In this document: positions 1 to 64,000 of the stretch, in pieces | Layout of the letters: each line of letters starts with the position of its first letter | Numbering within the stretch: position 1 is the first letter of the stretch | Source: Thermoanaerobaculia bacterium | Lineage (GTDB): Bacteria; Acidobacteriota; Thermoanaerobaculia; UBA5066 | DNA: 64,000 nucleotides | Direction of reading: 5' to 3' | Assembly: GCA_044229475.1 (NCBI GenBank) | Contig: JBGASW010000003.1 | Coordinates: forward strand, 738,425 to 802,424 | Translations under genes and position numbers: made by a program | The notes under the pieces: model-generated | The model's input: only the letters and a program-made list of their open reading frames with translations | Database searches by the model: none | What the model was told of the DNA's origin: nothing

Positions 1-1724
<1,724 letters not shown>

Positions 1725-1800
1725 GGCTGAGTCTCTCTAGCGTGCTAGAGTGCCCCGACCCTAGGGTTCTTTTTTCTTGAGTTCCGACGAGGAGGAGCCC

Positions 1801-4605
1801 ATGCGTGGTTTCCGCCGCTTCGCCTTCGTCCTCCTGTGCGCCCTGGCCGCCTCGCGGGCCACGGGCCAGACCACGAGCAGCATCGTGGGCCGCGTCGCCG
1901 ACGACGCCGGGGTGCCGCTCCCGGGTGTCACGGTCGAGGCGACCTCGCCTGCCCTGCAGGGCTCGGGGCGGGCCGTGACGGACGCGCAGGGGCGGTACCG
2001 CCTGTCGCTTCTCCCGCCGGGCACGTACACCGTGACCTTCGCCATTTCGGGCTTCGCGTCGGAAAAGCAGACGAACGTCGTCGTGGCCCTCGGACGCGAC
2101 ACGTCCCTTTCCGCGGACCTGCACCTCGCGACGAAAGTCCAGACGTCGGTGACGAGCGAAGCCTCCGCGATCGAACTGACGTCCTCCGGCGTCGGGACGA
2201 GCCTCGACCAGCGTGCCGTCACGACCCTTCCGACGGGCCGCAACTACTCCTCGGTCGCCCAGGTCGTTCCGGGAGTTTCGTCCGATGCGAATCCTGGAAA
2301 CACGGAACAGGCCACGATCACGGTCTACGGGTCGAGCGGCGCGGAGAACTCGTTCTACATCGACGGTGTGAACACGACCGGCGCCGAATACGGCTTCCAG
2401 GGCAAGGAGCTCAACTTCGAGTTCATCCAGGCCGTGGACGTCAAGACGGGCGGCTACGAGGCCGAGTTCGGGCGCTCGACGGGCGGCATCGTGAACGTGA
2501 TCACGAAGTCCGGCGGAAACGATTTCCACGGCGACGTCTTCGGCTACTACGACGGCGACAACCTGCAGGCGAACGCGGAGCCGGTCGTCTCGAACACGAC
2601 GTCTGCGGGCTACACCCGGAAGGACTTCGGCATCGGTATCGGCGGATACATTCTCAAGGACCGGCTCTGGTTCTTCGGCGCCTACGACCGCGTCGACAAC
2701 ACGCAGGATTCGACGCTTCCGGAGGGGCCGCGGGCGGGACAGGTGGCGCGCTCGCAGAGCACGCGTGACCTCGGGTCCGGCAAGCTCACGTTCAAGGCCA
2801 GCCAGAACCAGACCGTGACGGGGACGGTCTTCCTCGATCCGCGCGACGACACCGGAGCGATCAACGACGCCACGCACTCGTTGAATGGCGACCCCCTCAC
2901 CTACGACGGGAAGAAGAGCTTTGGCGGGACCGACTACGCCCTCCGCTACGAGGGCCTTTTCGGGGCGCGGTGGCTCTTCACGCTGCAGGGCGCGCGGCAC
3001 CAGGAGAAGAACGAGGTCGGCCCGGCCTCCGCCGCGGGCGACGTCATCCAGTACCGCGACGTGCAGAACAACTTCTACCAGACCGGCGGCTTCGGCCTCA
3101 TCCAGAACAAGAGCTTCACGCGGGACATGCTCACGTTCTCGGCGACGGCCTTCCTCGGAGCTCACGAGGCGAAATTCGGCGTCGAATACGAGCGGGAGTC
3201 CGCCGACGTCCTGAAGCGGTATTCGGGCGGCCAGCAAGTGGACGTCTTCGCGAACCCCGAGAACCCCGCCAAGCCCGTTTACAGCCATTTCTACTGGACC
3301 ACGCCGAACGCCACGGTCGCGAACGCCCCGGTCTCGGCGCTCAACGCGAGCCCCGAGCACAAGGTCACGACGCTCTACCTTCAGGACAAGTGGACGGTCC
3401 TCCCGAACCTCACCGTGAACATCGGCCTGCGGTGGGACCGGCAGGAAATCGTCGACGCGTCGGGCGTCACGCAGATCGACCTCAAGGACGACTTCGCGCC
3501 CCGCTTCGGGTTCGCATGGGATGCGACGAAGGACGCCAAGACGAAGATCTACGGATCTTATGGACGTTATTACGAGCAGCTCTCGATGGACCTCGTGATC
3601 CGGTCGTTCTCGTACGAGCGGCAACCGCGCATCTTCAACTACAGCCCGACGTCCACGACGCCGGACCCGGCGGCAGAGGCCGACCTCGGCCAGACGTCGA
3701 ACATTCTCGGGGGCTTCACGGAACCGTCCGACCCGAACCTTCGCAACCAGTACATCCACGAGTACGTTTTCGGGGCCGAGCGCGAGGTCGCGAAGAACGT
3801 CGTCGTCGGGATCAAGGGGATCTACCGCAATTACGGCGAGGTCATCGAGGACTTCCTCTGCGCGGACGACGGGACGTACTGCATCGGGAACCCCGGCAAG
3901 GGAATCATGGAGAGGCTCTACACGCTCGACTACTCGCAAACGTTCGCGTCGCCTGAGGCGAGACGGACGTACAAAGCCGTCCAGCTCGACGTCACGAAGA
4001 GCTTCGCGGACAGCTGGTGGGGCCAGGCCTCGTACATCTATTCGAAACTCGAGGGCAATTTCGACGGCCTCTACTCACCGTTCACGAACGTCGGCGCCGA
4101 CCCGAACATCTCGGCCGCCTTCGACTATTACGACTTCTTCACCGACGGAAAGAACCTCAAGAACATCACGAACGACGGGCCGCTCTCGAACGACCGGCGC
4201 CACCAGTTCAAAGTCTCGGGCTACTACGTCTTCCCGTTCGGCCTTTCCGTCGGCGCCGCGGGGTATTACCGGTCCGGGACGCCGGTCACGCGCTACGGCT
4301 ACTCGGACGCCTACGGCCGCTACGAGTTCTTCATGACGCCGCGTGGTGCAGAGGGACGCGCGCCCGACAACTACGACCTCGACCTCCACCTCGGGTATCC
4401 GATCGCGCTCGGGCCCGTGAAGGTCAACGTCCTCCTCGACGTCTTCAACCTCTTCAACACGCAGAAGGCGATCCTTCTCGACCAGCGCTATGGTTTCCAG
4501 GAGGACGACAACTCTGCCGCGAAGCCCGTCAACAGGGATTACCTCCAGCCCGTGCTCCGGACGCCGCCGACGACGGTGCGGCTCGGCGCGCGCGTCAGCT
4601 TCTGA
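1801..4605 (+). CDS. TonB-dependent-receptor-like outer-membrane protein with carboxypeptidase-regulatory-like N-terminal domain
   Basis: ATG 1801 follows GAGGAGG. Signal peptide MRGFRRFAFVLLCALAASRATGQ. CarboxypepD_reg-like SIVGRVADDAGVPLPGVTVEA...GRYRLSLLPPGTYTV. Long beta-rich remainder ending ...RLGARVSF (aromatic terminus). Confidence 0.85.
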   Translation: MRGFRRFAFVLLCALAASRATGQTTSSIVGRVADDAGVPLPGVTVEATSPALQGSGRAVTDAQGRYRLSLLPPGTYTVTFAISGFASEKQTNVVVALGRDTSLSADLHLATKVQTSVTSEASAIELTSSGVGTSLDQRAVTTLPTGRNYSSVAQVVPGVSSDANPGNTEQATITVYGSSGAENSFYIDGVNTTGAEYGFQGKELNFEFIQAVDVKTGGYEAEFGRSTGGIVNVITKSGGNDFHGDVFGYYDGDNLQANAEPVVSNTTSAGYTRKDFGIGIGGYILKDRLWFFGAYDRVDNTQDSTLPEGPRAGQVARSQSTRDLGSGKLTFKASQNQTVTGTVFLDPRDDTGAINDATHSLNGDPLTYDGKKSFGGTDYALRYEGLFGARWLFTLQGARHQEKNEVGPASAAGDVIQYRDVQNNFYQTGGFGLIQNKSFTRDMLTFSATAFLGAHEAKFGVEYERESADVLKRYSGGQQVDVFANPENPAKPVYSHFYWTTPNATVANAPVSALNASPEHKVTTLYLQDKWTVLPNLTVNIGLRWDRQEIVDASGVTQIDLKDDFAPRFGFAWDATKDAKTKIYGSYGRYYEQLSMDLVIRSFSYERQPRIFNYSPTSTTPDPAAEADLGQTSNILGGFTEPSDPNLRNQYIHEYVFGAEREVAKNVVVGIKGIYRNYGEVIEDFLCADDGTYCIGNPGKGIMERLYTLDYSQTFASPEARRTYKAVQLDVTKSFADSWWGQASYIYSKLEGNFDGLYSPFTNVGADPNISAAFDYYDFFTDGKNLKNITNDGPLSNDRRHQFKVSGYYVFPFGLSVGAAGYYRSGTPVTRYGYSDAYGRYEFFMTPRGAEGRAPDNYDLDLHLGYPIALGPVKVNVLLDVFNLFNTQKAILLDQRYGFQEDDNSAAKPVNRDYLQPVLRTPPTTVRLGARVSF

Positions 4606-4624
4606 AGGTCATGGCGTCGTGGTT

Positions 4625-4667
4625 CCGGAGCGCGGGCGGCGACTTTGTCCCGCCTCCCGCGCTCCGG
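4625..4667. terminator. GC-rich hairpin between convergent genes (possible bidirectional terminator)
   Basis: CCGGAGCGCGGGCGG ... CCGCC(tcc)CGCGCTCCGG gives about 15 bp of stem with a 3-nt bulge and a loop of about 9 nt. There is no clear U-run. Confidence 0.5.
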
Positions 4668-4687
4668 CGTGAACCGCAGGGCGGACG

Positions 4688-5509
4688 TCAGAACGGTGTC
4701 GCGAGCTGATACGTCCCGTCGTTCGACGTGTTGTCGACCTCGACTCCGAAGCAGACGGCGTTCCGTGTCGCCGTGATGTAGATGCCGCCGTTCGTCAGGG
4801 AGCCCGTGTACGAGTACTGGGCCCACCCGTAGCCGGCGAGGGTGAAGGAGAACGGGTTTCCGATGGCGAAGTTGTTCGCATCGAAAGCCTGGAACGTGAT
4901 GGTCTGGTCGAGGCTCGAGTTGCTCGCACACCCGATGTTCGTGCGTCGCACCGAGTTGACGGAGACGCCGACGACGTAACCGGGCCGGCTCGGGATGATG
5001 GCCCCGAGGTCGTCGGCGAACTGTACGGCGGTCGTGTACCGTCCGTTGACCGTGTCCACGTATACCTGGGAATTGACGACGAACTTGAGGTTCGTGTTTC
5101 CGCTGTCCAGGTCGACCGCGCCGCCGCCGTAGTAGCCGAAGACATCCGAGAGGAAGTTGTTGAAGGTCAGCGTCTGGCCCGGGCCGATCTGGATGAACGT
5201 GTGCGAGATCTCTCCGTTCGAGACGCTGAGCCCGGCCCGGATGTTGTAGGTGGCGTTCACCGCGTTGAAGATGCTGACCTTCGTCTTGTAGACGGAGCCG
5301 AACTGGCCGTTCACGTTCGCGGAGGTCGGGAGCAGCAGGTGTGAAACGGCTCCGACGGCCTGGGCGTGCGGCGTGGCGAGCGCGTCCCTCGAGGCGGGAC
5401 GGCTCTCCTCGCCGAGAGGCCGGCGCTGTTGCTCGGCCGGCTCCGCGGCGCTTGCAACTCCCGTTGCGAGATTGAGAACGAGGGCGGCGTGAAGAAACAC
5501 GTGACGCAT
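4688..5509 (-). CDS. secreted hypothetical protein (Asn/Gly/Thr-rich, beta-type)
   Basis: ATG 5509 with AGGAGG about 7 nt upstream. Signal peptide MRHVFLHAALVLNLATGVASA. Good third-position GC. No family recognised. Confidence 0.6.
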   Translation of the reverse strand: MRHVFLHAALVLNLATGVASAAEPAEQQRRPLGEESRPASRDALATPHAQAVGAVSHLLLPTSANVNGQFGSVYKTKVSIFNAVNATYNIRAGLSVSNGEISHTFIQIGPGQTLTFNNFLSDVFGYYGGGAVDLDSGNTNLKFVVNSQVYVDTVNGRYTTAVQFADDLGAIIPSRPGYVVGVSVNSVRRTNIGCASNSSLDQTITFQAFDANNFAIGNPFSFTLAGYGWAQYSYTGSLTNGGIYITATRNAVCFGVEVDNTSNDGTYQLATPF

Positions 5510-5658
5510 GTCTTCCTCCTGTTCGGCAAAGAGTGTCGCGGCGTTGACGGGCGGTGTGGCACAGCGATTCTCAGCCCGTGAGCGCGCCGTCCGCAAGGAC
5601 TTCCCTCTCATCCCCCGGGATGCCGCCGTCGTTGGCCCGCGGACGCTAGACTCCGCGC

Positions 5659-6591
5659 GTGCCGCCGCTCCGCCGACTGCTCGAGGTCCCGCTGCTCCTG
5701 CTGGGCGCGGCGACGGTCGTTTTCTTCCTGATCCACCTGATCCCCGGCGACCCGGCCGCCGCGATGCTCGGCGAGGGCGCGGCGCCGGCGGACGTGGCGG
5801 GCCTGCGGAAAGACCTCGGTCTCGACCGGCCGCTCCTGGGACAGTACGTGTCGTGGCTCGCCGGCGCCGTGCGCGGGGACCTCGGCTCGTCGATCCTCAC
5901 GAAGCGGAAGGTCACCCGGGAGATCCTCGCCGCCGTCCCCGCGACGGCCGAGCTCGCGCTCGCCGCGTTCCTCGGGGCGCTCCTCGTCGCGGTCCCGACG
6001 GGCGTGGCGTCGGCGCTCGCGCGCGGCAAGCCCCTGGACGGCGTCCTGCGCGCCGTGTCGCTCCTCGGCGTCTCGACCCCGAACTACGTCTCGGGGCCGC
6101 TCCTCGTCCTCGTCTTTTCGATCGGTCTCGGCCTCCTTCCCGTGTCGGGGCGCGACGGCCGCGGCGCGCTCGTCCTCCCCGCGGCCACGCTCGCGTTCGC
6201 CCTCGCGGCGCTCCTGTCCCGGATGGTGCGGGCGTGCCTCGCCGACGAGATGGACCGCCCGTACGTCGCGGCCGCGATCGCGCGCGGCGAGCGCCCGCTC
6301 CGCGCGATCCTCCGCCACGCGGGGCGCAACGCGCTCCCGCCCGTGCTCGTCGTCGCGGGCCTGCAGTTCGGCTCGCTCCTGACGGGCGCCGTCGTGACGG
6401 AGACGATCTTCTCGTGGCCCGGGGTCGGACGCCTTCTCGTCCAGTCGATCCAGCGCCGCGACTACCCGCTCGTGCAGGGCTGCGTCCTGTTCATTGCCGT
6501 GACGTTCATCCTCGTGAACGCGAGTGTGGACGCGCTCGCCGCGGCGCTCGACCCGCGCGCCCGCGCCCGCGCGGCGGGGGAGAGCACGTGA
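5659..6591 (+). CDS. ABC transporter permease, DppB/OppB-like
   Basis: N-terminus LLGAATVVFFLIHLIPGDPAAAMLG plus a 6-TM layout typical of peptide/nickel ABC permeases. Confidence 0.85.
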   Translation: MPPLRRLLEVPLLLLGAATVVFFLIHLIPGDPAAAMLGEGAAPADVAGLRKDLGLDRPLLGQYVSWLAGAVRGDLGSSILTKRKVTREILAAVPATAELALAAFLGALLVAVPTGVASALARGKPLDGVLRAVSLLGVSTPNYVSGPLLVLVFSIGLGLLPVSGRDGRGALVLPAATLAFALAALLSRMVRACLADEMDRPYVAAAIARGERPLRAILRHAGRNALPPVLVVAGLQFGSLLTGAVVTETIFSWPGVGRLLVQSIQRRDYPLVQGCVLFIAVTFILVNASVDALAAALDPRARARAAGEST

Positions 6592-7394
6592 GGCCGTCCG
6601 CGAAGGTCGCGGCCGCCGTCCTCGGCCTCGCGATCCTGGCGGCCCTGCTCGCACCGCTCCTCCCTTCCGCGCCGGCGACGCGGATCGACCTGACCCGGCG
6701 GCTCGTCCCGCCGGCGTCCGCACCGCCACTCGGGACCGACGAGCTCGGGCGCGACCTCTTCTCGCGACTCCTGCGCGGCGCGACGGTGTCCCTCGGCGTC
6801 GCGGGCGCGGCCGTCCTCGCCTCGGCGGCGATGGGCTCCACCCTCGGGCTCGTCGCGGGCGAGCGCGGCGGCGCCTGGGACGCGGCGCTCGGGCGGCTCG
6901 TGGACCTCGTCCTCGCGTTCCCCGGCCTCCTCCTCGCCGTCGCGCTCGCGGCGGTGCTCGGGCCGTCCGCGAAGAACACCGTCGTTGCGCTCGCGGCGGT
7001 CGGGTGGGTTCCGTACGCCCGCCTCGCGCGCACGGAGGCGCGACGCCTGTCCACGAGGGACTTCGTCGCTGCGGCGCGCGCCGCCGGCGCGTCGCGGGTG
7101 CGCCTCCTCGCCGTCCACGTCCTCCCGAACGTCGCGTCGCCTCTCCTCGTACAGGCGACGCTCCACCTCGCGGCGGCCGTTCTCGCGGAGTCCGCGCTCT
7201 CGTTCCTCGGCCTCGGCGTCCCGCCGCCCGCGCCGTCCTGGGGCGCGATGCTGGCGGGCGGGCGCACGCACGTCCTCGACGCCCCGCATGTCGTCCTCGC
7301 CCCCGCGGCCGCGATTCTCGTCGTGGTTCTCGGGACGAACGTCCTCGGCGACGCCCTCGTGGACCGCCTCGACCCGGCACGCCGCCCCGCGTGA
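6588..7394 (+). CDS. ABC transporter permease, DppC/OppC-like
   Basis: GTG 6588 overlaps the upstream stop (GTGA). LGTDELGRDLFSRLL motif and binding-protein-dependent transport core. Confidence 0.85.
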   Translation: MRPSAKVAAAVLGLAILAALLAPLLPSAPATRIDLTRRLVPPASAPPLGTDELGRDLFSRLLRGATVSLGVAGAAVLASAAMGSTLGLVAGERGGAWDAALGRLVDLVLAFPGLLLAVALAAVLGPSAKNTVVALAAVGWVPYARLARTEARRLSTRDFVAAARAAGASRVRLLAVHVLPNVASPLLVQATLHLAAAVLAESALSFLGLGVPPPAPSWGAMLAGGRTHVLDAPHVVLAPAAAILVVVLGTNVLGDALVDRLDPARRPA

Positions 7395-9460
7395 GCGCCG
7401 GCCCCCCCGCCCGCCTCGGCCGGGCCGGCGCACTCGGCCTCGCGATCCTCGCGATCCTGCCGTTCTTGAACGGACTGCCCGCAGACTTCACGTACGACGA
7501 CAAGCTCATCATCTCGGGCAACGACCGCATCGCCTCGCCGTCGAAGGTCGGCGAAGTCTTCACGACGCAATACTTCGGCGGGTCGCTCGCCTCGGCCCAG
7601 AACTACCGGCCGGTCCTTCTTCTGACGTACGGCGTCCAGCGCTGGATCCACGGGAATCGCGCGTGGCTCTTCCGCGCGGTGAACATCGCCCTCCACGCGG
7701 CGGTGACCGTGTTCTTCGCAGCCTGGCTCGTCGAGCTGGGTTTCGCCTCACGGGCCGCGATCGCCGCGGGGGCGCTGTTCGCCGTGTTCACGATCCACGT
7801 CGAGGCCGTGACGTCCCTCGTCGGGCGGGCCGAGCTGCTCGCGGCGCTGGCCGTCTTCGCCGTCGCGCGCCTCTGGCTCCGGGCGACGGCGGGCCCGCGG
7901 CTCCGGGCCGGGCCGTACGCGGGGACTCTCGGCGTCTTCCTGCTCTCCGTCTTCGTCAAGGAGAACGCGATCGTGGCGCCGGGCGTCGTCCTCCTCGGCG
8001 AGCTCTTCCGCGGCGGCCGCGGGCGCTCGCCGCGCGAGGCGTGGGCGGCGCTCCCGCGTTCCGCGCGGTGGGCGCTGACGGGGTTCCTCGGCCCGATCGT
8101 CGTTCTCTTCGCCGTGCGCGTGATCGTGATCCACGGCTTTCTCGTCTCGCGCGAGGCGGGGATCTTCGACCTCGAGAACCCTCTCGTCGCGATGAAGCCC
8201 GCGCTCCGTGTCGCGAACGCTCTCACCCTGGCCGGGCTCTACGCGCTGAAGACGTTCGCGCCGGTGCGCCTGGCGGCGGATCACTCGGCATACGCCCTGA
8301 CGCTCGCCGCGGATCTGGCCGAGTGGCGCGCGTGGGCGGGCGTCGCCTTCGTGGTCGCCCTCCTCGTCCTCGCGCTCGCGTTCTGGCGCCGCCGGCCGCT
8401 CGCCGCGCTCGGGATCGCTCTCTTCGGCGGGTCTCTGTTCCCCGTCTCGAACGTCCCGTTCGTGATCGGGACGATCTGGGCCGAGCGCCTCGCGTACCTT
8501 CCGTCCGCCGGCCTGGCGGCGCTCGCCGTGGGCATCGTCGCAGGCCTCGCCCTCGAGGTGCCGCGGCCGTCGCGCTTTCCGTGGCGCGAGGCCCTCCTCG
8601 CCGCGGCGGTGCTCGCGTACGGCGTGGCGGCGGCGGTCCGGAATCTGGCCTGGGCGGACGACCGGACGCTGTACCGCGACATGGTCGCGAAGAACCCGAA
8701 CTCGGCGAAGGCCCACTACAACGTCGCGTGGGAGGCGCAGCTCCGCGGCGACCGCGAGACGACGATCCGCCACCTCACGCGCGCCATCGAGATCTTTCCA
8801 CGCTATTACGACGCCTGGGCGCTCCTCGGGAAACAGCGCTGGGACGAGAAGAAGTGGGACGAGGCGATCGGCTGCTACCAGCGCTCGATCCAGATTTTCT
8901 CCACGTACGAGAACGGGCACTGGGGCCTCGCGAAGGTCTACGAGGCGGCCGGGCGCCTCGAGGAGGCCGGGCGCGAGTTCGAGGAGGGAGCACGCCTCCT
9001 GCCGGACTCGTACCCCATCGCCTACCACCGGGCGGCGTTCCTCGAGGCGCGCGGAAAGCTCGTCGAGGCCGAGGACGCCTGGGACGACGCCGTGGAGAAC
9101 GGCGACGGCGCTGCGTCCGTCCGGCTCGCGCACGCCCGCGTCCTCGTGAAGCTGGGCCGCGAGTCCGAGGCATGGGACGAGGCGCGGTGGGCGCTCGTCA
9201 ACGCCCCGTCGAACGTCGACGCGCGCCGTTTCCTCGCCGAGCGATACGAGGCGTCGGGCCGCACCCTGGCCGCCGGCGCCGAGCGCGCGCGCGCCGTGCG
9301 CTCGAACCCCGCGGACGAGGCGTCGGCGGCAGACCTCCTCGAGTACGCCCTGCGCGAGCCGTCTGCACGCGTGCGCGCGCGGATGCTCGTGCCCGAGATC
9401 CGCGCGGCCGTGCCGAAGCCCGGGCCGCGCCTCGCGAAGGCGCTCGCGGACTTCGGCTGA
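7391..9460 (+). CDS. polytopic membrane protein, GT-C (PMT/TMTC-like) N-terminal domain plus C-terminal TPR repeats
   Basis: GTG 7391 overlaps the upstream stop (GTGA). First-loop FTYDDKLIISGND motif as in TMTC/PMT-type GT-C enzymes. About 10 TM segments, then TPR-like repeats (AHYNVAWEA..., YYDAWALLG...). Confidence 0.75.
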   Translation: MSAGPPARLGRAGALGLAILAILPFLNGLPADFTYDDKLIISGNDRIASPSKVGEVFTTQYFGGSLASAQNYRPVLLLTYGVQRWIHGNRAWLFRAVNIALHAAVTVFFAAWLVELGFASRAAIAAGALFAVFTIHVEAVTSLVGRAELLAALAVFAVARLWLRATAGPRLRAGPYAGTLGVFLLSVFVKENAIVAPGVVLLGELFRGGRGRSPREAWAALPRSARWALTGFLGPIVVLFAVRVIVIHGFLVSREAGIFDLENPLVAMKPALRVANALTLAGLYALKTFAPVRLAADHSAYALTLAADLAEWRAWAGVAFVVALLVLALAFWRRRPLAALGIALFGGSLFPVSNVPFVIGTIWAERLAYLPSAGLAALAVGIVAGLALEVPRPSRFPWREALLAAAVLAYGVAAAVRNLAWADDRTLYRDMVAKNPNSAKAHYNVAWEAQLRGDRETTIRHLTRAIEIFPRYYDAWALLGKQRWDEKKWDEAIGCYQRSIQIFSTYENGHWGLAKVYEAAGRLEEAGREFEEGARLLPDSYPIAYHRAAFLEARGKLVEAEDAWDDAVENGDGAASVRLAHARVLVKLGRESEAWDEARWALVNAPSNVDARRFLAERYEASGRTLAAGAERARAVRSNPADEASAADLLEYALREPSARVRARMLVPEIRAAVPKPGPRLAKALADFG

Positions 9461-9461
9461 T

Positions 9462-11858
9462 TCAGCGCGGCTTCGGGATCGCGAGGTGCCGGACGACCGC
9501 GGTGAAACGCGGATCGCTTCGCAGCGGGTCGAACCCCGGCTCGACCCCGAGGTACGCGAGGCGGCCGTCGCCGGCTGCGGCAGATTTCTCGAGCCAGTCG
9601 AGCGATTCCTCCCGCTTCTTCTGCCCGAGTGTCAGGATCGCGTACGGGAACCCGCCCACGTAGCGCTCTTTCTTGAGGGCGTCGAGGTCGCGGCGGGCGG
9701 CGTCGGCGTCCGCGGGCCGGCCGGCGAGCGCGCTCGCGTAGCCCCAGAAAGCGATCGGCTCCGGCACGGCGCGCTCGATCTCGCGCGCCTTGCCCAGTTC
9801 CACGAGGGCCTCGTCGTAGCGTTTCTGCGCAAGGAGCGGGAGGGAGGCCCAGAGCCGCGGGAGGAAGGCGTGCGGGTCCAGCTCGATCGCGCGACGGATC
9901 TCCTTCTCGCCGCCCGCCATGTCTCCGCCGAAGTAGCGCGCGAGCCCGACGTCCGCCTGGATTACCGCGCTGAGGGGATCGAGCGTCCGGGCGCGCAGGA
10001 TCTCGGCGAGCGCCTCGTCGGGGCGGCCCGCCGCCGAGAGGAAATTCGAGTACCACTGGTGCGCCTCGGCGTCGCTCGGGTTGAGGGCGATCGCTTTCCG
10101 GAACTCCTCCTCCGCGCCCGGCCAGTCGTGGTCGGTGAGGTACCGGATGTCCGCGAGGATCGCGTGCGGGCCCGAGAGCGTCGGGTCGAGGGCGGCGGCC
10201 TTCGCCGCGACCTCGCGCTCCTTCGGGACGAGTTCGGCGGGCTCGGCGTAGCTGTAGTACGCGAGGAGGTGGTACACCTCCGCCATGCCGCACCACGCGT
10301 CGGCCTCGCGCGGCTCGAGGAGAGCCGCGTCCTGGAAGTACCCGAGCGCCTTGAAGATTCCTTCCTCCGTGCGCCTCTTCAGGAAGAACCGCCCGCGCTG
10401 GACGCGGTCCCACGCTTCCGGGTTTTCGTGGCGCCGGCCCGCGACGTTCTTTTCCTCTTCGGCCGTCAGCGCGGGCCTGAGGGTGCGCGCGATGCCCGGG
10501 GCGAGGTCCGCGGCTGCCGGGACCGGATCGCCCGCGCGGTCCGTCACGATCTTGTGCCAGAGGCGCGCCCCGGTCGCGACGTCGACGAGCTCGGCGTCGA
10601 CGTGCAGATCGGCGCCCTGCCGCTTCACGCGGCCCACGAGGACCGTGCGCGCATGGAGAAAGCGGCCGGCCTTGCGCGGGTCGTGCCGGTCCGGCACCAG
10701 GTAGACGGTCGACCGCGCGAGGACGGAGAGCCCGGGGGTCTTCGAGAGCGCGTCGATCAGCGAATCGGTCACGCCCTCGGAGAGGTACTCGTGCGCCGAG
10801 TCGCCGGTTTCGTTCGTGAAGGGGAGGACGGCGAGGACGTTGCCCGCGGGTCCGGCGCCGCGGAAGAAAAGCATCCACGCGGCGGCGGCGAGGACCGAGG
10901 CGAAAAGGGCTCCGCCGGCCGCCACCGAGGCGGCCCGCCGCTTCGGGCTGGCGTTCGCCGCCGAAGCGATGACCTCGGTCTCGTCCGTCGCCGACACGAA
11001 CTCGTGCCCGCCGCCCGAGCCCGTGAAAGGGATCTTCAGCGCGAACGCCAGGTCGGCCGCCGTCTGGAACCGGCGGTCCGGCCGCTTCTCGAGGCATCGG
11101 AGGATCAGGCGGCGCAGCTCGGGAGGGAGACCGGTGACGAGGTCGGCCGGATCGCGCGGCTCGCCGCGCAGCGTCGCGACGAGCGCCTCGGGGGGCGTGT
11201 CGCCCGGGAACGTGCGACGCCCCGTGACCATCTCGTAGAGGACGCATCCGAGCGAGAAGATGTCGCTGCGCGCGTCGGCGGCCTCGCGCCGGATCTGCTC
11301 GGGGGAAAGGTACCCGGCGGTCCCGACGATCGCGTGAGGCTCCGTCACGTCGCGCGCGCCCAGCGAGAGGCTCGTCGAATCGTCGAGCGTCGCGATTCCG
11401 AAGTCGAGGATCTTCACGCGCCCGTCGGACGTGAGGAACACGTTCGAGGGCTTGATGTCGCGGTGGACGACGCCGCGGGCGTGGGCCGCTTCGAGGCCCT
11501 CCGCGAGCGCGAGCGCGACCTCGACGGCCCGCCTCCAGGGCAGTGCGCCCTCGTCCAGCCGCGCCTTGAGCGTCTGGCCTTCGAGGAGCTCCGTCACGGC
11601 CCAGGCGATCCCGCCCTCGGAGCCGACGTCGTGGATGTCGAGAATGTTCGGGTGCGAGAGAGCCGCCACGGCGCGGGCCTCGCGGTCGAACCGCGTGCGA
11701 GCGACGGGGTCGGACGCCAGCGAGTCCGGCAGGACCTTGATCGCGACCTCGCGCTTCAGGCGGGTGTCGCGCGCGCGCCAGACTTCGCCCATTCCCCCCG
11801 AGCCGAGCGGCGCGAGGATCTCGTACGCACCGAGGCGATCGCCTGCGTGGAGCGTCAC
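9462..11858 (-). CDS. Ser/Thr protein kinase with TM segment and C-terminal TPR region
   Basis: GSGGMGEVW, AIKVL, HRDIKPSN, DFG and SPE motifs. TM AAGGALFASVLAAAAWMLFF. TPR-like C-terminus. Confidence 0.9.
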   Translation of the reverse strand: MTLHAGDRLGAYEILAPLGSGGMGEVWRARDTRLKREVAIKVLPDSLASDPVARTRFDREARAVAALSHPNILDIHDVGSEGGIAWAVTELLEGQTLKARLDEGALPWRRAVEVALALAEGLEAAHARGVVHRDIKPSNVFLTSDGRVKILDFGIATLDDSTSLSLGARDVTEPHAIVGTAGYLSPEQIRREAADARSDIFSLGCVLYEMVTGRRTFPGDTPPEALVATLRGEPRDPADLVTGLPPELRRLILRCLEKRPDRRFQTAADLAFALKIPFTGSGGGHEFVSATDETEVIASAANASPKRRAASVAAGGALFASVLAAAAWMLFFRGAGPAGNVLAVLPFTNETGDSAHEYLSEGVTDSLIDALSKTPGLSVLARSTVYLVPDRHDPRKAGRFLHARTVLVGRVKRQGADLHVDAELVDVATGARLWHKIVTDRAGDPVPAAADLAPGIARTLRPALTAEEEKNVAGRRHENPEAWDRVQRGRFFLKRRTEEGIFKALGYFQDAALLEPREADAWCGMAEVYHLLAYYSYAEPAELVPKEREVAAKAAALDPTLSGPHAILADIRYLTDHDWPGAEEEFRKAIALNPSDAEAHQWYSNFLSAAGRPDEALAEILRARTLDPLSAVIQADVGLARYFGGDMAGGEKEIRRAIELDPHAFLPRLWASLPLLAQKRYDEALVELGKAREIERAVPEPIAFWGYASALAGRPADADAARRDLDALKKERYVGGFPYAILTLGQKKREESLDWLEKSAAAGDGRLAYLGVEPGFDPLRSDPRFTAVVRHLAIPKPR

Positions 11859-11904
11859 GTGACCGTGCCGATTCTAGGCGCGCGCCCCCGGGACGCACAA
11901 TTTG

Positions 11905-13182
11905 TCAGAAGCTCCTGGTGAATGAGAAGTAGACGCCGTCTCGGCCGGACGTGAAGCCGTCCCCCTCCCGGCTTTCGAGCGCTGCGTTGCGCGACCACGA
12001 AAGCTCGATCATCGACGACCAGAAGAAGCCGCTCGAAAGGCCGATCGTGACGGCGTTCGGGCTGTCGGTGCGCTGGAGGATCGCCCCCGACGCGTCCCGG
12101 ACGGTCCGGTCCACGGACGCGAGCGTGCCCCTGAGGTGGAGGAAGAGAAAGAAGGCGAGCTGCATCCGGGCCTCGAGGCCGGCGATCACGTAGCCGCGCG
12201 AGACGATCTCGTCGAGGCCGGCCGTCGGGAGGACGGGCCGTGTGATCGTCTCGTAGTCCCCGGCGTTCGAGCCGCCCGAGAGCCGGAACGCCGAGAACCG
12301 GTCGAGGTCCGATCCTGTTCCGGCGTACACGGACGCGAGGATTCTGTGCCTCCGGTCCCCGAGGGGCAGCGGGAGCGCCGCGAGGGCGTATCCGCTCAGG
12401 GCGGTCCACGAACGGGTATACGCCGCGGCGTGCGCCCCCGTCGGACCGCCGCCCCAGTCCTGCCAGCCGCCGCGGTGGGCGGCCCAGGCGTCGAGCCCGG
12501 CCGCCCAGCCCCGGTGGGGCAGCTCGAGGAGGTTGCGCGTGAAGGCGTCGGCACGAACTCGCAGATGGAAGCGCCCCTCGTACGAATTCGACGGCGGCGT
12601 GAAATCCGTCGCCGTCGACGAGCCCTTCGAAAAGTAGAGAAAGCCCGGTTCGTAAGAGAGGGACCCTTCGAGGAAGTTGTCGGCGTGACCCGGCGCGAGA
12701 GGCGATCGGAATGCGAGGCCGGCGCCTGCCCGTACCGAGCCCCAGTTCAGTTCTTCGCTCTCGAGGCGCTCCCCGCTCGCGTACTCGGACCGGGCCCACG
12801 GGAACGTCGTGTTCTCGAACGTCAGGACGAGGTCCGTGCTCTCCGCGATCCGGCGGTTCCAGCGCACGTCGTCGTAGAGGCCCACGAGGACAGCCCTCAG
12901 GCGCCGCGCGCCGCCGTCGCGCTGCCGCCAGAGGAGGAACGCGGCCTCGGGGTTCAGGGTCTTGCCGTCCGGGCCGGACGGGATCCAGCCGAGACCCGCG
13001 AAGACTTCGTCGACCGTGCTGCGGTCCCGGGCGGGCACCTCGAACGTCATCCCGAAGGCGGTCCGCGTAAACGCCTCGCCGGCGAGGATCGTGGGCTCCT
13101 GGCCGGCGACCCGGAAGGCGCCGGCGAGGAGGAGCGCGATCGCCGCCGCTGAAGGGATCCGCCCGGCCGGTGCGCCACTCAT
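11905..13182 (-). CDS. hypothetical outer-membrane beta-barrel-like protein
   Basis: ATG 13182 gives signal peptide MSGAPAGRIPSAAAIALLLAGAFRVAGQ. C-terminus ...GVYFSFTRSF (OMP-type aromatic end). Confidence 0.55.
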   Translation of the reverse strand: MSGAPAGRIPSAAAIALLLAGAFRVAGQEPTILAGEAFTRTAFGMTFEVPARDRSTVDEVFAGLGWIPSGPDGKTLNPEAAFLLWRQRDGGARRLRAVLVGLYDDVRWNRRIAESTDLVLTFENTTFPWARSEYASGERLESEELNWGSVRAGAGLAFRSPLAPGHADNFLEGSLSYEPGFLYFSKGSSTATDFTPPSNSYEGRFHLRVRADAFTRNLLELPHRGWAAGLDAWAAHRGGWQDWGGGPTGAHAAAYTRSWTALSGYALAALPLPLGDRRHRILASVYAGTGSDLDRFSAFRLSGGSNAGDYETITRPVLPTAGLDEIVSRGYVIAGLEARMQLAFFLFLHLRGTLASVDRTVRDASGAILQRTDSPNAVTIGLSSGFFWSSMIELSWSRNAALESREGDGFTSGRDGVYFSFTRSF

Positions 13183-13258
13183 GGGGACAACATGGGGCTC
13201 GCCCCCGGGGATTTCACAGGTCATTCGCAGGGAATTGGTATTCTTCGGAGAGATCCAC

Positions 13259-13918
13259 GTGGCCCTGAGGTTCGGCGATTGCCTCTTCGACCCGGAGAGC
13301 CGCCAGCTCTTCCGCGGGGGAGCGCCCGTCCCGTTGTCGCCGAAGGCGTTCCACCTCCTCGAGATCCTCGTGAGAAACCGCCCGCGGGCCATGGCGAAGG
13401 CCGAGCTCCAGGAGACGCTGTGGCCGGACACGTTCGTCGTGGAGGCGAACCTCGCGAACCTCGTCGCCGAGCTGCGGGAGGCCATGGGGGAGAAGGGGCA
13501 TCGCGACGGCTTCCTGCGCACGGTCCACGGCTTCGGCTACGCGTTCTCCGGCGAGGCGGCGGATTCGGGCGTGCGGGCCGCGCACGCGAGCGCGTTCTCC
13601 CTCGTGCGGGACGGGCGCGCGTTCCCGCTCGCGGCGGGAGAGAACGTGATCGGCCGCGACCCGGAGTGCGCCGTCTTCGTCGACGACGGCACCGTCTCGC
13701 GCCGCCACGCGTGCGTCACCGTCAGGGGGAACGAGGCGCTCCTCGAGGACCTCGGCAGCAAGAACGGGACGAGCGTGAACGGCCGCAAGCCGGAGGGCCC
13801 GTGTGCGGTCCGGCACGGCGACTCCGTTCTGGTGGGCTCGGTGCTTTTCACCGTCCGGGTTTCGGCGGCGGCCCAGGAGACGGCGACGCTGCGAGACGCC
13901 CCGGCGTCCGCACCCTAG
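13259..13918 (+). CDS. winged-helix (OmpR/CadC-type) DNA-binding domain fused to an FHA domain
   Basis: GTG 13259 with GGAGAG upstream (TTG 13235 is an alternative start). FGDCLFDPESRQLFRGGAPVPLSPKAFHLLEIL...RTVHGFGYAF, then FHA-like IGRDPECAVFVDDGTVSRRHACV...DLGSKNGT. Confidence 0.8.
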   Translation: MALRFGDCLFDPESRQLFRGGAPVPLSPKAFHLLEILVRNRPRAMAKAELQETLWPDTFVVEANLANLVAELREAMGEKGHRDGFLRTVHGFGYAFSGEAADSGVRAAHASAFSLVRDGRAFPLAAGENVIGRDPECAVFVDDGTVSRRHACVTVRGNEALLEDLGSKNGTSVNGRKPEGPCAVRHGDSVLVGSVLFTVRVSAAAQETATLRDAPASAP

Positions 13919-14427
13919 TCCGGCTCGACGCCCTCGCCCGCGACGTCCGGGGCGGCTTTCGCGGCGAGCTTCGCGCGGTGGCGCTTGATGAGCCGCAGGA
14001 GCACGACGTACGTGAGTGCGCCCGCGACGAGCGAGAGCGCGAACATCCCGACGGCGATCTGGGCGCCGACCGCGCGCATCGTCGGCCCCGCGGCCGTCCA
14101 GAACGAGCGCCGGAACATCTCGTGCCACGGCAGGTGGGCGATGGCCTCGCGCCGCGCCTGGAGCAGGAAGCGTCCGATCGGCAGCGCGATCGCGCCGACC
14201 GCGGGCAAGGTCAGCGGGTTCACGACGAGCGTCCCGAGCAGGACGTCGACCTTGTTGAGCTTCAGGGCGAACGCGAGGAGGAGGGCGATCACCCAGTGGA
14301 GCCCGATGAGCGGCGTGAAGGAGATCGCGACGCCGATCGCGAACGAGGCCGCGACGACCTCGGGGGGGGAGTCCCTCCCGAGCATGTGGAGAAAGCGGGC
14401 CTTGAACGACCCCTCAGGGTTCGTCAA
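13915..14427 (-). CDS. DUF2062-like small membrane protein
   Basis: SPPEVVAASFAIGVAISFTPLIGLHWVIALLLAFALKLN pattern. TTG 14427 (ATG 14385 is an alternative start). Overlaps the thiL stop. Confidence 0.6.
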   Translation of the reverse strand: MTNPEGSFKARFLHMLGRDSPPEVVAASFAIGVAISFTPLIGLHWVIALLLAFALKLNKVDVLLGTLVVNPLTLPAVGAIALPIGRFLLQARREAIAHLPWHEMFRRSFWTAAGPTMRAVGAQIAVGMFALSLVAGALTYVVLLRLIKRHRAKLAAKAAPDVAGEGVEPD

Positions 14428-15450
14428 AGTGGTCGAACCCGGCGTCGGGCAGTGGCGCCCGCCGCCCGTCGCGCACGAGCCGCACGCCCGCGCCGTCGTC
14501 GATCGTCCCGATGCGCCGCAGCGCGAAGCTTCCCGCGAGGCGGTCGACCGCGGCGAGCTTCTTCTTCGGGACCGTGAAGAGGAGGCCGAAGTCCTCGCCT
14601 CCGTAGAGCGCGGCGGCGAGCGGGTCGAGGCCCGCGAGCGGCCCGAGGTCGGCGAGGGCCGAGTCGACGGGGAGCCGGTCCGCCTCGATCGTCGCCCCGA
14701 CGTCGGAGGCCCGGCAGAGGCGGTAGAGGTCGCGCGCGAGCCCGTCCGAGACGTCGATCGCGGCCGAGGCGAGGGAGCCCGAGGCGAGCGTCGAGCCGAG
14801 CACGAGCTGGGGACGGGGGTCGATCTGGTGCCGGATGAGGCGGGCGACTTCCTGGGCGCGCGGGGCGGAAACGCGCCGGCCCTTCGGGTCCAGCGCGACG
14901 CGCTCGGCCGAGAGGCGATACCCCTTCTCGAGGAGCCTGAAGCCCGCAGCGGCCGCGCCGAGCGTCCCGGAGACGAAGAGCGCGTCTCCCGGCTCGGCCC
15001 CCGCGCGCGTGAGCGGAGCCTCGGGCGCGTGGCCCATCGCCGTGACCGCCACGAAGACCTTGTCGGAGGCGCTGAGGTCGCCGCCGACGACGGCGACGCC
15101 GTGCTCGGAAGCCGCCTCCTTCACGCCGGCCGCGAGCGCGTCGAGCCACTCGGGCTTCGTCTTCTTCGGCAGGCCGAGCGCGAGGACGGCCCAGAGGGGC
15201 CGCGCGCCCATCGCGGCGAGGTCGGAGAGGTTCACGTTCATCGCCTTGCGCCCGAGCCTCCGGGGATCGGCGTCCCGGCGGAAGTCGTGGTCCTCGAGGA
15301 GGACGTCGGTCGTGACCGCGAGCCGGTCCGGGCTCACGACGACGGCCGCGTCGTCGCCGATCCCGACCTTCACGTCGCGTCGTCGTGTCGCGAACACGCC
15401 CGCGAGGCGGGCGACGATCGCGTCTTCGGGCGGGAGGCCGGAGCGTCTCT

Positions 15451-15454
<4 letters not shown>
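14414..15454 (-). CDS. thiL: thiamine-monophosphate kinase
   Basis: AIR-synthase-like fold motifs GIGDDAAVV, TTDVLLEDHDF, NLSDLAAMGA. ATG 15454 overlaps the lon stop (ATGA). Confidence 0.85.
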
Positions 15455-17879
<2,425 letters not shown>

Positions 17880-17880
<1 letters not shown>

Positions 17881-18281
17881 CAGCTCTTCTTGCCTTTCAC
17901 GATGGGAATCGACCGGCCCTTGCCGCCCGAACGCTTCGGAATGTCGAGCATGAGGAGCCCGTCCGCGTACGTGGCGCGGGAGCCTTCGGGATCCGGATCC
18001 TCGGGCAGCTCGAGCACGCGCTCGAACGCGCCCGCGGCGCGCTCGACGCGCAGGAAGACGCCGGACTCGCGGTCCGTCGCCTTGCGCGTCCCGCGGAGCG
18101 TCAGGAGCCGCCCGCGGATGTCCACCGAGATCTCCTCGGGGTCCGTGCCGGGGATCTCGAACGTGAGGCGCCAGAGAGAGCCGTGGTCCACGACGTCGAC
18201 CGGCGGGACGAGGGCGGGCCGTTCGGGCGGCTCGTGGGCCGTGCGGACGAAGAAGCCGACGGGGATCTCGCGCTTCTTCAT
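17880..18281 (-). CDS. Hsp20/alpha-crystallin family small heat-shock protein
   Basis: ACD-like core WRLTFEIPG...ISVDIRGRLLTLRG...ERVLELPEDPD...YADGLLMLDIPK and an IPI motif. ATG 18281 follows GGAGGG and overlaps the nrdR stop. Confidence 0.85.
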
Positions 18282-18748
18282 TTCTTCCCTCCGGGGGCGC
18301 GTCCGAGGAGCGCCTTGAGCTCGTCCACGAAGTCGCCGAGGTCCTCGAAGCGGCGGTAGACCGACGCGAACCGGACGTAGGCGACCTGGTCGAGGTCCTT
18401 GAGCTTCTCCATGATGCTCGCGCCGAGCTCGATCGTCGTCATCTCGCGCGGTTCGCGCGCCGACAGCTCGGATTCGACGGCGTCGCAGATTTCCTCGAGC
18501 GTCTTCGTCTCGACGGGCCGCTTCTCGCAGGCCTTCATGAGGCCCCGCAGGAGCTTGTTGCGGTCGAAGGGCTCGCGCCGACCGTCCTTCTTCACGACGA
18601 GGAGCGGGATCTCCTCGACCGTCTCGTAGGACGTGAAGCGCCTCTGGCAGGCGTTGCACTCGCGCCGCCGGCGGATGACGGCGCCCTCCCGGCTCTCTCG
18701 CGAATCGACGACGCGGTCGTCGCCTTCCCCGCAGTACGGACAGCGCAT
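18278..18748 (-). CDS. nrdR: transcriptional repressor NrdR
   Basis: MRCPYCG...CNAC zinc ribbon plus ATP-cone (KKDGRREPFDRNKLLRGL). Confidence 0.95.
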   Translation of the reverse strand: MRCPYCGEGDDRVVDSRESREGAVIRRRRECNACQRRFTSYETVEEIPLLVVKKDGRREPFDRNKLLRGLMKACEKRPVETKTLEEICDAVESELSAREPREMTTIELGASIMEKLKDLDQVAYVRFASVYRRFEDLGDFVDELKALLGRAPGGKK

Positions 18749-18777
18749 GTGGCCCCGAGCCTAGCAGGACCGGGGCG

Positions 18778-19383
18778 TCAGTTCCGCCCGAAAGGGAACG
18801 GGATGACGTCGCCGTCTTCCGCGGTCTTTTCGGGTTCCACGGCGGCAGGCTTGTCGCCCCGTGCCCCGCGGCGCACCTCGATCAGGAGGTCGCACATCTC
18901 GCGCACGGCCCCGGCGCCCCCGGGCTTCGTGAGGCGCAGGGCGGCGGCGTCGCGCACGAGCGCGATCGCGTCGGCCGGCGCGGCGCCCACGCCGGCTCGG
19001 CGGAGCATCCCGAGGTCGGGCAGGTCGTCCCCGACGGCCGCGATCTCCCACGCCTCGAGGTCCCAGCGCTTCGCGAGGAGGTCGAAGGCGGCGGCCTTGT
19101 CGCGCTCGCCCTGGAGGACGAATTCCTCGGGGATCTTCAGGTCGGCGCACCGGCGCGAGACGACCCGGGACGTCCGGGACGAGATGACGCCGATCCTGTA
19201 CCCGAGGTCGCGCAGGAGGACGAGGCCGAGCCCGTCCTTCACGTCGAACGTCTTCGTCTCCCGGCCGTCCTCGTCGAACGTCATCGAGCCGTCCGTCAGG
19301 ACGCCGTCCACGTCGAGGACGAGCCCCCGGATGCGCGAGAGCTTGGTCCGGAGGTCGTCGGGAACGATCGGCGCCGCGGGCAT
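18778..19383 (-). CDS. kdsC: KDO 8-phosphate phosphatase (HAD family)
   Basis: LVLDVDGVLTDG...DVKDGLG...VGDDLPD. Confidence 0.85.
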   Translation of the reverse strand: MPAAPIVPDDLRTKLSRIRGLVLDVDGVLTDGSMTFDEDGRETKTFDVKDGLGLVLLRDLGYRIGVISSRTSRVVSRRCADLKIPEEFVLQGERDKAAAFDLLAKRWDLEAWEIAAVGDDLPDLGMLRRAGVGAAPADAIALVRDAAALRLTKPGGAGAVREMCDLLIEVRRGARGDKPAAVEPEKTAEDGDVIPFPFGRN

Positions 19384-19411
19384 CTCCCGCCATCATATGC
19401 GCGGGGGGACG

Positions 19412-20377
19412 CTAAATCGACTCGACGCCCCACAGGTCGTGCAGGTGCAGGATGCCCTCGGGGCGGCCGTCCGGGGCCACCACGAAGAGGGACGTGATCT
19501 TCCGTTCCTCCATGATCCGCAGCGCCTCCGTGGCCCAGGCGTCCTTCGCGATCGTCTTCGGGCTCCGGCCCATCGCGTCGGCGGCCGAGTCGTTCATGAT
19601 CTTCGGGCCGTCCTTCTCGAGGAGGCGGCGGAGGTCGCCGTCCGAGACGGCGCCCACGAGCTTCCCGCCTTCCGTGACGCCCGTGATGCCGAAGCGCTTC
19701 CGGGACATCTCGTAGACGACGTCCTTCATCGGCGCCGCGGAGGCGACGAGCGGGACGTCCGCGCCCGCGTGCATGAGGTCCGAGACCTTCAGGAAACGCT
19801 TTCCGAGCTTGCCGCCGGGGTGGAGCGCGGCGAAGTCCTCGGGCTGGAAGCCCTTCTCGACGGACAACGCCATCGCGAGCGCGTCGCCCATGACGAGCTG
19901 CGCGGTCGTGGAGGCGGTGGGCGCGAGGTTCAGGGGGCAGGCTTCCTCGCGGATCGTGATCGAGACGACGACGTCCGCGCCCTTTCCGAGGGTCGAGTCC
20001 CTCCGTCCCGTCATCGCGACCAGCGTCGCGCCGCGGCGCTTCACGTGCGGGATCAGCGCGACGACCTCCTCCGTCTCGCCCGAGTGCGAGAGGGCGAGGA
20101 CGACGTCGCCGCCGAGGATCATCCCGAGGTCGCCGTGGATCGCCTCGGACGGGTGCAGGTAGAACGCCGCGGTGCCCGTCGACGCGAGCGTCGCGGCGAT
20201 CTTCTGGCCGACGATGCCGCTCTTGCCGATGCCCGTCACGACGACGCGGCCGGCGGTGGACTTCATGGCGGCGACGGCGCGGTCGAATCCCTCGTCGAGG
20301 CCGTCCGCGAGCGCGCGGACGGCTCCCGCCTCGATCTCGATGACGCGGAGGGCCTGCTGCCGTGCTGGGGTCGTCAA
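19412..20377 (-). CDS. kdsD: arabinose-5-phosphate isomerase (SIS + 2xCBS)
   Basis: VVVTGIGKSG, ALSHSGETEEV, CBS pair at the C-terminus. Start taken as TTG 20377, 12 nt after the upstream stop. The longer ORF-track start would overlap the upstream gene. Confidence 0.85.
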   Translation of the reverse strand: MTTPARQQALRVIEIEAGAVRALADGLDEGFDRAVAAMKSTAGRVVVTGIGKSGIVGQKIAATLASTGTAAFYLHPSEAIHGDLGMILGGDVVLALSHSGETEEVVALIPHVKRRGATLVAMTGRRDSTLGKGADVVVSITIREEACPLNLAPTASTTAQLVMGDALAMALSVEKGFQPEDFAALHPGGKLGKRFLKVSDLMHAGADVPLVASAAPMKDVVYEMSRKRFGITGVTEGGKLVGAVSDGDLRRLLEKDGPKIMNDSAADAMGRSPKTIAKDAWATEALRIMEERKITSLFVVAPDGRPEGILHLHDLWGVESI

Positions 20378-20388
20378 GCCAGGCGAGT

Positions 20389-22362
20389 TTACTTGCCTTT
20401 GCCGAGAAGCACCGTCTGCTTGCCCGTGGCGGGGTCGAGGCGGACGAGGCGGCCGTCGGCGTCGAGGAAGAGCGACGTCCACGGCGCGCCGGCTTCGGGA
20501 GGCGTCATGACGGGATCGATCCACCAGCCCATGCGGTCGACGGGGACGAGGCCCTCGCCGAGTTGGGAAACCGCGCCCGACGCCGCGTCCACGACGACCA
20601 GCTTCGCGCGGGGGTGGGCCTTTGTTTCCTCTTCGAAAGGGAAGAGGGAAATGGCCACGCGCCCCGTGTCGATTTCGCCTCCGAGGGTGATGCGCACCGC
20701 GGGACCCAGTTCGACTGTCCGGGCGGGCGCGCTCCAGCCCCTCTCACCTTCGAAGAAAAGCGCCCGTGCCCCTGCCTTGGCGATGCCGGCAACGACGATC
20801 CGGTTGCCGACGAGGAGGCGCGCCTGCGCGCTTTGGAGCCCCTCCGCGAGCGTCGCGACGCGCGCGCCCGTCCGCCCGTCGAGGAGCATGACGGTCCGGG
20901 GGCCGGAGGCGTCTTCTGTTGCGCGGCGCGTCCCGACGAGAAATCGCCCGTCCGCGCTCAGACGCAGCCAGGAGAGAGACTCGAGGTCGAGGCGGCCGGT
21001 GACGAGGGATTTCTTCGAAGACAGGGAGAGGTCCCTGATCTCGGCGTCGATGGCGGCGAGGTTCGGTTTGGTAGTGCCGGAGAGCCGCGGGAAGACTCGG
21101 ATCGTGTCCTCGTCGACGAAGGCGAAACGGGGCATGGCGTGCTCGAGGCGGAAAGTCGCGAGCTGCTTCGGGTTGGCCGGCTCCGATACGTCGTAGGCGG
21201 AGATCGTCAACCCCGCCAGGGAGGCGAGCCTGTGGCCGCTCGGCGAGAGCGTCAGCCACGGCCAGTCGGCGCTCACGATGCCGGTCGCGACGGCGCGGCC
21301 CGAGGCGAGATCCGCCACCACGAGCTCCATCCGGTTGCTCCTCCGGTCGAGGATCCCGAAGTCGGGCTCGCCCCACGCTGCGCGTGCGCCGTTCTGCGAG
21401 AACGTCTCGCCGCAGCCCCGGAGGCGGATCGACGCGAGCGACGCCGTATCGAAGAGGAACGACGCGCCTCCCCTCGCGCCTCCCAAGGCGCCGCCGACGG
21501 CGGTCCAGGATCCGCGTCGAGCCGACGCGACGTTTCCGGCGACCTGTCGGAGGTCGGTCGCCCTCGCCGACGCGCACCACCACGCAAAAGCGCCGACGGC
21601 GAGGACGCCGGACCCGAGGACGGCCCAGAGGACGAACGAGAAGGCGCCGTGGGCGCGGCGGGCGTCCGCCCGTCCGGCGGCTACCTGGGCGAGCGTGGCG
21701 AGCGGGAAGGCGAGCGCGACCGCACCGGCGAGCATGGCGGAGCCGATCCAGGCCGGACCCGCTTCGAGGCCGTAGGTCGGGTCTCCGAGATGGTCCCGAA
21801 CCAGCGACCGGACGAGGAAGGTGGCGGCGAACGCGAGCGTGATTGCGAGAGTCAGGTCGAGGAGGGCCCACGGCGACTTCAGCCGAGCCACCGTGACGAC
21901 GGCGTGGGAGGCAAAGACGCAGCCGGCCACGACTGCGAGGGCTGCGAGCGCCGCCTGTCCCGCGAGCAGGTCGATGCCCCATAACGCGCGAGTCGGAGCG
22001 GGTCCGGTCAGCCAGCCCGGGAGAAAGACGAGGAAGCCGGCCGAGAGGCTGACGAAAATGGCCGCGAGGAGCTTGCCGGCCCAGATCGCCGCCGCCGGGA
22101 TCGGACGCGAGAACCAGAACGAGATCCGTCTTTCGGCCGTCTCACCAGGGATCATCGAGCCCCCGTAGAGCAGGGCGAGCGCGACGGCGAGGGCGAGACC
22201 CCCGACCGACGCCGCCAGGAGCCGCACCTCGGCGTTACCCGGGGTGTTCCAGCCGTGAAGGGCCGAGACGACGAGCGTCGGGATCCCGCAGCAGAACCCG
22301 ACGAGGAAGACCATTCGGCGCTCGAAGACCTCCCGCGCGAAGACGGCGGCGAAGGCTTTCAT
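20389..22362 (-). CDS. ABC-2-type permease-like N-terminus fused to a large periplasmic beta-propeller-like domain
   Basis: ATG 22362 overlaps the ATPase stop (ATGA). About 6 TM segments, then roughly 400 aa of repetitive beta-type sequence (LSPSGHRLA..., LSADGRFLV..., LDADGRLVRLD). Confidence 0.7.
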   Translation of the reverse strand: MKAFAAVFAREVFERRMVFLVGFCCGIPTLVVSALHGWNTPGNAEVRLLAASVGGLALAVALALLYGGSMIPGETAERRISFWFSRPIPAAAIWAGKLLAAIFVSLSAGFLVFLPGWLTGPAPTRALWGIDLLAGQAALAALAVVAGCVFASHAVVTVARLKSPWALLDLTLAITLAFAATFLVRSLVRDHLGDPTYGLEAGPAWIGSAMLAGAVALAFPLATLAQVAAGRADARRAHGAFSFVLWAVLGSGVLAVGAFAWWCASARATDLRQVAGNVASARRGSWTAVGGALGGARGGASFLFDTASLASIRLRGCGETFSQNGARAAWGEPDFGILDRRSNRMELVVADLASGRAVATGIVSADWPWLTLSPSGHRLASLAGLTISAYDVSEPANPKQLATFRLEHAMPRFAFVDEDTIRVFPRLSGTTKPNLAAIDAEIRDLSLSSKKSLVTGRLDLESLSWLRLSADGRFLVGTRRATEDASGPRTVMLLDGRTGARVATLAEGLQSAQARLLVGNRIVVAGIAKAGARALFFEGERGWSAPARTVELGPAVRITLGGEIDTGRVAISLFPFEEETKAHPRAKLVVVDAASGAVSQLGEGLVPVDRMGWWIDPVMTPPEAGAPWTSLFLDADGRLVRLDPATGKQTVLLGKGK

Positions 22363-23303
22363 GCGTTCCTCCCTGCGGGGCTTTCGCCAGCGACCGCGAC
22401 GAAGATCTCTTCCAGCGACAGCGACGACGACTCGGCGTCCACGACGCCTTCGAGGGACGAGAAGCGCGTGAACGACTCCTCTCCGTAGTTCGAGACGATC
22501 GCCTCTATGCCCCATCCGCGCACCTTGACGCGCACCGCGTCGAAGGCCGCGAGCTCCTGGCCGTACTCCGTGCGCTCCTCCGTCTGCTCGTTCGCATAGC
22601 GCAAGCGACGAAAGCGCCCCTTCAGCGTCTCGAGCTCCTCGTCCACGGCGAGCTTCCCATCCTTCAGGAACCCGACGTGCGTCGCCATGCTCTCGACGCC
22701 CGCGAGATCGTGAGACGTCAGGAGCACGGTCGTCCCTCGGTCCGCCAGCTCGCCGACGAGCTCCTCGAAGAACGCGCGCCGCGCGACGGCGTCGAGGCCG
22801 AGCGTCGGGTCGTCGAGGACGAGCAGGTCGGGCGAGGACGCGAGGGCGAGCGCGAGCGAGACGAGCGCGCGCTGGCCCTTCGACAGGCTTCCGTAAGGGG
22901 TCCCGGCCGGGACGCCGAACCGCGCGAGGCGCGCCTCCACGGACGGCGCGTCCCAGACGGGGTAGAGCTTGGCGCAGAACGCGGAGAGCTGCCGGGCCGT
23001 CATCGCCGGCGGCGCGTCGGGGTCCTCGGGGACGACGCCGACTTTCGCCATGAGCGAGGCGCGGCGTTTCCACACGTCCTCGCCGAAGAGGAAGCAGCCG
23101 CCCGCCGTCGGCTTCTGCTGGCCGAGGAGGCAGCGCACGAGAGACGACTTCCCGGCGCCGTTGCGCCCGAGGAGGGCATACACGGAGCCGCGGGGAACGG
23201 AGAAGGAGATTTCTTCGAGTGTGGGTTTCGGGTTGCCGCCGTAGCGCACCAGGAGGCTCCGAACCTCCACCACCGGCGCGTCCCCGCGCTGCTGCGTGGT
23301 CAT
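22359..23303 (-). CDS. ABC transporter ATP-binding protein
   Basis: Walker A GRNGAGKSS, signature LSKGQ, Walker B LLVLDDPT. Confidence 0.9.
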   Translation of the reverse strand: MTTQQRGDAPVVEVRSLLVRYGGNPKPTLEEISFSVPRGSVYALLGRNGAGKSSLVRCLLGQQKPTAGGCFLFGEDVWKRRASLMAKVGVVPEDPDAPPAMTARQLSAFCAKLYPVWDAPSVEARLARFGVPAGTPYGSLSKGQRALVSLALALASSPDLLVLDDPTLGLDAVARRAFFEELVGELADRGTTVLLTSHDLAGVESMATHVGFLKDGKLAVDEELETLKGRFRRLRYANEQTEERTEYGQELAAFDAVRVKVRGWGIEAIVSNYGEESFTRFSSLEGVVDAESSSLSLEEIFVAVAGESPAGRNA

Positions 23304-23707
23304 TCGGCCCCTCCCTCTCTCTTCCTTCTAAGAAATCCGATGCTGCGTTTCACGTGCTCCACCGCTTCCTCGTTGCTCGCGCTGAGCGTCACGGCGAGGG
23401 ACGCGTAGCGCAGCGCGCCGCCCTCCAGCTCCTTGTCCCGATCGCCGCGCGATATCGCCGGCGGTTTCTCCGCCACGAACGTGCCCTCGCCCCGTTTCAC
23501 GGCGAGGATCCCGGCATCCACGAGACGCTGGTAGCCCTTCGCCACGGTGGCCGGATTGATCGACAGCTCGCGGGCGAGGTCGCGCACGGACGGGACGGCC
23601 GCCCCGGGCTTCAGCGCCCCGGAGGCGACGAGCCGCCGCACGTTCTCCTCGATCTGCTTCCAGAGGGGAACGGCATCGGTGGGATCGACGGAGAGGCCGC
23701 GGCTCAC
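23300..23707 (-). CDS. GntR-family (YtrA-like, short) transcriptional regulator
   Basis: wHTH PSVRDLARELSINPATVAKGYQRLVDAGILAVKRGEGTFV. GTG 23707. Overlaps the ATPase start. Confidence 0.85.
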   Translation of the reverse strand: MSRGLSVDPTDAVPLWKQIEENVRRLVASGALKPGAAVPSVRDLARELSINPATVAKGYQRLVDAGILAVKRGEGTFVAEKPPAISRGDRDKELEGGALRYASLAVTLSASNEEAVEHVKRSIGFLRRKREGGAE

Positions 23708-23719
23708 GGGGTACCGCCT

Positions 23720-23737
23720 CGGTGTATCATTACACCG
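23720..23737. promoter_or_regulatory. perfect palindrome CGGTGTA-TCAT-TACACCG just upstream of the GntR gene (candidate autoregulatory operator)
   Basis: 7-bp inverted arms containing the GT...AC core typical of GntR-family operators, 13 nt upstream of GTG 23707. Confidence 0.45.
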
Positions 23738-23787
23738 ACACAGTACGGACGCGGAAGCCCTCCTGTCAAGGGCCGGAGGCGAAAAAC

Positions 23788-24636
23788 CTACCCGATCGTC
23801 TCCCGCCGGAGCTGGTCGAAGCTCAGAAGCGCCGACAGGAACTGGGGCAGCGAGGCGAGCGGGAGCTGCGTGGCCCTGTCGGATTTCGCGTGCGCCGGGT
23901 CGTCGTGGACCTCGAAGAAGTAGCCGTCCACCCCGACCGCCGCGGCGGCGCGGGCGAGGGCCGGGGCGTACTCGCGCGAGCCGCCCGTCTCCTTGCCGAG
24001 GCCGCCGGGGAGCTGAAGGGAGTGCGTCGCGTCGTAGATCACGGGGACGCCGAGCGCGCGCATCATCGGGAGCCCGCGGAAGTCCACGACGAGGTTGTGG
24101 TAGCCGAACGTCGTCCCGCGCTCGGTCAGCGTCACGTTCGTGTTTCCCTTCGCGCGGCACTTGTCGACGATCTGCTTGCAGTCGTCCGGCGCGAGGAACT
24201 GGCCTTTCTTCACGTTCACGGCCTTCTTCGTCGCGGCGGCGGCCTCGATGAGATCCGTCTGGCGGCACAGGAAGGCCGGGATCTGCAGGACGTCCGCGAC
24301 CTCGGCCGCGATCGCGCACTGCTCGGGCTCGTGGACGTCCGTGAGGATCGGGAGGTCGGTCCTCTCCTTCACCTCGGAGAGGATCGACAGGCCCTTCTCA
24401 ATTCCCGGGCCGCGGAAGCTCGCTCCCGCGCTCCGGTTCGCCTTGTCGAAGGAGGACTTGAAGACGAGGCGGTCGGCCGCGCCGCAGTCGGCGAAGACCT
24501 GCTTGATCGCCTTCGCCATCTTCAGGGCGTGCGCGCGCGACTCGAGGACGCAGGGTCCGGCGAAGAAGACCGGCCGGCAACGGTCGCCGACGGAGAGGTG
24601 GGGCGTGATGGAGGCGAAGACCTTCACGCGGAGCAT
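23788..24636 (-). CDS. kdsA: 3-deoxy-8-phosphooctulonate (KDO8P) synthase
   Basis: Full-length match to the KdsA pattern (FKSSFDKANRS, LTDVHE, QIPAFLCRQTDL, NVKKGQF, LTERG, YDATHS). Confidence 0.95.
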   Translation of the reverse strand: MLRVKVFASITPHLSVGDRCRPVFFAGPCVLESRAHALKMAKAIKQVFADCGAADRLVFKSSFDKANRSAGASFRGPGIEKGLSILSEVKERTDLPILTDVHEPEQCAIAAEVADVLQIPAFLCRQTDLIEAAAATKKAVNVKKGQFLAPDDCKQIVDKCRAKGNTNVTLTERGTTFGYHNLVVDFRGLPMMRALGVPVIYDATHSLQLPGGLGKETGGSREYAPALARAAAAVGVDGYFFEVHDDPAHAKSDRATQLPLASLPQFLSALLSFDQLRRETIG

Positions 24637-24694
24637 GTTACCGAACGCGGCTCCCTCCCGTGCGCGCCGGGGCGGGCGGCCTCAGAATGGAGGC

Positions 24695-26374
24695 ATGAAG
24701 AAGACGCCGCTCGATCCCTCCTTTGCCGGCCTCGGCCTCGATGCGCGGCTCGTCCGGGCCCTCGCGGCCCTGGGGTACGAGGAGCCCACTCCCATCCAGA
24801 GCGCGTCGATTCCGCCCATGCTCGAAAGCCGCGACGTGCTCGCGCAGGCGGCCACCGGTACGGGGAAGACCGCCGCGTTCGCGCTGCCGATCCTCCACCG
24901 AATCGGAGCCGCCGAGAAGCGCGGGACGGCTCCCATGGCCCTCGTCCTCGTCCCGACGCGCGAGCTCGCGATGCAGCTCGCCGAGGCGTTTCACCGGTAC
25001 GGTCGCGAGATCGGCGTGCGCGTTCTCCCCGTTTACGGCGGCGCGTCGATGGTGGCGCAGCTCAATGCCTTGAAGCGGGGCGTCGACGTCGTCGTCGCGA
25101 CGCCGGGCCGGGCGCTCGACCACGTGAACCGCAGGTCGCTCGCGCTCGACGGCCTCGTCGCGCTCGTCCTCGACGAAGCGGACGAGATGCTCGACATGGG
25201 CTTCGCCGAAGACCTCGACGCGATCCTCGCGGCGACGCCGAAGACGCGCCAGACGGCGCTCTTCTCGGCGACGCTCCCGGCGCGCATCGGCGCGATCGCG
25301 GCCAAGCACTTGAAGGACGCCGTGCGCATCACGATCGCAAAGGACAGCGTCACGCCCGGCAAGCTGCCGAAGGTGCGCCAGACGGCATACGTCGTCGCGC
25401 GCGGGCACAAGCGCGCGGCGCTCGGCCGCATCCTGGACCTCGAGAGCCCGGCGGCTGCCCTCGTCTTCTGCCGCACCCGCCTCGAGGTCGACGACCTCAC
25501 GGAGAGCCTCAAGGGCCGCGGGATGCGCGTGGAGGCGCTCCACGGCGGCATCTCGCAGGAGGGGCGCGACCGCGTCATGAAGAAGCTCCGCACGGGCGCG
25601 CTCGAGCTCGTCGTCGCCACGGATGTCGCGGCACGCGGCCTCGACATCTCGCACCTCTCGCACGTCGTGAACTACGACGTCCCGTCCTCGCCCGAGGTCT
25701 ACGTTCACCGCATCGGCCGGACCGGGCGCGCGGGGCGCGAAGGCGTCGCGATCACGCTCGCCGAGCCGCGCGAGCACTGGCAGCTGAAGAACATCGAGCG
25801 CCTCACAAAACAGAGGATCGAGGTCGCGAACGTCCCGACGGTCGCCGACCTCCGCGCGAAGCGCCTCGAGCTGACGCGTGCCTCGCTCGAGGAGGCGATC
25901 GTCGAGGGCGGCCTCGAGCACTACCGCGTCGTCGTCGAGTCCCTCGCGGAGGATCACGACCCGATGGACGTCGCTGCGGCCGCCGTGCGTCTGATCGAGC
26001 GCGCCTCCGGGGCGCCGGGGGAGGACGAGCCCGAGATTCCGGCTGTCGCCGTCCCGCCGCCGTCGCGCCGGGCGTCTCCCGCGGCCGGAGCCGGACCCGG
26101 GCGCTACAAGTTCGGAGGGCGCGATTCCGGGACTTCGGCGCGCCTCTTCGTGGGCGCGGGACGGGCGGCCGGGATGCGTCCGGCGGACCTCGTGGGTGCG
26201 ATCGCGAACGAAGCGAAGGCGAATCCGCGCGACATCGGCGCGATCCAGATCGCGGACCGCTTCTCGCTCGTCGAGGTGCCTGAAGCGATCGCCGAGACCG
26301 TGATCCGGGCACTCCGGAATGCGACGATACGGGGCCAGAAGGTCGTCGTGCGGCGCGACCGCGACAAGGCCTGA
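24695..26374 (+). CDS. DEAD-box ATP-dependent RNA helicase (DeaD/CsdA-like with DbpA-type C-terminal domain)
   Basis: GGAGG before ATG 24695. Q-motif region, AQAATGTGKT, DEAD, SAT, HRIGRTGRAG. Confidence 0.92.
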   Translation: MKKTPLDPSFAGLGLDARLVRALAALGYEEPTPIQSASIPPMLESRDVLAQAATGTGKTAAFALPILHRIGAAEKRGTAPMALVLVPTRELAMQLAEAFHRYGREIGVRVLPVYGGASMVAQLNALKRGVDVVVATPGRALDHVNRRSLALDGLVALVLDEADEMLDMGFAEDLDAILAATPKTRQTALFSATLPARIGAIAAKHLKDAVRITIAKDSVTPGKLPKVRQTAYVVARGHKRAALGRILDLESPAAALVFCRTRLEVDDLTESLKGRGMRVEALHGGISQEGRDRVMKKLRTGALELVVATDVAARGLDISHLSHVVNYDVPSSPEVYVHRIGRTGRAGREGVAITLAEPREHWQLKNIERLTKQRIEVANVPTVADLRAKRLELTRASLEEAIVEGGLEHYRVVVESLAEDHDPMDVAAAAVRLIERASGAPGEDEPEIPAVAVPPPSRRASPAAGAGPGRYKFGGRDSGTSARLFVGAGRAAGMRPADLVGAIANEAKANPRDIGAIQIADRFSLVEVPEAIAETVIRALRNATIRGQKVVVRRDRDKA

Positions 26375-26388
26375 GAGGGAAACGGCGC

Positions 26389-26877
26389 ATGTCCATCCGC
26401 ATCCTCGTCACGGGCGGGACGTTCGACAAGGAGTACGACGAGCTCACGGGACGGCTCTTCTTCAAGGAGACTCACATCCACGAGATGCTTCGCCTCGGCC
26501 GCTGCCGCGAGCCCGTGACGGTCGAGACCGTGATGATGGTCGACAGCCTCGACATGACGGACGACTGCCGCGCGCGGATCGCGGACGCCTGCCGGCGCGC
26601 GCCGGAAGACCGGATCGTGATCACGCACGGCACGGACACGATGGTCGAGACGGCGGCGGTCCTCGCGAAGGAGCCGACCGCGAAGACGATCGTCCTGACC
26701 GGCGCGATGGTGCCCTGGGCGTTCGGAAGCTCGGACGGGCTCTTCAACCTCGGGAGCGCGATCTCGTTCGTCCAGATTCTGCCTCCGGGCATCTACGTCG
26801 CGATGAACGGGCGCTATTTCGACTGGCACGACGTGCGGAAGGACCGCGCGGCCGGGACCTTCGAGACCGTGAAGTGA
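26389..26877 (+). CDS. short asparaginase-domain protein (N-terminal asparaginase fold only)
   Basis: TGGT, HGTDT and LTGAM motifs in a 162-aa protein. Confidence 0.7.
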   Translation: MSIRILVTGGTFDKEYDELTGRLFFKETHIHEMLRLGRCREPVTVETVMMVDSLDMTDDCRARIADACRRAPEDRIVITHGTDTMVETAAVLAKEPTAKTIVLTGAMVPWAFGSSDGLFNLGSAISFVQILPPGIYVAMNGRYFDWHDVRKDRAAGTFETVK

Positions 26878-26888
26878 AAGGCGCCGGG

Positions 26889-27698
26889 ATGAAGATCCCT
26901 CGGCCGAAGATTCTCCGAATGGTCCCGTGCGCGGGCCTCGGCCTCGCGCTTCTTGCAGCGGCTCGCGCGGTGTCCGCGCCGGCGCCGGTCTCGCGCGGGC
27001 TGACGTTCGCGTTGTCGTTCGACGCGAGGGGCCGCGCGATAACTCGTGGACCCTTCGCGCTTCGGGTACCCGGGACGAAGAATTCCTTGAAGGTGGTCTT
27101 CGACTCCGTCGCGCTTTCCGGAGGGATGCTCGACGCCCCGATTCGTCTCCTCAATGAAAGCGGAGCCGACCTGTTCGCCCTACGGATCGACCTCGCGGGC
27201 GTGACCGAGAGCGTGAAGCCGCAGGGACAGGCCGCGTTTTCGCGCGACCAGGACGTCGCGCCTCCGCCTCCGCTCGCCTTCGATGCGATTCGCTCCGGTG
27301 CCGAGACTCCCGGAGGCCTCTTTCGCGGAGGTCCTCTCTCCTTCTCGGAAGACACCGAGGTCGTCGTCGTCCTCGGCGTCGTGTCGGGCGTCGCCGCGGT
27401 GCCTTCGAATCCGAAGGTCGACGTCCGGACGCCCTCGACGAAGGCCTCCGCGTGCCCGGGCGCCGCGCCGGCCTGCCGTGTGGACGCCGAGGGAAACGTC
27501 TGGCGGGTCGAGCCCGCCGAGGGAGAGAAGCCGGGGGGGCTCTCCGAACGCAGCCGCGACGGCGGAGTGATCCGCTCGCTCCGGTTCGAGCGCGGAGACA
27601 GGCCCGTCGACCTCTCGATCGCGCCGGACGGGCGTCTGCTCGTCTTCTTCGACGACGGGTCGAAGGACGGCGCGGTGCGCGCGTTCCGGCCGTTCTGA
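26889..27698 (+). CDS. secreted hypothetical protein
   Basis: ATG 26889. Signal peptide ...GLGLALLAAARAVSA. No family recognised. Confidence 0.55.
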   Translation: MKIPRPKILRMVPCAGLGLALLAAARAVSAPAPVSRGLTFALSFDARGRAITRGPFALRVPGTKNSLKVVFDSVALSGGMLDAPIRLLNESGADLFALRIDLAGVTESVKPQGQAAFSRDQDVAPPPPLAFDAIRSGAETPGGLFRGGPLSFSEDTEVVVVLGVVSGVAAVPSNPKVDVRTPSTKASACPGAAPACRVDAEGNVWRVEPAEGEKPGGLSERSRDGGVIRSLRFERGDRPVDLSIAPDGRLLVFFDDGSKDGAVRAFRPF

Positions 27699-27699
27699 T

Positions 27700-28125
27700 C
27701 TAGCGGCGCTGGACCGTCGTCGGCGCGCCCGACACGGCGACGAGCAGGTTGAAGTCCGCTCGGTAGAGCGGCTGGGCCTTCGCGTCGAACCCCGCGGGGA
27801 TCACGAACATCTCGAACGTGCCGGCCTTCGGATGGTCGACGGTGTACGTCGCCTCCCGGAGCCTCTCGCCGCCGGGCGCGACGAGCGTGAGCGTGAACTG
27901 CCGGGTGCTCCCGCGCAGCGCTCTCTCCGAGTAGTCCGTGAGGACGAGGTCCACCGGATCGCGGCGCTCGAACCCGCGGAACCGGAAGGTCTCGCCGACG
28001 AGCGCCTTGAAGGCGCGGCCGTCGGGAACGTCCGGTCCCGCGCCGAGGAGCGAGGACGGGCCGAGGGCGGCGGCCGCCACGCCGGTCGCGAGGGTCGTGA
28101 GGAACTGCGCGCGCGTCGTCTTCAT
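27700..28125 (-). CDS. small exported protein (Tat-like N-terminus), paralog of 28165-28461
   Basis: ATG 28125 after GGAGG. MKTTRAQFLTTLATGVAAAAL. Core LVGETFRF...FTLTLVAPGGERL...HPKAGTFEMFVIPAG...YRADFN. Possibly the DUF6916-type domain (from memory, unverified). Confidence 0.6.
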   Translation of the reverse strand: MKTTRAQFLTTLATGVAAAALGPSSLLGAGPDVPDGRAFKALVGETFRFRGFERRDPVDLVLTDYSERALRGSTRQFTLTLVAPGGERLREATYTVDHPKAGTFEMFVIPAGFDAKAQPLYRADFNLLVAVSGAPTTVQRR

Positions 28126-28164
28126 GGGGTGCCTCCAGGCGGGTTCTGTGCCACGATCCGATGG

Positions 28165-28461
28165 ATGCTCGGGGAGCTGACGTACTCGAATTTCTTCGAA
28201 AGGGTCGGACAGGAGTTCCGCATCGCGGCGGGTGAGGGCGTCGCCGTCCTCGTTCTGACCGAGGTCACGGATCTCGCACGGCCGGAGAGCCCGTCGCCGC
28301 GCCGCAAGCCGTTTTCGCTGGTCTTCCGCGGTCCCCGGGCGCCCGTTCTCCCGCAGCGCATCTGGCCGCTCGAGCACGCGGCGCTCGGGAGGCTCGAGAT
28401 TTTCCTCGTGCCGATCGGGCCCGACGCGGAAGGCATGCGGTACGAGGCCATCTTCAACTGA
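28165..28461 (+). CDS. small cytoplasmic paralog of 27700-28125
   Basis: High third-position GC. RVGQEFRI...FSLVFRGPRAPVL...HAALGRLEIFLVPIG...YEAIFN aligns motif-for-motif with the neighbour. Confidence 0.6.
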   Translation: MLGELTYSNFFERVGQEFRIAAGEGVAVLVLTEVTDLARPESPSPRRKPFSLVFRGPRAPVLPQRIWPLEHAALGRLEIFLVPIGPDAEGMRYEAIFN

Positions 28462-28948
28462 CACCGGCCCCGACGGCTTCGGGCTTCCACTCCATCAGGA
28501 CGTACATCCCCTGCTCGCCTTTGGGCGCGAACCCGAGCCGCTCGTAGAGGACGCGCGCAGGGTTGAAGATCTCGACGTGGATCGTGACGGGTTTTCCGTC
28601 CCGGGCGGCCTCGGAGAAGAGACCTTGAATGAGCTCGGTGCCCACGCCACGCCCCCTGAAGTCGGGCAGGAGCGCGATGTCGACGAGGCGGATCTCCTTC
28701 GGCCACCGCTGGACGTAGAGGCGGCCGGCGGGAGTGCCGTCCACCTCGACGACGAACCTCTCGGCCTCCGGATACTGCTCGTCCCAGTACGAAGTCTGCG
28801 CGTCGAACTGCTGGCGGACGAAGGCGGCCTTCTGCTCGTCCGTCCACGGAACGGGCGCGAGCTCCTCCGTGCGCGTCGAGCCGTAGATCCGGCAGAGGAG
28901 GTCGCGGTCCTCCGGGCGGATCGGGCGCAGCGCGATCACCTTCGTCAC
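28454..28948 (-). CDS. GNAT-family N-acetyltransferase
   Basis: VDIALLPDFRGRGVGTELI acetyl-CoA motif. 164 aa. Confidence 0.85.
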   Translation of the reverse strand: MTKVIALRPIRPEDRDLLCRIYGSTRTEELAPVPWTDEQKAAFVRQQFDAQTSYWDEQYPEAERFVVEVDGTPAGRLYVQRWPKEIRLVDIALLPDFRGRGVGTELIQGLFSEAARDGKPVTIHVEIFNPARVLYERLGFAPKGEQGMYVLMEWKPEAVGAGVS

Positions 28949-28955
28949 GGCGGCG

Positions 28956-29474
28956 TCAGGTCCGCGGCGGATAGACGCCCTGGAGAGCGATGCAGAAGTT
29001 GAGCGTCAGGTACGGCTGCATGTTGTTGTGCGGCTGGTCGCCGCCCGCGGGGGCGAGCATCTGGCCGTCCATCTGCGTGTTCGGGGTCCCCTGGTAGAGG
29101 GTTCCTCCGGACGAGAGGGCGAGCGACGCCGCGGGAGAAGGCACGTTCGTGTCGGCGAGATCCACGACGTCCGCCCTGAGGTTGTGCGAGTGGGAGGGAA
29201 TCTCGGACTCGAGGAGCGAGACCGTCTCGGAACCGCCCGTCTCGCCGAGATCGTGGAGCGACAGCCCCGGACCCTGGCCGGGGTGCATCGGGGCGTTGCC
29301 CTGCATGTTCGGCAGGGCGAAGTTGCTCTTGCCGTCGCCGCCGTACGTCGTGCCGAGCAGCGAGAAGAGCGCCGTGTTCTGCGAAAGCGGCAGGATCTGA
29401 CCGTCGCAGAACGCCCAGCCCTTCGGGGCGAAGTTGAACGGGAAGATGCGGATCTCGGCGACGAAGGGATCCAT
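28956..29474 (-). CDS. phage tail-collar domain (MdpB/COG4675-like) protein 3
   Basis: PFVAEIRIFPFNFAPKGWAFCDGQILPLSQNTALFSLLGTTYGGDG...IPSHSH...GGDQPHNNMQPYLTLNFCIALQGVYP. GAGGAG RBS. Confidence 0.9.
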   Translation of the reverse strand: MDPFVAEIRIFPFNFAPKGWAFCDGQILPLSQNTALFSLLGTTYGGDGKSNFALPNMQGNAPMHPGQGPGLSLHDLGETGGSETVSLLESEIPSHSHNLRADVVDLADTNVPSPAASLALSSGGTLYQGTPNTQMDGQMLAPAGGDQPHNNMQPYLTLNFCIALQGVYPPRT

Positions 29475-29484
29475 GCGGCTCTCC

Positions 29485-29988
29485 TCAGGTCTGGCTCGGG
29501 AAGATCCCGAACAGGGAAATGATGAAATCGACGCAGAGGTACGGCTGGAAGTTGTTGTGCGGCTGGCTGCCGCCGACGGAGCCGACCGCGTTCGCGCTCA
29601 TCGTTCCGTTCGGCACGTCGTTGATGTAGGGCGTCACGTTGAACGACGCCGCGAGGACGTTGCCGCCCGGCGACGTCTGTCCGCCCGGCGAGGTGGACGC
29701 CAGGACGGGATGCGAATGCGACGGGATCTGGGAGACCGTGAGGGTGACCGTCTCGACGCCCCCCGTCTCGGCGAGAACGAAGCCGTTGCCGAAGTGGAGC
29801 GGCACGCGCCCGCGCAGGTCGGGGAGGGCAAACGTCGACTGCCCGTCGCCGCCGTACGTCGTGCCGATGAGGTTGAAGAGCGTCTCGTACTCGGAGATGG
29901 GCAGGAGCTGGCCTTCGCAGAACATCCAGCCCGCGGGAGCGAAGTTGCCCGCGAAGATCCGGATCTCGCCGACGTAGGGTTGCGCCAT
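29485..29988 (-). CDS. phage tail-collar domain (MdpB-like) protein 2
   Basis: PYVGEIRIFAGNFAPAGWMFCEGQLLPISEYETLFNLIGTTYGGDG...GGSQPHNNFQPYL...FGIFPSQT. Confidence 0.9.
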   Translation of the reverse strand: MAQPYVGEIRIFAGNFAPAGWMFCEGQLLPISEYETLFNLIGTTYGGDGQSTFALPDLRGRVPLHFGNGFVLAETGGVETVTLTVSQIPSHSHPVLASTSPGGQTSPGGNVLAASFNVTPYINDVPNGTMSANAVGSVGGSQPHNNFQPYLCVDFIISLFGIFPSQT

Positions 29989-29998
29989 TGCATGCCTC

Positions 29999-30499
29999 CT
30001 AGGTCTGGCTCGGGAAGATGCCCTGGAGGGCGATCGAGAAGTTCAGGACGAGGAACGGCTGCATGTTGAGGTGCGCCTGCGAACCGCCCACGTTCAGGAG
30101 GCTCGCCGGATTGAGCGCGGTGAGGTTCGTGGGCGGGTGGTAGGCGTTGTTGGCGCCGCCGAGGACGCTGCCGCTCGGGCTCGCCGTCCCGCCCTGGGCC
30201 AGAGAGGAGGCGCCGACCACGTGCGTGTGCGTCGGCAGCTCCGAGATCGTGAGCGTGTGCGCCTGCTCGCCCCCGCGCTCGCCGAGCGTGTGCCCACTCC
30301 CCATGTGGATCGGGACCTGCCCCTGGAGGTTCGGCAGGGCGAAGTTCACGCGCCCGTCGCCGCCGTACGTCGTGCCGAGCAGCGAGAAGAGAGCCTGGTT
30401 CTGGTTGATCGGCAGGAGCTGGCCGTTGCAGAGGGCCCAGCCCTTGGGCGGGAAGCTGAAGCTCATGATCCGGATCTCGGCGAGGAAGGGCTCAGCCAT
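29999..30499 (-). CDS. phage tail-collar domain (MdpB-like) protein 1
   Basis: PFLAEIRIMSFSFPPKGWALCNGQLLPINQNQALFSLLGTTYGGDG...GGSQAHLNMQPFLVLNFSIALQGIFPSQT. AAGGAGG RBS. Confidence 0.9.
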   Translation of the reverse strand: MAEPFLAEIRIMSFSFPPKGWALCNGQLLPINQNQALFSLLGTTYGGDGRVNFALPNLQGQVPIHMGSGHTLGERGGEQAHTLTISELPTHTHVVGASSLAQGGTASPSGSVLGGANNAYHPPTNLTALNPASLLNVGGSQAHLNMQPFLVLNFSIALQGIFPSQT

Positions 30500-30529
30500 T
30501 GAAACCTCCTTGGCTCTGTGACGATGTGC

Positions 30530-33500
30530 TCACGGGCAGCTCCCGGCCCCGCCCGTGAAGCCGCCGCCGGTGGGGACCGTGTTCGACGCGAGTCCCGAGG
30601 CGCCGCCGTTGTTGCCGGACACGAACGCCACGGCGGCCGCGTTGTCGTTGTTCGCGCCGGCGTAGTTCGGCAGGCGGAGCGTGGTCGCCTGGCGCTGCCG
30701 CAGGCGGAAGTCGGCGACGATGCCGGTGGGAGGCACGGCGTCGGCCCCGCTCCCCGTCATCGAGTTCGAGACGATATCGGCGCACACCTGATATGTGTCT
30801 CCGACAACCGTTCCATCGTTCACGTGGATGCCGTTCTTCGGAAGCCCGATCGTGCCCGCCGTGTTGCCCGGCTGCGCGATCGTGTTCCCCGTGATCGTCG
30901 CGTTGAGGGCGCCCGGCATGGCGGACGCGCCGCCTCCCGTCAGAAGCTCGATGCCGAAGACGTTGTACTGGCGGATCTGGTTGTTCGTGATCGTGACCTT
31001 CACCGTGCCCTGGCCGGCGTTCTGCACCTTGATGCCGTCGCCCTCGGCGGAGCCCGTGTTCGCCGCGCCCGAAACGCCGATCGTGTTGTTGTCGAACGTG
31101 CCGGTCACGGTGGCGGAGCCCGTGGACTTGAAGAAGAGGATCGCGTGGCCCACGGCGTCGCGGAGGGTGTTGTTCGAGAAGTTGGACGTAATGTTGCCCG
31201 TGCCGTTGCTTCCGATCGTCACGCCGCCCCCGCCCGTCGCGATGGCGCTGTTGCCGTTCGTGAGCGTGTTGCCCGTGAAGACGAGGTCGTCCGCGCCCGT
31301 CCCGATGTTGTTCAGCTGGAAGAGGTCGCCTGCGGCGCTCTTGAAGAAGCTGTTCTGGACCGTGACGTTCACGACCGCGGCGCCCTGGGATTCGATCGTG
31401 AGCGCGTCGTTCGCCGGGCTCGCGCCGCTCACGTCGAACGTGACGTTCGAGAACGTGATCCGGTTCAGCGTCCCGCTCGTGTTCACGAGCCGGAAGTTGT
31501 TGGAGAAGCCGCCCTGGATGTTGCTGTTCGAGACGGTCGCGGATCCCGTCAGGTTGTCGAAGGAGACCGCCCCGTCGTTGTACGGCGTCGCGCCGTTCGT
31601 CCCGGTCGTCCCGTCGAGGAAGCACGTGTCCATCGTGAACCCGGCGACGCTCGTGCCGCGCAGGCCGTAGTTCGAGTTCGACCGGATCCGCAGGCGTGTC
31701 AGGGAGACGCTCGCGACGTTGTTCAGGACCACGCCCGACCCGACCGGAACGGCCGAGGAGTCGTCGCCTCCGGTCATGTTCTGGATCGTGCCGCCGGAGC
31801 ACGTCGTATCTGCGGGGCCGCAGGCGCCGCCCGCCCCGGTCACGGTGAAGCTGCCGCCCGTGAAGTTGGAGAGGACGATTCCGGCCGTTCCGCCGTTGGC
31901 GCTGACGGACGTGAACGACATCACTCCCGTGTTGCCCGTGCCCTGGATGTCGATCGCCGTCCCGGTCGTCGTCGTGATCGTCCGGGCGGTAACGCTGACG
32001 CCCGTGACGGTCGCGTAGCTCGAGCCGTTGAAGTTCGTGATCGCCCGCGACGTCGTCGTCGCCATGTCGATCCCGCTCACGTTGACGAAGCTCGCGAGCG
32101 TGAGCGTGCCCGACAGAGTCGGCGTGTTCGCGGCGCTGCCCGCCACCGTGAGGATCGGCGAGACGGTGGGGACGTTGAGCGTCGCGCCGGCGCCGACGAG
32201 CCGCTGGCTCGTCTTCATCGCGTAGGCGCCCGTCGTCGAGCCGGAGCCCTTCGCGACGTAGATGAAGTCGCCGCTGCCGGTCGAGGCGGTCCCGACCGCC
32301 GCCATGGTCTTGAGCGGGGTGCTCGACCGGCCGTCGTTCGTGCCGGACGCCGTCGCGTTGTCGACGTACCAGACCATCCCGCTCAGCGTGAACGTCAGGC
32401 TCGCGGTGGCCGTCGTGGGCGTGGGCGTGCCGGCCGTGTTGGAGGAAACCGTGTACGTGCACGTCGCCGACGTGGCGGCGACGTCCGGCGTGAAGATGAA
32501 GCGGCCGACCAGGTCGAACGTCGCGATCGTCCCGCCCGACGAGCAGCTGGCGGCGGAGACCCAGGTGGCGCCGAGCGGCTGCACGCCGTTCAGAAGAGCG
32601 GTCCCGCTCGCGACGGCCGGCGTCGCGGGGGCGCCCGCGACCCCGGTCACATAGACCTGAGTGTTCCCGACGCCCGTGTAGGACTGCGACGGGGCCGTCG
32701 GTGCCACGGTCACCGTCACGCTCTTCGAGCCCGTGCAGCCGCCCGCGTCCGTCGCCGTGATCGTGGCCGAGAACGTGCCGGTCGCCGTGGGCGTGCCCGT
32801 GACGGCGCCGGTCGAGGAGTTGATCGCGACGCCGCCGGGGAGCCCCGTGGCCGACCACGTGATCGTCGAGGTCGTCCCGCTCTGCGAGAAGGTCGCCGTC
32901 GACATCGCCGTGTTGTAGGCGAGGGCCGGGATCGTTCCGCTCACCGTGATCGTCGGGCAGGTGAGGACGAGCGTGTACGTCGCCGACGTCCCGAAGCATC
33001 CGTTCGTGTCCGTCGCCTTGACGACGATCGGGAAAGAGCCCGTCTCGGTCGGCGTGCCGGAGAGGACTCCGGTCGACGGGTTGAGCGTCACACCGGCAGG
33101 CAGCGTGCTCGCGGTCGACCACGTGACCGTCCCGAGGATGCCGCTCGCCGTGAACGTCTGGCTGAACGAGTTGCCCTCCGTCCCGGTGGTGGTCGCGGGG
33201 ATCGTCACGGTGATCGTCTGGCAGTCGATGACGAGCGTGTAGGTCGCGCCCGTGCCCGTGCAGCCGTTCGCGTCCGTTGCCTTGACGACGATCGGGTAGG
33301 TGCCCGCCTGCGACGTCGTGCCCGAGAGCGTGCCGTCCGCCGCGAGCGTAAGGCCCGTCGGCAGCGTGCTCGTCGTCGAGAACGTCGCCGTGCCGCTGCC
33401 TCCGGACTGGGAGAACTGCTGGCTGAAGGCGACTCCGGCCGTTCCGGTCGTCGTCGACGGATTCGTTACGGCGATCGTCGGGCAGGTCGTCACGAGGCTG

Positions 33501-35782
33501 TAGACGGTCTGTCCCGTGCAGCCGTTCGCGTCCGTCGCCGTCACCGTGACGGGGAACGTGCCCGGCTGGGTCGGCGTGCCGGAGAGGACGCCGGCCGCGT
33601 ACGTCATGCCCGGAGGCAGGGCGCCGACCTCGGCGAGCGCGTAGGGCGCAGTGCCGCCCGACGCCGTGAACGTGATGGGACCGTACGGGGAGCCGACCGG
33701 CCCGGCCGCGAGCGACGGGGGCGCGACGGTGATCGTCACGCCGTTGCACGTGATCGTGACGACGTAGTCCTGGCTGCCCGCGCAGCCGCCCGCGTCGGTC
33801 GCCGAGATCGTGATCGGGAACGAGCCCGTCTGCGTGGGCGTGCCCGAGAGCGTGTCCGTCGAGAACGTCATGCCCGAGGGCAGGGCTCCCGCCAGCTGGA
33901 AGGTGTAGGGGCCCGCTCCGCCCGACGCCGAGAAGACAGTGGCCGGGAAGGGCGCGTTCGCCGGGGCGGCCGCGAGGGAGCCCGGCGAGAGCGTGATCGG
34001 CGTGGACGGGCAGGACACGACGAGGAGGTAGTCGCGCGTCGCCGTGCAGCCGTTCGCGTCGGTGGCCGTGACGGTGAACGGGTACGAGCCCGTCAACGCC
34101 GTCGTGCCGGAAAGGACGCCGCCCGACGAGAGCCCGAGGCCCGCGGGGAGCGTGCCGGACGTGACGGCGTACGTCACGGCGCCGATGCCGCCCGACTGCG
34201 TCAGCGTGGCCGTGTACGCGACGCCCGACGTCGCCTGCGGAAGCGCGGCAGGCAGGATGGACCACGTCTGGCAGCCCACGACGAGCGTGTACGTGGCGCC
34301 GATTCCGGCGCAGCCGTTCGCGTCGGTGGCCGTGACGACGATCGGGAACGAGCCGGTCTGCGTCGGCGTGCCGGAGAGGACGCCGTTCGCGGCGAGCGTG
34401 AGGCCGGCCGGGAGCGTCGACGCCGTCGTGAAGGTCACGGTCCCGACGGTGTTCGAGGCCGTGAACGTCTGGCTGAACGGGGTGTTCGCGGTCGCCGTCG
34501 ACGTCGCGGGATTCGACACCGCGATCGTCTGGCAGTTGATCGTGAGGTTGTAGGTCGCTCCGGTCCCCGTGCAGAGGTTGCCGTCCGTGACCTTGACCAC
34601 GATCGGGAACGTGCCTTTCTGCGTGGGCGTGCCCGAGAGAACGCCGTTTGCCGCGAGCGCGAGGCCCGCCGGGAGGGTGCTCACGGTCGAGAACGTCGCC
34701 GAGCCGATCGCGCCGGCCTGCGTGAACGTCTGGCTGAACGCCGCGTTGACCGTGCCTGTCGTCGTCGCCGGATTCGTCACGGTGATCGTCTGGCAGTTGA
34801 TGACGAGGTGGTACGTCGCGCCCGCGCCCGTACAGCCGTTCGCGTCTGTGGCCGTGACGACGATGTCGAAGCCGCCGGCCTGTGTGGGCGTGCCCGAGAG
34901 AACGCCGCTGGCCGCGAGCGTCATCCCGATCGGGAGGGCGCTCCCCGTCGAGAACGTCACCGTCCCGACGCCGCCCGACTGGGTGAAGGTCTGGCTGAAG
35001 GGCGTGTTCGCCGTCCCGGTCGTGACGCCGGGGTTCGTCACGGTGATCGTCTGGCAGGCGATCACGAGCGTGTAAGTGGGCCCGGTGCCCGTGCAGCCGT
35101 TCTGGTCGGTGGCGGTCACGGTGATCGGGAAGGTGCCGGACTGCGTGGGCGTGCCCGAGAGCGTCCCGTTCGCGGCGAGCGTCAGGCCGGCCGGGAGCGG
35201 CGAGGACGTCGTGTAGGTCTTTGCGCCGACTCCGCCCGAGGACGTGAACGTCTGGCTGAACGGGGAGTTCACGGCGCCGGCCGCCGTGGCGGGGTTCGTG
35301 ACGAGGATCGGGCTCGTGCAGGCGAGGACGAAGTAGCCCTCGACGTCGAGGAGATAGTCCGCGCTGCCCGTGGACCCGTTCGCGAGCGCGACCGTTCCGG
35401 ACCCGTCCGACGCGAGCGCGACGAACGCGAAGCCGGCGCGAGTCTTGCGGGCGTTGAAGCCGAGGACCGTCGTCGGCGGCACGGGAGCGTCGCCCGCGAA
35501 CAGCTGGGCGTAGCCCACCGCCGCGGGGTTCACGACGGTGAGGTTGACGACGAGGCCGAGGGCGTTCGCGGGGACGCCGCACGTCCCGGCGATCGTGAAG
35601 ACCCGCACTTCGTTGGCGCCGAGCGCGGGGCCGCCGTTCGGGCCCGCGGGCCCTCGCGTGTCCACGGCCCGGCAGGCCGTGATCGGAACGAACGCCTGGG
35701 CCGCGGGTCCGACGCCGGCCGCGAGCGGATGCGCCAGGGCGAGAAGGGCGGCCGGAAAGAGAGCGAGCCCGCGACGGATCAT
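30530..35782 (-). CDS. 1750-aa secreted protein: N-terminal ~120-aa module, ten Ig-like (He_PIG/dystroglycan-type) repeats, C-terminal parallel beta-helix region
   Basis: GGAGG RBS and signal peptide MIRRGLALFPAALLALAHPLAAG. Repeats have LPAGLTLAANGVLSGTPTQ.G.FPI.VTATDANGC. The beta-helix-like part begins WYVDNATASGTNDGRSSTPLKTM and carries NN/TGN-type coil repeats. Confidence 0.9.
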   Translation of the reverse strand: MIRRGLALFPAALLALAHPLAAGVGPAAQAFVPITACRAVDTRGPAGPNGGPALGANEVRVFTIAGTCGVPANALGLVVNLTVVNPAAVGYAQLFAGDAPVPPTTVLGFNARKTRAGFAFVALASDGSGTVALANGSTGSADYLLDVEGYFVLACTSPILVTNPATAAGAVNSPFSQTFTSSGGVGAKTYTTSSPLPAGLTLAANGTLSGTPTQSGTFPITVTATDQNGCTGTGPTYTLVIACQTITVTNPGVTTGTANTPFSQTFTQSGGVGTVTFSTGSALPIGMTLAASGVLSGTPTQAGGFDIVVTATDANGCTGAGATYHLVINCQTITVTNPATTTGTVNAAFSQTFTQAGAIGSATFSTVSTLPAGLALAANGVLSGTPTQKGTFPIVVKVTDGNLCTGTGATYNLTINCQTIAVSNPATSTATANTPFSQTFTASNTVGTVTFTTASTLPAGLTLAANGVLSGTPTQTGSFPIVVTATDANGCAGIGATYTLVVGCQTWSILPAALPQATSGVAYTATLTQSGGIGAVTYAVTSGTLPAGLGLSSGGVLSGTTALTGSYPFTVTATDANGCTATRDYLLVVSCPSTPITLSPGSLAAAPANAPFPATVFSASGGAGPYTFQLAGALPSGMTFSTDTLSGTPTQTGSFPITISATDAGGCAGSQDYVVTITCNGVTITVAPPSLAAGPVGSPYGPITFTASGGTAPYALAEVGALPPGMTYAAGVLSGTPTQPGTFPVTVTATDANGCTGQTVYSLVTTCPTIAVTNPSTTTGTAGVAFSQQFSQSGGSGTATFSTTSTLPTGLTLAADGTLSGTTSQAGTYPIVVKATDANGCTGTGATYTLVIDCQTITVTIPATTTGTEGNSFSQTFTASGILGTVTWSTASTLPAGVTLNPSTGVLSGTPTETGSFPIVVKATDTNGCFGTSATYTLVLTCPTITVSGTIPALAYNTAMSTATFSQSGTTSTITWSATGLPGGVAINSSTGAVTGTPTATGTFSATITATDAGGCTGSKSVTVTVAPTAPSQSYTGVGNTQVYVTGVAGAPATPAVASGTALLNGVQPLGATWVSAASCSSGGTIATFDLVGRFIFTPDVAATSATCTYTVSSNTAGTPTPTTATASLTFTLSGMVWYVDNATASGTNDGRSSTPLKTMAAVGTASTGSGDFIYVAKGSGSTTGAYAMKTSQRLVGAGATLNVPTVSPILTVAGSAANTPTLSGTLTLASFVNVSGIDMATTTSRAITNFNGSSYATVTGVSVTARTITTTTGTAIDIQGTGNTGVMSFTSVSANGGTAGIVLSNFTGGSFTVTGAGGACGPADTTCSGGTIQNMTGGDDSSAVPVGSGVVLNNVASVSLTRLRIRSNSNYGLRGTSVAGFTMDTCFLDGTTGTNGATPYNDGAVSFDNLTGSATVSNSNIQGGFSNNFRLVNTSGTLNRITFSNVTFDVSGASPANDALTIESQGAAVVNVTVQNSFFKSAAGDLFQLNNIGTGADDLVFTGNTLTNGNSAIATGGGGVTIGSNGTGNITSNFSNNTLRDAVGHAILFFKSTGSATVTGTFDNNTIGVSGAANTGSAEGDGIKVQNAGQGTVKVTITNNQIRQYNVFGIELLTGGGASAMPGALNATITGNTIAQPGNTAGTIGLPKNGIHVNDGTVVGDTYQVCADIVSNSMTGSGADAVPPTGIVADFRLRQRQATTLRLPNYAGANNDNAAAVAFVSGNNGGASGLASNTVPTGGGFTGGAGSCP
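32702..35320 (-). repeat. ten tandem ~261-bp (86-88 aa) coding repeats inside the giant gene
   Basis: Counted directly from the translation (aa 155-1027). Each unit starts with Cys and has a second Cys in an (N/G)(G/L)C motif about 12 residues before its end. Confidence 0.9.
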
Positions 35783-35925
35783 TCGACCTCCGCTGCGCCG
35801 TTCACGCGGCGCGCTGATTCTTTGTACGAGCGCTCGGGTGAGCCCTCTCCGGGGTGTTGCGGCGGCGATCGTATCTCAAGTGGGGAAACCGCGCCGCCCG
35901 GAGCGGGAATGAGAGCCTGACGAAT

Positions 35926-36900
35926 TCAGGGCACGGGCGCCGGGCGCGGGATCGCGGCCTCGTGCCGGACCGCGCCGAGCCCGTTCACCGCCCTGACCTG
36001 GAGAGTCTCGCGGCTCGCCGCGAGCGCCAGGAACCCGCCGGTGGCCTCGGCCCAGACGGTCCTCGCGTCGGGAGAAACGCGCGTGGCCTCCGACCCGCCG
36101 CCGGAGGTCAGGAAGTGAATGCCGCCGGACTCGAGGTGCTGGAGTCCGTGCTCGTGGCCGTTCAGGTAAACGGCGACGTGAAAGCGCGCGAGGACCGGCA
36201 GGACGTCGCGGACGAGCTCGGCCGAGTCCCCGTGCGGCCCGCACGAATGGATCGGGTGGTGCCCGACGACGATCTTCCAGTCCGCGGTCGAGGCCGCGAG
36301 GCTGCCGGCGAGCCACCGGAGTTGCGCCGCCGACTCCTGCCCGGCGACCTTCGTGCGGGAGAGGAACGAACGATAGGTCGCGAGGAAGGGCGTCGTGTCC
36401 ATGACGAAGAACTCGACGCGGGTTCCGTCTCCGGCGGTCTCCTGCACGGTGAACGAGCGCGCCGGCATGCGCCAGCGGGGGCTCGACTTCGAGTATTCGA
36501 CCTGTGCCTCCACGTTTCCCCGGTAGTCGTGGTTGCCGAGCGCGACGATCCAGGGCAGCCGGAGGAGACTCGGCGCCGCGTAGACGTCTTCGAACGAGCC
36601 CTTCCAGGCCCGGTCCGTCACGGACGAAACCCCGTCTTCGTAGAAGTTGTCGCCTGTCGAGACGACGAATCGGATCGGGCGCTTTCCGGCCCATTCCGCC
36701 ATCGCGCCGGCGACCTGGCGCTGCACACGGTTGCCGCCGCGCCCCCAGTCGCCGAGGACGAGGAACTCGAGCGATCCGGCCGGCGGCTGCGGCAGCACGG
36801 CCGCGGCCGTCGGCGTCGTGCGCGCCGGCGGCGCGGGAGACGGCCCGCACGCGGCGACGGCGGCGGCGAGCAGGGCCGCCCCGGCGAGACGTCGAAGCAC
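35926..36900 (-). CDS. metallophosphoesterase, purple-acid-phosphatase (ACP5)-like lipoprotein
   Basis: Lipobox AAVAAC. GDWGRGG, STGDNFY, GNHDY and NGHEH motifs. Confidence 0.85.
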   Translation of the reverse strand: MLRRLAGAALLAAAVAACGPSPAPPARTTPTAAAVLPQPPAGSLEFLVLGDWGRGGNRVQRQVAGAMAEWAGKRPIRFVVSTGDNFYEDGVSSVTDRAWKGSFEDVYAAPSLLRLPWIVALGNHDYRGNVEAQVEYSKSSPRWRMPARSFTVQETAGDGTRVEFFVMDTTPFLATYRSFLSRTKVAGQESAAQLRWLAGSLAASTADWKIVVGHHPIHSCGPHGDSAELVRDVLPVLARFHVAVYLNGHEHGLQHLESGGIHFLTSGGGSEATRVSPDARTVWAEATGGFLALAASRETLQVRAVNGLGAVRHEAAIPRPAPVP

Positions 36901-36932
36901 GCTTCGATGCTAGCAGGGGCGGTTTCGCGGGC

Positions 36933-37418
36933 TCAGTGGACGGTCAGCACCGGGCACGGCGCCGTCGCGATGACCTGGCTCGCGACGCTGCCCATGACGA
37001 GCTTCTTGATGCCCGTCCTGCCGTGCGTTCCGATGACGATCATCGCCGCTCCGTTGCGGTCCGCGAGCAGGCCGAGCTCCTTGGCCGTATGGCCGGCGAG
37101 GATCTCGCCGCGCACCTTGACGCCGGCCGCACGAACCTCCGCGAGCACGGGCGCGAGCTGTTTCTCGACGTCCTTGCGAATCGTCGCCTCGAGCTCGGCC
37201 TCGATGAGGTCGTCCGCGACGCCGGAATGGCTCAGGCTCGCGGGCGGCTCGTAGACGTGCGCGACGATCAGCTCGGCGCCTTCCTTGCGGGCCAGCTCGA
37301 TCGCCTTCCCGAGGGCGCCCTTGGACGCCGGCGAGAAGTCCGTCGCGAACACGATCGGCTGCAGGGTCACCGCCTTCGCGGGCGGGGCTTGGGTCGGACT
37401 CATTTGCGGCGTTGCCAT
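36933..37418 (-). CDS. universal stress protein (UspA family)
   Basis: ATG 37418 follows GGGAGGTG. VIGTHGRTGIKKLVMGSVASQVI ATP-binding motif. Confidence 0.8.
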   Translation of the reverse strand: MATPQMSPTQAPPAKAVTLQPIVFATDFSPASKGALGKAIELARKEGAELIVAHVYEPPASLSHSGVADDLIEAELEATIRKDVEKQLAPVLAEVRAAGVKVRGEILAGHTAKELGLLADRNGAAMIVIGTHGRTGIKKLVMGSVASQVIATAPCPVLTVH

Positions 37419-37513
37419 CGCGCCACCTCCCATGCCCTCATCAACGCGATAGGGCGCGGAGCACGGCCCGGCCATGAGGCATTTGAATCAGGATCCGTGT
37501 CTTCGCGGGAGAT

Positions 37514-39205
<1,692 letters not shown>

Positions 39206-39206
39206 G

Positions 39207-40091
39207 CTAGACCTCCGTCGTGGCCAGAAGGTTGACGATCCGGCTTTCGTCACGCTGCTTTTCTTTGAAGGTGAATACGGAGGAGGCGGATGGGCCAGGC
39301 CCGATCTCGCGAGCGGCGCCCGCGCCAGCGCCCATTTTCATTCTCAGAAGTATCTCTTCTACTCTTCTCGCGTCTTCCTCGGTATCGACACCGATCGAGT
39401 CGCTCGTCGCGTCGAGGACCGCCATCGCCATCCCCGCCGCGAGCGCGCGGAGCTGCTCGAGGCTCTCGGCCCGCTCGAGCGCGTGGGGCGGCAGGCCGGT
39501 CCAGCGCCGGAGCGCGTCCTTGCGGTACCCGTAGAGCCCGAGGTGCTTGAGGGTTTTCAGGCCGGGCTCGGGCCGCCGGCGGTACGGGAGGGGCGAGCGG
39601 GAGAAGTAGAGCGCGCGGCCGTCGTCGGCGCGCACGACCTTCACGTTGTTCGGGTTCGCGATCTCGGTGGGGTCGTCGATCGGAAGCGCGACCGTCGCGA
39701 GCGGGAACTCGGGGTGGTCGAGGAGGAAGCCCGCAACGCGGTCGACGTTTTCGGGATCCATCATCGGCTCGTCGCCCTGCACGTTCAGCACGACGGCGAC
39801 GTCCAGGTCCTTCACGGCCGCCCAGACGCGATCCGTTCCCGAGGGGAGCGCGGGATCGGTCATGACCGCCCGGCCGCCCGCCGCCTCCACGGTCCGTGCA
39901 ATCCGCTCGTCGTCCGTCGCGACGAGGACGAGGTCTATGCGGCGGGCCTTCTGCGCCTGTTCGAGCACGCGGACGACCATCGGGACGCCGGCGATCGGGT
40001 GCAGGGGTTTGCCTGGGAAACGCTCCGCCCCGTAGCGGGAGGGGATGACGGCGGCGGCGTTGAGGGGGGAGGAGGCCGCCGTCCGGTGCAC
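39207..40091 (-). CDS. kdsB: 3-deoxy-manno-octulosonate cytidylyltransferase (CMP-KDO synthetase) with ~40-aa C-terminal extension
   Basis: [40 protein letters not shown], then an extra tail [45 protein letters not shown]. Confidence 0.9.
39258..39369. repeat. palindromic low-GC element, copy H (inside the kdsB 3' end)
   Basis: Left arm CTTTTCTTTGAAGGTGAATACGG, GC-rich core, right arm CATTCTCAGAAGTATCTCTTCTACTCTTCTC. Arms match copies A-C. Confidence 0.6.
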
Positions 40092-40212
40092 GTTCGATCC
40101 TAACTCGGCGTGCGCGAGCCCGTCAACGAACTCCAGCCCCGAAACGGGAAGTCGTCACCGGCCCGGAGGGTCGATGACGACGCGAGGGAGAAAAACGGGA
40201 TTCGGGGGGCTT

Positions 40213-40647
40213 CTATCCGGCCGCGTTGGCTCGGCCGGCGGTGTGCGGGGTTTCCTCGCCCTCGTCCTCGACGAGGTCGTGAAGGGGGAGCGCCGACGTG
40301 TCGACGGCGCCGGACAGCTCCTGGATTCCCTCGCGAGCCGCGACGGAGTAGGAGTTGGAATCGTCGTAACCGGAGGCCGCGATGACCTTCTCGTACGTGA
40401 GGAGTGCCTTCGTGGGCTCCTTCAGTGCGTAGTGGTACGTGTGGGCCACGGTCATCCGGGCCTGCAGATCGTAGGGATTGAGCCGGAGGATCTTCGCGAG
40501 GAAGACGAGCGCGTCCGAGTAGCGCTCCTCCTCGAGGGCGACTTCCGCCCGGTGGCGGTAGAGCGCCACTTCCTCTTCGAGAGTGAAGTCCTCGCGTCCC
40601 GAAGCGCCGAACGGCGCGCGGAACGAACGGAACAGCTTTTCGATCAT
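40213..40647 (-). CDS. small TPR-like hypothetical protein
   Basis: ATG 40647 after AGGAG. One or two TPR-like helices (YSDALVFLAKILRLNPYDLQARMTVAHTYH). Acidic C-terminus. Confidence 0.5.
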   Translation of the reverse strand: MIEKLFRSFRAPFGASGREDFTLEEEVALYRHRAEVALEEERYSDALVFLAKILRLNPYDLQARMTVAHTYHYALKEPTKALLTYEKVIAASGYDDSNSYSVAAREGIQELSGAVDTSALPLHDLVEDEGEETPHTAGRANAAG

Positions 40648-40740
40648 GAGTTCTCCTGATCGTCCCCGAAGCTGTGGGGTGCTTTGCTCATACCCACGAT
40701 AGGTTGTGGTTAAGGTACGACTGTCGAGAACCGAAATCAA

Positions 40741-40878
40741 GAGAAGAACCAGAAAAAAGAAGGAAATTCTTAGAAGGTGCCTTCTTTATTTCGGCTACGG
40801 CGCGCACATGAGGCGAAGACACCGCATGCATTAGGCAGATTTCGCATCTGCCCTATTATCATTCGAAGAAACTATCTT
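40741..40878. repeat. palindromic low-GC element, copy E (AT-rich intergenic island)
   Basis: AG-rich flank, left arm GAAATTCTTAGAAGGTGCC, about 75-nt core, right arm TATCATTCGAAGAAACTATCTT. Confidence 0.6.
40751..40792 (-). terminator. possible intrinsic terminator downstream of the polyprenyl synthase gene
   Basis: On the minus strand GAAATAAAGAAGG-ca-CCTTCTAAGAATTTC (imperfect stem) is followed by CTTCTTTTTTCT. Confidence 0.35.
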
Positions 40879-40890
40879 ATTTATTTTTAA

Positions 40891-41949
40891 TTACTTACGT
40901 CGGTTCGCGGCGTATTCCGCGGCGAGGAGGAAGCCCTCGCGCGAGGCCGTCTCGGGGAAAGAAGCCGCGATCTCGCGGGCCCGTTCGGCGTGGGCTTCGG
41001 CCATCCCGTGCGCGCGGTCGAGCGCGCCGAGGCGGTGGACGATTTCGAGGATCTGCCCGGGCCGCACGGAGTCGAAGCCCTCTTCCTTCACGACCGTCTC
41101 GATGAGCTTCCGTTCGGCGCGCGTCGCCTGCGGAAGACAGAGGATGAGCGGAAGCGTGAGCTTCCCTTCCTTGAGGTCCGACAGGACCGGCTTGCCGAGG
41201 TCGGCCTCGTTCGCCGTGTAATCGAGCAGGTCGTCCTGCAGCTGGAACGCGATCCCGAGCGAGAGGCCGTAGTCCCAGAGGCGCTCCCCCCACGTGTCGC
41301 TGCCGATTCCGAAGGCGTCCGGGACGAGGTACGACGGGATCTTGCAGGCGCCCGCGAAGAGCAGGGCGGTCTTCCGCCGCACGATGTCGAGGTAGCCCTC
41401 GAGCGTGAGGTCGAGCAGCCCGCGCCGCTCGGCGCCGATGATCTCGCCCTCCGTCATGCGCAGCGTGACGTCCGAGAGGACCCTGAGGACGCGCAGATCG
41501 CCCTCTTCGAGCGCGATCTCCATGGATTTCATGTAGAGGAAGTCGCCGAACAGGACGGTCAGCTCGTTGCCCCAGCGGCGGTTCACGCTGGTCCGCCCGC
41601 GGCGGGTCTCGGCGTCGTCGATGATGTCGTCGTGGACGAGCGTCGCCGTGTGAATGAACTCGATCATGGCGCCGTAGCGCACGTCGCGGTCGCCTTCGTA
41701 CCCGAGCATGTGCGCGCCCAGGAGAAGCAGCGCCGGCCGGATGCGCTTGCCGCCGCCCTCGACGAGGTAATCGCCGATCAGGGCGATCGTCGGGATCCCG
41801 GAGCGCGTCCGGTCGATGAGGACGGTCTCGACCTCCTTGAGCTTCGCCTCGATGGGGGCGAGGGCCCGGAGGAGGCGGCGGCCGTTCTCGCGCTCCTCGG
41901 CCGGGAGCGTCGCGACGAGAAGGCGGTCCTTGAGGGAGGTCTGGCTCAT
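40891..41949 (-). CDS. polyprenyl diphosphate synthase (IspB/octaprenyl-type)
   Basis: FARM LVHDDIIDDAETRRG and SARM FQLQDDLLD. Confidence 0.9.
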   Translation of the reverse strand: MSQTSLKDRLLVATLPAEERENGRRLLRALAPIEAKLKEVETVLIDRTRSGIPTIALIGDYLVEGGGKRIRPALLLLGAHMLGYEGDRDVRYGAMIEFIHTATLVHDDIIDDAETRRGRTSVNRRWGNELTVLFGDFLYMKSMEIALEEGDLRVLRVLSDVTLRMTEGEIIGAERRGLLDLTLEGYLDIVRRKTALLFAGACKIPSYLVPDAFGIGSDTWGERLWDYGLSLGIAFQLQDDLLDYTANEADLGKPVLSDLKEGKLTLPLILCLPQATRAERKLIETVVKEEGFDSVRPGQILEIVHRLGALDRAHGMAEAHAERAREIAASFPETASREGFLLAAEYAANRRK

Positions 41950-42013
41950 ACGCGCGGGCGCATCTTACCGCCCCTTTCGACCGGTTTACGCCCGGCGGAG
42001 GGAGCAGGATGCT

Positions 42014-42505
42014 CTAGCCGCGGAAATTCGTGAACTGGAGCGGGATGCCGAAGTCCGCGGCGCGGAGAAGGGCGATCACGGCCTGCAGGTCGTCCTTCTT
42101 CTTGCCCGAAACCCGCAGCTGCTCGCCCTGGATGGCGACCTGGACCTTCAGCTTTGCGTCCTTGATCGCCTTGACGATCTCCTTGGCCTTCTCGGTCGCG
42201 ATGCCCTGCTGGATCGTGACGACCTGGCGCACGGTGCCCTTCGCGGCCGGCTCGATCTTTCCGTACTCGAGGGCCTTCAGGGAGACGCCGCGCTTGACGA
42301 GCTTCGTCTGGAGGATGTCGTTCACGGCCTTGAGGGCGAAGTCGGTGTCGGCGGTGAGCGTGAGCTCGCGTTCCTTCTGCTCGATGGCCGCGGACGAGCC
42401 CTTGAGGTCGTAGCGCTGGGCGACCTCTTTCTGGGCCTGCGCGACGGCGTTCTGGGCCTCGGGGAGGTTCACTTCGGAGACGACGTCGAACGTGGGGTCG
42501 GCCAT
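42014..42505 (-). CDS. YajQ-family nucleotide-binding protein (UPF0234)
   Basis: FDVVSEVNLPEAQNAV...RYDLKGS...LKVQVAIQGEQLRVSGKKKDDLQ pattern over 163 aa. Confidence 0.9.
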   Translation of the reverse strand: MADPTFDVVSEVNLPEAQNAVAQAQKEVAQRYDLKGSSAAIEQKERELTLTADTDFALKAVNDILQTKLVKRGVSLKALEYGKIEPAAKGTVRQVVTIQQGIATEKAKEIVKAIKDAKLKVQVAIQGEQLRVSGKKKDDLQAVIALLRAADFGIPLQFTNFRG

Positions 42506-42509
42506 GGGA

Positions 42510-43112
42510 TCACTCCGTGAGGATCTTCGTTCCCTCCGGCGCGGAGAGGGCGAAGTCCGAGTCGGGGCGCTTGGCCCCGGGGATTTTCTGCATGAACGTG
42601 AACGTCGTTCGGTTGCCGGCGTTGTCCACGAGGACGAGGCGCTTGACCTCCCCGGACGCGGCAGCCGCGAGAAGGGACACGGACCTCAGGCCGCCGGGCT
42701 TCTTCGGGCTGAGCACGATCTCGACGAGGCCGTTTTCCGCGGGGGTCTCGGCGGCGTCGTAGCGCGCGAGGAGCGCCTCGGTGGATTCGAGGAACACGAT
42801 GGGGAGCCGCTCGCGGTCGGCCGGAGCGAGCTTCCGGACGACGAGCTGCCTGTCGGCCGCGACGTACTGGCGCCCGGCCGTCCCGTCGAACGTGAAGACC
42901 TTGCCCTCCGGACCGTCGTAGTCGAAGCGCACGCGGTCGGGCGCCTGCAGGACGAGCTTTCCGGTTTCGGGCGCGGTCTCGGCGAAGCCGGCGGGGGCGT
43001 ACGTCTGGACGAACGTGCAGGCCACGGAACCTGGCGTCGCGTACGCGGCGCGGATCTTCGAGAGGGTGCCGGCCGGCGCGAGGAGAAGCAGGGCGAGCAG
43101 CGCGGGGTACAT
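42510..43112 (-). CDS. LolA-like outer-membrane lipoprotein carrier
   Basis: Signal peptide MYPALLALLLLAPAG. FVQTY...GKLVLQAPDRVRFDYDGPEGKVFTFDG...YVAADRQLVVRKL pattern. Confidence 0.7.
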   Translation of the reverse strand: MYPALLALLLLAPAGTLSKIRAAYATPGSVACTFVQTYAPAGFAETAPETGKLVLQAPDRVRFDYDGPEGKVFTFDGTAGRQYVAADRQLVVRKLAPADRERLPIVFLESTEALLARYDAAETPAENGLVEIVLSPKKPGGLRSVSLLAAAASGEVKRLVLVDNAGNRTTFTFMQKIPGAKRPDSDFALSAPEGTKILTE

Positions 43113-44653
43113 CAATGCCTGAAGTGTCTCTTCCCCGTGAACACCATCGCGATGCCGGCCGCGTCCGCCGCGGCGATGACCTCGGGGTCTTTCACGGAGC
43201 CGCCGGGCTGGATGACCGCCGTGACGCCCGCGCCCGTCAGGACCTCGAGCCCGTCGGGGAACGGGAAGAACGCGTCCGACGCCGCCACGGCGCCCTTCGC
43301 GCGCTCGCCGGCCTTGCCGGCGGCGTCGCGGCAGGCGTCGACGCGGCTCGTGCGGCCGCCTCCGATTCCGTAGGTCGCCGTCTCGCCCGCGACGACGATG
43401 CCGTTCGACACGACGCCGCGCAGGACGAGGTTCGCGAAGCGCATCGCGCGGCGTTCGGCCTCGGTCGGGGCGCGCTTCGTAACGACCTTCCAGGACCCCT
43501 CCTCGTCCGGGAGGAGGTCGCCCTCCTGCACGAGCAGGCCGCCGTCGATGCCCCGCGCCTCGAGGCGCGGGCGCGGGCCGGACTCCGGCGTGACCGTGAG
43601 GACGCGCAGGTTCGGCTTCTTCGCGAGGACGGGCTTCGCGTCCTCGGTGACGGCGTGCACGACGACGACCTCGAGGAAGCGCGCGGTCAACGCCGACGCG
43701 GCGGCCGCGTCGAGCGTCCCGGTGTACGCGACGACGCCGCCGAAGCCCGCGATCGGGTCCGACGCCCATGCGGCCTCGAAAGCCGCGGCCATGGGCGCGC
43801 CGGTCGCCGCGCCGGACGGGATCCGGTGCTTGACGATCGTGAGCGCGTTCGGCCCGACCACGCGCGACGTGTAGAGGGCCGCGTCCGCGTCGAGGAAGTT
43901 GTTGTACGAGAGCTCCTTGCCCTGGACGAAGACGTAGCGGGAGAGCGCCGCCGGGTGGGCCGCGGCGTCGGCGTAGAGGGACGCCTTCTGATGCGGGTTC
44001 TCGCCGTAGCGCAGGGAGGACGCGAGCCCGAAGGAGAGGGACAGGCGCTCGGGGAAGGGCTCGCCCGTCTGCCCGGAGATCCACCGGGCGATCGCGGCGT
44101 CGTACGCGGCGGTGCGGCGGAAGACCTTCGCGGCGAGCCTCGTCCGCGTCTCGTCCGTCAGGGCGCCGCCGTGCGCGGCCAGCTCCGCGGCGACGGCGGG
44201 GTAGTCCGCCGGGTCGCAGACGACGCCGACGTGCGCGTGGTTCTTCGCGGCCGCGCGGAGGAGCGACGGCCCGCCGACGTCGATCTTCTCGATCGCCTGC
44301 GCGAACGTCGAGCCGGTCCTCGCGACGGTGTCCTCGAACGGGTAGAGGTTCACGGCGACGAGGTCGATCGGGCCGACGCCGTTCTCGCGGGCCTCGGCGC
44401 GGTGCGTCTCCTCGGAGCGGTTGAAGAGGATGCCGCCGAAGAGCTTCGGGTGGAGCGTCTTGACGCGCCCGCCGAAGACCTCGGGAAACCCCGTGAGGTC
44501 CGAGACGTTCGTGACGGCGAGGCCGGCGGAGGAGAGGTGCTGCGCCGTGCCGCCGGTCGAGAGGAGGCCGTACCCTTGCGCGACGAGGGCGCGGGCGAAG
44601 TCGACGAGTCCCGTGCGGTCGGAGACGGAGAGGAGCGCGAGGCGGGCGGTCAC
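43112..44653 (-). CDS. purH: bifunctional AICAR transformylase / IMP cyclohydrolase
   Basis: GTG 44653 overlaps the upstream stop. LLSVSDRTGLVDFA, STGGTA. Full AICARFT domain. Confidence 0.97.
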   Translation of the reverse strand: MTARLALLSVSDRTGLVDFARALVAQGYGLLSTGGTAQHLSSAGLAVTNVSDLTGFPEVFGGRVKTLHPKLFGGILFNRSEETHRAEARENGVGPIDLVAVNLYPFEDTVARTGSTFAQAIEKIDVGGPSLLRAAAKNHAHVGVVCDPADYPAVAAELAAHGGALTDETRTRLAAKVFRRTAAYDAAIARWISGQTGEPFPERLSLSFGLASSLRYGENPHQKASLYADAAAHPAALSRYVFVQGKELSYNNFLDADAALYTSRVVGPNALTIVKHRIPSGAATGAPMAAAFEAAWASDPIAGFGGVVAYTGTLDAAAASALTARFLEVVVVHAVTEDAKPVLAKKPNLRVLTVTPESGPRPRLEARGIDGGLLVQEGDLLPDEEGSWKVVTKRAPTEAERRAMRFANLVLRGVVSNGIVVAGETATYGIGGGRTSRVDACRDAAGKAGERAKGAVAASDAFFPFPDGLEVLTGAGVTAVIQPGGSVKDPEVIAAADAAGIAMVFTGKRHFRH

Positions 44654-45237
44654 GGCTGGTAGGGTCCTTTCGCTTCGGGGTACTGCGTCACGATCGACGC
44701 GTCGCCTCCGGCCGTCTTCCACGTCCACGCGAGGAGGCGGGCCGTCAGCGTGACCGCGGCGGCGCGGCGCTGGGCGGAGGTCGCGGCAGGGAGCTGCGCG
44801 GCGGCGAGCGCCTCGGGCGCGGCGAAGGGGTCGGCGGAGAAACCGAGAAACGGCGAAGGGCCCTGCGTCCCGGGGGCGTCGGGCGCATAGGCCATCGCGG
44901 CCGCGTGCACGATCGAGCCGGCCGCATAGGCGACGTCCGCGAACGCCGAGTGGCGCCTGATCGCGGCCGCGAGGGCGCGGGTGTCCCGGGCCGCGGCCTG
45001 GCGGTGCGCGGGGTCACCGGGCGCGAGGATCTCGGCGGCGGCGGCGTCCGAGACGCCCTGCATGAGCCTCTTTCCGTGCTTCGCGAGCTGGCGCTTGAAG
45101 TCCGGCGGGGCCCAGGACGCGGCCTCGGCCGCGATCCGGGCCTCGTCTGCGACGGTCCAGCGGACCGGTTCGGCCGCGCGGGCGGCGGGGGCGGCGACGG
45201 CGAGGGCGAGTGCGGCGGAGAACGCGCGGCTCTTCAT
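44650..45237 (-). CDS. secreted hypothetical protein (Ala-rich)
   Basis: ATG 45237. Signal peptide MKSRAFSAALALAVAAPAARA. Translationally coupled to purH. Confidence 0.5.
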   Translation of the reverse strand: MKSRAFSAALALAVAAPAARAAEPVRWTVADEARIAAEAASWAPPDFKRQLAKHGKRLMQGVSDAAAAEILAPGDPAHRQAAARDTRALAAAIRRHSAFADVAYAAGSIVHAAAMAYAPDAPGTQGPSPFLGFSADPFAAPEALAAAQLPAATSAQRRAAAVTLTARLLAWTWKTAGGDASIVTQYPEAKGPYQP

Positions 45238-45292
45238 GGCGGGCGGATTGTACGGGGCCGCGCGTAGACTCGGTGGACACGGGATCAGGCGG

Positions 45293-46777
45293 ATGGACAC
45301 GCGTCGAATCGTGGCGCTCGCGGCCCTTGGAACGCTCGGCGGTGCGGCGGCGCTCGCCGTCTTCCTCGCCGAGAGGCCCATGGCTCCGGGCGCGCGGTTC
45401 CGGCCGGCAGCCGTGCCGGGAGAGGATTTCGCCCTGCTGCCCGAATCGGGGCGCACGTTCGCCCGGGTCGTCATCGGGCTTCGGCCCCACGGCACCTCCC
45501 GGAAGAACGCGTCACGCGGCGCCCGGAACCCTCGCGCCGTCGAGCTCCGCCGGCGTCTCTTCGGCATCGACTTCGAGCTTCTCCACGGCGCGTGCATGAG
45601 CGCGGCGCCGGCTTACTCCACGTTCTTCGTCGCCGTCCCCGACCCCGCGACCGTCCTGGAGGCGTCGGGCGAGGAGGAGGCCGATTTCCGTTCGTACCTC
45701 GAGTCGCGTCTCGGCTGGCCGGAGGCGGCGATCCGGTCCCGCGTGCGCTTCTTCCGCGTCTCGCGTCCCCTCCTCTACCCCCAGGACATGGCCGAGATCC
45801 TCGGCCTCGACACGGCGGGCCGGCTCGTCCTGGGCGTCGGCGCGGACACGGACCTGCAGTACATCGAGCCCGTCGAAACACTCGTCCGGGAGTTCCCCCG
45901 GGACTTCGCCCTACGCCGCCTCGCCGGCCTGCACGTCGGCGACGTGAATACCGAGGGCGGCGACCTCGCGTTGAGCTGGCTCCCCGACGGGAAGGTCGGC
46001 CTCCTCGTCGGGCGCCACCGCGCCGTCCGCTATCTCGAACGCTTGACCGGCAGCGAGATCCTGGGCCGGCCCTTGACGGAGGCGGAGATCGACGAGTCGC
46101 GCCGGGCGTTCTCGTTGGCGTTCTTCGGCGTCGAGGTCGTGATCGCCGGGGAGGCCGCGCTTCGCGACCCGTCGCGCGGAAGCGAAGAGCTGTTCCACGC
46201 CGACATGGTCGTCGCGGCCGTCCGCAACGATCACGAGGCGCTCGCGTTCGTTCCCACGTACGTGATGCGGCCGCGCGACGCGAACTCGGGCGAGCTGTTC
46301 CCGGAAGCGTTCGTGCGGGACGTCCAGAGGGAGTACGACCTCGTCGCGGGCCAGATGGAGGGACGGGGGTATCGCGTGGTCCGCCTTCCCTTCGAGGACC
46401 ACCCCGTCCGGGCGCCCGTGAACGTGAGCAAGTTCGTGGATCGGACGAACGGGAGACCCGTCGTCCTCCTCGGACGCTATCCGGAGCACCGGCCGGCAGC
46501 CCCGGGCGAGGCGAGCCCCATGCTGCGGCTCGCCGATGCGGTCGTCCGGCTCCAGTCGTTCGTCGACGCCTGGGAGGAGCGGCCGGAGGAGCCTCGGTGG
46601 GCGGCGCTCCAGACGGAGATCGAGAACGCGTGGAAGCAGATCGACGCCGCCACGGCGAGCCCGAATGATCTGTTCGAGGCGCAGCGCGCCCTCTACGAGG
46701 CGAACGGCATCTCCGTCGTCCCGCTGCCGCTCTACCCGAGCGGCGAAGGCGGGGTCCACTGCCTGCTTCTGCGCTAG
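45293..46777 (+). CDS. membrane-anchored protein with guanidino-group-modifying-enzyme (amidinotransferase/deiminase)-like C-terminal signature
   Basis: ATG 45293 gives TM anchor IVALAALGTLGGAAALAVFL (ATG 45596 is an alternative start). C-terminus ...PSGEGGVHCLLLR resembles the GG(I/V)HC catalytic-Cys motif of the GME superfamily. Confidence 0.55.
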   Translation: MDTRRIVALAALGTLGGAAALAVFLAERPMAPGARFRPAAVPGEDFALLPESGRTFARVVIGLRPHGTSRKNASRGARNPRAVELRRRLFGIDFELLHGACMSAAPAYSTFFVAVPDPATVLEASGEEEADFRSYLESRLGWPEAAIRSRVRFFRVSRPLLYPQDMAEILGLDTAGRLVLGVGADTDLQYIEPVETLVREFPRDFALRRLAGLHVGDVNTEGGDLALSWLPDGKVGLLVGRHRAVRYLERLTGSEILGRPLTEAEIDESRRAFSLAFFGVEVVIAGEAALRDPSRGSEELFHADMVVAAVRNDHEALAFVPTYVMRPRDANSGELFPEAFVRDVQREYDLVAGQMEGRGYRVVRLPFEDHPVRAPVNVSKFVDRTNGRPVVLLGRYPEHRPAAPGEASPMLRLADAVVRLQSFVDAWEERPEEPRWAALQTEIENAWKQIDAATASPNDLFEAQRALYEANGISVVPLPLYPSGEGGVHCLLLR

Positions 46778-49752
46778 AAGATCTTCAGGAAGTTCAGGGA
46801 GAGAACGACGCCGCCGTAGCCGCGGTTCCGGCCCGCGACGGGAGTCCCGGCGTCGAACCGGATCAGCGTCGCCCAGGGCCCGACGAACTCGCCGGAGATT
46901 CCGGCGCCGCTGAAGTAGGCCCAGGAGAGGCCGGCGCACCGGTCCGTCACCCGCGCGTCCTCGTAGATCGCTTCGAGGCGGAACGCGCTCCCGATCACGT
47001 ACCCGTAGGCGAATTTCGAGGTGATCGCCTCCTCGGCGCGCAGGGCGCCGGAACGGAAGCCTCTCAGCGAGGTGCCGCCGTAGAACCCGAACGTGTACTT
47101 CGAGAAGCGGTCCGTGTTGTCCGAGCCGAGGTAGCCGACGGAAGTCCGGATGCGCTGGAAGCGCGGCAGGTGGAAGTCCTTCTGCAGCTCGGCGCCCCAC
47201 GTCGTGAAGGAGTCCTTGTCCGGTGAGTAGTCGGGGTTGCCCGCGAAGCCCCACGCGTCCCACTGCGATCGCTTTCCCCACGCCCAGCGGCCCGTGAGCG
47301 CCCAGCCGCGCCAGTCCCACGCGAGCTGGCCCTCGACGCGCGTGAGCCAGTGGTCCGACGGGATGGCGAAGGCGGGCGACGTGACGTCTTCGTCGGCCGC
47401 GAAGTCGCGGTGCGACTCGCTCACCGTCCCCGTCAGCTTGAGGTGGCGCGTGAGAGGCACGCCCGCCTTGAACGCGGCCGCGAAGGAGCGGCTCTTCACG
47501 CGCTGCGACTCGTCCTCGGCGCCGTCGACGAAGACGGCGTCCGTGCCGCGGACCGCGATGCCGAAGACGTCGACCCCGACGTCGACGGGCGACCCGAAGA
47601 GGCGCGGCTGGCTCCACGACGCCGCGAGGAGGACGCCGCCGAAGAGGACCTGCACCTGGTCGTGACGCTTGCTCGCGTCGAGGTCGATCCAGTAGACGCC
47701 GAGGAGCGGGAGCGGGTAGTCGTACGAGCCGTCGTAGAAAAGGCCGGCGAGGCCGAAGAGGTGCCCGCGCTTGCGGTCTTCCGTGACCTCGCGGCCGCCG
47801 TCCTTCGTCTTCTCGAGGTAGCGGACTCCCTTCTCGGTGTCGCGGACCATCGTGTCCTTCGACGCGAAAGCCTCCTCGCGCTCGGCGCGGAACGTCGCGT
47901 CGTCGAGGCGTACGTCCGTGAGGACGCTCTCGCGCTCGATCACGGTCGTGCGGGAGAACGTCTTCAGGATCCACTGGCCCGTCGTACGCGTCGGGAAGCG
48001 GAGGGGCGGCCCGCCGTCGGGCGCCGGGACGTCGGTGAAGTCCGACGTCTCGTCCACGGCCTGGATCTCGCCCGTGAGGTTCAGCTGGCGGGTGCGGATC
48101 CGCACGGCCCCGTAGCCGTCCCGGGCGATCCACACGCGGCCCGCGTACGAGGGCTTGTCCGTCACGGCGACGCGCGGCTCGAAGTCGAGGGACCAGCAGG
48201 CCACGCCGCTGACGGTGTCCTCGCCGATGAGCGTGTAGCGGTACGCGTCGTCGAGCGTGAGCGCGAGCGGCATGTCCGAGACCTTCTCGGGCTGCAGGAG
48301 CGGCAGCTCGGGGAGCGTCTTGGCCCTCCAGCGAACGCCGTTGAAGTACGCGTCGTGCCACGCCCAGTCGAACCCCGCCCCCTTCTCGTAGAAGAACGGC
48401 CCGGCGAGCGTGAGGTCGAGCGTGTTGCCAAGGTTCGCGAAGCGGAAGCGCATCGAGAGCGAGTTCGTAGCCGAGAGCGTCTTCCAGCGCGCGTCGCGCG
48501 CGGCGCGCCACGCCTGGTGCCGGGCGAGGATCTCCTCGGCCGTGATGCCACGCGCCGCCGTGACGCCGACCGCCGCCGTCGGAGCCTCGGCCGGCGCCTT
48601 CTCCCGCGCGGTCAGGCGAACGGCGAGGGGGCCTTTCGCGAGGGAGAGCGTCAGGCGCGCCGGGACCGCCGAGGCGGGGATCTCGAGCCTCTTCGTGGCT
48701 CCCGTCGCGAGCTCGAGGATCTCGGCGGAGGCGTAGGGCGTCGCGTCCAGCGTCAGGGTGAAGGCGCCGGTGTCGGCCGGCGATCCGTCGCGGGTCCCGG
48801 ACACGAGGACGACGCCGCCGAGGTCGGCGCCCGACACGACACGGAACGCATCGCGCGGCGAGCCGTCGGCCGCGGCGACGGAGGCCGCGCGCGTGTCGGG
48901 CCCGAAATCGCCTGAAACGAAGCGCCCGAACCGCTCGAGGATGGCGTCGTCGGCGGGCGCCCACGCGGGCGAAACGGTGACGAAGGGGATGTTCTCGGGC
49001 GCGAGCCGGGTCGCGGCGGCGAGAACCGCGCCGGGGGTGCGGACGGAGCCGCCGAGGTCCACGAGCCCCGGCTTTCCGAAGGCGACCGAGTCGATGGCGC
49101 CTCGGACCTGGGCGGGAGTCGTCCGTTCGTTTCCGGCCACGGCGATCAAGTCGAGATAAGCCGTGTTTTCTTCCGAAAGGAGGAGACGGGCCTCGGCGCT
49201 CACGAGGTCGCCCGCGGCGCCGGGAGGCGCTTCGAACACGATCCGCGCGTGCGGGGCGGCCGCGCGCGCGCCCGAGGTGCACTTTCTAAGAAGATACGCC
49301 CGCGCCTTCGAGTCGGCGCCCGCAGGCGCCGAGAAGGAAATCGTCACGAGATCCGCGGTCTTCGCATCCCTCAGGATCTCTCCCAATCCCGGCCACAGGT
49401 CCTCCACGGTCGCCGCCTCGGCCGCACGCACGTCCGCCGGCACGGCGGCGTCCGGCAGTTCCAGCTTCAGGCCCCACTTCCAGCCGGCGCCGTGCGCGTG
49501 CTCGGCGAGCTCGCGCGACGCCTCGACGGCCGCCGCACGGCCTCCGGCCCAGCCGGCAGCGTCCAGACGGAGCAGGAGTCCCGGGGCGTTCGCCGAACGG
49601 GCCGCGGTCGGCAGGTTCGCGATGCGCGCGATGCGCGCGTCTCGAGGACCGACGGCGAGCCACGGGACGACGTACGGACGGGGCGTCTCCCCCGCGGCTG
49701 CGGGGGAGAGCAGACCCCCAAGGAGGACCGCGAGAAGCCGGTGCACCTTCAC
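46774..49752 (-). CDS. 992-aa outer-membrane protein: N-terminal unknown region, LolA/lipoprotein-sorting-like middle, C-terminal beta-barrel
   Basis: GTG 49752. Signal peptide VKVHRLLAVLLGGLLSPAAAG. C-terminus ...VVLSLNFLKIF. Its stop overlaps the convergent gene stop (CTAG). Confidence 0.65.
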   Translation of the reverse strand: MKVHRLLAVLLGGLLSPAAAGETPRPYVVPWLAVGPRDARIARIANLPTAARSANAPGLLLRLDAAGWAGGRAAAVEASRELAEHAHGAGWKWGLKLELPDAAVPADVRAAEAATVEDLWPGLGEILRDAKTADLVTISFSAPAGADSKARAYLLRKCTSGARAAAPHARIVFEAPPGAAGDLVSAEARLLLSEENTAYLDLIAVAGNERTTPAQVRGAIDSVAFGKPGLVDLGGSVRTPGAVLAAATRLAPENIPFVTVSPAWAPADDAILERFGRFVSGDFGPDTRAASVAAADGSPRDAFRVVSGADLGGVVLVSGTRDGSPADTGAFTLTLDATPYASAEILELATGATKRLEIPASAVPARLTLSLAKGPLAVRLTAREKAPAEAPTAAVGVTAARGITAEEILARHQAWRAARDARWKTLSATNSLSMRFRFANLGNTLDLTLAGPFFYEKGAGFDWAWHDAYFNGVRWRAKTLPELPLLQPEKVSDMPLALTLDDAYRYTLIGEDTVSGVACWSLDFEPRVAVTDKPSYAGRVWIARDGYGAVRIRTRQLNLTGEIQAVDETSDFTDVPAPDGGPPLRFPTRTTGQWILKTFSRTTVIERESVLTDVRLDDATFRAEREEAFASKDTMVRDTEKGVRYLEKTKDGGREVTEDRKRGHLFGLAGLFYDGSYDYPLPLLGVYWIDLDASKRHDQVQVLFGGVLLAASWSQPRLFGSPVDVGVDVFGIAVRGTDAVFVDGAEDESQRVKSRSFAAAFKAGVPLTRHLKLTGTVSESHRDFAADEDVTSPAFAIPSDHWLTRVEGQLAWDWRGWALTGRWAWGKRSQWDAWGFAGNPDYSPDKDSFTTWGAELQKDFHLPRFQRIRTSVGYLGSDNTDRFSKYTFGFYGGTSLRGFRSGALRAEEAITSKFAYGYVIGSAFRLEAIYEDARVTDRCAGLSWAYFSGAGISGEFVGPWATLIRFDAGTPVAGRNRGYGGVVLSLNFLKIF

Positions 49753-49778
49753 CCCGGCATTCTAGGGGCGGAACCTCG

Positions 49779-50255
49779 TCAGAGTCCGCGCATGTGGTCG
49801 CCGCTGGGCTCGACCGCGAGCACGGCGACGAACCAGGCGACGAGGAGCACGGTCCCGCAGCCCTCGAGCACGCCCCCGGCGCGCAGCAGCGTGCCGGCGT
49901 CCAGCGCGTGTGACTGCAGAAGGGCGATCGCAGCCGCCACGAGCAGCAATCCACCGCAATCGAGACCCAGGGAGGCGGCCAGGAACGCCTTCGGGGGACG
50001 GCTCAGGTAGCGCCTCTCGGCGAGCCGCGCGAGGGCGACCCAGACGGCGGGCAGCACCCCGACGAGGGCCAGCCCCTCGAGGGCCGTGTCCAACGGGAAA
50101 GGTGCCCCGTGAAAGGCCGTGGTGAGGGCGACGACGCTCGTCGCGAAGAGCGAGAACGTCGAGACCGAGCGGCTCCAGAACTCGAGGGCGGCGCGGCGGG
50201 TCAACGGCGATCGTCCGCTGGCGGACACGGATCCGGGCATACGCAGGAGCTGCAT
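49779..50255 (-). CDS. hypothetical 4-TM membrane protein
   Basis: Hydrophobic segments FSLFATSVVALTTAF, LALVGVLPAVWVAL, GGLLLVAAAIALL, TVLLVAWFVAVLAV. No family recognised. Confidence 0.45.
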   Translation of the reverse strand: MQLLRMPGSVSASGRSPLTRRAALEFWSRSVSTFSLFATSVVALTTAFHGAPFPLDTALEGLALVGVLPAVWVALARLAERRYLSRPPKAFLAASLGLDCGGLLLVAAAIALLQSHALDAGTLLRAGGVLEGCGTVLLVAWFVAVLAVEPSGDHMRGL

Positions 50256-50300
50256 GCAGTCGTTGGACGCAGCCCCCGCGAAAAAGTTTGCCGGCTCAGC

Positions 50301-51389
50301 TCATTTCTTTCCGAATCCTTTGCCGGATTTCGGCTCCGCCGACGGATGGGGTGTGGCGACCGTCACGGGTCCCGCGGCGAAGACGTCGGACGCCGGAAGG
50401 CCCAGGTTCGTCCGGATCTTCTTCTCGATCTCGGTCGCGATGTCCGGGTTGTCCCGGAAGAACTGCTTCGTGTTTTCGCGGCCCTGTCCGATCCGCAGGT
50501 CGCCGTAGCTGAACCACGCTCCCGACTTGTCGACGATCTTCATCTCGATGCCGAGGTCGACGAGCTCGCCGGTCTTCGAGATCCCCTCGCCGTAGCCGAT
50601 GTCGAACTCCGCGACCTTGAACGGCGGCGCGACCTTGTTCTTGACGACCTTGACCTTCGTCCGGCTGCCGACGACGTTCTCGCCGTCCTTGATCGCGTTG
50701 ATGCGGCGGATGTCGATGCGCACGGACGAGTAGAACTTGAGCGCACGGCCGCCGGTCGTCGTCTCGGGGTTGCCGAACATGACGCCGATCTTTTCGCGGA
50801 TCTGGTTGATGAAGATGAGCGTGGTCTTGGATTTCGAGACGACCGCGGTCAGCTTCCGGAGCGCCTGCGACATGAGGCGGGCCTGCAGGCCGACCATCGC
50901 GTCGCCCATCTCGCCCTCGAGCTCGGCCTTCGGGACGAGCGCCGCGACCGAGTCGACGACGACGACGTCCACGGCCGCCGAGCGCACGAGGGCCTCGGCG
51001 ATCTCGAGCGCCTGCTCGCCGGAATCGGGCTGCGAGACCATGAGGTTGTCGACGTCGACGCCCAGCTTGCGGGCGTAGTCAGGGTCGAGCGCGTGCTCGG
51101 CGTCGATGAACGCCGCGAGGCCGCCGCGCTTCTGCGCCTCCGCGATGATGTGGAGCGTGAGCGTCGTCTTGCCCGAGGACTCGGGCCCGAAGATCTCGAG
51201 GACGCGCCCGCGGGGCACGCCGCCGATGCCGAGGGCGTAGTCGACCCCGATGGAGCCGGTGGAGATGGCCTGGATCGTCTCCTGCGGCTTGTCGCCGAGG
51301 CGGACGAGCGCGCCCTTGCCGAACTGGCGGTCGATCTGCTGCATCGCCTGCTCGAGCGCCTTGAGTTTTTCCTTGTTCACTTCGACCAT
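50301..51389 (-). CDS. recA: recombinase RecA
   Basis: Walker [10 protein letters not shown]. Full-length RecA pattern. GGAG RBS. Confidence 0.98.
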
Positions 51390-51412
51390 GTGGTCTCCTT
51401 CAAGCGTGGCGG

Positions 51413-51418
51413 ATTATA
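51413..51418 (-). promoter_or_regulatory. candidate -10 box (TATAAT) for recA
   Basis: Perfect TATAAT on the minus strand, 24 nt upstream of the recA ATG. The -35 is poor (CCGAAT). Confidence 0.4.
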
Positions 51419-51435
51419 GGGATGGAAGAAGGGAG

Positions 51436-51467
51436 ATTCGGCTCGGATTCGGATTTCGGAATTCGGA
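51436..51467. repeat. short tandem GGATTCG-type repeats flanking element A
   Basis: ATTCGGCTCGGATTCGGATTTCGGAATTCGGATTT. The inverse, CCGAATCC repeats, flanks element B. Confidence 0.7.
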
Positions 51468-51557
51468 TTTCTTAGAAGGGTGAATGAGGGCGGCTTGCCG
51501 CGGGAACGGCGAGGCGGGCGCACTTGGCACAGCCCGCATTCACCTTCTAAGAAAATC
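51467..51557. repeat. palindromic low-GC element, copy A (recA / pgpA divergent intergenic region)
   Basis: ATTTCTTAGAAGGGTGAATG ... 50-nt GC-rich core ... CATTCACCTTCTAAGAAAAT. Arms pair over 17-18 bp with one bulge. Confidence 0.85.
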
Positions 51558-51605
51558 TTCTTGGGGCGAAACGGCCTAGGATGAGGCCGCAGGCAGAAGG
51601 AACGG

Positions 51606-52151
51606 ATGGAAATTAGGCCCGGAAAATCCGAAACGCAAGGAATTCTTCGCCCCTGGCGCGAGGTGTTCGCGGAGGCGCGCGTGACGACGCTCGTCTCGAC
51701 GTGGTTCGGCGCGGGGTTCCTTCCGATCGCTCCCGGGACGTGGGGGAGCCTCGCCACGATCCCGGTCGCGCACCTGATCGTGCTCCTGTGGGGGGTCTGG
51801 GGCCTCGCGGGCTTCGCGCTCGGCGTCGCCATCGTCGGGACACACGCCTCCGGCGAAACCGCCCGCCTGCGCGGCGTGAAGGACCCGTCCGAGGTCGTCG
51901 TGGACGAGGTCGCCGGGCAGTCGCTCGCGCTCCTTCCCGTCTACGCGCTCGTCCCGCCCGATGCCGTGGTCCTGCGGATCGGCACGATCCTCCTCGCCTT
52001 CCTTCTCTTCCGCATCCTCGACGTGTGGAAACCGGGCCCGATCGGATGGCTCGAGCGGCTGCCGGGCGGTTTCGGGATCATGGCCGACGACCTCCTCGGC
52101 GGCGCCGTCGCGGCCGCGATGGTCGCGGCCGGTCTCCTCCTGAAGGGATGA
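51606..52151 (+). CDS. pgpA: phosphatidylglycerophosphatase A
   Basis: STWFGAGFLPIAPGTWGSL, DPSEVVVDEVAGQ, FRILDVWKP, GFGIMADDLLGG. Start is uncertain (a later GTG is possible). Confidence 0.8.
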   Translation: MEIRPGKSETQGILRPWREVFAEARVTTLVSTWFGAGFLPIAPGTWGSLATIPVAHLIVLLWGVWGLAGFALGVAIVGTHASGETARLRGVKDPSEVVVDEVAGQSLALLPVYALVPPDAVVLRIGTILLAFLLFRILDVWKPGPIGWLERLPGGFGIMADDLLGGAVAAAMVAAGLLLKG

Positions 52152-53074
52152 TTGAAGGGATGATCCCCGACGCCCTGCGCGGCCCGGGGATCGCCGTCCG
52201 CGAAGGCGAGCCGCTCGCCGCGCGCACGACGCTCCGCATCGGCGGCCCCGCGCGGTTCTTCGCCGAGGTGGCCGACGCGGAGGCTCTCGCGCGCGTCCTG
52301 CGCTTCGCGTCGGCGGAGGGGCTGCCGCTCCTCGTCCTCGGCAAGGGCTCGAACCTGCTCGTTCCGGACGCGGGATTCCCGGGAGTGGTCGTCGTCCTCG
52401 GAGGAACCTTCCGCGCGGTTCGCGTCGAGGGAGCAGAGGTCGTCGCGGGCGGCGGCGTCTCCCTGATGGCGCTTGCGGTCGCGGCGCGGGACGCGGGGCT
52501 CTCCGGCGTCGAGAACGTCTCGGGCATCCCGTCGTCCGTCGGCGGCGCCGTGCGGATCAACGCGGGCTCCTACGGCTCGGAGATATTCGACGTACTCGTC
52601 TCCGCGACGCTCGTCTCGCGCGCGGGCGAGGCGCGGGCCGTGGCCGCCACGGAGATTCCGCACGGCTACCGCTGGACGGCGCTCTGCGAGCGCGACGACG
52701 TGGTGGCCGAAGCGCGCTTTCGCCTTTCGAAGAAATCTCCGGCCGAAATCGCCGAGCGGATGGCCGAGGTGGCCGCGAGGCGCCGCGACGCCCTTCCGAA
52801 ACAGCCGAACGCCGGGTCGATCTTCAAGAACCCGCCGGGCCTCTTCGCCGGGAAGCTCCTCGAGGAGTGCGGCCTCAAGGGCCGGCGGGTGGGTGGGGCG
52901 GAGATCTCGCCCGTCCACGCGAACGTCATCGTGAACACGGGCGGCGCGACGGCGGAGGACGTGAAGGCCTTGATGACGGAAATGAAGAAGGCCGTGAAGG
53001 GCAGGTTTGGCATCGAGCTCGAACCTGAGATCCAGATCGTCGGAGAAGAGAAGATCTCTTTGAAGGGTGAGTGA
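52148..53074 (+). CDS. murB: UDP-N-acetylenolpyruvoylglucosamine reductase
   Basis: ATGA overlap with pgpA. TTLRIGGPARFF, LVLGKGSNLLV, GGAVRINAGSYG, SIFKNP. Confidence 0.92.
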   Translation: MIEGMIPDALRGPGIAVREGEPLAARTTLRIGGPARFFAEVADAEALARVLRFASAEGLPLLVLGKGSNLLVPDAGFPGVVVVLGGTFRAVRVEGAEVVAGGGVSLMALAVAARDAGLSGVENVSGIPSSVGGAVRINAGSYGSEIFDVLVSATLVSRAGEARAVAATEIPHGYRWTALCERDDVVAEARFRLSKKSPAEIAERMAEVAARRRDALPKQPNAGSIFKNPPGLFAGKLLEECGLKGRRVGGAEISPVHANVIVNTGGATAEDVKALMTEMKKAVKGRFGIELEPEIQIVGEEKISLKGE

Positions 53075-53145
53075 GCCCGGGGCGCCTGCACCCGGCTCGC
53101 CAGAACTCGAGCGCTGCGCGGCAGGGATCACCTTCTAAGAAGATC
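53053..53145. repeat. palindromic low-GC element, copy B (contains the murB stop codon)
   Basis: GATCTCTTTGAAGGGTGAGTGAGCCC ... core ... GGGATCACCTTCTAAGAAGATC, followed by CCGAATCC-type repeats at 53145-53174. Confidence 0.85.
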
Positions 53146-53196
53146 CGAATCCGAATCCGAAAATCTCCGAATCCCCGGCCTCCGTACAATGTCTCG

Positions 53197-54312
53197 ATGG
53201 CCGACGCGTCCGTTCGCGCCCTGATCCTCGCGGGAGGCAGCGGCACGCGCCTCTGGCCGCGGTCGACGGACTCGAAGCCCAAGCCGTTCCTCGCCCTCAC
53301 GGGAAGGGACTCGCTGCTGCGCGAGACGTACCGCCGGGCGGCGGCCGTCGCGGGCGCCGCGAACGTCTGGGTCTCCGGGCGCGCGTCGCACGGCGCGCTC
53401 CTCGCGGCCGAACTGCCCGAGGTTCCCGCGTCGCGGCTCGTTCTCGAGCCGACGCGCCGCAACACGGCGCCCGCGATCGCGCTGTCCGTGCTCGCGGCAT
53501 GCGCGGACGATCCTCGGGCCGTCGTCCTGGTCCTGCCTTCCGATCAGGCTGTCGCCGACGAGCCCGCGTTTCTCGCCGCGCTCCGCGAGGGCGCGGCCGT
53601 CGCCGCGAAAGAGGACGCCTTCGTCACCCTCGGCATCCCGCCGACTCGTCCCGAGACGGGATACGGCTACCTGGAGACGTTCGAAGAGCACGAAGAGACC
53701 GGAGAGAAGATTTCTTCGAGTGGAGGAGAGCAGGGGGGCAGGACGGCGCGCGGCGAAGCGCCGGCCGCGCGCGTCGTTCGCCGGTTCGTCGAGAAGCCCG
53801 ACGCGGCAAAGGCCGCCGAGTTCCTCGCCTCCGGCCGCTTCCTGTGGAATGCCGGGATCTTTCTCTTCCGGGCGGAACACCTCCTCGCGGAGATGCAACG
53901 CACCTGTCCCGAAGTCCTCGCCGCGGCCCGCCGCGCATTCGCCGCTCGAGCGAGCGGCGATCACACCACCTTCAAAGAATCTTTCTCTTCTTCCCCCTCC
54001 ATATCGATCGACGTCGCGGTCATGGAAAAGGCGAGGCGCGTCCTCACGATTCCGTCGGCGTGCGGCTGGAGCGACCTCGGATCCTGGGAAGCCGTGTTCG
54101 AGTTCCGGGGCGGCAGGCCGGGCGCGGACGTGATCGAAGGCGACGGCGCCTCGGAAGGCGGCGCGGGCAACCTCGTCCTCGCGGACGCGCGGCCCGTGAG
54201 GGTCGTCGGCCTCTCGGGCGTCGCGGTCGTGGAATCTCCGGACGGACTGCTCGTGATGAAGCTCGGCGCCTCGGACGACCTGCGCCGGGCCGTCGAGAAG
54301 GGGTTGAAATGA
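53197..54312 (+). CDS. mannose-1-phosphate guanylyltransferase-like nucleotidyltransferase
   Basis: LILAGGSGTRLWPRS, LEPTRRNTAPA, LPSDQ, GYGYLE, FVEKPD, WNAGIFLF, SIDVAVMEK, WSDLGSW. Confidence 0.85.
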   Translation: MADASVRALILAGGSGTRLWPRSTDSKPKPFLALTGRDSLLRETYRRAAAVAGAANVWVSGRASHGALLAAELPEVPASRLVLEPTRRNTAPAIALSVLAACADDPRAVVLVLPSDQAVADEPAFLAALREGAAVAAKEDAFVTLGIPPTRPETGYGYLETFEEHEETGEKISSSGGEQGGRTARGEAPAARVVRRFVEKPDAAKAAEFLASGRFLWNAGIFLFRAEHLLAEMQRTCPEVLAAARRAFAARASGDHTTFKESFSSSPSISIDVAVMEKARRVLTIPSACGWSDLGSWEAVFEFRGGRPGADVIEGDGASEGGAGNLVLADARPVRVVGLSGVAVVESPDGLLVMKLGASDDLRRAVEKGLK

Positions 54313-55268
54313 GCGCTCCCGCAGCCGCCGCGGTCGTCGCGTCGATCGGACGCCTCGTGGCGACGGTCCGAACCGCGTACCGCGGCCCCGCCGCGGCCGT
54401 CGAGGACGCCGTCGTCTGTCTCCTCGCCCGCGGCCACCTCCTCATCGAGGACGTGCCCGGCGTCGGCAAGACGACGCTCGCGACGGCGCTCGGAAAGGCG
54501 CTCGGCGTCGGCGTCCACCGGCTGCAGTTCACGCCGGACACGCTCCCGAGCGACATCCTGGGCCTGACGGTCTTCAACCAGCGGGCCCAGGAGTTCGAGT
54601 TCCACCCGGGGCCGATCTTCACGCCCGTCCTCCTCGCCGACGAGATCAACCGCGCGACGCCGAAGACGCAGTCCGCGCTCCTGCAGGCCATGAACGAGCG
54701 CGCCGTGTCCTCGGACGGGGTGACGCGGCCGCTTCCGGAGCCGTTCCTCGTCCTCGCGACGCAGAACCCCGTCGAGTACCTCGGGACGTACCCGCTTCCC
54801 GAGTCGCAGCTCGACCGGTTCCTCCTCCGGATCTCGCTCGGCTACCCGGCGCCGGACGAGGAGCGCCGCCTCCTGATCTCCGGGGGCGCGGACCGCGTCC
54901 TCGCGCAGCTCCAGCCCGCGATGAACCTCGAGGACCTGAAGGCCGCGCAGGACGCGACCGAGCGCGTCACCGTCGCGGACAAGCTCATGGACTACATCCT
55001 CGCCATCGTGGCGAGGACGCGCACGGGGAAGGACCTCCTTCTCGGCGTTTCGCCGCGCGGCGCGCAGGGCTTCTTCCGCGCCGTGCAGGCGCGCGCCCTC
55101 GTCGCGGGGCGCCCGTACGCGACGCCGGACGACGTGAAGCGCGTCGCCGTCCCGGCGCTCGCGCACCGCGTGCTCGCGTCGCAGCCCGGCGCGTGGGACG
55201 GCGGCGGCGGGCGCCGCGAGCGCGACGCGATCCAGCGTCTCCTCGACGAAATCCCCGTCCCCCTCTGA
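54309..55268 (+). CDS. MoxR-family AAA+ ATPase
   Basis: EDVPGVGKT (Walker A), LLADEINRA (Walker B), ATQNP. Confidence 0.92.
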   Translation: MSAPAAAAVVASIGRLVATVRTAYRGPAAAVEDAVVCLLARGHLLIEDVPGVGKTTLATALGKALGVGVHRLQFTPDTLPSDILGLTVFNQRAQEFEFHPGPIFTPVLLADEINRATPKTQSALLQAMNERAVSSDGVTRPLPEPFLVLATQNPVEYLGTYPLPESQLDRFLLRISLGYPAPDEERRLLISGGADRVLAQLQPAMNLEDLKAAQDATERVTVADKLMDYILAIVARTRTGKDLLLGVSPRGAQGFFRAVQARALVAGRPYATPDDVKRVAVPALAHRVLASQPGAWDGGGGRRERDAIQRLLDEIPVPL

Positions 55269-55272
55269 TGCC

Positions 55273-56289
55273 GTGACGTTTCGCGCGCGCCTCAGGAAGC
55301 TCCTCGACCCCGGGATCCTCGTGCGCGTCACGAATCTCGGCCTGGGCTTCATCCTCCTCACGCTCGTCGTCGCCGTGGCCGCGACGAACACGGGCAACAA
55401 CGGCCTCTACATCCTCGTCTCGCTCTTCCTCGGCGCGCTCGTCGTGTCGGGCGTCGTCTCCCGGCGCAACGTCGAGAACCTCTCGGTCGAGCTCGAGGGT
55501 CCGCCCGAGCTGTACGCCGGAATCCCGTCGCGCTTCACGCTCCGCGTCACGAACGGGGGCCGCCTGCCGCGCCGCGCGGTCCTCGTGAAGATCTCCGGCG
55601 CCGCCGCGCCGCTCCTCTTCGGACGGGTGAACCCCGGCGAGACGACGGCCCGCGGCGTCGACCTCGTCTTTCCGAAGCGCGGCCTGCGCTCGCTCGAGTC
55701 CCTCCTCGTCTACAGCGGCTACCCGATCGGCCTCTTCCGCAAGGGGCGCGTCCACCCGCTGACGGAGGAGCGGCTCGTGTACCCGGCGCCCGCGGTCGTC
55801 CGGTCGGTCCCGCCCGACCCGCGCCAGGCCGAGGGCGGCGACCCCCGCAGCTTCCTGCGCGGGCGCGGCCCCGAGATCCGGAACCTCCGCGACGCGGGCT
55901 TCGGAGACGACCCGCGCGACGTTCACTGGCCCCAGACGGCGCGGCAGGGCCGGTTCATCGTCAAGGAGCGCGCTTCGGAGGAAGGCCGCGACGCGCTCGT
56001 CGCGCTCGACGTCGCGCGACCCCCGGGGGCGCCGCCCTCGTGGGACGCCGCGTTCGAGCGGTCCGTTTCCGAAGCGGCGGGGCTTGCCCTGCAGCTCCTC
56101 GCGCGCGGGAATCGGACCGGGCTTCTCCTCGGCGACGTCCTCGTGCCCCCGGGAGCGGGGCCCGCGCACCGCCGCGGCCTCTTGCGCGCGCTCGCGCTCG
56201 TCGTCCCGGCCGACCGGCCAGCCGCGCCGCGGGCGCTGCCCGCGAGCGTCGCCGTGTTCCGGGCCGGCCCGAAGGGAAGGGCGGCGTGA
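55273..56289 (+). CDS. DUF58-family protein (MoxR partner)
   Basis: Two N-terminal TM segments. GDDPRDVHWPQTARQGRFIVKE motif. Confidence 0.85.
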   Translation: MTFRARLRKLLDPGILVRVTNLGLGFILLTLVVAVAATNTGNNGLYILVSLFLGALVVSGVVSRRNVENLSVELEGPPELYAGIPSRFTLRVTNGGRLPRRAVLVKISGAAAPLLFGRVNPGETTARGVDLVFPKRGLRSLESLLVYSGYPIGLFRKGRVHPLTEERLVYPAPAVVRSVPPDPRQAEGGDPRSFLRGRGPEIRNLRDAGFGDDPRDVHWPQTARQGRFIVKERASEEGRDALVALDVARPPGAPPSWDAAFERSVSEAAGLALQLLARGNRTGLLLGDVLVPPGAGPAHRRGLLRALALVVPADRPAAPRALPASVAVFRAGPKGRAA

Positions 56290-58424
56290 AGGACGCGCCC
56301 GGCGCCGCGGCGGGAGTCCTCCCGCTTCCGTTCTTGCGCGAGCGCGTCCTCGCGGTGGGCTCGCTCGCGCTCCTCGCGCCCGTGCCGCTCTTCTTCGCGA
56401 ACGCGCTCGAGCTGCTCGTGCTGCTCGTCTACGTCCTCGCGCTCGGGCTCCTCCTCGCGCGCGCGCGTGGCGGCTCCGTTCCGCGCCTTCCGAACTGGGT
56501 CCTGAACCTCGCCGGCCTCGCCTACCTGCCCGTCGTCTACTTCGACGCCCGCTACGGGAGCCGTTCGCTCCTGAAGACGATGCTCCACCTGCTCCTCTTC
56601 ACGACCGTCTTCAAGCTCGCGGCGATCCGCCGGGAACGCGATCTCTCGGTCGCTCTCGTCCTGTCCGCCATGCTCTTCGTCGCGTCGGTCTCGACGTCGT
56701 TCCACGTCGCGATCCTCCCGTACGTCGGCCTCGTGTCGTGCGTCGCGTGGACGGTCCTCGTGAAGTGGGCCCTCTGGCGCGACCTCGCGGCGGCGCCCGA
56801 GGAGTGGGAGCGCGACCGCGCCGCGCGCACGCTGCCGGGCGTCGCGCCCCTCGCGTCGTCGGTCGCCGCCGCGATGGCCCTCGCGGTCCCGCTGTTTCTC
56901 TTCCTGCCGCGCCTGAAGGCTCCCGTCGTGCGCGGGGGCGAGGCGGGCCGTGAGATCACGACGGGCTTCTCGGACACCGTGGACCCCGACATCTTCGGAG
57001 CCCTGAAGAACAGCGACCGCGTCATGCTGCGGGTCACGAGCGAGGAGCCGCTGGACGCCGGCGCGGTCCTGCGCCTCCGGACGCTCGCGCTGACGCGATT
57101 CGAGCGCGGCGTCTGGAAGAAGCCCGAGCGCCCCGGGAGCGTGCCGCCCGGGACGCGCAGCGGCCTCGTCCCGCTCGGCCCGCGCCCCGGCAGCGGCGCC
57201 GCGATGACGATCGACCTGACCCCTCTCCAGAGTCGCTCCCTTCCCATGCCGGCCGGCGCGGACGGCCTGAGGCTGTCGGAGACTTCGTTTCGCAGCCCGA
57301 GCCGGGCGCTCGTCTTCGTCGACGCCGCGCGCAACGTGAGCCTGGGCTTCGAGCCGGAGACGACGGTGCAATACACGGTCACGGCGAACCGCCGTCCCGC
57401 GCGCGACCTCGGCCGCGGCGCGGAGGAAGACGGCCTCGCCGGGCCGGATTCGGAGACCGTACGCGCGTTCGCGCGCGACGCGTTCGCCGGCATCGACCCG
57501 GCGGCCGATCCGGAGGGGGCCGCGCGGGCGCTGGAGGGCGTCTTCCACCGCGAGCCGTTCCGCTATCAGCTCGACCTCGCGCCACGCGGGCCGAACGCCC
57601 TGGAGGAGTTTCTGACGGTGAGGCGCGCGGGCCACTGCCAGACGTACGCGAGCGCCATGGCGCTCCTTCTGCGCTCGGCCGGCATCCCGACGCGCTTCGT
57701 GACGGGCTTCCTCGGCGGGGAGATCGGCGCGTTCGGCCGCTACGTCCTCGTGCGCGGCAACAACGTGCACGCGTGGGTCGAGGCCTGGTGCGGGCCGGAG
57801 AAGGGCTGGGTCACGTTCGACCCGACTCCGGCCGCGGGCCAGCCGCGGCTCGAGCGCGTGCCGCTCTCGGCGCGACTGAGGCAGGTCACGGACGGGATCG
57901 AGTTCTTCTACGACCGCTTCGTCCTCTCGTTCGGGCAGAGCGACCAGGCCGAAATGCTCCGCCGCCTCCGCGAGGCGACGGTCGGGCTCTCCGCGGCGCT
58001 GAAGGGCGCCGGTTCGGCGGCCGGGACGGCGCTCGCGCGCCTCACGGGAGGGCGCGTGTGGGCGGGCGCGGGTACGATCGCCCTCGCCGCGGCGCTCGCC
58101 GCGCTCGCGATGCGGCGGCTCCTCTCCCGCGCGCACTTCGGCACGCGAGGCCTCCCGCCGGCGTCGGCGGCGTACCGCCGGCTCCAGAAGGCGCTCCACC
58201 GGCGCGGCGCGCCGCTGACGCCGTCGTCCGCGCCCGCCGAGACGCTCGCGGCGGCGGCGGCTTACGGCCGCGCAGCGGCCGAACCCGCCGCCGCCATCGT
58301 CAAGGCGTACGTGCGGGAGTCGTTTGGAGGATTTTCTGCTTCGGAAGAAGAGAAGAAAGACCTTGGGGAGAAGCTGGAGCGTTTCAGGTCAGCGCTGTCC
58401 AGCCGCCCCGCCGCGATTTCTTAG
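56286..58424 (+). CDS. transglutaminase-like membrane protein (DUF3488 + TGase core)
   Basis: GTGA overlap with the upstream gene. Multi-TM N-terminus. GHCQTYASAMALLLRSAGIPTRFVTGF...HAWVEAW...FDPTP Cys-His-Asp core. Confidence 0.85.
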   Translation: MKDAPGAAAGVLPLPFLRERVLAVGSLALLAPVPLFFANALELLVLLVYVLALGLLLARARGGSVPRLPNWVLNLAGLAYLPVVYFDARYGSRSLLKTMLHLLLFTTVFKLAAIRRERDLSVALVLSAMLFVASVSTSFHVAILPYVGLVSCVAWTVLVKWALWRDLAAAPEEWERDRAARTLPGVAPLASSVAAAMALAVPLFLFLPRLKAPVVRGGEAGREITTGFSDTVDPDIFGALKNSDRVMLRVTSEEPLDAGAVLRLRTLALTRFERGVWKKPERPGSVPPGTRSGLVPLGPRPGSGAAMTIDLTPLQSRSLPMPAGADGLRLSETSFRSPSRALVFVDAARNVSLGFEPETTVQYTVTANRRPARDLGRGAEEDGLAGPDSETVRAFARDAFAGIDPAADPEGAARALEGVFHREPFRYQLDLAPRGPNALEEFLTVRRAGHCQTYASAMALLLRSAGIPTRFVTGFLGGEIGAFGRYVLVRGNNVHAWVEAWCGPEKGWVTFDPTPAAGQPRLERVPLSARLRQVTDGIEFFYDRFVLSFGQSDQAEMLRRLREATVGLSAALKGAGSAAGTALARLTGGRVWAGAGTIALAAALAALAMRRLLSRAHFGTRGLPPASAAYRRLQKALHRRGAPLTPSSAPAETLAAAAAYGRAAAEPAAAIVKAYVRESFGGFSASEEEKKDLGEKLERFRSALSSRPAAIS

Positions 58425-58504
58425 AAGGGTGAGTGGGCCTTTCGCAGGTGCGGGGCCGGTGCGATTGGCGGGGCCGCCCGCCCTCTTCACCTTCTAAGAA
58501 AATC
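58415..58504. repeat. palindromic low-GC element, copy C (contains the transglutaminase-like gene stop TAG)
   Basis: GATTTCTTAGAAGGGTGAGTGGGC ... core ... CCCTCTTCACCTTCTAAGAAAATC. Confidence 0.85.
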
Positions 58505-58536
58505 TTCCTCTTCTCTTTCTCTTCTTCTTCCTCTTC
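58505..58536 (+). repeat. 32-nt polypyrimidine (CT) tract
   Basis: TTCCTCTTCTCTTTCTCTTCTTCTTCCTCTTC lies directly after the right arm of element C. A purine-rich mirror (GGAAGAAGAGAAGAAAGA) lies at about 58343-58362. Confidence 0.8.
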
Positions 58537-58554
58537 GTCGCCCTGGCGGACGGC

Positions 58555-60117
58555 TCAGTAGAAGTAGCCGTTCACGTCGATGACGACGTGCGCGGTGCCG
58601 GCCGAGCCGTTGAGGATGCGGAAGGTCCCGGAGCCGTCGGTCGCGAGGCCGATGACCGTGGCGTCGGCTCGAGTCTGGCCGGCCCGGAAGCTCAGGGTCG
58701 AGGTGCCGGGGTATGCCGCGGTGCCGGGATAGGCGGCGAAGAAGCCGGAGGCTGCGGGCTGCGTGACGGTGACGTTCATCGAAACCCCGAGCGCGCCCGG
58801 TGGAATGTTGCACGAGGCCGTCGCCTTGAGGAGCCGGACCTCCGAGGGCGCGAGTACGGGACCGCCGAGCGGGCCCGCGACGAGGCGCGTGTCGGCGAGC
58901 CGGCAGGGCGTGACCGGGAAGAAGAGGAGCGAGCTTCCGGCCGGGAGGACGGGAATCGAGGCCGTCGCGGCCGCGCCGATGCATACCGCGGGGTCGGGAT
59001 TCGTCTCGGTCACGCCGAGGCCGACTGGCGTGCCCGCGGTCCCGGCCGTGAAGGTCACCGTGTTCGTCCCCTGGCCCGCCGTGATCGTTCCGTTCGTGAT
59101 CGTCCACGTGAACGTGCTTCCCGCGTTCGGTCGGACCGAGGCGACGCGGCCGGGCGACCCCGCTCCGACGGTGGGAGATGCCGTGATCGCAAGCGGCGGG
59201 CCGAGTGGGCACGTGACCGTCAGGGCGACGGGAACGTCGATCTGGGGGGAAAAGGTGTCGCCGCTCTGGACGCAGACGTGCGCGGCGTAGTGGCCCGGTG
59301 CGAGCCCTGTCGAGTTGAACGTGACGGGCACGTCCTCGCTCGCGAGCGGGCCCGTCGAGCCGGAAGGCAAACCCGCCGCGAGCCACGGGACACCGGCCGA
59401 GCCACAGCCCGACGTCGGGGAGACGGGGAGATTCCACCAGAGCGGAAACGCCGCCGTATTTCCGATCGTCAGCTTGGCGACGCTCTGTGTGCCCGGGGCC
59501 TGCGTGGACGCCAGGGAGGGCGGCGTCACGGCGATCACGGGGGCGCCGTTCGCGGTGTAATGGGGCGGGCACGTGACCGTCGCGTAGTTTGCGCTCTTCA
59601 GGCCTGCCGAATCTTCGGCTCGTACGGTGAGGCTGTACGAGTTGCCGACCTGCCTCTTGGGTGGGGTGCCGGTGTCGCCGGGATCGTCCCTCGGAGGTCC
59701 GCACGCCACGCGGAAGCCGAGGCCGGCGTTCGAGGCGTCGATATTCAGGCTCGTCTGGAAGAAGCCCTGCGCGCGGAAGACGAGCTTGTTGTCGATGAAC
59801 GTGTGCAGGTTGACCATGTAGTTCGGCGAGGCCGACACGGACGTGTAGGCGACGTTGACGTAGCAGGAATCCTGGCGCGGGTCCGGCTGGGTGCAGTAGG
59901 GCGCCTGACTGTCGATGAAACCGATCAGCGGCGCGCGGCCCGAGGCCAGAGCGGTGCGCGTGTTGGACGCGTGGGACTCGACCACCATGCCGCCGTCCGC
60001 AGAAGCCGCGCCTTGATTCGCGGCGGGCTGCGCTCCGCGCTCCTCCGGCGCACCTGCGGCGAGGGAAAGGGGGAGGAGCGCCGCAGCCAGGATTCCGACG
60101 CGCATCGATTCCGGCAT
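58555..60117 (-). CDS. 520-aa secreted protein: duplicated N-terminal domain, Ig-like middle, C-terminal module shared with the giant protein
   Basis: Signal peptide ...GILAAALLPLSLAAGA. N-terminal ~185 aa nearly identical to the upstream gene. C-terminal FFPVTPCRLADTR...VIDVNGYFY. Confidence 0.7.
   Translation of the reverse strand: MPESMRVGILAAALLPLSLAAGAPEERGAQPAANQGAASADGGMVVESHASNTRTALASGRAPLIGFIDSQAPYCTQPDPRQDSCYVNVAYTSVSASPNYMVNLHTFIDNKLVFRAQGFFQTSLNIDASNAGLGFRVACGPPRDDPGDTGTPPKRQVGNSYSLTVRAEDSAGLKSANYATVTCPPHYTANGAPVIAVTPPSLASTQAPGTQSVAKLTIGNTAAFPLWWNLPVSPTSGCGSAGVPWLAAGLPSGSTGPLASEDVPVTFNSTGLAPGHYAAHVCVQSGDTFSPQIDVPVALTVTCPLGPPLAITASPTVGAGSPGRVASVRPNAGSTFTWTITNGTITAGQGTNTVTFTAGTAGTPVGLGVTETNPDPAVCIGAAATASIPVLPAGSSLLFFPVTPCRLADTRLVAGPLGGPVLAPSEVRLLKATASCNIPPGALGVSMNVTVTQPAASGFFAAYPGTAAYPGTSTLSFRAGQTRADATVIGLATDGSGTFRILNGSAGTAHVVIDVNGYFY
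59557..60117 (-). repeat. ~0.55-kb direct duplication (second copy 60148-60705)
   Basis: Long runs of nucleotide identity, e.g. GGGCACGTGACCGTCGCGTAGTT.GCGCTCTT and GTGAGGCTGTACGAGTT.CCGACCTGCC in both copies. The encoded domains are identical at most positions. Confidence 0.85.
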
Positions 60118-60147
60118 TTATTCCGTCTTTTTCTCTGCGATGGAGCG

Positions 60148-60705
60148 CTACGGGCTGTAGGGAGGGCACGTGACCGTCGCGTAGTTGGCGCTCTTGAGGG
60201 TCGCCGAGTCCTCCGCCCGCACCGTGAGGCTGTACGAGTTTCCGACCTGCCGCTTCGGGACGGCCGTGTCGGAAGGATCGTCCCTCGGAGGCCCGCACGC
60301 GACGCGGAAGCCGAGGCCGGCGTTCGAAGCGCTGACATACAGGCTCGTCTGGAAGAAGCCCTGGGCGCGGAAGACGAGCTTGTCGTCGATGAACATGTGC
60401 AGGTAGACCATGTAGTTCGGCGCGGCCGAGACGGACGTGTAGGCGACGTTGACGAAGCAGGCGTCCTGCCGAGGGTCCGGCTGGGTGCAGTAGGGCGCCT
60501 GGCTGTCGATGAAGCTGATCAGGGGCGTGCGGCCGGTTGCCAGGGCGGTGCGGGTACTCGAGCCGTGGGATTCGACCACCATGCCGCCGTCCGGGGGTGG
60601 CGCGACGGGTTTCGCGGCGGCCTGCGCGGCCCGCTCCCCGGGAGGCGCGGCCGCGAGACAAAACGGCAGCAGGGCGAACGTGGCGAGGGCTCGCGTCAGG
60701 CTCAT
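60148..60705 (-). CDS. 185-aa secreted protein, stand-alone copy of the N-terminal domain of the downstream gene
   Basis: GAGGAGGAG RBS. Signal peptide MSLTRALATFALLPFCLAAA. FIDSQAPYCTQPDPRQD...FRVACGPPRDDP...ANYATVTCPP. Confidence 0.7.
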   Translation of the reverse strand: MSLTRALATFALLPFCLAAAPPGERAAQAAAKPVAPPPDGGMVVESHGSSTRTALATGRTPLISFIDSQAPYCTQPDPRQDACFVNVAYTSVSAAPNYMVYLHMFIDDKLVFRAQGFFQTSLYVSASNAGLGFRVACGPPRDDPSDTAVPKRQVGNSYSLTVRAEDSATLKSANYATVTCPPYSP

Positions 60706-60751
60706 GGTCTCCTCCTCACTGAAGCGAGGAGAAGCTTATCGCAACACGGTC

Positions 60752-62152
60752 TCAGTACGCGTTCTTGTGCGTGAAGCCCCACCGGACGGTGGCCCAGAGG
60801 ATCTTCACATCGAGGCCGACGGACCAGTTCTCGATGTAGTACAGGTCGTACTCGATCCGCTTGTCGATCGGCGTGTTGCCGCGCCAGCCGTGGACCTGCG
60901 CCCAGCCCGTGATCCCCGCGCGCACGCGGTGGCGGAGCATGTACTGCGGGAACTTCTCCTTGAACTCCTTGACGAACTCCGGCCGCTCCGGCCGCGGCCC
61001 CACGAGCGACATGTCGCCCGTGAAGACGTTCACGAGCTGCGGCAGCTCGTCGAGCGAGGTCTTGCGCAGGAACGCGCCCACGCGCGTCCGCCGCGGGTCG
61101 TTCTCCTGCGTCCACTGGGCGCCCTCGTCCTCGGCGTCCACGCGCATCGAACGGAACTTGATCATCCGGAAGAGGCGCCCGTCGAGGCCCATGCGCTCCT
61201 GCGCGTAGAACACGGGCCCGCGGTCCTCGAGCCAGATCGCGAGCGCGATAAACGGGAAGAGCACCGCGAGCGCGACGAGGCCGAACGCCGAGAGGACGAC
61301 GTCCATGGTCCGCTTCACGAGCGAGTTCCAGCCCTCGAGCGGCATCTGCGTGAGGTTGATGACGGGCAGCCCGTCGAAGTCCTCGACGCCGGCCTTGAAC
61401 GTGACGTACTGGAAGAGGTCCGGCACGACGCGCAGGTCGATCATCTCGTTGCCGACGTCCTTCAGGATCGCGAGCATCGTGCGGTGCGCCTCGACGGGCA
61501 GCGCGAGGAACACGGTGTCGACCTCGTGCGCGCGGATCAGGTCGCGCACCTCGCCCGTCGTCCCGAGCATGTTCAAGCCGCGATAGTTCTCCCGCCGCTT
61601 GGCCGGGTCGTCGTCCGCGAAGCCGACCGGCTTCATGCCGGTGGCGGGGTGCTCGAGGAGCTTGTCCGCGAGCGCGCGGCCCGAGTGGCCCGCGCCGACG
61701 ATCAGGACGCGGCGAACGCCGGCGCCCGTCGCCCACATCGTCTCGAGGTACTTGCGGATCCCGAAGCGGGCGAGCGAGACGAGGACGATGTCGAGGACGA
61801 GGAACAGGACGAGGAGCTGGCGGCTCGTGTACGTGAAGCCGCGCCAGAAGGAGAGGATGCCGACGAGGAGGATCGTCCCGAGCGTCGCCGCGACGAGGAT
61901 CGAAAGGACCTCGTCGATCGCGGAGCGGTCGCGCCGGATCTGGTACAGGCGGTGGAAGTAGAAGACGACGGGCCAGACGACGAGGAGGATCGGGATCAGC
62001 GGCGTGTAGTTCCCGAACGGCTGCCCGCCCTTGGGCGTCGGCCACACGCTCTCGAAACGGATCAGCCACGCCGCCCAGAGGGCGAGCACGGTCGCGAGCA
62101 CGTCCGCCGTGAGGAAGACGGCCTGCAGGCGGCGGGTCTGTCTGCGGATCAC
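60752..62152 (-). CDS. polyprenyl-phosphate glycosyl-1-phosphate transferase (WbaP/EPS priming sugar transferase)
   Basis: N-terminal TM segments, GAGHSGR Rossmann-like region, [32 protein letters not shown]. Confidence 0.9.
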
Positions 62153-63276
62153 ACGGTCACCGGGGGCGGCATTTTACTTGGGGATGCGGCCGGGCGTGCG
62201 AGCGCCTCGTCCAGCGCGCGCCGGAATCGCCCGCGGAAGGCTTCCCGCGAGAACCGCGCCGCGTTCGCGACGGCGGCGGCAGGGTCGAGCCTCAGCGACC
62301 GCAGGCGGTCGAAGGCCGCGAGGAGGGAGGCGGCGCCGGGCTCGGGCATGAGGACGCCCGTCTCCCCGTCCCGCACCGTCTCGAGCGCTCCGCCCCGCCC
62401 GAGGGCGATCACGGGCGTGCCGCAGGCCTGCGCCTCGAGGGGCACGATCCCGAAGTCTTCCTCGCCCGGCATGAGGACAGCCTCGGCCGAACGGTAGAGC
62501 TGGCGGAGCATGGTGTCGTTGGGAGTGTCGGCGAAAACCACCGTCTCACCGGCCATCGCCTCCAGCCGCCGGCTCTCCGGGCCGAAGCCGGCGATCGTGA
62601 GGGGGAGCTTCCGGACGTTGGCGGCCGCGATCGCGTCGTCCAGCCTCTTGTAGGGGGCGAGGGCCGAGACGACCAGGAGCCCGCGCCGCTCCCCGCCGGG
62701 GCCCGGCGTGTAGAACTCCGTGTCGACCGGCGGCGAGACGACCGCGGCGTCGCGCCGCCAGAGGCGCGCGATCCGGTCCTTCACGTTCGCCGAGTTCGCG
62801 AGGAACGCGTCGACGCGCGGAACCGTCGCCACGTCCCAGGCCCGGAGCGGGGCGCGCACGAGCCGCGCCGCGGCCACGACCGCCGCGGGCCGCCCGCGGA
62901 AGTACTCGTCGAACTGGTCGTGCAGGTAGCGCACGGGCGTGTGGCAGTAACAGAGATGGAAGGCTCCGGCGTCCTTCTTCGCGTTCTTCGCGACGCAGTG
63001 AGACGTCGAGATCACGAGGTCGTACCCCGAGAGGTCCCACGACTCGGCCGCGGCGAAGAAGAGGGGGAGCAGCGGGCGGTAGTTCCGCGACGGCGACACG
63101 AGCGACTGGAGGAACGTCGTCCGGATCTCCCGCGCCTCGATCTCGGGGTGCTGCGAGCCCGGGAAGTGAAAGAGCGTGAAGACGGGCGCGTCCGGGAACA
63201 TCCGGACGAGCTCGAGCAGCACCTTCTCGCCTCCGCGCGTGCCCGTCAGCCAGTCGTGGACGAGGGCGACTCTCAT
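62149..63276 (-). CDS. glycosyltransferase family 4
   Basis: MRVALVHDWL... N-terminus. EEDFGIVPLEAQACGTPVIA E-x7-E region. Coupled to both neighbours by 4-nt overlaps. Confidence 0.85.
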   Translation of the reverse strand: MRVALVHDWLTGTRGGEKVLLELVRMFPDAPVFTLFHFPGSQHPEIEAREIRTTFLQSLVSPSRNYRPLLPLFFAAAESWDLSGYDLVISTSHCVAKNAKKDAGAFHLCYCHTPVRYLHDQFDEYFRGRPAAVVAAARLVRAPLRAWDVATVPRVDAFLANSANVKDRIARLWRRDAAVVSPPVDTEFYTPGPGGERRGLLVVSALAPYKRLDDAIAAANVRKLPLTIAGFGPESRRLEAMAGETVVFADTPNDTMLRQLYRSAEAVLMPGEEDFGIVPLEAQACGTPVIALGRGGALETVRDGETGVLMPEPGAASLLAAFDRLRSLRLDPAAAVANAARFSREAFRGRFRRALDEALARPAASPSKMPPPVTV

Positions 63277-64000
63277 GAGGAAGAGGGAGGACGATTCTCT
63301 TCGAATGAGTGTGGGTGCGATGCGCCCTCGAAGGGCGTCGGGGCGTCTCCGGCCGTTCCGGCGCCACTCGACCTTCTAAGAAGATCCTCATAGACGTCCG
63401 CGGTTCGCGCCGCCACTTCGTCCCACGAGAACTGCCTTGCCCGTCCCCTTCCTTTCTTTCTAAGCAAATTTCTCTTTTCTTCATCCCCGAGCAGCAGGTT
63501 CAGCGCGTTCGCGATCGTCGCGGCGTCGTGCGGGTTGAAGAAGACGGCCGCCTCTCCCCCCGCCTCGTGGAGCGCCGGAAGGTCCGAGCAGGCGACGGGC
63601 GTGCCGGCCGCATGGGCCTCGAGGACGGGGAGTCCGAAGCCCTCGGCAAAGGAGGGGAGGACGAGCGCCTCGGCGAGCGCCACGAGGGCGGGCACGTCGG
63701 CGTCGGGCACGAACCCGACCGCCTTCGCGCCCTCGGGCAGCTCGCGCGGGCCGGGTTCGACCCCCGCGAGGACGAGCGACAGCGCCGGGTGTTCTGCGCG
63801 CACGTGCGGCCACGCGCGCAGGAGGCCCTCGAGGTTCTTGTGCGGCTTGTCGTTGCCCAGGAAAAGAAGAAAAGAAGAGATTTCTTTTGAAAGTGAATCG
63901 GGCCGGGGCACCTGACCTTCGGACGCCGCCGCCTCGTCGCGCGCAGCCGCCACCCTCTTCCCCCATTCGAAGAACTCTTCTCTTACGCCATTCGGAATTA
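63273..64000 (-). CDS. glycosyltransferase family 4, N-terminus off-window
   Basis: Frame is open to nt 64000 (IPNGV motif encoded at the window edge). LFLGNDKPHKNL, PSFAEGFGLPVLEAHAAGTPV, FSWDEVA. Confidence 0.8.
   Translation of the reverse strand, partial: IPNGVREEFFEWGKRVAAARDEAAASEGQVPRPDSLSKEISSFLLFLGNDKPHKNLEGLLRAWPHVRAEHPALSLVLAGVEPGPRELPEGAKAVGFVPDADVPALVALAEALVLPSFAEGFGLPVLEAHAAGTPVACSDLPALHEAGGEAAVFFNPHDAATIANALNLLLGDEEKRNLLRKKGRGRARQFSWDEVAARTADVYEDLLRRSSGAGTAGDAPTPFEGASHPHSFEENRPPSSS
63293..63386. repeat. palindromic low-GC element, copy D (translated as the C-terminal tail of the GT4 gene)
   Basis: Plus strand GATTCTCTTCGAATGAGTGTGGG ... core ... CCACTCGACCTTCTAAGAAGATC. A further arm-like CCTTTCTTTCTAAGCAAATTTCTCTTTTCTTC lies at 63451-63482. 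Confidence 0.8.
63861..63984. repeat. palindromic low-GC element, copy F (in frame inside the partial GT4 gene)
   Basis: AG-rich flank GAAAAGAAGAAAAGAAGAGA, left arm GATTTCTTTTGAAAGTGAATCGGG, GC-rich core, right arm CCCCATTCGAAGAACTCTTCTCTT. Confidence 0.6.

Follow-up and report, generated by a model that had tools for sequence, protein, structure and literature searches.

A close counterpart of the genes described here belongs to a virus. In the virophage DSLV2 (Aquatic Virophage 1 lineage), three consecutive collar proteins co-purify as a ~55-kDa heterotrimer of 1:1:1 stoichiometry, and this complex forms 16-nm fibres and binds Synechococcus cells, with LPS indicated as the receptor by docking (PMC12724248; J Virol 2025). 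They are ~19-kDa PF07484 proteins with variable heads, and they form a virion appendage encoded beside the capsid genes. A second point of reference is gp12 of phage T4, an intertwined trimer that binds the LPS core. In bacteria, the stand-alone collar proteins of COG4675 include MdpB/MrpB of Microcystis and RhiB of the rhiABC genes of Rhizobium leguminosarum. The mrpAB and rhiABC sets consist of two or three genes, are controlled by quorum sensing or light and encode only one protein each with a recognised Collar domain, and neither a GNAT, a DUF6916 protein nor a triplet of the collar classes A, B and C defined below has been described for them. In Microcystis, MrpC is a microcystin-dependent extracellular glycoprotein that has been implicated in cell–cell contact (PMC3328848).

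The locus studied here has stand-alone collar proteins too, and as in DSLV2 its three collar genes are similar in size and follow one another in the same direction, with a separate class or clade at each position. However, the collar heads are strongly conserved here, and the genes are chromosomal, occur in many phyla and come with a GNAT and DUF6916, in most cases also with a giant protein; furthermore, the heterotrimer is experimental in DSLV2, whereas we infer that of the cassette from its genes. Similarly, the C-terminal domain of gp12 (1ocy, 1pdi, 5iv5) and the long tail fibre 8kec have the Collar sequence match, the HxH motif and the C-terminal strand in common with our proteins, but the 527-aa gp12 is homotrimeric and is anchored to the baseplate by a long shaft, whereas the cassette collars are shaftless, fall into three classes and lack a phage context.

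Organization and genomic setting of the locus

The window, by which we mean the whole 64-kb stretch of DNA that was analysed, contains a run of five genes on the minus strand. These encode, in order of transcription, a giant exoprotein of 1750 aa in an uninterrupted ORF (30530–35782), collar proteins of class A (166 aa; 29999–30499), class B (167 aa; 29485–29988) and class C (172 aa; 28956–29474), and a GNAT N-acetyltransferase (164 aa; 28454–28948), with intergenic gaps of 30, 10, 10 and 7 nt. GC3 lies between 0.90 and 0.96 across the five ORFs and is 0.95 for the giant. Next to them lies a divergent pair of DUF6916 genes, with start codons at 28125 on the minus strand and 28165 on the plus strand, which encode a long paralog (141 aa; 27700–28125, minus strand) and a short protein (98 aa; 28165–28461, plus strand). 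The short gene ends at 28461 and is convergent with the GNAT gene, the stop codon of which (28454–28456) falls in the 8-nt overlap between the two. The ORFs and the sequence thus bear out an earlier note on this DNA, which had listed the seven genes, their spacings, the divergent small paralogs and the overlap. The same note gave all five minus-strand genes a GGAGG-type ribosome-binding site; this holds for four of them, as the giant and the three collar genes are preceded by GGAGG, AGGAGG or GAGGAG. The GNAT gene starts with GTG 7 nt past the stop of collar C and has no Shine–Dalgarno (GGAGG) site, so it is probably translationally coupled.

The flanks are occupied by housekeeping genes (for CTP synthase, KdsB, Usp, a metallophosphoesterase, an asparaginase-like protein and a DEAD helicase), and in Thermoanaerobaculia the locus is syntenic, again with housekeeping genes on both sides. 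No sheath, tube, baseplate, capsid, terminase or integrase gene and no att site was found within ~8 kb on either side of the locus, nor in orthologous or analogous loci elsewhere, and there is no tRNA gene in the whole 64 kb. The earlier reading that this is not an obvious prophage remnant is supported.

Collar proteins

All three collar products match Collar (PF07484) far above the Pfam cut-off of 24 bits, with 94.2 bits for A (E 5e-27), 103.5 bits for B (E 6e-30) and 94.5 bits for C (E 4e-27), and collar C has an additional, weak Gp10_C match. The best PDB matches of collar B are the phage tail fibre 8kec and T4 gp12. In these proteins of 166–172 aa the Collar domain begins at residue 2–7, and the N-terminal shaft for baseplate or virion anchoring is absent; no signal peptide was found on A, B or C. 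The Pfam entry and the structure of gp12 give the Collar family two hallmarks: an HxH motif that follows the collar and a C-terminal strand by which the collar is completed. Both are conserved in all three classes, as P.H.H and as GGsQpH.NmqPyL..nF.IaLqGiFPs, respectively. T4 fibre tips have metal-binding His pairs on the trimer axis, and the HxH of all three chains resembles these pairs in sequence.

Class-specific HMMs found each of the classes A, B and C once in 55 of 56 triplets, and unsupervised clustering was concordant with the classes for 161 of the 168 proteins. The three collars belong to three ancient classes, with one member of each per cassette; an insertion, ‘GQGPGLS’, is specific to class C. 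The figure for position-specific best matches is 73–79%. Each class is ~80% identical, head included, between Acidobacteriota and Proteobacteria, and homologs of collar A in Gamma- and Betaproteobacteria show ~80% identity, the close ones being labelled ‘microcystin-dependent protein’ by JGI. The collar family overall comprises 64,747 clusters.

Collar modules are also found fused to each other. There are natural single chains of ~500–560 aa with three collar modules, and two-module fusions in the orders A-B and B-A. Where natural single chains join different classes, the linkers have only 3–10 residues. Furthermore, proteins of 1100–2000 aa contain exactly three or six Collar modules together with He_PIG, Big_9, Cadherin, DUF11, FG-GAP or Calx-beta domains. 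The retention of one member of each class, these mixed-class fusions and the virophage heterotrimer (PMC12724248) provide strong indirect support for the earlier proposal that the three subunits assemble together.

The giant exoprotein

The giant begins with a Sec-type signal peptide (aa 1–~23) and a lineage-specific domain (aa ~24–165), followed by a stalk of ten He_PIG Ig-like repeats (aa ~165–1030; Pfam E 6e-107), one further Ig-like domain (aa ~1031–1130) and a C-terminal module (aa 1131–1750; 30530–32392, minus strand) that ends in a conserved GxGxxCP tail. AlphaFold2 models this module with high confidence (pLDDT 93, pTM 0.93) as a right-handed parallel beta-helix of the tailspike or pectate-lyase type, monomeric in the model. 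Among the Pfam domains that had been proposed for the locus, Collar, He_PIG and Acetyltransf were matched and Beta_helix was not; the homologs of the giant carry PF13229, and the predicted structure upholds the beta-helix itself. The top Foldseek matches were all beta-helix proteins (lyases, glycosidases, phage tailspikes and pertactin), at TM-scores of 0.2–0.37 and 9–14% identity, which is too distant for active-site residues to be transferred. As modelled, the last 620 aa share their fold with CBA120 TSP1, Fri1 gp49, pertactin, PL6 alginate lyases and AlgE4, but tailspikes sit on a virion, whereas this beta-helix ends an Ig-repeat stalk.

Syntenic orthologs of the giant have the same architecture. 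Across phyla, it is the beta-helix module of the giant that accompanies collar triplets, adjoining them in ~40 of 69 loci (~60%; jackhmmer), while the Ig stalk is variable; the C-terminus of the Methylomicrobium giant, for example, is 49% identical to the local module. In Sinorhizobium (S. meliloti), a He_PIG/Big_9 autotransporter takes the place of the beta-helix giant as the neighbour. The beta-helix giant is missing from ~40% of loci, and some loci (L019 and L030) are without any large neighbour. Most often, however, the triplet has a giant surface protein of Ig type next to it.

GNAT and DUF6916 proteins

The acetyltransferase matches Acetyltransf_1, 3, 7 and 10 of Pfam (Acetyltransf_1, PF00583: E 2e-13, 51.4 bits; cut-off 20.7). 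No NCBIfam equivalog was reached at its cut-off and no informative close relative was found; similarity to RimI, NAT, STAT, AAC(3) and ArsN1 is weak, and a signal peptide is absent. Both small paralogs belong to DUF6916 (PF21880; cut-off 27 bits), the short one with 113 bits (E 7e-33) and the long one with 59.9 bits (E 3e-16), and they are 33% identical to each other. The short protein has no signal peptide and is predicted to form a six-stranded beta-barrel (AlphaFold2 pLDDT 89), for which no structural relative pointing to a chaperone or adaptor role was found. The long paralog has an N-terminal signal peptide (MKTTRAQFL...) with a degenerate twin-arginine motif reduced to a single Arg, the Tat consensus being S/T-R-R-x-F-L-K ahead of a hydrophobic stretch. 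In other phyla its counterparts carry the canonical Tat motifs SRRSFL, SRRRFL, DRRGFL, RRRSFL and TRKSFL, and also SRRSFV, although a long, Tat-type DUF6916 protein lies nearby in only about one-third of loci; one cassette (L098) contains a different Tat-signal protein. DUF6916 was not found, with the patterns used, in 2.9 million viral contigs, and none of the six small proteins of the locus matched a defence family of PADLOC-DB 2.0 at E <= 0.01.

Distribution of the cassette

With DUF6916 as the anchor, we surveyed 69 loci from at least ten phyla, and the counts given apply to this DUF6916-anchored set. A GNAT is carried by 64 of the 69; exactly three full-length collars are present in 55 of 61 collar clusters, and more than three in none. 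Gene order and flanks differ between loci. The same gene set was recovered from reverse anchors, namely three collar-anchored loci, one giant-anchored locus in Longimicrobium and the S. meliloti plasmid. Thus, the collars, GNAT and DUF6916 recur together in at least ten phyla, with varied order and surroundings, and the lack of conserved linkage that would have told against the earlier interpretation was not what we found. What we see here is a copy of a conserved cassette of one or two DUF6916 genes, a GNAT gene and three tandem collar genes, usually with a gene for a giant surface protein. This cassette is horizontally mobile, non-viral and widespread in at least ten phyla, and is neither a local oddity nor a scrap of prophage. 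We found no publication that describes it.

Possible function and alternative explanations

We tentatively favour a reading, plausible though somewhat short of an even chance, in which the cassette makes a heterotrimeric, gp12-like, glycan-binding head that is assembled in the cytoplasm and functions, together with the giant, outside the cell, the GNAT and DUF6916 being accessory. In the cytoplasm, collars A, B and C would most likely join in a 1:1:1 ratio to give a single head of pseudo-threefold symmetry. Outside the cell, this head would act together with the Sec-exported giant, with its Ig-repeat stalk and tailspike-like beta-helix, as a device for glycan recognition or adhesion, a ‘cellular tail fibre’, the ligand of which would be conserved rather than strain-variable. 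As the collars have no signal peptides, a surface role requires an export route, and the Tat-signal-bearing DUF6916 paralog suggests one, in that the head, folded and without a signal of its own, may be carried across the membrane by hitch-hiking on it through the Tat system. The GNAT and the beta-barrel DUF6916 protein may be dedicated factors for modification, assembly or export. A more specific version, which we consider doubtful, is a virus-independent tail fibre of cells in which the A:B:C head is acetylated by the GNAT, piloted through Tat by DUF6916 and docked on the beta-helix end of the giant. If true, the result would be a glycan-binding organelle of two parts, and it would have spread horizontally through at least ten phyla with its head almost unchanged. 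Taken as a whole, the earlier interpretation of the locus, as a host-encoded fibre or lectin or a bacteriocin-like module, is partly supported.

The alternative that survives best keeps the same cassette and the same extracellular role, but has the collars form homotrimers (A3, B3 and C3), stacked or side by side. There is a precedent in T4, where genes 10, 11 and 12, adjacent and paralogous, each encode a homotrimer and the three are assembled on the baseplate, and the weak Gp10_C match of collar C is in line with it. Furthermore, the phage collar proteins solved so far (gp12 and 8kec among the PDB matches) are homotrimeric, and retention of one protein of each class would fit any obligate three-component complex equally well. 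Nevertheless, linkers of only 3–10 residues between modules of different classes fit a single-chain pseudo-trimer better than stacked homotrimers, and the virophage triplet is a heterotrimer for which homotrimer models scored worse (PMC12724248). We regard homotrimers as unlikely.

A bacteriocin-like module, with the collars as a lectin-like targeting or killing complex freed by lysis or in vesicles and the GNAT and DUF6916 as immunity proteins, had been raised in the earlier note and now seems improbable. It would account for collars that lack signal peptides, as many lysis-released bacteriocins do, for the weak likeness of the GNAT to self-resistance acetyltransferases (NAT, STAT, AAC(3) and ArsN1) and for the horizontal movement of the cassette, and positive selection has been reported for collar paralogs of Solibacter (PMC3174227). 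However, the cassette has no conserved toxin, pore-forming or lysis gene, and collars that are ~80% identical across phyla, head included, are the opposite of the arms-race variability by which antagonism modules normally diversify. Similarly, the families of the GNAT and of DUF6916 are conserved and lack the variation typical of cognate immunity proteins, and the locus is syntenic amid housekeeping genes in Thermoanaerobaculia.

It is also rather improbable that the system is cytoplasmic, be it an anti-phage decoy or sensor that disturbs the assembly of phage fibres or baseplates, or a lectin or regulator inside the cell, with adjacency to giant surface proteins reflecting co-regulation only. 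Four of the six or seven cassette proteins have no export signal, and a GNAT requires cytoplasmic acetyl-CoA. In the older literature the named homologs MrpA/B and RhiA are reportedly abundant cellular proteins; a review mentions only a prominent, differentially accumulating proteome spot, and COG4675 proteins are present in soil metaproteomes. On the other hand, the fusions place three collar modules in one chain with extracellular Ig, cadherin or FG-GAP domains, and the cassette repeatedly includes DUF6916 paralogs with Tat signals and giants with Sec signals. For a defence role in particular, no PADLOC family was matched, and the absence of DUF6916 from viral contigs gives it no support.

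Finally, a decayed prophage, tailocin or contractile injection system whose fibre genes survived by chance is scarcely credible and largely refuted, because, although both folds, collar and beta-helix, are typical of the modules with which phages bind receptors, the flanks are free of phage structural, integrase and tRNA genes, DUF6916 is missing from the viral contigs searched with the patterns used, the gene set turns up again in at least ten phyla under strong purifying selection, and the few collar triplets that match viral-called contigs in IMG/VR have bacterial genes beside them.

Genes and signals of the collar operon

The five co-directional minus-strand genes that the earlier note had described were confirmed by their coordinates, with intergenic gaps of 30, 10, 10 and 7 nt. 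They encode a giant Sec-signal exoprotein (30530-35782; 1750 aa) with ten Pfam He_PIG repeats, three proteins that each match Pfam Collar (PF07484; collar 1, 29999-30499, 166 aa; collar 2, 29485-29988, 167 aa; collar 3, 28956-29474, 172 aa) and a protein with a Pfam GNAT domain (28454-28948; 164 aa). These matches bear out the domains that had been proposed, and the two small paralogs next door are members of DUF6916 (PF21880): a short one (28165-28461, plus strand, 98 aa) and a long one with a signal peptide (27700-28125, minus strand, 141 aa). The divergent paralogs are 33% identical, and 39 nt separate their start codons; the stop of the short DUF6916 gene overlaps that of the convergent GNAT gene by 8 nt (28454-28461, within TCAACTGA), as had been read from the sequence. 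A GGAGG-type ribosome-binding site, claimed for all five genes, lies upstream of the giant and the three collars but not of the GNAT gene; because the latter has a GTG start and no such site, its translation is probably coupled to that of collar 3.

Third-position GC is 0.90-0.96 in all five genes, in a window of about 70% GC whose closest database relatives are Acidobacteriota or Thermoanaerobaculia MAGs. The flanking genes are housekeeping genes and, in agreement with the note, the window has no tRNA; a scan for promoters and terminators in the operon found nothing above shuffled sequences. An 1800-aa plus-strand ORF (30518-35920) lies antisense to the giant, and several shorter antisense ORFs there have GC3 above 0.9. 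None of these antisense frames is a gene: they shadow a high-GC, Thr/Gly/Ala-rich coding sequence.

A cassette conserved across phyla

The collar triplet, the GNAT and DUF6916 form a cassette that is widespread, well defined and present in genetically tractable organisms, among them Sinorhizobium meliloti, Ensifer adhaerens, Methylomicrobium, Azospirillum and Deinococcus. A scan anchored on DUF6916, with one genome per GTDB species, gave 69 loci from Acidobacteriota, Pseudomonadota, Actinomycetota, Chloroflexota, Cyanobacteria, Myxococcota, Deinococcota, Verrucomicrobiota, Planctomycetota, Armatimonadota, Rokubacteria and a Clostridia-labelled MAG, and their ORFs were searched with HMMs built on the window's own proteins. 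A GNAT lay within a few kb in 64 of the 69. Collar clusters were found 61 times, with exactly three full-length tandem collars in 55, two in four, one in two and never more than three; those with fewer than three come from contig ends or from long-read assemblies with frameshifts. The genes do not keep one order or orientation (collars-GNAT-DUF6916, GNAT-DUF6916-collars, DUF6916-collars-GNAT), and the flanks differ between loci, except in the syntenic Thermoanaerobaculia. When all neighbourhood ORFs of the 69 loci were clustered, the giant protein was the sole further conserved family.

The same gene set was returned when the anchor was a collar 1 homolog in Methylomicrobium sp. RS1, in Casimicrobium or on a JGI contig, a giant homolog in Longimicrobium, or DUF6916 in a tblastn search against plasmids, which led to plasmid pB of S. 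meliloti LMB1. There the genes are annotated as hypothetical, N-acetyltransferase, tail fiber protein (three times) and putative Ig domain-containing protein. The earlier note would have abandoned its reading had these genes lacked conserved linkage in related genomes; the linkage does recur, since DUF6916 and the independent anchors recover the same set.

Among the comparison loci from other genomes (L-numbers), L019 (2894-12104), a Pseudomonadota MAG, carries three separate triplets in 10 kb with one DUF6916, one GNAT and no ORF above 500 aa nearby. Some long-read MAGs (L009/L017, 10787-15786; L011, 9958-17147) have collar and giant genes that are split over several frames, through either assembly indel errors or real pseudogenization of the cassette.

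Three classes of collar protein

When the 168 collars of 56 triplets were compared with one another by BLAST, all against all, the collar at a given position best matched the same position of other loci in 73-79% of comparisons; identity was about 48% among the paralogs of one locus and averaged 55% at the same position between loci. Iterated class HMMs assigned one A, one B and one C collar (collars 1, 2 and 3 of the window, respectively) to 55 of the 56 triplets, in the order ABC in 50, BAC in four and BCA in one, and spectral clustering without position information gave the same classes for 161 of the 168 proteins. Every class has its own conserved residues, such as a GxGxGLS insertion in class C, and all three share an HxH motif and the C-terminal strand.

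In the subtype with a beta-helix giant, identity per class is about 80% among Acidobacteriota, Gammaproteobacteria and Betaproteobacteria, most of the 'head' region included. The Methylomicrobium cassette has 56-60% GC as against 50% in its flanks. This cross-phylum identity and the raised GC point to horizontal transfer between phyla together with purifying selection that is unusually strong for a receptor-binding-type protein. Identity of about 80% per class is seen, for instance, between 28956-30499 of the window (70% GC) and 9001-10545 of L097 (Methylomicrobium, about 50% GC), and also with L098 (Casimicrobium) and L099.

Probable co-assembly of the three collars

We consider it probable that the A, B and C collars form a 1:1:1 heterotrimer, because triplets retain one member of each class, because natural fusions join the classes and because there is a virophage precedent. 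A collar profile search over 1.84 billion representatives gave 64,747 clusters at 50% identity, and among the top matches (P-numbers) were numerous single chains that contain three full collar modules in about 500-560 aa and numerous others that contain two in about 335-350 aa. Reading these sequences by eye, we found that short, ordinary linkers join modules of different classes, in the order A-B in P0262, B-A in P0264 and B-A-C in P0242, and that the class-C insertion lies in the last module of P0246, P0248, P0255, P0258 and P0278. In virophage DSLV2, three consecutive collar proteins of about 19 kDa co-purify as a 1:1:1 complex of about 55 kDa, which forms 16-nm fibres and binds Synechococcus cells (PMC12724248). 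The heterotrimer principle is thus already known, from one study. The collars might instead form three homotrimers within one complex; we think this unlikely, and for DSLV2, AF3 ranked the heterotrimer above homotrimers (PMC12724248). A PDB sequence search found no solved stand-alone MdpB-like structure.

Proteins of 1100-2000 aa combine exactly three or six Collar modules with He_PIG, Big_9, Cadherin, DUF11, CARDB, FG-GAP, Calx-beta or Golvesin_C, and the presence of such domains in the same chain places the collar unit in an extracellular context. Five still larger collar chains (P0241, P0273, P0295, P0348 and P0362) have 2368-5991 aa and 6 to 19 collar-profile stretches, with 19 in the 4832 aa of P0241, and three smaller fusions (P0271, P0272 and P0285) have a matrixin-like HExxH motif between collar modules.

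The giant exoprotein

The beta-helix that the earlier note had seen in the giant was not matched by Pfam but is upheld by structure prediction. PbH1-like coils occupy the last 620 aa or so, and the region opens with MVWYVDN...DGRSSTPLKTM, a cap motif typical of beta-helix N-termini. An AlphaFold2 model of the C-terminus, with 50 homologs as input, reached pLDDT 93 and pTM 0.93, and its Foldseek neighbours in the PDB were all right-handed parallel beta-helices (E 1e-4 to 2e-2, TM 0.2-0.37), among them a phage Andhra tail protein, PL6 alginate lyases, beta-helix glycosidases, the CBA120 and Fri1 tailspikes, pertactin and AlgE4. The model makes the fold class of the C-terminus clear, but not any enzymatic activity. 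A PDB sequence search with the C-terminal 720 aa gave no match.

An iterative search with the last 720 aa across the 69 loci found the module in a giant ORF adjoining the triplet in about 40, where it usually stops just ahead of collar A. The stalk N-terminal to it varies, with He_PIG in the window and Big_9, Cadherin_4/5, Big_2, DUF11 or CARDB elsewhere. In Methylomicrobium, the giant has 2671 aa, is 49% identical to that of the window over 538 aa of beta-helix and likewise ends in ...GxCP. When a locus lacks the module, its place may be filled by another large surface protein: Zooshikella has a 2212-aa DUF4347 protein, itself beside an HlyD/M50 protein, at the cassette, and the S. meliloti neighbour, rejected as a carrier of the module, is an autotransporter with seven He_PIG repeats, three Big_9 and a barrel. 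L019 and L030 have the cassette without any large neighbour. The giant is a frequent, not universal, partner. The idea that giants with the module always accompany collars was dropped, as two Big_9-rich matches (L080 and L081) have none; it was probably their Ig part that produced the match. The N-terminal domain of the window's giant (35290-35713, aa ~24-165, before the He_PIG repeats) belongs to no Pfam family and was found in 11 loci only (8 distinct), all labelled Acidobacteriota or Thermoanaerobaculia.

A possible tail-fibre-like device of the cell

Tentatively, and at a little under an even chance, we propose that the cassette as a whole encodes a cellular, virus-independent tail-fibre-like device. 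Its A:B:C head would bind a conserved ligand, probably a glycan by analogy with gp12 and the virophage fibre, and would cooperate with the Sec-exported Ig-stalk/beta-helix giant, with the GNAT and DUF6916 as putative maturation or export factors. The earlier note had also raised a bacteriocin-like module in which GNAT and DUF6916 confer immunity; this now seems quite improbable, as there is no toxin or lysis gene and the collar heads are conserved across phyla. Just as doubtful is a role confined to the cytoplasm, for example interference with phages, for which there was no PADLOC match and against which stand the collar fusions to extracellular domains. A prophage remnant is scarcely credible. 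A PHROGs search returned collar-domain matches only, inside larger tail proteins.

If the tail-fibre-like device is real, phage receptor-binding modules would have been co-opted for cellular use, with a ligand that is conserved and not variable. The window collars are members of the Collar family/COG4675 ('MdpB'), their close homologs carry the JGI label 'microcystin-dependent protein', and the named relatives MrpB and RhiB are likewise without known function. Stand-alone 'tail fiber protein/microcystin-dependent protein' is among the commonest unexplained annotations of bacterial genes, and a large subset now resolves into a fixed cassette in which the three ancient collar classes are joined by a dedicated GNAT and DUF6916, and usually by an Ig/beta-helix giant: a defined system with testable predictions, namely the heterotrimer and a candidate export route. 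Our literature search found nothing on the cassette, the A/B/C classes, the linkage to a beta-helix giant or the Tat-type paralog, and no publication mentioning DUF6916, for which the cassette provides a first functional context.

GNAT, DUF6916 and a possible export route

No close relative is informative about the GNAT, which resembles RimI, nourseothricin acetyltransferase and AAC(3) only weakly, with no NCBIfam equivalog and only weak matches in a PDB sequence search. The short DUF6916 is modelled as a six-stranded beta-barrel (pLDDT 89), and there are no grounds for calling it a homolog of a chaperone or adaptor, because the model had no significant match in the PDB (best E 0.29, TM < 0.5) or BFVD (best E 0.025, TM < 0.52). 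IMG/VR viral contigs gave no confirmed DUF6916 match.

Signal peptides are absent from the three collars, the GNAT and the short DUF6916. In other phyla, the twin-arginine motifs of the long DUF6916 are canonical (SRRSFLE, SRRRFLE, SRRSFV, DRRGFL, RRRSFL); a close ortholog has TRKSFL and the window copy a degenerate TRAQFL. The long paralog lies near the cassette in only about one-third of loci. As the Tat pathway exports folded and oligomeric cargo, signal-less partners included, these motifs suggest Tat as a candidate route by which a head put together in the cytoplasm might leave it. In L098, a 239-aa protein with the canonical Tat signal MDRRSFL and no Pfam family (10566-11285) lies between collar C and the GNAT. 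The long DUF6916 of the window adjoins a 269-aa Sec-signal protein (26889-27698, plus strand; no Pfam family), which has counterparts of 203-269 aa at the same place in syntenic Thermoanaerobaculia loci and may be a lineage-specific component; on comparison it showed no homology to the L098 protein and was rejected as its homolog.

The overlap of the DUF6916 and GNAT stop codons recurs in L032, L045, L053, L063, L071, L076 and L082, and with 10 nt in S. meliloti; it is seen in Acidobacteriota, Actinomycetota, Alpha-, Beta- and Gammaproteobacteria and Deinococcota. The GNAT stop is provided, on the opposite strand, by the invariant ...FN* end of DUF6916, and the two transcripts may overlap in antisense at their 3' ends. 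Two GNAT genes occur in L062, L067, L069 and L074, on both sides of the short DUF6916 in the first three, and these loci also have a Tat-type or second DUF6916 (GNAT-DUF-GNAT-DUF(Tat)-three collars-giant); this joint doubling is a hint that the two proteins function as a pair.

Follow-up and report, generated by a model that had tools for sequence, protein, structure and literature searches.

What is the AT-rich palindrome that lies between recA and pgpA in a genome of ~70% GC, and why would it be kept there? The locus is part of a 64-kb stretch of DNA (hereafter the window) from Thermoanaerobaculia, Acidobacteriota that are abundant in soil and sediment but almost uncultured. The initial annotation took the palindrome for the archetype of a low-GC family with conserved arms and GC-rich interiors, a family that is real. 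An 18-mer from the arm, with ≤3 mismatches, occurs four times in the window vs 0.00 times expected (100 shuffles).

The unit between recA and pgpA

The unit (E1) is ~90 nt long and consists of an AT-rich arm of 20 nt, a GC-rich spacer of 50 nt and the inverted arm, in the following setting.

50301-51389, minus strand: recA, Pfam-confirmed
51436-51466, plus strand: left flank of E1, a tract of GGATTC-like hexamers (GATTCGGCTCGGATTCGGATTTCGGAATTCGG)
51467-51556, plus strand: E1, strong match to the covariance model (71 bits)
51467-51486, plus strand: E1 left arm, ATTTCTTAGAAGGGTGAATG
51487-51536, plus strand: E1 spacer ('core'), 50 nt, GC-rich
51537-51556, plus strand: E1 right arm, CATTCACCTTCTAAGAAAAT, with CTTCTT thereafter to 51565
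51606-52151, plus strand: pgpA, Pfam-confirmed

The sequence is as originally described and folds into a stem of 18-19 bp with a single bulged G, the left arm having one additional G compared to the right arm. The left arm contains a 9-bp palindrome (TTCTTAGAA), as well as stops in two frames, TAG and TGA. Its flank overlaps what lies upstream of the -10 box of recA (TATAAT, 51413-51418, minus strand). The length of this flank differs by 19 nt from that of the orthologous site in the relative L011, and flanks of this GGATTC-like type recur at other copies.

A dispersed family

Copies were scored with a covariance model made from 53 copies, the seeds of which were picked for intact arms. This check, proposed in the initial annotation, recovered additional copies and gave four clear (36-74 bits, E1 included) and three weak copies in the 64-kb window, listed here with more doubtful or partial ones.

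53054-53144, plus strand: E2, full copy with murB on one side and a ManC-like gene on the other (56.5 bits, strong)
58416-58503, plus strand: E3, full copy between convergent genes (74.3 bits, strong)
63294-63384, minus strand: E4, diverged but clear copy (36.5 bits on the minus strand vs 22.1 on the plus strand)
39259-39352, plus strand: weak degenerate copy within the 3' extension of kdsB (E 0.02)
63879-63976, minus strand: weak candidate copy in the same GT4 gene as E4, upstream of the Glycos_transf_1 core (E 0.025-0.05, both strands)
20632-20760 (model match 20671-20759), plus strand: weak candidate intragenic copy with TTCGAA-type arms (E 0.14)
40741-40878, plus strand: doubtful copy, in which the left arm (AAATTCTTAGAAGGTG) is good, the interior AT-rich and the right arm poor (E 9)
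53713-53775, plus strand: degenerate in-frame remnant in the ManC-like gene (SSSGGEQGGRTARGEAPAARV between ..GEKI and VRRF..)
23316-23336, plus strand: possible solo right arm (CTTCCTTCTAAGAAATCC), just upstream of the start of an ABC ATPase gene (minus strand)

The three copies first placed at 53053-53145, 58415-58504 and 63293-63386 are thus sound (56, 74 and 36 bits), while among the more diverged ones those at 39258 and 63861 survive as weak copies (E 0.02 and 0.03) and the one at 40741-40878 is in doubt. The weak copy at 20671-20759, an addition to that list, lies in a 657-aa protein without Pfam match and reads ..LFFEGERGW..SLFPFEEE.. in antisense.

Several copies are interwoven with gene ends. 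The left arm of E2, flanked by an AG-rich tract before (53041-53053) and a (CCGAAT)n tract after (53145-53175), holds the TGA of murB (53072-53074), the MurB_C domain of which ends at aa 298/308. Similarly, the left arm of E3 holds the TAG (58422-58424) of a TgpA-like gene, and the CT-rich tract that follows this copy (58504-58545) mirrors an AG tract at 58343-58360 (inverted repeats I11 and I19). E4 lies in the reading frame of a GT4 glycosyltransferase gene (..EDLLRRSSG..SFEENRPPSSS, then stop), in which Pfam Glycos_transf_1 ends at aa 185/241; it forms a C-terminal tail that ends with an ATGA overlapping the beginning of the next GT gene (63276). In kdsB (39207-40091, minus strand), the CTP_transf_3 domain ends at aa 221/294 and the tail is extra. 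The remnant in the ManC-like gene, just upstream of which a left-arm variant (GAGAAGATTTCTTCGAGTGG) starts, is a 21-aa insertion when compared to the solved GMP structure 2X5S, and is present, variable or absent among relatives. Two other AT-rich patches are not counted as remnants: 53959-54004, which aligns to native ManC residues in 2X5S, and 63442-63491, which is presumably native GT4 sequence, as judged from the family.

Beyond the window, a scan with the arm pattern found 50 loci in 19 species-level genomes. All of these were Thermoanaerobaculia/Acidobacteriota MAGs, which came from independent projects, and other taxa gave no loci. The covariance model found about 17 additional copies in 376 kb. 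There are about 70 copies in 440 kb of related loci, and the density is roughly 45-110 copies per Mb in one Thermoanaerobaculia clade. Enrichment outside the window, on which the initial annotation had made the family depend, is therefore established and a local duplication is excluded. Two identical matches in a viral collection, both in contigs of 36% GC, were dismissed as chance rather than phage carriage. Rfam gave no matches at gathering thresholds in the window, and at E≤5 the region 51300-58700 had none that fell on an element. The literature search found neither the arm sequence in any relevant context nor a description of repeats in Thermoanaerobaculia. E1 is one copy of an undescribed, lineage-specific, dispersed palindromic repeat family, which we name TPE (Thermoanaerobaculia palindromic element).

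The layout of TPE is a hexamer microsatellite, a 20-24-nt AT-rich arm, i.e. (A)TTTCTTAGAAGG(G)TGA(G/A)TG, a ~50-nt GC-rich spacer, the inverted arm and a second microsatellite. That copies at unrelated loci have this architecture in common, and a subset of them a spacer consensus, shows descent from a single source. The word TTCT[TA]AGAA is present 10 times in 64 kb vs about 0.03 expected from base composition. In agreement with the initial annotation, no transposase, integrase or RT (nor any RAYT domain) was found in the 50 predicted window genes scanned, a set that leaves out pyrG (37514-39205), a polyprenyl-synthetase-like gene (40891-41949) and a small ORF (13537-13788). Likewise, no IS-length element with TPE ends and no arm pairs 0.3-4 kb apart around an ORF were found in 915 kb.

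Conserved arms, drifting spacers

What is conserved in the arms? In the model, 18 base pairs are formed and 92% of cells are paired, but covariation equals that of a shuffled control, there are no compensatory changes, and RNAalifold finds only six invariant arm pairs. One pair is mostly G-U (36/53, strand as oriented), a bias that is partly a product of the asymmetric search pattern. Most copies have a conserved single-base bulge (an additional G), the side of which switches between lineages at orthologous E1 without inversion of the spacer. Orientation was therefore dropped as a functional feature, all the more so since the seed pattern had imposed asymmetry.

At the nucleotide level, the arms of the window and L011 are 0.95-1.0 identical, vs 0.60-0.80 for spacers and 0.64-0.78 for third codon positions (at E1, 19/20 for the left arm, 20/20 for the right arm and 0.76 for the spacer; at E3, the ortholog of which is at L011:7348, 20/20 for the right arm). 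The probability of ≥19/20 identical positions under a neutral identity of 0.72 is 0.012 per arm. Apparent arm conservation is inflated by the choice of 53 seed copies with intact arms, and the unbiased evidence comes from fewer loci. In L083 and L107, which were ascertained by MurB only, arms and proximal flanks are 1-2 nt from the window (the E1 left arm has one mismatch in L083 and the same sequence except for its final base, GAATC, in L107), and spacers have clearly diverged by eye. Among MurB-ascertained relatives, the pgpA-side arm of E1 is retained (≤1 mismatch in CCTTCTAAGAA) in 10 of 11 distinct sequence types, including where the left arm is gone. In L052, the solo right arms are intact at all three loci.

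Inside genes, the arm codons TTT CTT AGA AGG GTG / CAC CTT CTA AGA are rare at a genome GC3 of ~0.9, and they are identical across four species in a methyltransferase-like gene. In hemD (four species), there is one differing site in five left-arm codons and one more in four right-arm codons. In the adjoining codons, just 8/20 and 10/20 third positions are invariant. Moreover, arm variants that are particular to one locus (GAATG at E1, TTGCTT..GAATACGG at hemD) are inherited by different species, which speaks against homogenisation among loci. Purifying selection acts on the nucleotide sequence of the arms while spacers drift. This selection is not universal, as indicated by the loss of arms in several lineages (L051, L055, L059-62). 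Each arm contains a dyad (TTCT-N-AGAA). The inner half of the arm (GGGTGAGTG/CATTCACC) is no dyad by itself and has opposite orientations in the two arms, an arrangement more in line with a hairpin or synaptic complex than with a pair of dimer sites that act independently.

The interiors were initially called unrelated, which does not hold: their length is narrowly distributed (48-51 nt in 47/59 copies), a subset has a recognisable consensus (0.76-0.80 identity for the best non-orthologous pairs), and they are homologous and collinear at orthologous loci, even if mean identity between loci is 0.60 vs 0.57 in a shuffled control. No folding beyond that of shuffles was found (mean z -0.16). Spacers evolve about neutrally, yet are length-constrained; in hemD, where they are 36, 45 and 93 nt long, length changes solely in multiples of three. 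The AG-rich/CT-rich and GGATTCGG/CCGAATCC extensions that had been noticed around the arms are hexamer microsatellites, the copy number of which varies between relatives.

Gene ends and in-frame copies

TPE copies favour gene 3' ends. They occupy 15/56 convergent, 35/261 tandem and 4/58 divergent intergenic regions (convergent vs divergent, Fisher p = 0.005), and the stop codon of a flanking gene lies inside an arm in at least 11 cases. In tandem contexts, 28 elements are co-directional with the genes and 16 are antisense. The arms carry stops in two of three frames on each side (TAG and TGA in the left arm) and leave the third open, so that insertions at gene ends re-terminate the ORF, while intragenic ones can persist as in-frame segments of ~30 aa.

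This is what is seen for about 15/74 copies (~20%), which are in frame inside ORFs and bear out the RPE-like logic that had been suspected. The genes concerned are methyltransferase-like (four species), hemD (four species), hemC, methylcrotonyl-CoA-carboxylase (MCC)/biotin-carboxylase-like (an approximately 41-aa insertion vs the solved carboxylase 3U9S), ManC-like and the GT4 tail, and conservation is confined to the residues encoded by the arms (FLRRV / LHLLRK, or EKISxxG). A spliceosomal intron (AG/GTGAGT ... CTTCTAAG/) was considered and rejected because most copies are intergenic, the intragenic ORFs are open without removal, and in-gene spacers are multiples of three.

Insertion history

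Comparison of orthologous loci, as suggested in the initial annotation, revealed full, half-deleted and empty states in relatives. The E2 site is full in the window and L011, has a solo right arm in L052/L054 and a left remnant in L055/L051, and is empty in L068-L078; L051 and L060, first read as empty, were revised to probable remnants. At the E3 site of L052, only the right arm is left. The search for target-site duplications (TSD), also proposed at the outset, defined none: no direct repeat appears in full/half/empty comparisons at E1, E2 and E3, sites that are old enough for a short TSD to have been erased. Upon insertion, E2 took the place of about 12 nt at the 3' end of murB. The pair TTCTTAGAA/TTCTAAGAA was tried as a 9-bp duplication of an IS10-style symmetric target, but the centre is consistently a T in the left copy and an A in the right one, i.e. 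the repeats are inverted, not direct.

TPE copies are old. They are common to species with 25-35% diverged synonymous sites, the highest spacer identity within a genome is 0.74, and no recent copies with near-identical spacers were found, which means that transposition is deduced from family structure alone. The best reading of these data is an old MITE/RPE-like family that is now vertically inherited.

What the elements may do

On balance, we favour, with some reserve, an old dispersed repeat family whose arms are selected as sequence-specific sites, with a function that is inferred. The family would have spread in an ancestor by MITE-like copy-and-insert and would now be essentially immobile. 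Each arm would persist as the recognition site for a hypothetical sequence-specific DNA-acting factor, which might be of host origin or element-derived, and the ~75-bp distance between paired sites would be constrained. Formation of a hairpin in transcripts would be a secondary possibility.

A bolder version of this idea, which we put forward tentatively, is that the arms may be a host-maintained genome-wide 'punctuation' for an undiscovered sequence-specific factor, i.e. a domesticated cis-element system and not a relic parasite. This may be why arms are kept against strong GC pressure, at synonymous sites in essential genes, as solo arms and, when paired, at ~75-bp spacing. Roles may include (i) chromosome organisation, (ii) bidirectional insulation of transcription/translation or (iii) uptake. 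If true, TPE would have remodelled housekeeping enzymes via added loops of ~30 residues.

Could the arms instead act in RNA? They would then pair in transcripts to stabilise 3' ends, terminate/attenuate transcription or provide an RNase site; the arm stops could uncouple translation, and Rho could load at the C>G-skewed tract found downstream of the hairpin on both strands. The 17-19 bp stem, the G-U state as the commonest of one pair (36/53), the enrichment at gene 3' ends, the stops of at least 11 flanking genes in arms and the AG-rich, hairpin, CT-rich layout that is the same for transcripts of either strand are all in keeping with this. So is the count of canonical intrinsic terminators in the region (6 vs 7.0 expected, no enrichment), which implies that other end signals may be needed. 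Nevertheless, the hairpin and terminator roles floated in the initial annotation fit poorly with covariation that equals that of shuffles and shows no compensatory change, with single arms that are conserved without a partner and with a 50-nt spacer without conserved or excess structure. The arms show no intrinsic-terminator consensus, since there is no U tract and the AU-rich base of the stem is followed by AAAAUCUUC. In addition, orientation is mixed (28 co-directional vs 16 antisense), the G-U bias is partly built by the search, the bulge flips sides without spacer inversion, and copies are found within operons and ORFs, where termination would be harmful. An RNA-level role is thus rather unlikely. 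Other expression signals fare no better: the elements show no promoter consensus (TTCACC/GAAAAT are off promoter spacing by eye), and the resemblance of the left arm to a Shine-Dalgarno sequence and of the right arm to the 16S rRNA 3' tail, which we presume to be incidental, comes with no start codon at usable distance.

A purely selfish, decaying MITE/RPE-type parasite, in which arm conservation would reflect ascertainment, recent homogenisation or slower decay of AT-rich low-complexity sequence, is unlikely too. It would explain a dispersed family whose sites are full, half or empty, the large number of degenerate and solo copies, ORFs truncated or extended by insertions, the lineages that have lost arms and an arm conservation measured on seeds picked for intact arms. 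It would not explain why unbiased arms (L083, L107 and the E3 right arm in L011) are near-identical next to diverged spacers, why arms made of rare codons are near-invariant in two genes in four species each despite strong GC3 pressure, or why spacer length is narrow despite near-saturated substitutions, while the persistence of locus-specific arm variants makes inter-locus conversion unlikely.

Very improbable is a substrate for single-strand recombination/transposition (attC, REP-RAYT or IS200/IS605 type), in which an enzyme from another part of the genome (a tyrosine recombinase or HUH enzyme) would recognise the folded strand and its extrahelical G. Conserved arms around a variable interior, the single-base bulge conserved in most copies and a total size within the attC range speak for it, but the GTTRRRY/RYYYAAC boxes and the GTAG/CGTC tag are absent, copies are dispersed rather than in cassette arrays, intI, RAYT and TnpA were not found in the window, the side of the bulge is not fixed at an orthologous locus and recent copies were not found. 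Least credible of all is a DNA uptake signal or other genome-wide 'word', a species-specific motif retained both within and between genes and often paired as inverted repeats like the Neisseria DUS, since sequence-level conservation in ORFs and solo arms and an over-represented word (10 in 64 kb vs about 0.03) are outweighed by a density of about 1 per 10-20 kb, far under that of known uptake sequences, and by fixed ~50-nt pairing and common spacer ancestry, which indicate a transposed unit and not independent words.

TPE have practical implications. Their density (about 50-100 copies per Mb) makes them a ready marker for binning and strain typing, and they are a hotspot of microsatellite and deletion polymorphism. 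They are also a source of annotation errors, i.e. C-terminal extensions, fused/truncated ORFs and 'insertions' of 20-45 aa in hemD, hemC, carboxylase, ManC and KdsB homologs. Arm-level purifying selection in coding sequence offers a clean system to ask whether such elements are maintained by a binding factor, by RNA structure or by drive.

Comparison with known systems

MIRU (mycobacterial interspersed repetitive units), which are tandem direct repeats of 46-101 bp, share with TPE a presence in high-GC genomes, a location inside operons and an overlap with the stops/starts of flanking genes, but TPE are palindromic and MIRU are not. Integron attC sites measure 57-141 nt, a range that includes the size of TPE, and share with them imperfect inverted ends that are conserved, a centre that varies and an extrahelical base. 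Membership, entertained in the initial annotation, is nevertheless rejected. TPE arms read TTCTAAG / CTTAGAA without AAC/GTT triplets, i.e. the R''/R' boxes (RYYYAAC ... GTTRRRY) are absent, and TPE are dispersed among housekeeping genes, where they delimit no cassettes, rather than in intI arrays.

REP/BIME units, which are binding sites for gyrase, IHF and Pol I, resemble TPE as host-maintained palindromes at gene 3' ends, enriched between convergent genes and conserved at orthologous sites. Here again, the affiliation first considered fails. REPs are short-looped hairpins of 20-40 bp that bear a GTAG/CGTC tag (PMC3733652). TPE are ~90-nt units of two 20-nt arms 50 nt apart that start with (A)TTTCTTAG, have no such tag, show no clustered BIME arrangement and come with no RAYT in the window.

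With short, non-coding, many dispersed copies and terminal inverted repeats, TPE look like MITEs, except that no TSD was found. Correia (Neisseria) and ERIC (Enterobacteria) MITEs are small, non-coding, multi-copy elements with terminal inverted repeats, which lie near gene ends, are co-transcribed, may carry regulatory signals and exist as partial copies (PMC10969869). TPE are similar in size, non-coding nature, copy number, inverted repeats, location near gene ends and partial copies, but (i) showed no TSD (TA in Correia), (ii) have no known parent IS or promoter consensus, (iii) are conserved in the arms with an almost free interior, whereas Correia/ERIC are conserved throughout, and (iv) have arms flanked by hexamer microsatellites.

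There is also a parallel with the Rickettsia palindromic elements (RPE), lineage-dispersed short palindromes that are intergenic and in frame in housekeeping genes, keep an open frame and have no identified transposase (PMC10969869). TPE, too, are both intergenic and in frame in unrelated housekeeping genes, to which they add a few tens of residues, with an open frame through the element and no identified transposase. The differences, drawn from the description of RPE, are that there is no evident sequence relation; that RPE are ~150 bp and TPE ~90; that RPE hosts are AT-rich obligate intracellular Alphaproteobacteria whereas TPE reside in a free-living ~70% GC Acidobacteriota; and that TPE are mostly intergenic and conserved at the nucleotide level, with conservation of arm-encoded residues only. 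Since host phylum and base composition differ from Rickettsia, homology to RPE-1 to -10 is not expected. In conclusion, TPE are a new family of an already known kind (RPE/MITE-like palindromic repeats), and represent a second independent case of the RPE phenomenon, this time in a free-living high-GC organism.

Copies, anatomy and range of the repeat

The palindromic repeat between recA (50301-51389, minus) and pgpA (51606-52151, plus), both Pfam-confirmed, belongs to a lineage-specific dispersed family of common descent, which is old and vertically inherited, with selected arms and neutral spacers. This copy (E1), as read from the window sequence, consists of ATTTCTTAGAAGGGTGAATG, a 50-nt GC-rich stretch and CATTCACCTTCTAAGAAAAT, directly preceded by a tract of GGATTC-like hexamers (51436-51466), and its arms fold as a stem of 18-19 bp in which a single G is bulged. 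With ~30-40% GC (the window averages near 70%), the arms are as AT-rich as the initial annotation had stated, and an 18-mer of the arm has four window matches at three or fewer mismatches (0.00 expected). A covariance model (R1) was built from 53 copies, which are biased towards intact arms; judging from its scores, the copies and coordinates listed by the initial annotation are essentially right.

Copies and candidate arms in the window
51467-51556, E1, recA/pgpA gap, R1 score 71 bits
53054-53144, E2, 3' of murB, R1 score 56 bits
58416-58503, E3, between convergent genes, R1 score 74 bits
63294-63384, minus, E4, in a GT4 gene, R1 score 36 bits
39259-39352, weaker copy (R1)
63879-63976, weaker putative copy (R1)
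20671-20759 (within 20632-20760), weaker putative copy (R1)
40741-40878, putative copy, good left arm only, R1 E 9
23316-23336, candidate solo arm
49278-49292, candidate solo arm

Alignment of copies gives the arm consensus nTTTCTTAGAAGGGTGAGTGGGG ... CCCATTCACCTTCTAAGAAAAT, with a dyad TTCT-N-AGAA within each arm. Pairing between the arms holds in 92% of cells, with covariation identical to a shuffled control; the arms are conserved as sequence. Element orientation was given little weight, because the extra G usually found on the left arm is an asymmetry imposed by the search pattern, and because in some lineages it is the opposite arm that has this base at the orthologous E1 site, the spacer not being inverted. 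Of 59 copies, 47 have a spacer of 48-51 nt; spacers show no consensus structure in the alignment and are not more stably folded than shuffled sequence (mean z -0.16). Those of unrelated copies are 0.60 identical (0.57 for shuffled spacers) and some non-orthologous pairs reach 0.76-0.80, so that cores previously called unrelated seem to retain a faint trace of common ancestry. Hexamer microsatellites often lie outside the arms, the left flank having (GAAGAG)n or (GGATTC)n and the right flank the complementary repeats, which agrees with the repeat tracts noted initially; they occur in mixed combinations, with repeat numbers differing between close relatives. Longer variants, with 90-190 nt between recognisable arms, were seen in related loci (L047:6604-6800, L008:771-922, L008:1275-1483 and L050:6641-6780), some within hemC and hemD. 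At the hemB-hemL junction of four species (L008, L050, L023 and L014), a second, outer arm-like motif GATTTGCTTAGAA lies at the far end of an AG-rich tract; it is kept in L014, which is without the 90-nt unit, and HemL of L014 is extended at its N terminus by translation of the tract (MKKKEEEKIDLLRKKKKEG...).

The structured pattern AGAAGGGTGA-N35-65-CACCTTCTAAG, searched in GTDB with one genome per species (~8 chance matches expected by our estimate), was found at no fewer than 50 loci, in at least 19 species-level genomes, the MAGs coming from at least five independent projects; the matches listed were Thermoanaerobaculia/Acidobacteriota MAGs only. In IMG/VR it gave only two matches, mutually identical and rejected as chance, being in 36% GC contigs. 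R1 found ~17 more copies in 376 kb of fetched related loci, which, seeded copies apart, is roughly 45 per Mb; density in the window is 60-110 per Mb, depending on the treatment of weak copies. These scans across genomes rule out a chance pattern, and also the single local duplication that the initial annotation had kept in view, since the element is enriched beyond the window.

Position relative to genes

Genes were called with our own simple codon-bias caller for high-GC sequences. Copies lie between tandem genes (28 co-oriented, 16 anti-oriented), convergent genes (16) and divergent genes (8), and they occupy 15 of 56 convergent, 35 of 261 tandem and 4 of 58 divergent intergenic regions. Since convergent regions are occupied more often than divergent ones (Fisher p 0.005), copies prefer gene 3' ends. 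In the consensus left arm, TAG and TGA close two of the three frames, leaving the third open, and a reader entering the right arm on the opposite strand meets the same pattern. An arm-borne stop ends at least 11 flanking genes; in the window, the stops of murB (TGA, 53072-53074) and a TgpA-like gene (TAG, 58422-58424) lie in arms.

The element is also tolerated in frame inside genes (~15 of 74 copies). A methyltransferase-like gene encodes ..GFLRRV[~20 aa]PLHLLRKS.. in four species, hemD has an in-frame copy in four species, and hemC also has a copy. In a methylcrotonyl-CoA-carboxylase-like gene, the element segment is a ~41-aa insertion relative to the solved structure 3U9S, and in the ManC-like gene of the window 21 aa are inserted relative to 2X5S (nt 53713-53775), a segment that relatives may have, have in variable form or lack. 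E4 forms the 37-aa tail of its GT4 gene, and the weak copy at 39259-39352 lies within a 70-aa KdsB extension. In-frame copies that would meet TAG have TCG or TTG instead, giving EKIS(S/L)xG.

Between 50000 and 64000, intrinsic-terminator-like sites number 6 (7.0 in shuffled sequence) and no sigma-70 consensus promoter was found; this lineage may use other signals. A perfect TATAAT (51413-51418, minus), ~24 nt before the start of recA, is kept as GGATTATAGG in all relatives, as is GGCGAA(A/T)CGGCCTA(C/G)GAT (51573-51592), downstream of E1 and ahead of pgpA; no LexA-type box was recognised. Elsewhere in the window, a cluster (28956-30499, minus, with 30530-35782 and 27700-28461) has three tandem paralogous genes with a Phage Tail Collar domain each; immediately upstream of them is a 1750-aa protein with ~10 He_PIG Ig-like repeats, and a divergent pair of DUF6916 genes adjoins them. 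By its looks, this gene cluster is of a secreted or adhesin type and not a prophage. A DeaD/DbpA-type RNA helicase (24140-26374, plus) has ~216 residues before its DEAD domain, with no Pfam family match.

History at orthologous sites

Locus L011 is orthologous to 51.1-59.4 kb of the window, with E1, E2 and E3 at matching positions, and a MurB scan of metagenomes yielded 80 further loci.

Identity between the window and L011 (third codon positions of neighbouring genes, 0.64-0.78)
E1: left arm 0.95, spacer 0.76, right arm 1.0
E2: left arm 0.85, spacer 0.60, right arm 0.80
E3: left arm 0.65, spacer 0.80, right arm 1.0

States of the E2 site
Full: window, L011
Solo right arm: L052, L054
Left remnant: L055, L051
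Truly empty: L068-L078, murB ending inside conserved CCGTAGAATGA

The element decays by loss of one half. L052 (~90% identical) has the right arm and part of the spacer only at all three sites, its upstream ORFs ending ..FTF* on a TAA of the arm. Target-site duplication, proposed initially as a check, is not visible across full, half and empty states at E2. The E1 site is occupied, with a collinear spacer, in all relatives down to ~70% MurB identity; of 11 distinct sequence types among these, 10 retain the arm on the pgpA side and 5 the left arm. Spacer identity within a genome never exceeds 0.74 and there is thus no sign of recent transposition.

Gene content also varies. A 571-aa ORF without Pfam match (45062-46777, plus) is absent from L052, where 16 nt replace ~1.5 kb, and is a strain-specific insertion or deletion between convergent genes. 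Immediately right of E3, genes for a 516-aa PKD-like protein and for a 185-aa protein that matches no Pfam family (58555-60705, minus) are missing in L052, but L011 has at least the former, and the indel boundary abuts the CT-rich flank of E3.

Selection on the arms

Three loci were ascertained without reference to arms. In L083 and L107, arms are near-identical to those of the window and spacers clearly diverged by eye; at E3 of L011, only the right arm is conserved (20/20; left arm 0.65, spacer 0.80). For a single arm, the probability of at least 19 of 20 matches at 0.72 identity is 0.012. Within genes, the arm codons (TTT CTT AGA AGG GTG / CAC CTT CTA AGA) are rare for a genome with GC3 ~0.9. 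The methyltransferase-like set has them unchanged across four species; hemD shows one variable site among the five codons of the left arm (TTT/TTG) and another among the four of the right arm (CTT/TTT). In adjoining codons, only 8/20 and 10/20 third positions are invariant. Spacer lengths within these genes are all multiples of three: 36, 45 or 93 nt in hemD and, without exception, 42 nt in the methyltransferase-like gene.

That solo arms stay intact argues that the selected unit would be the arm sequence itself rather than the hairpin. The main rival, a role as RNA hairpin, fits the bias towards 3' ends and the G-U positions, but the element is without covariation, U tract or strand consistency. 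The synonymous-site conservation of arms fits poorly with purely selfish decay. Locus-specific arm variants that persist across species speak against homogenisation between loci, as does the lack of double (compensatory) changes against arm-to-arm correction. The family would have originated by MITE-like copy-and-insert, its arms persisting as recognition sites for a putative sequence-specific factor.

Comparison with known systems

No Rfam family matches the element, and no paper was found on Thermoanaerobaculia repeats, nor one where the arm sequence appears in a relevant context. The initial annotation had seen 'REP/BIME, RPE or attC-like logic', of which the likeness to RPE holds; membership of attC or REP fails on defining features. 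Closest in behaviour are, jointly, Rickettsia palindromic elements and MITEs such as Correia and ERIC (reviewed in PMC10969869); closest in evolutionary pattern is REP/BIME, in arm conservation at orthologous sites and 3'-end preference. Two properties go beyond what is usual for such repeats, that is, (i) nucleotide-level selection on arms inside essential genes and (ii) constrained arm-to-arm spacing.
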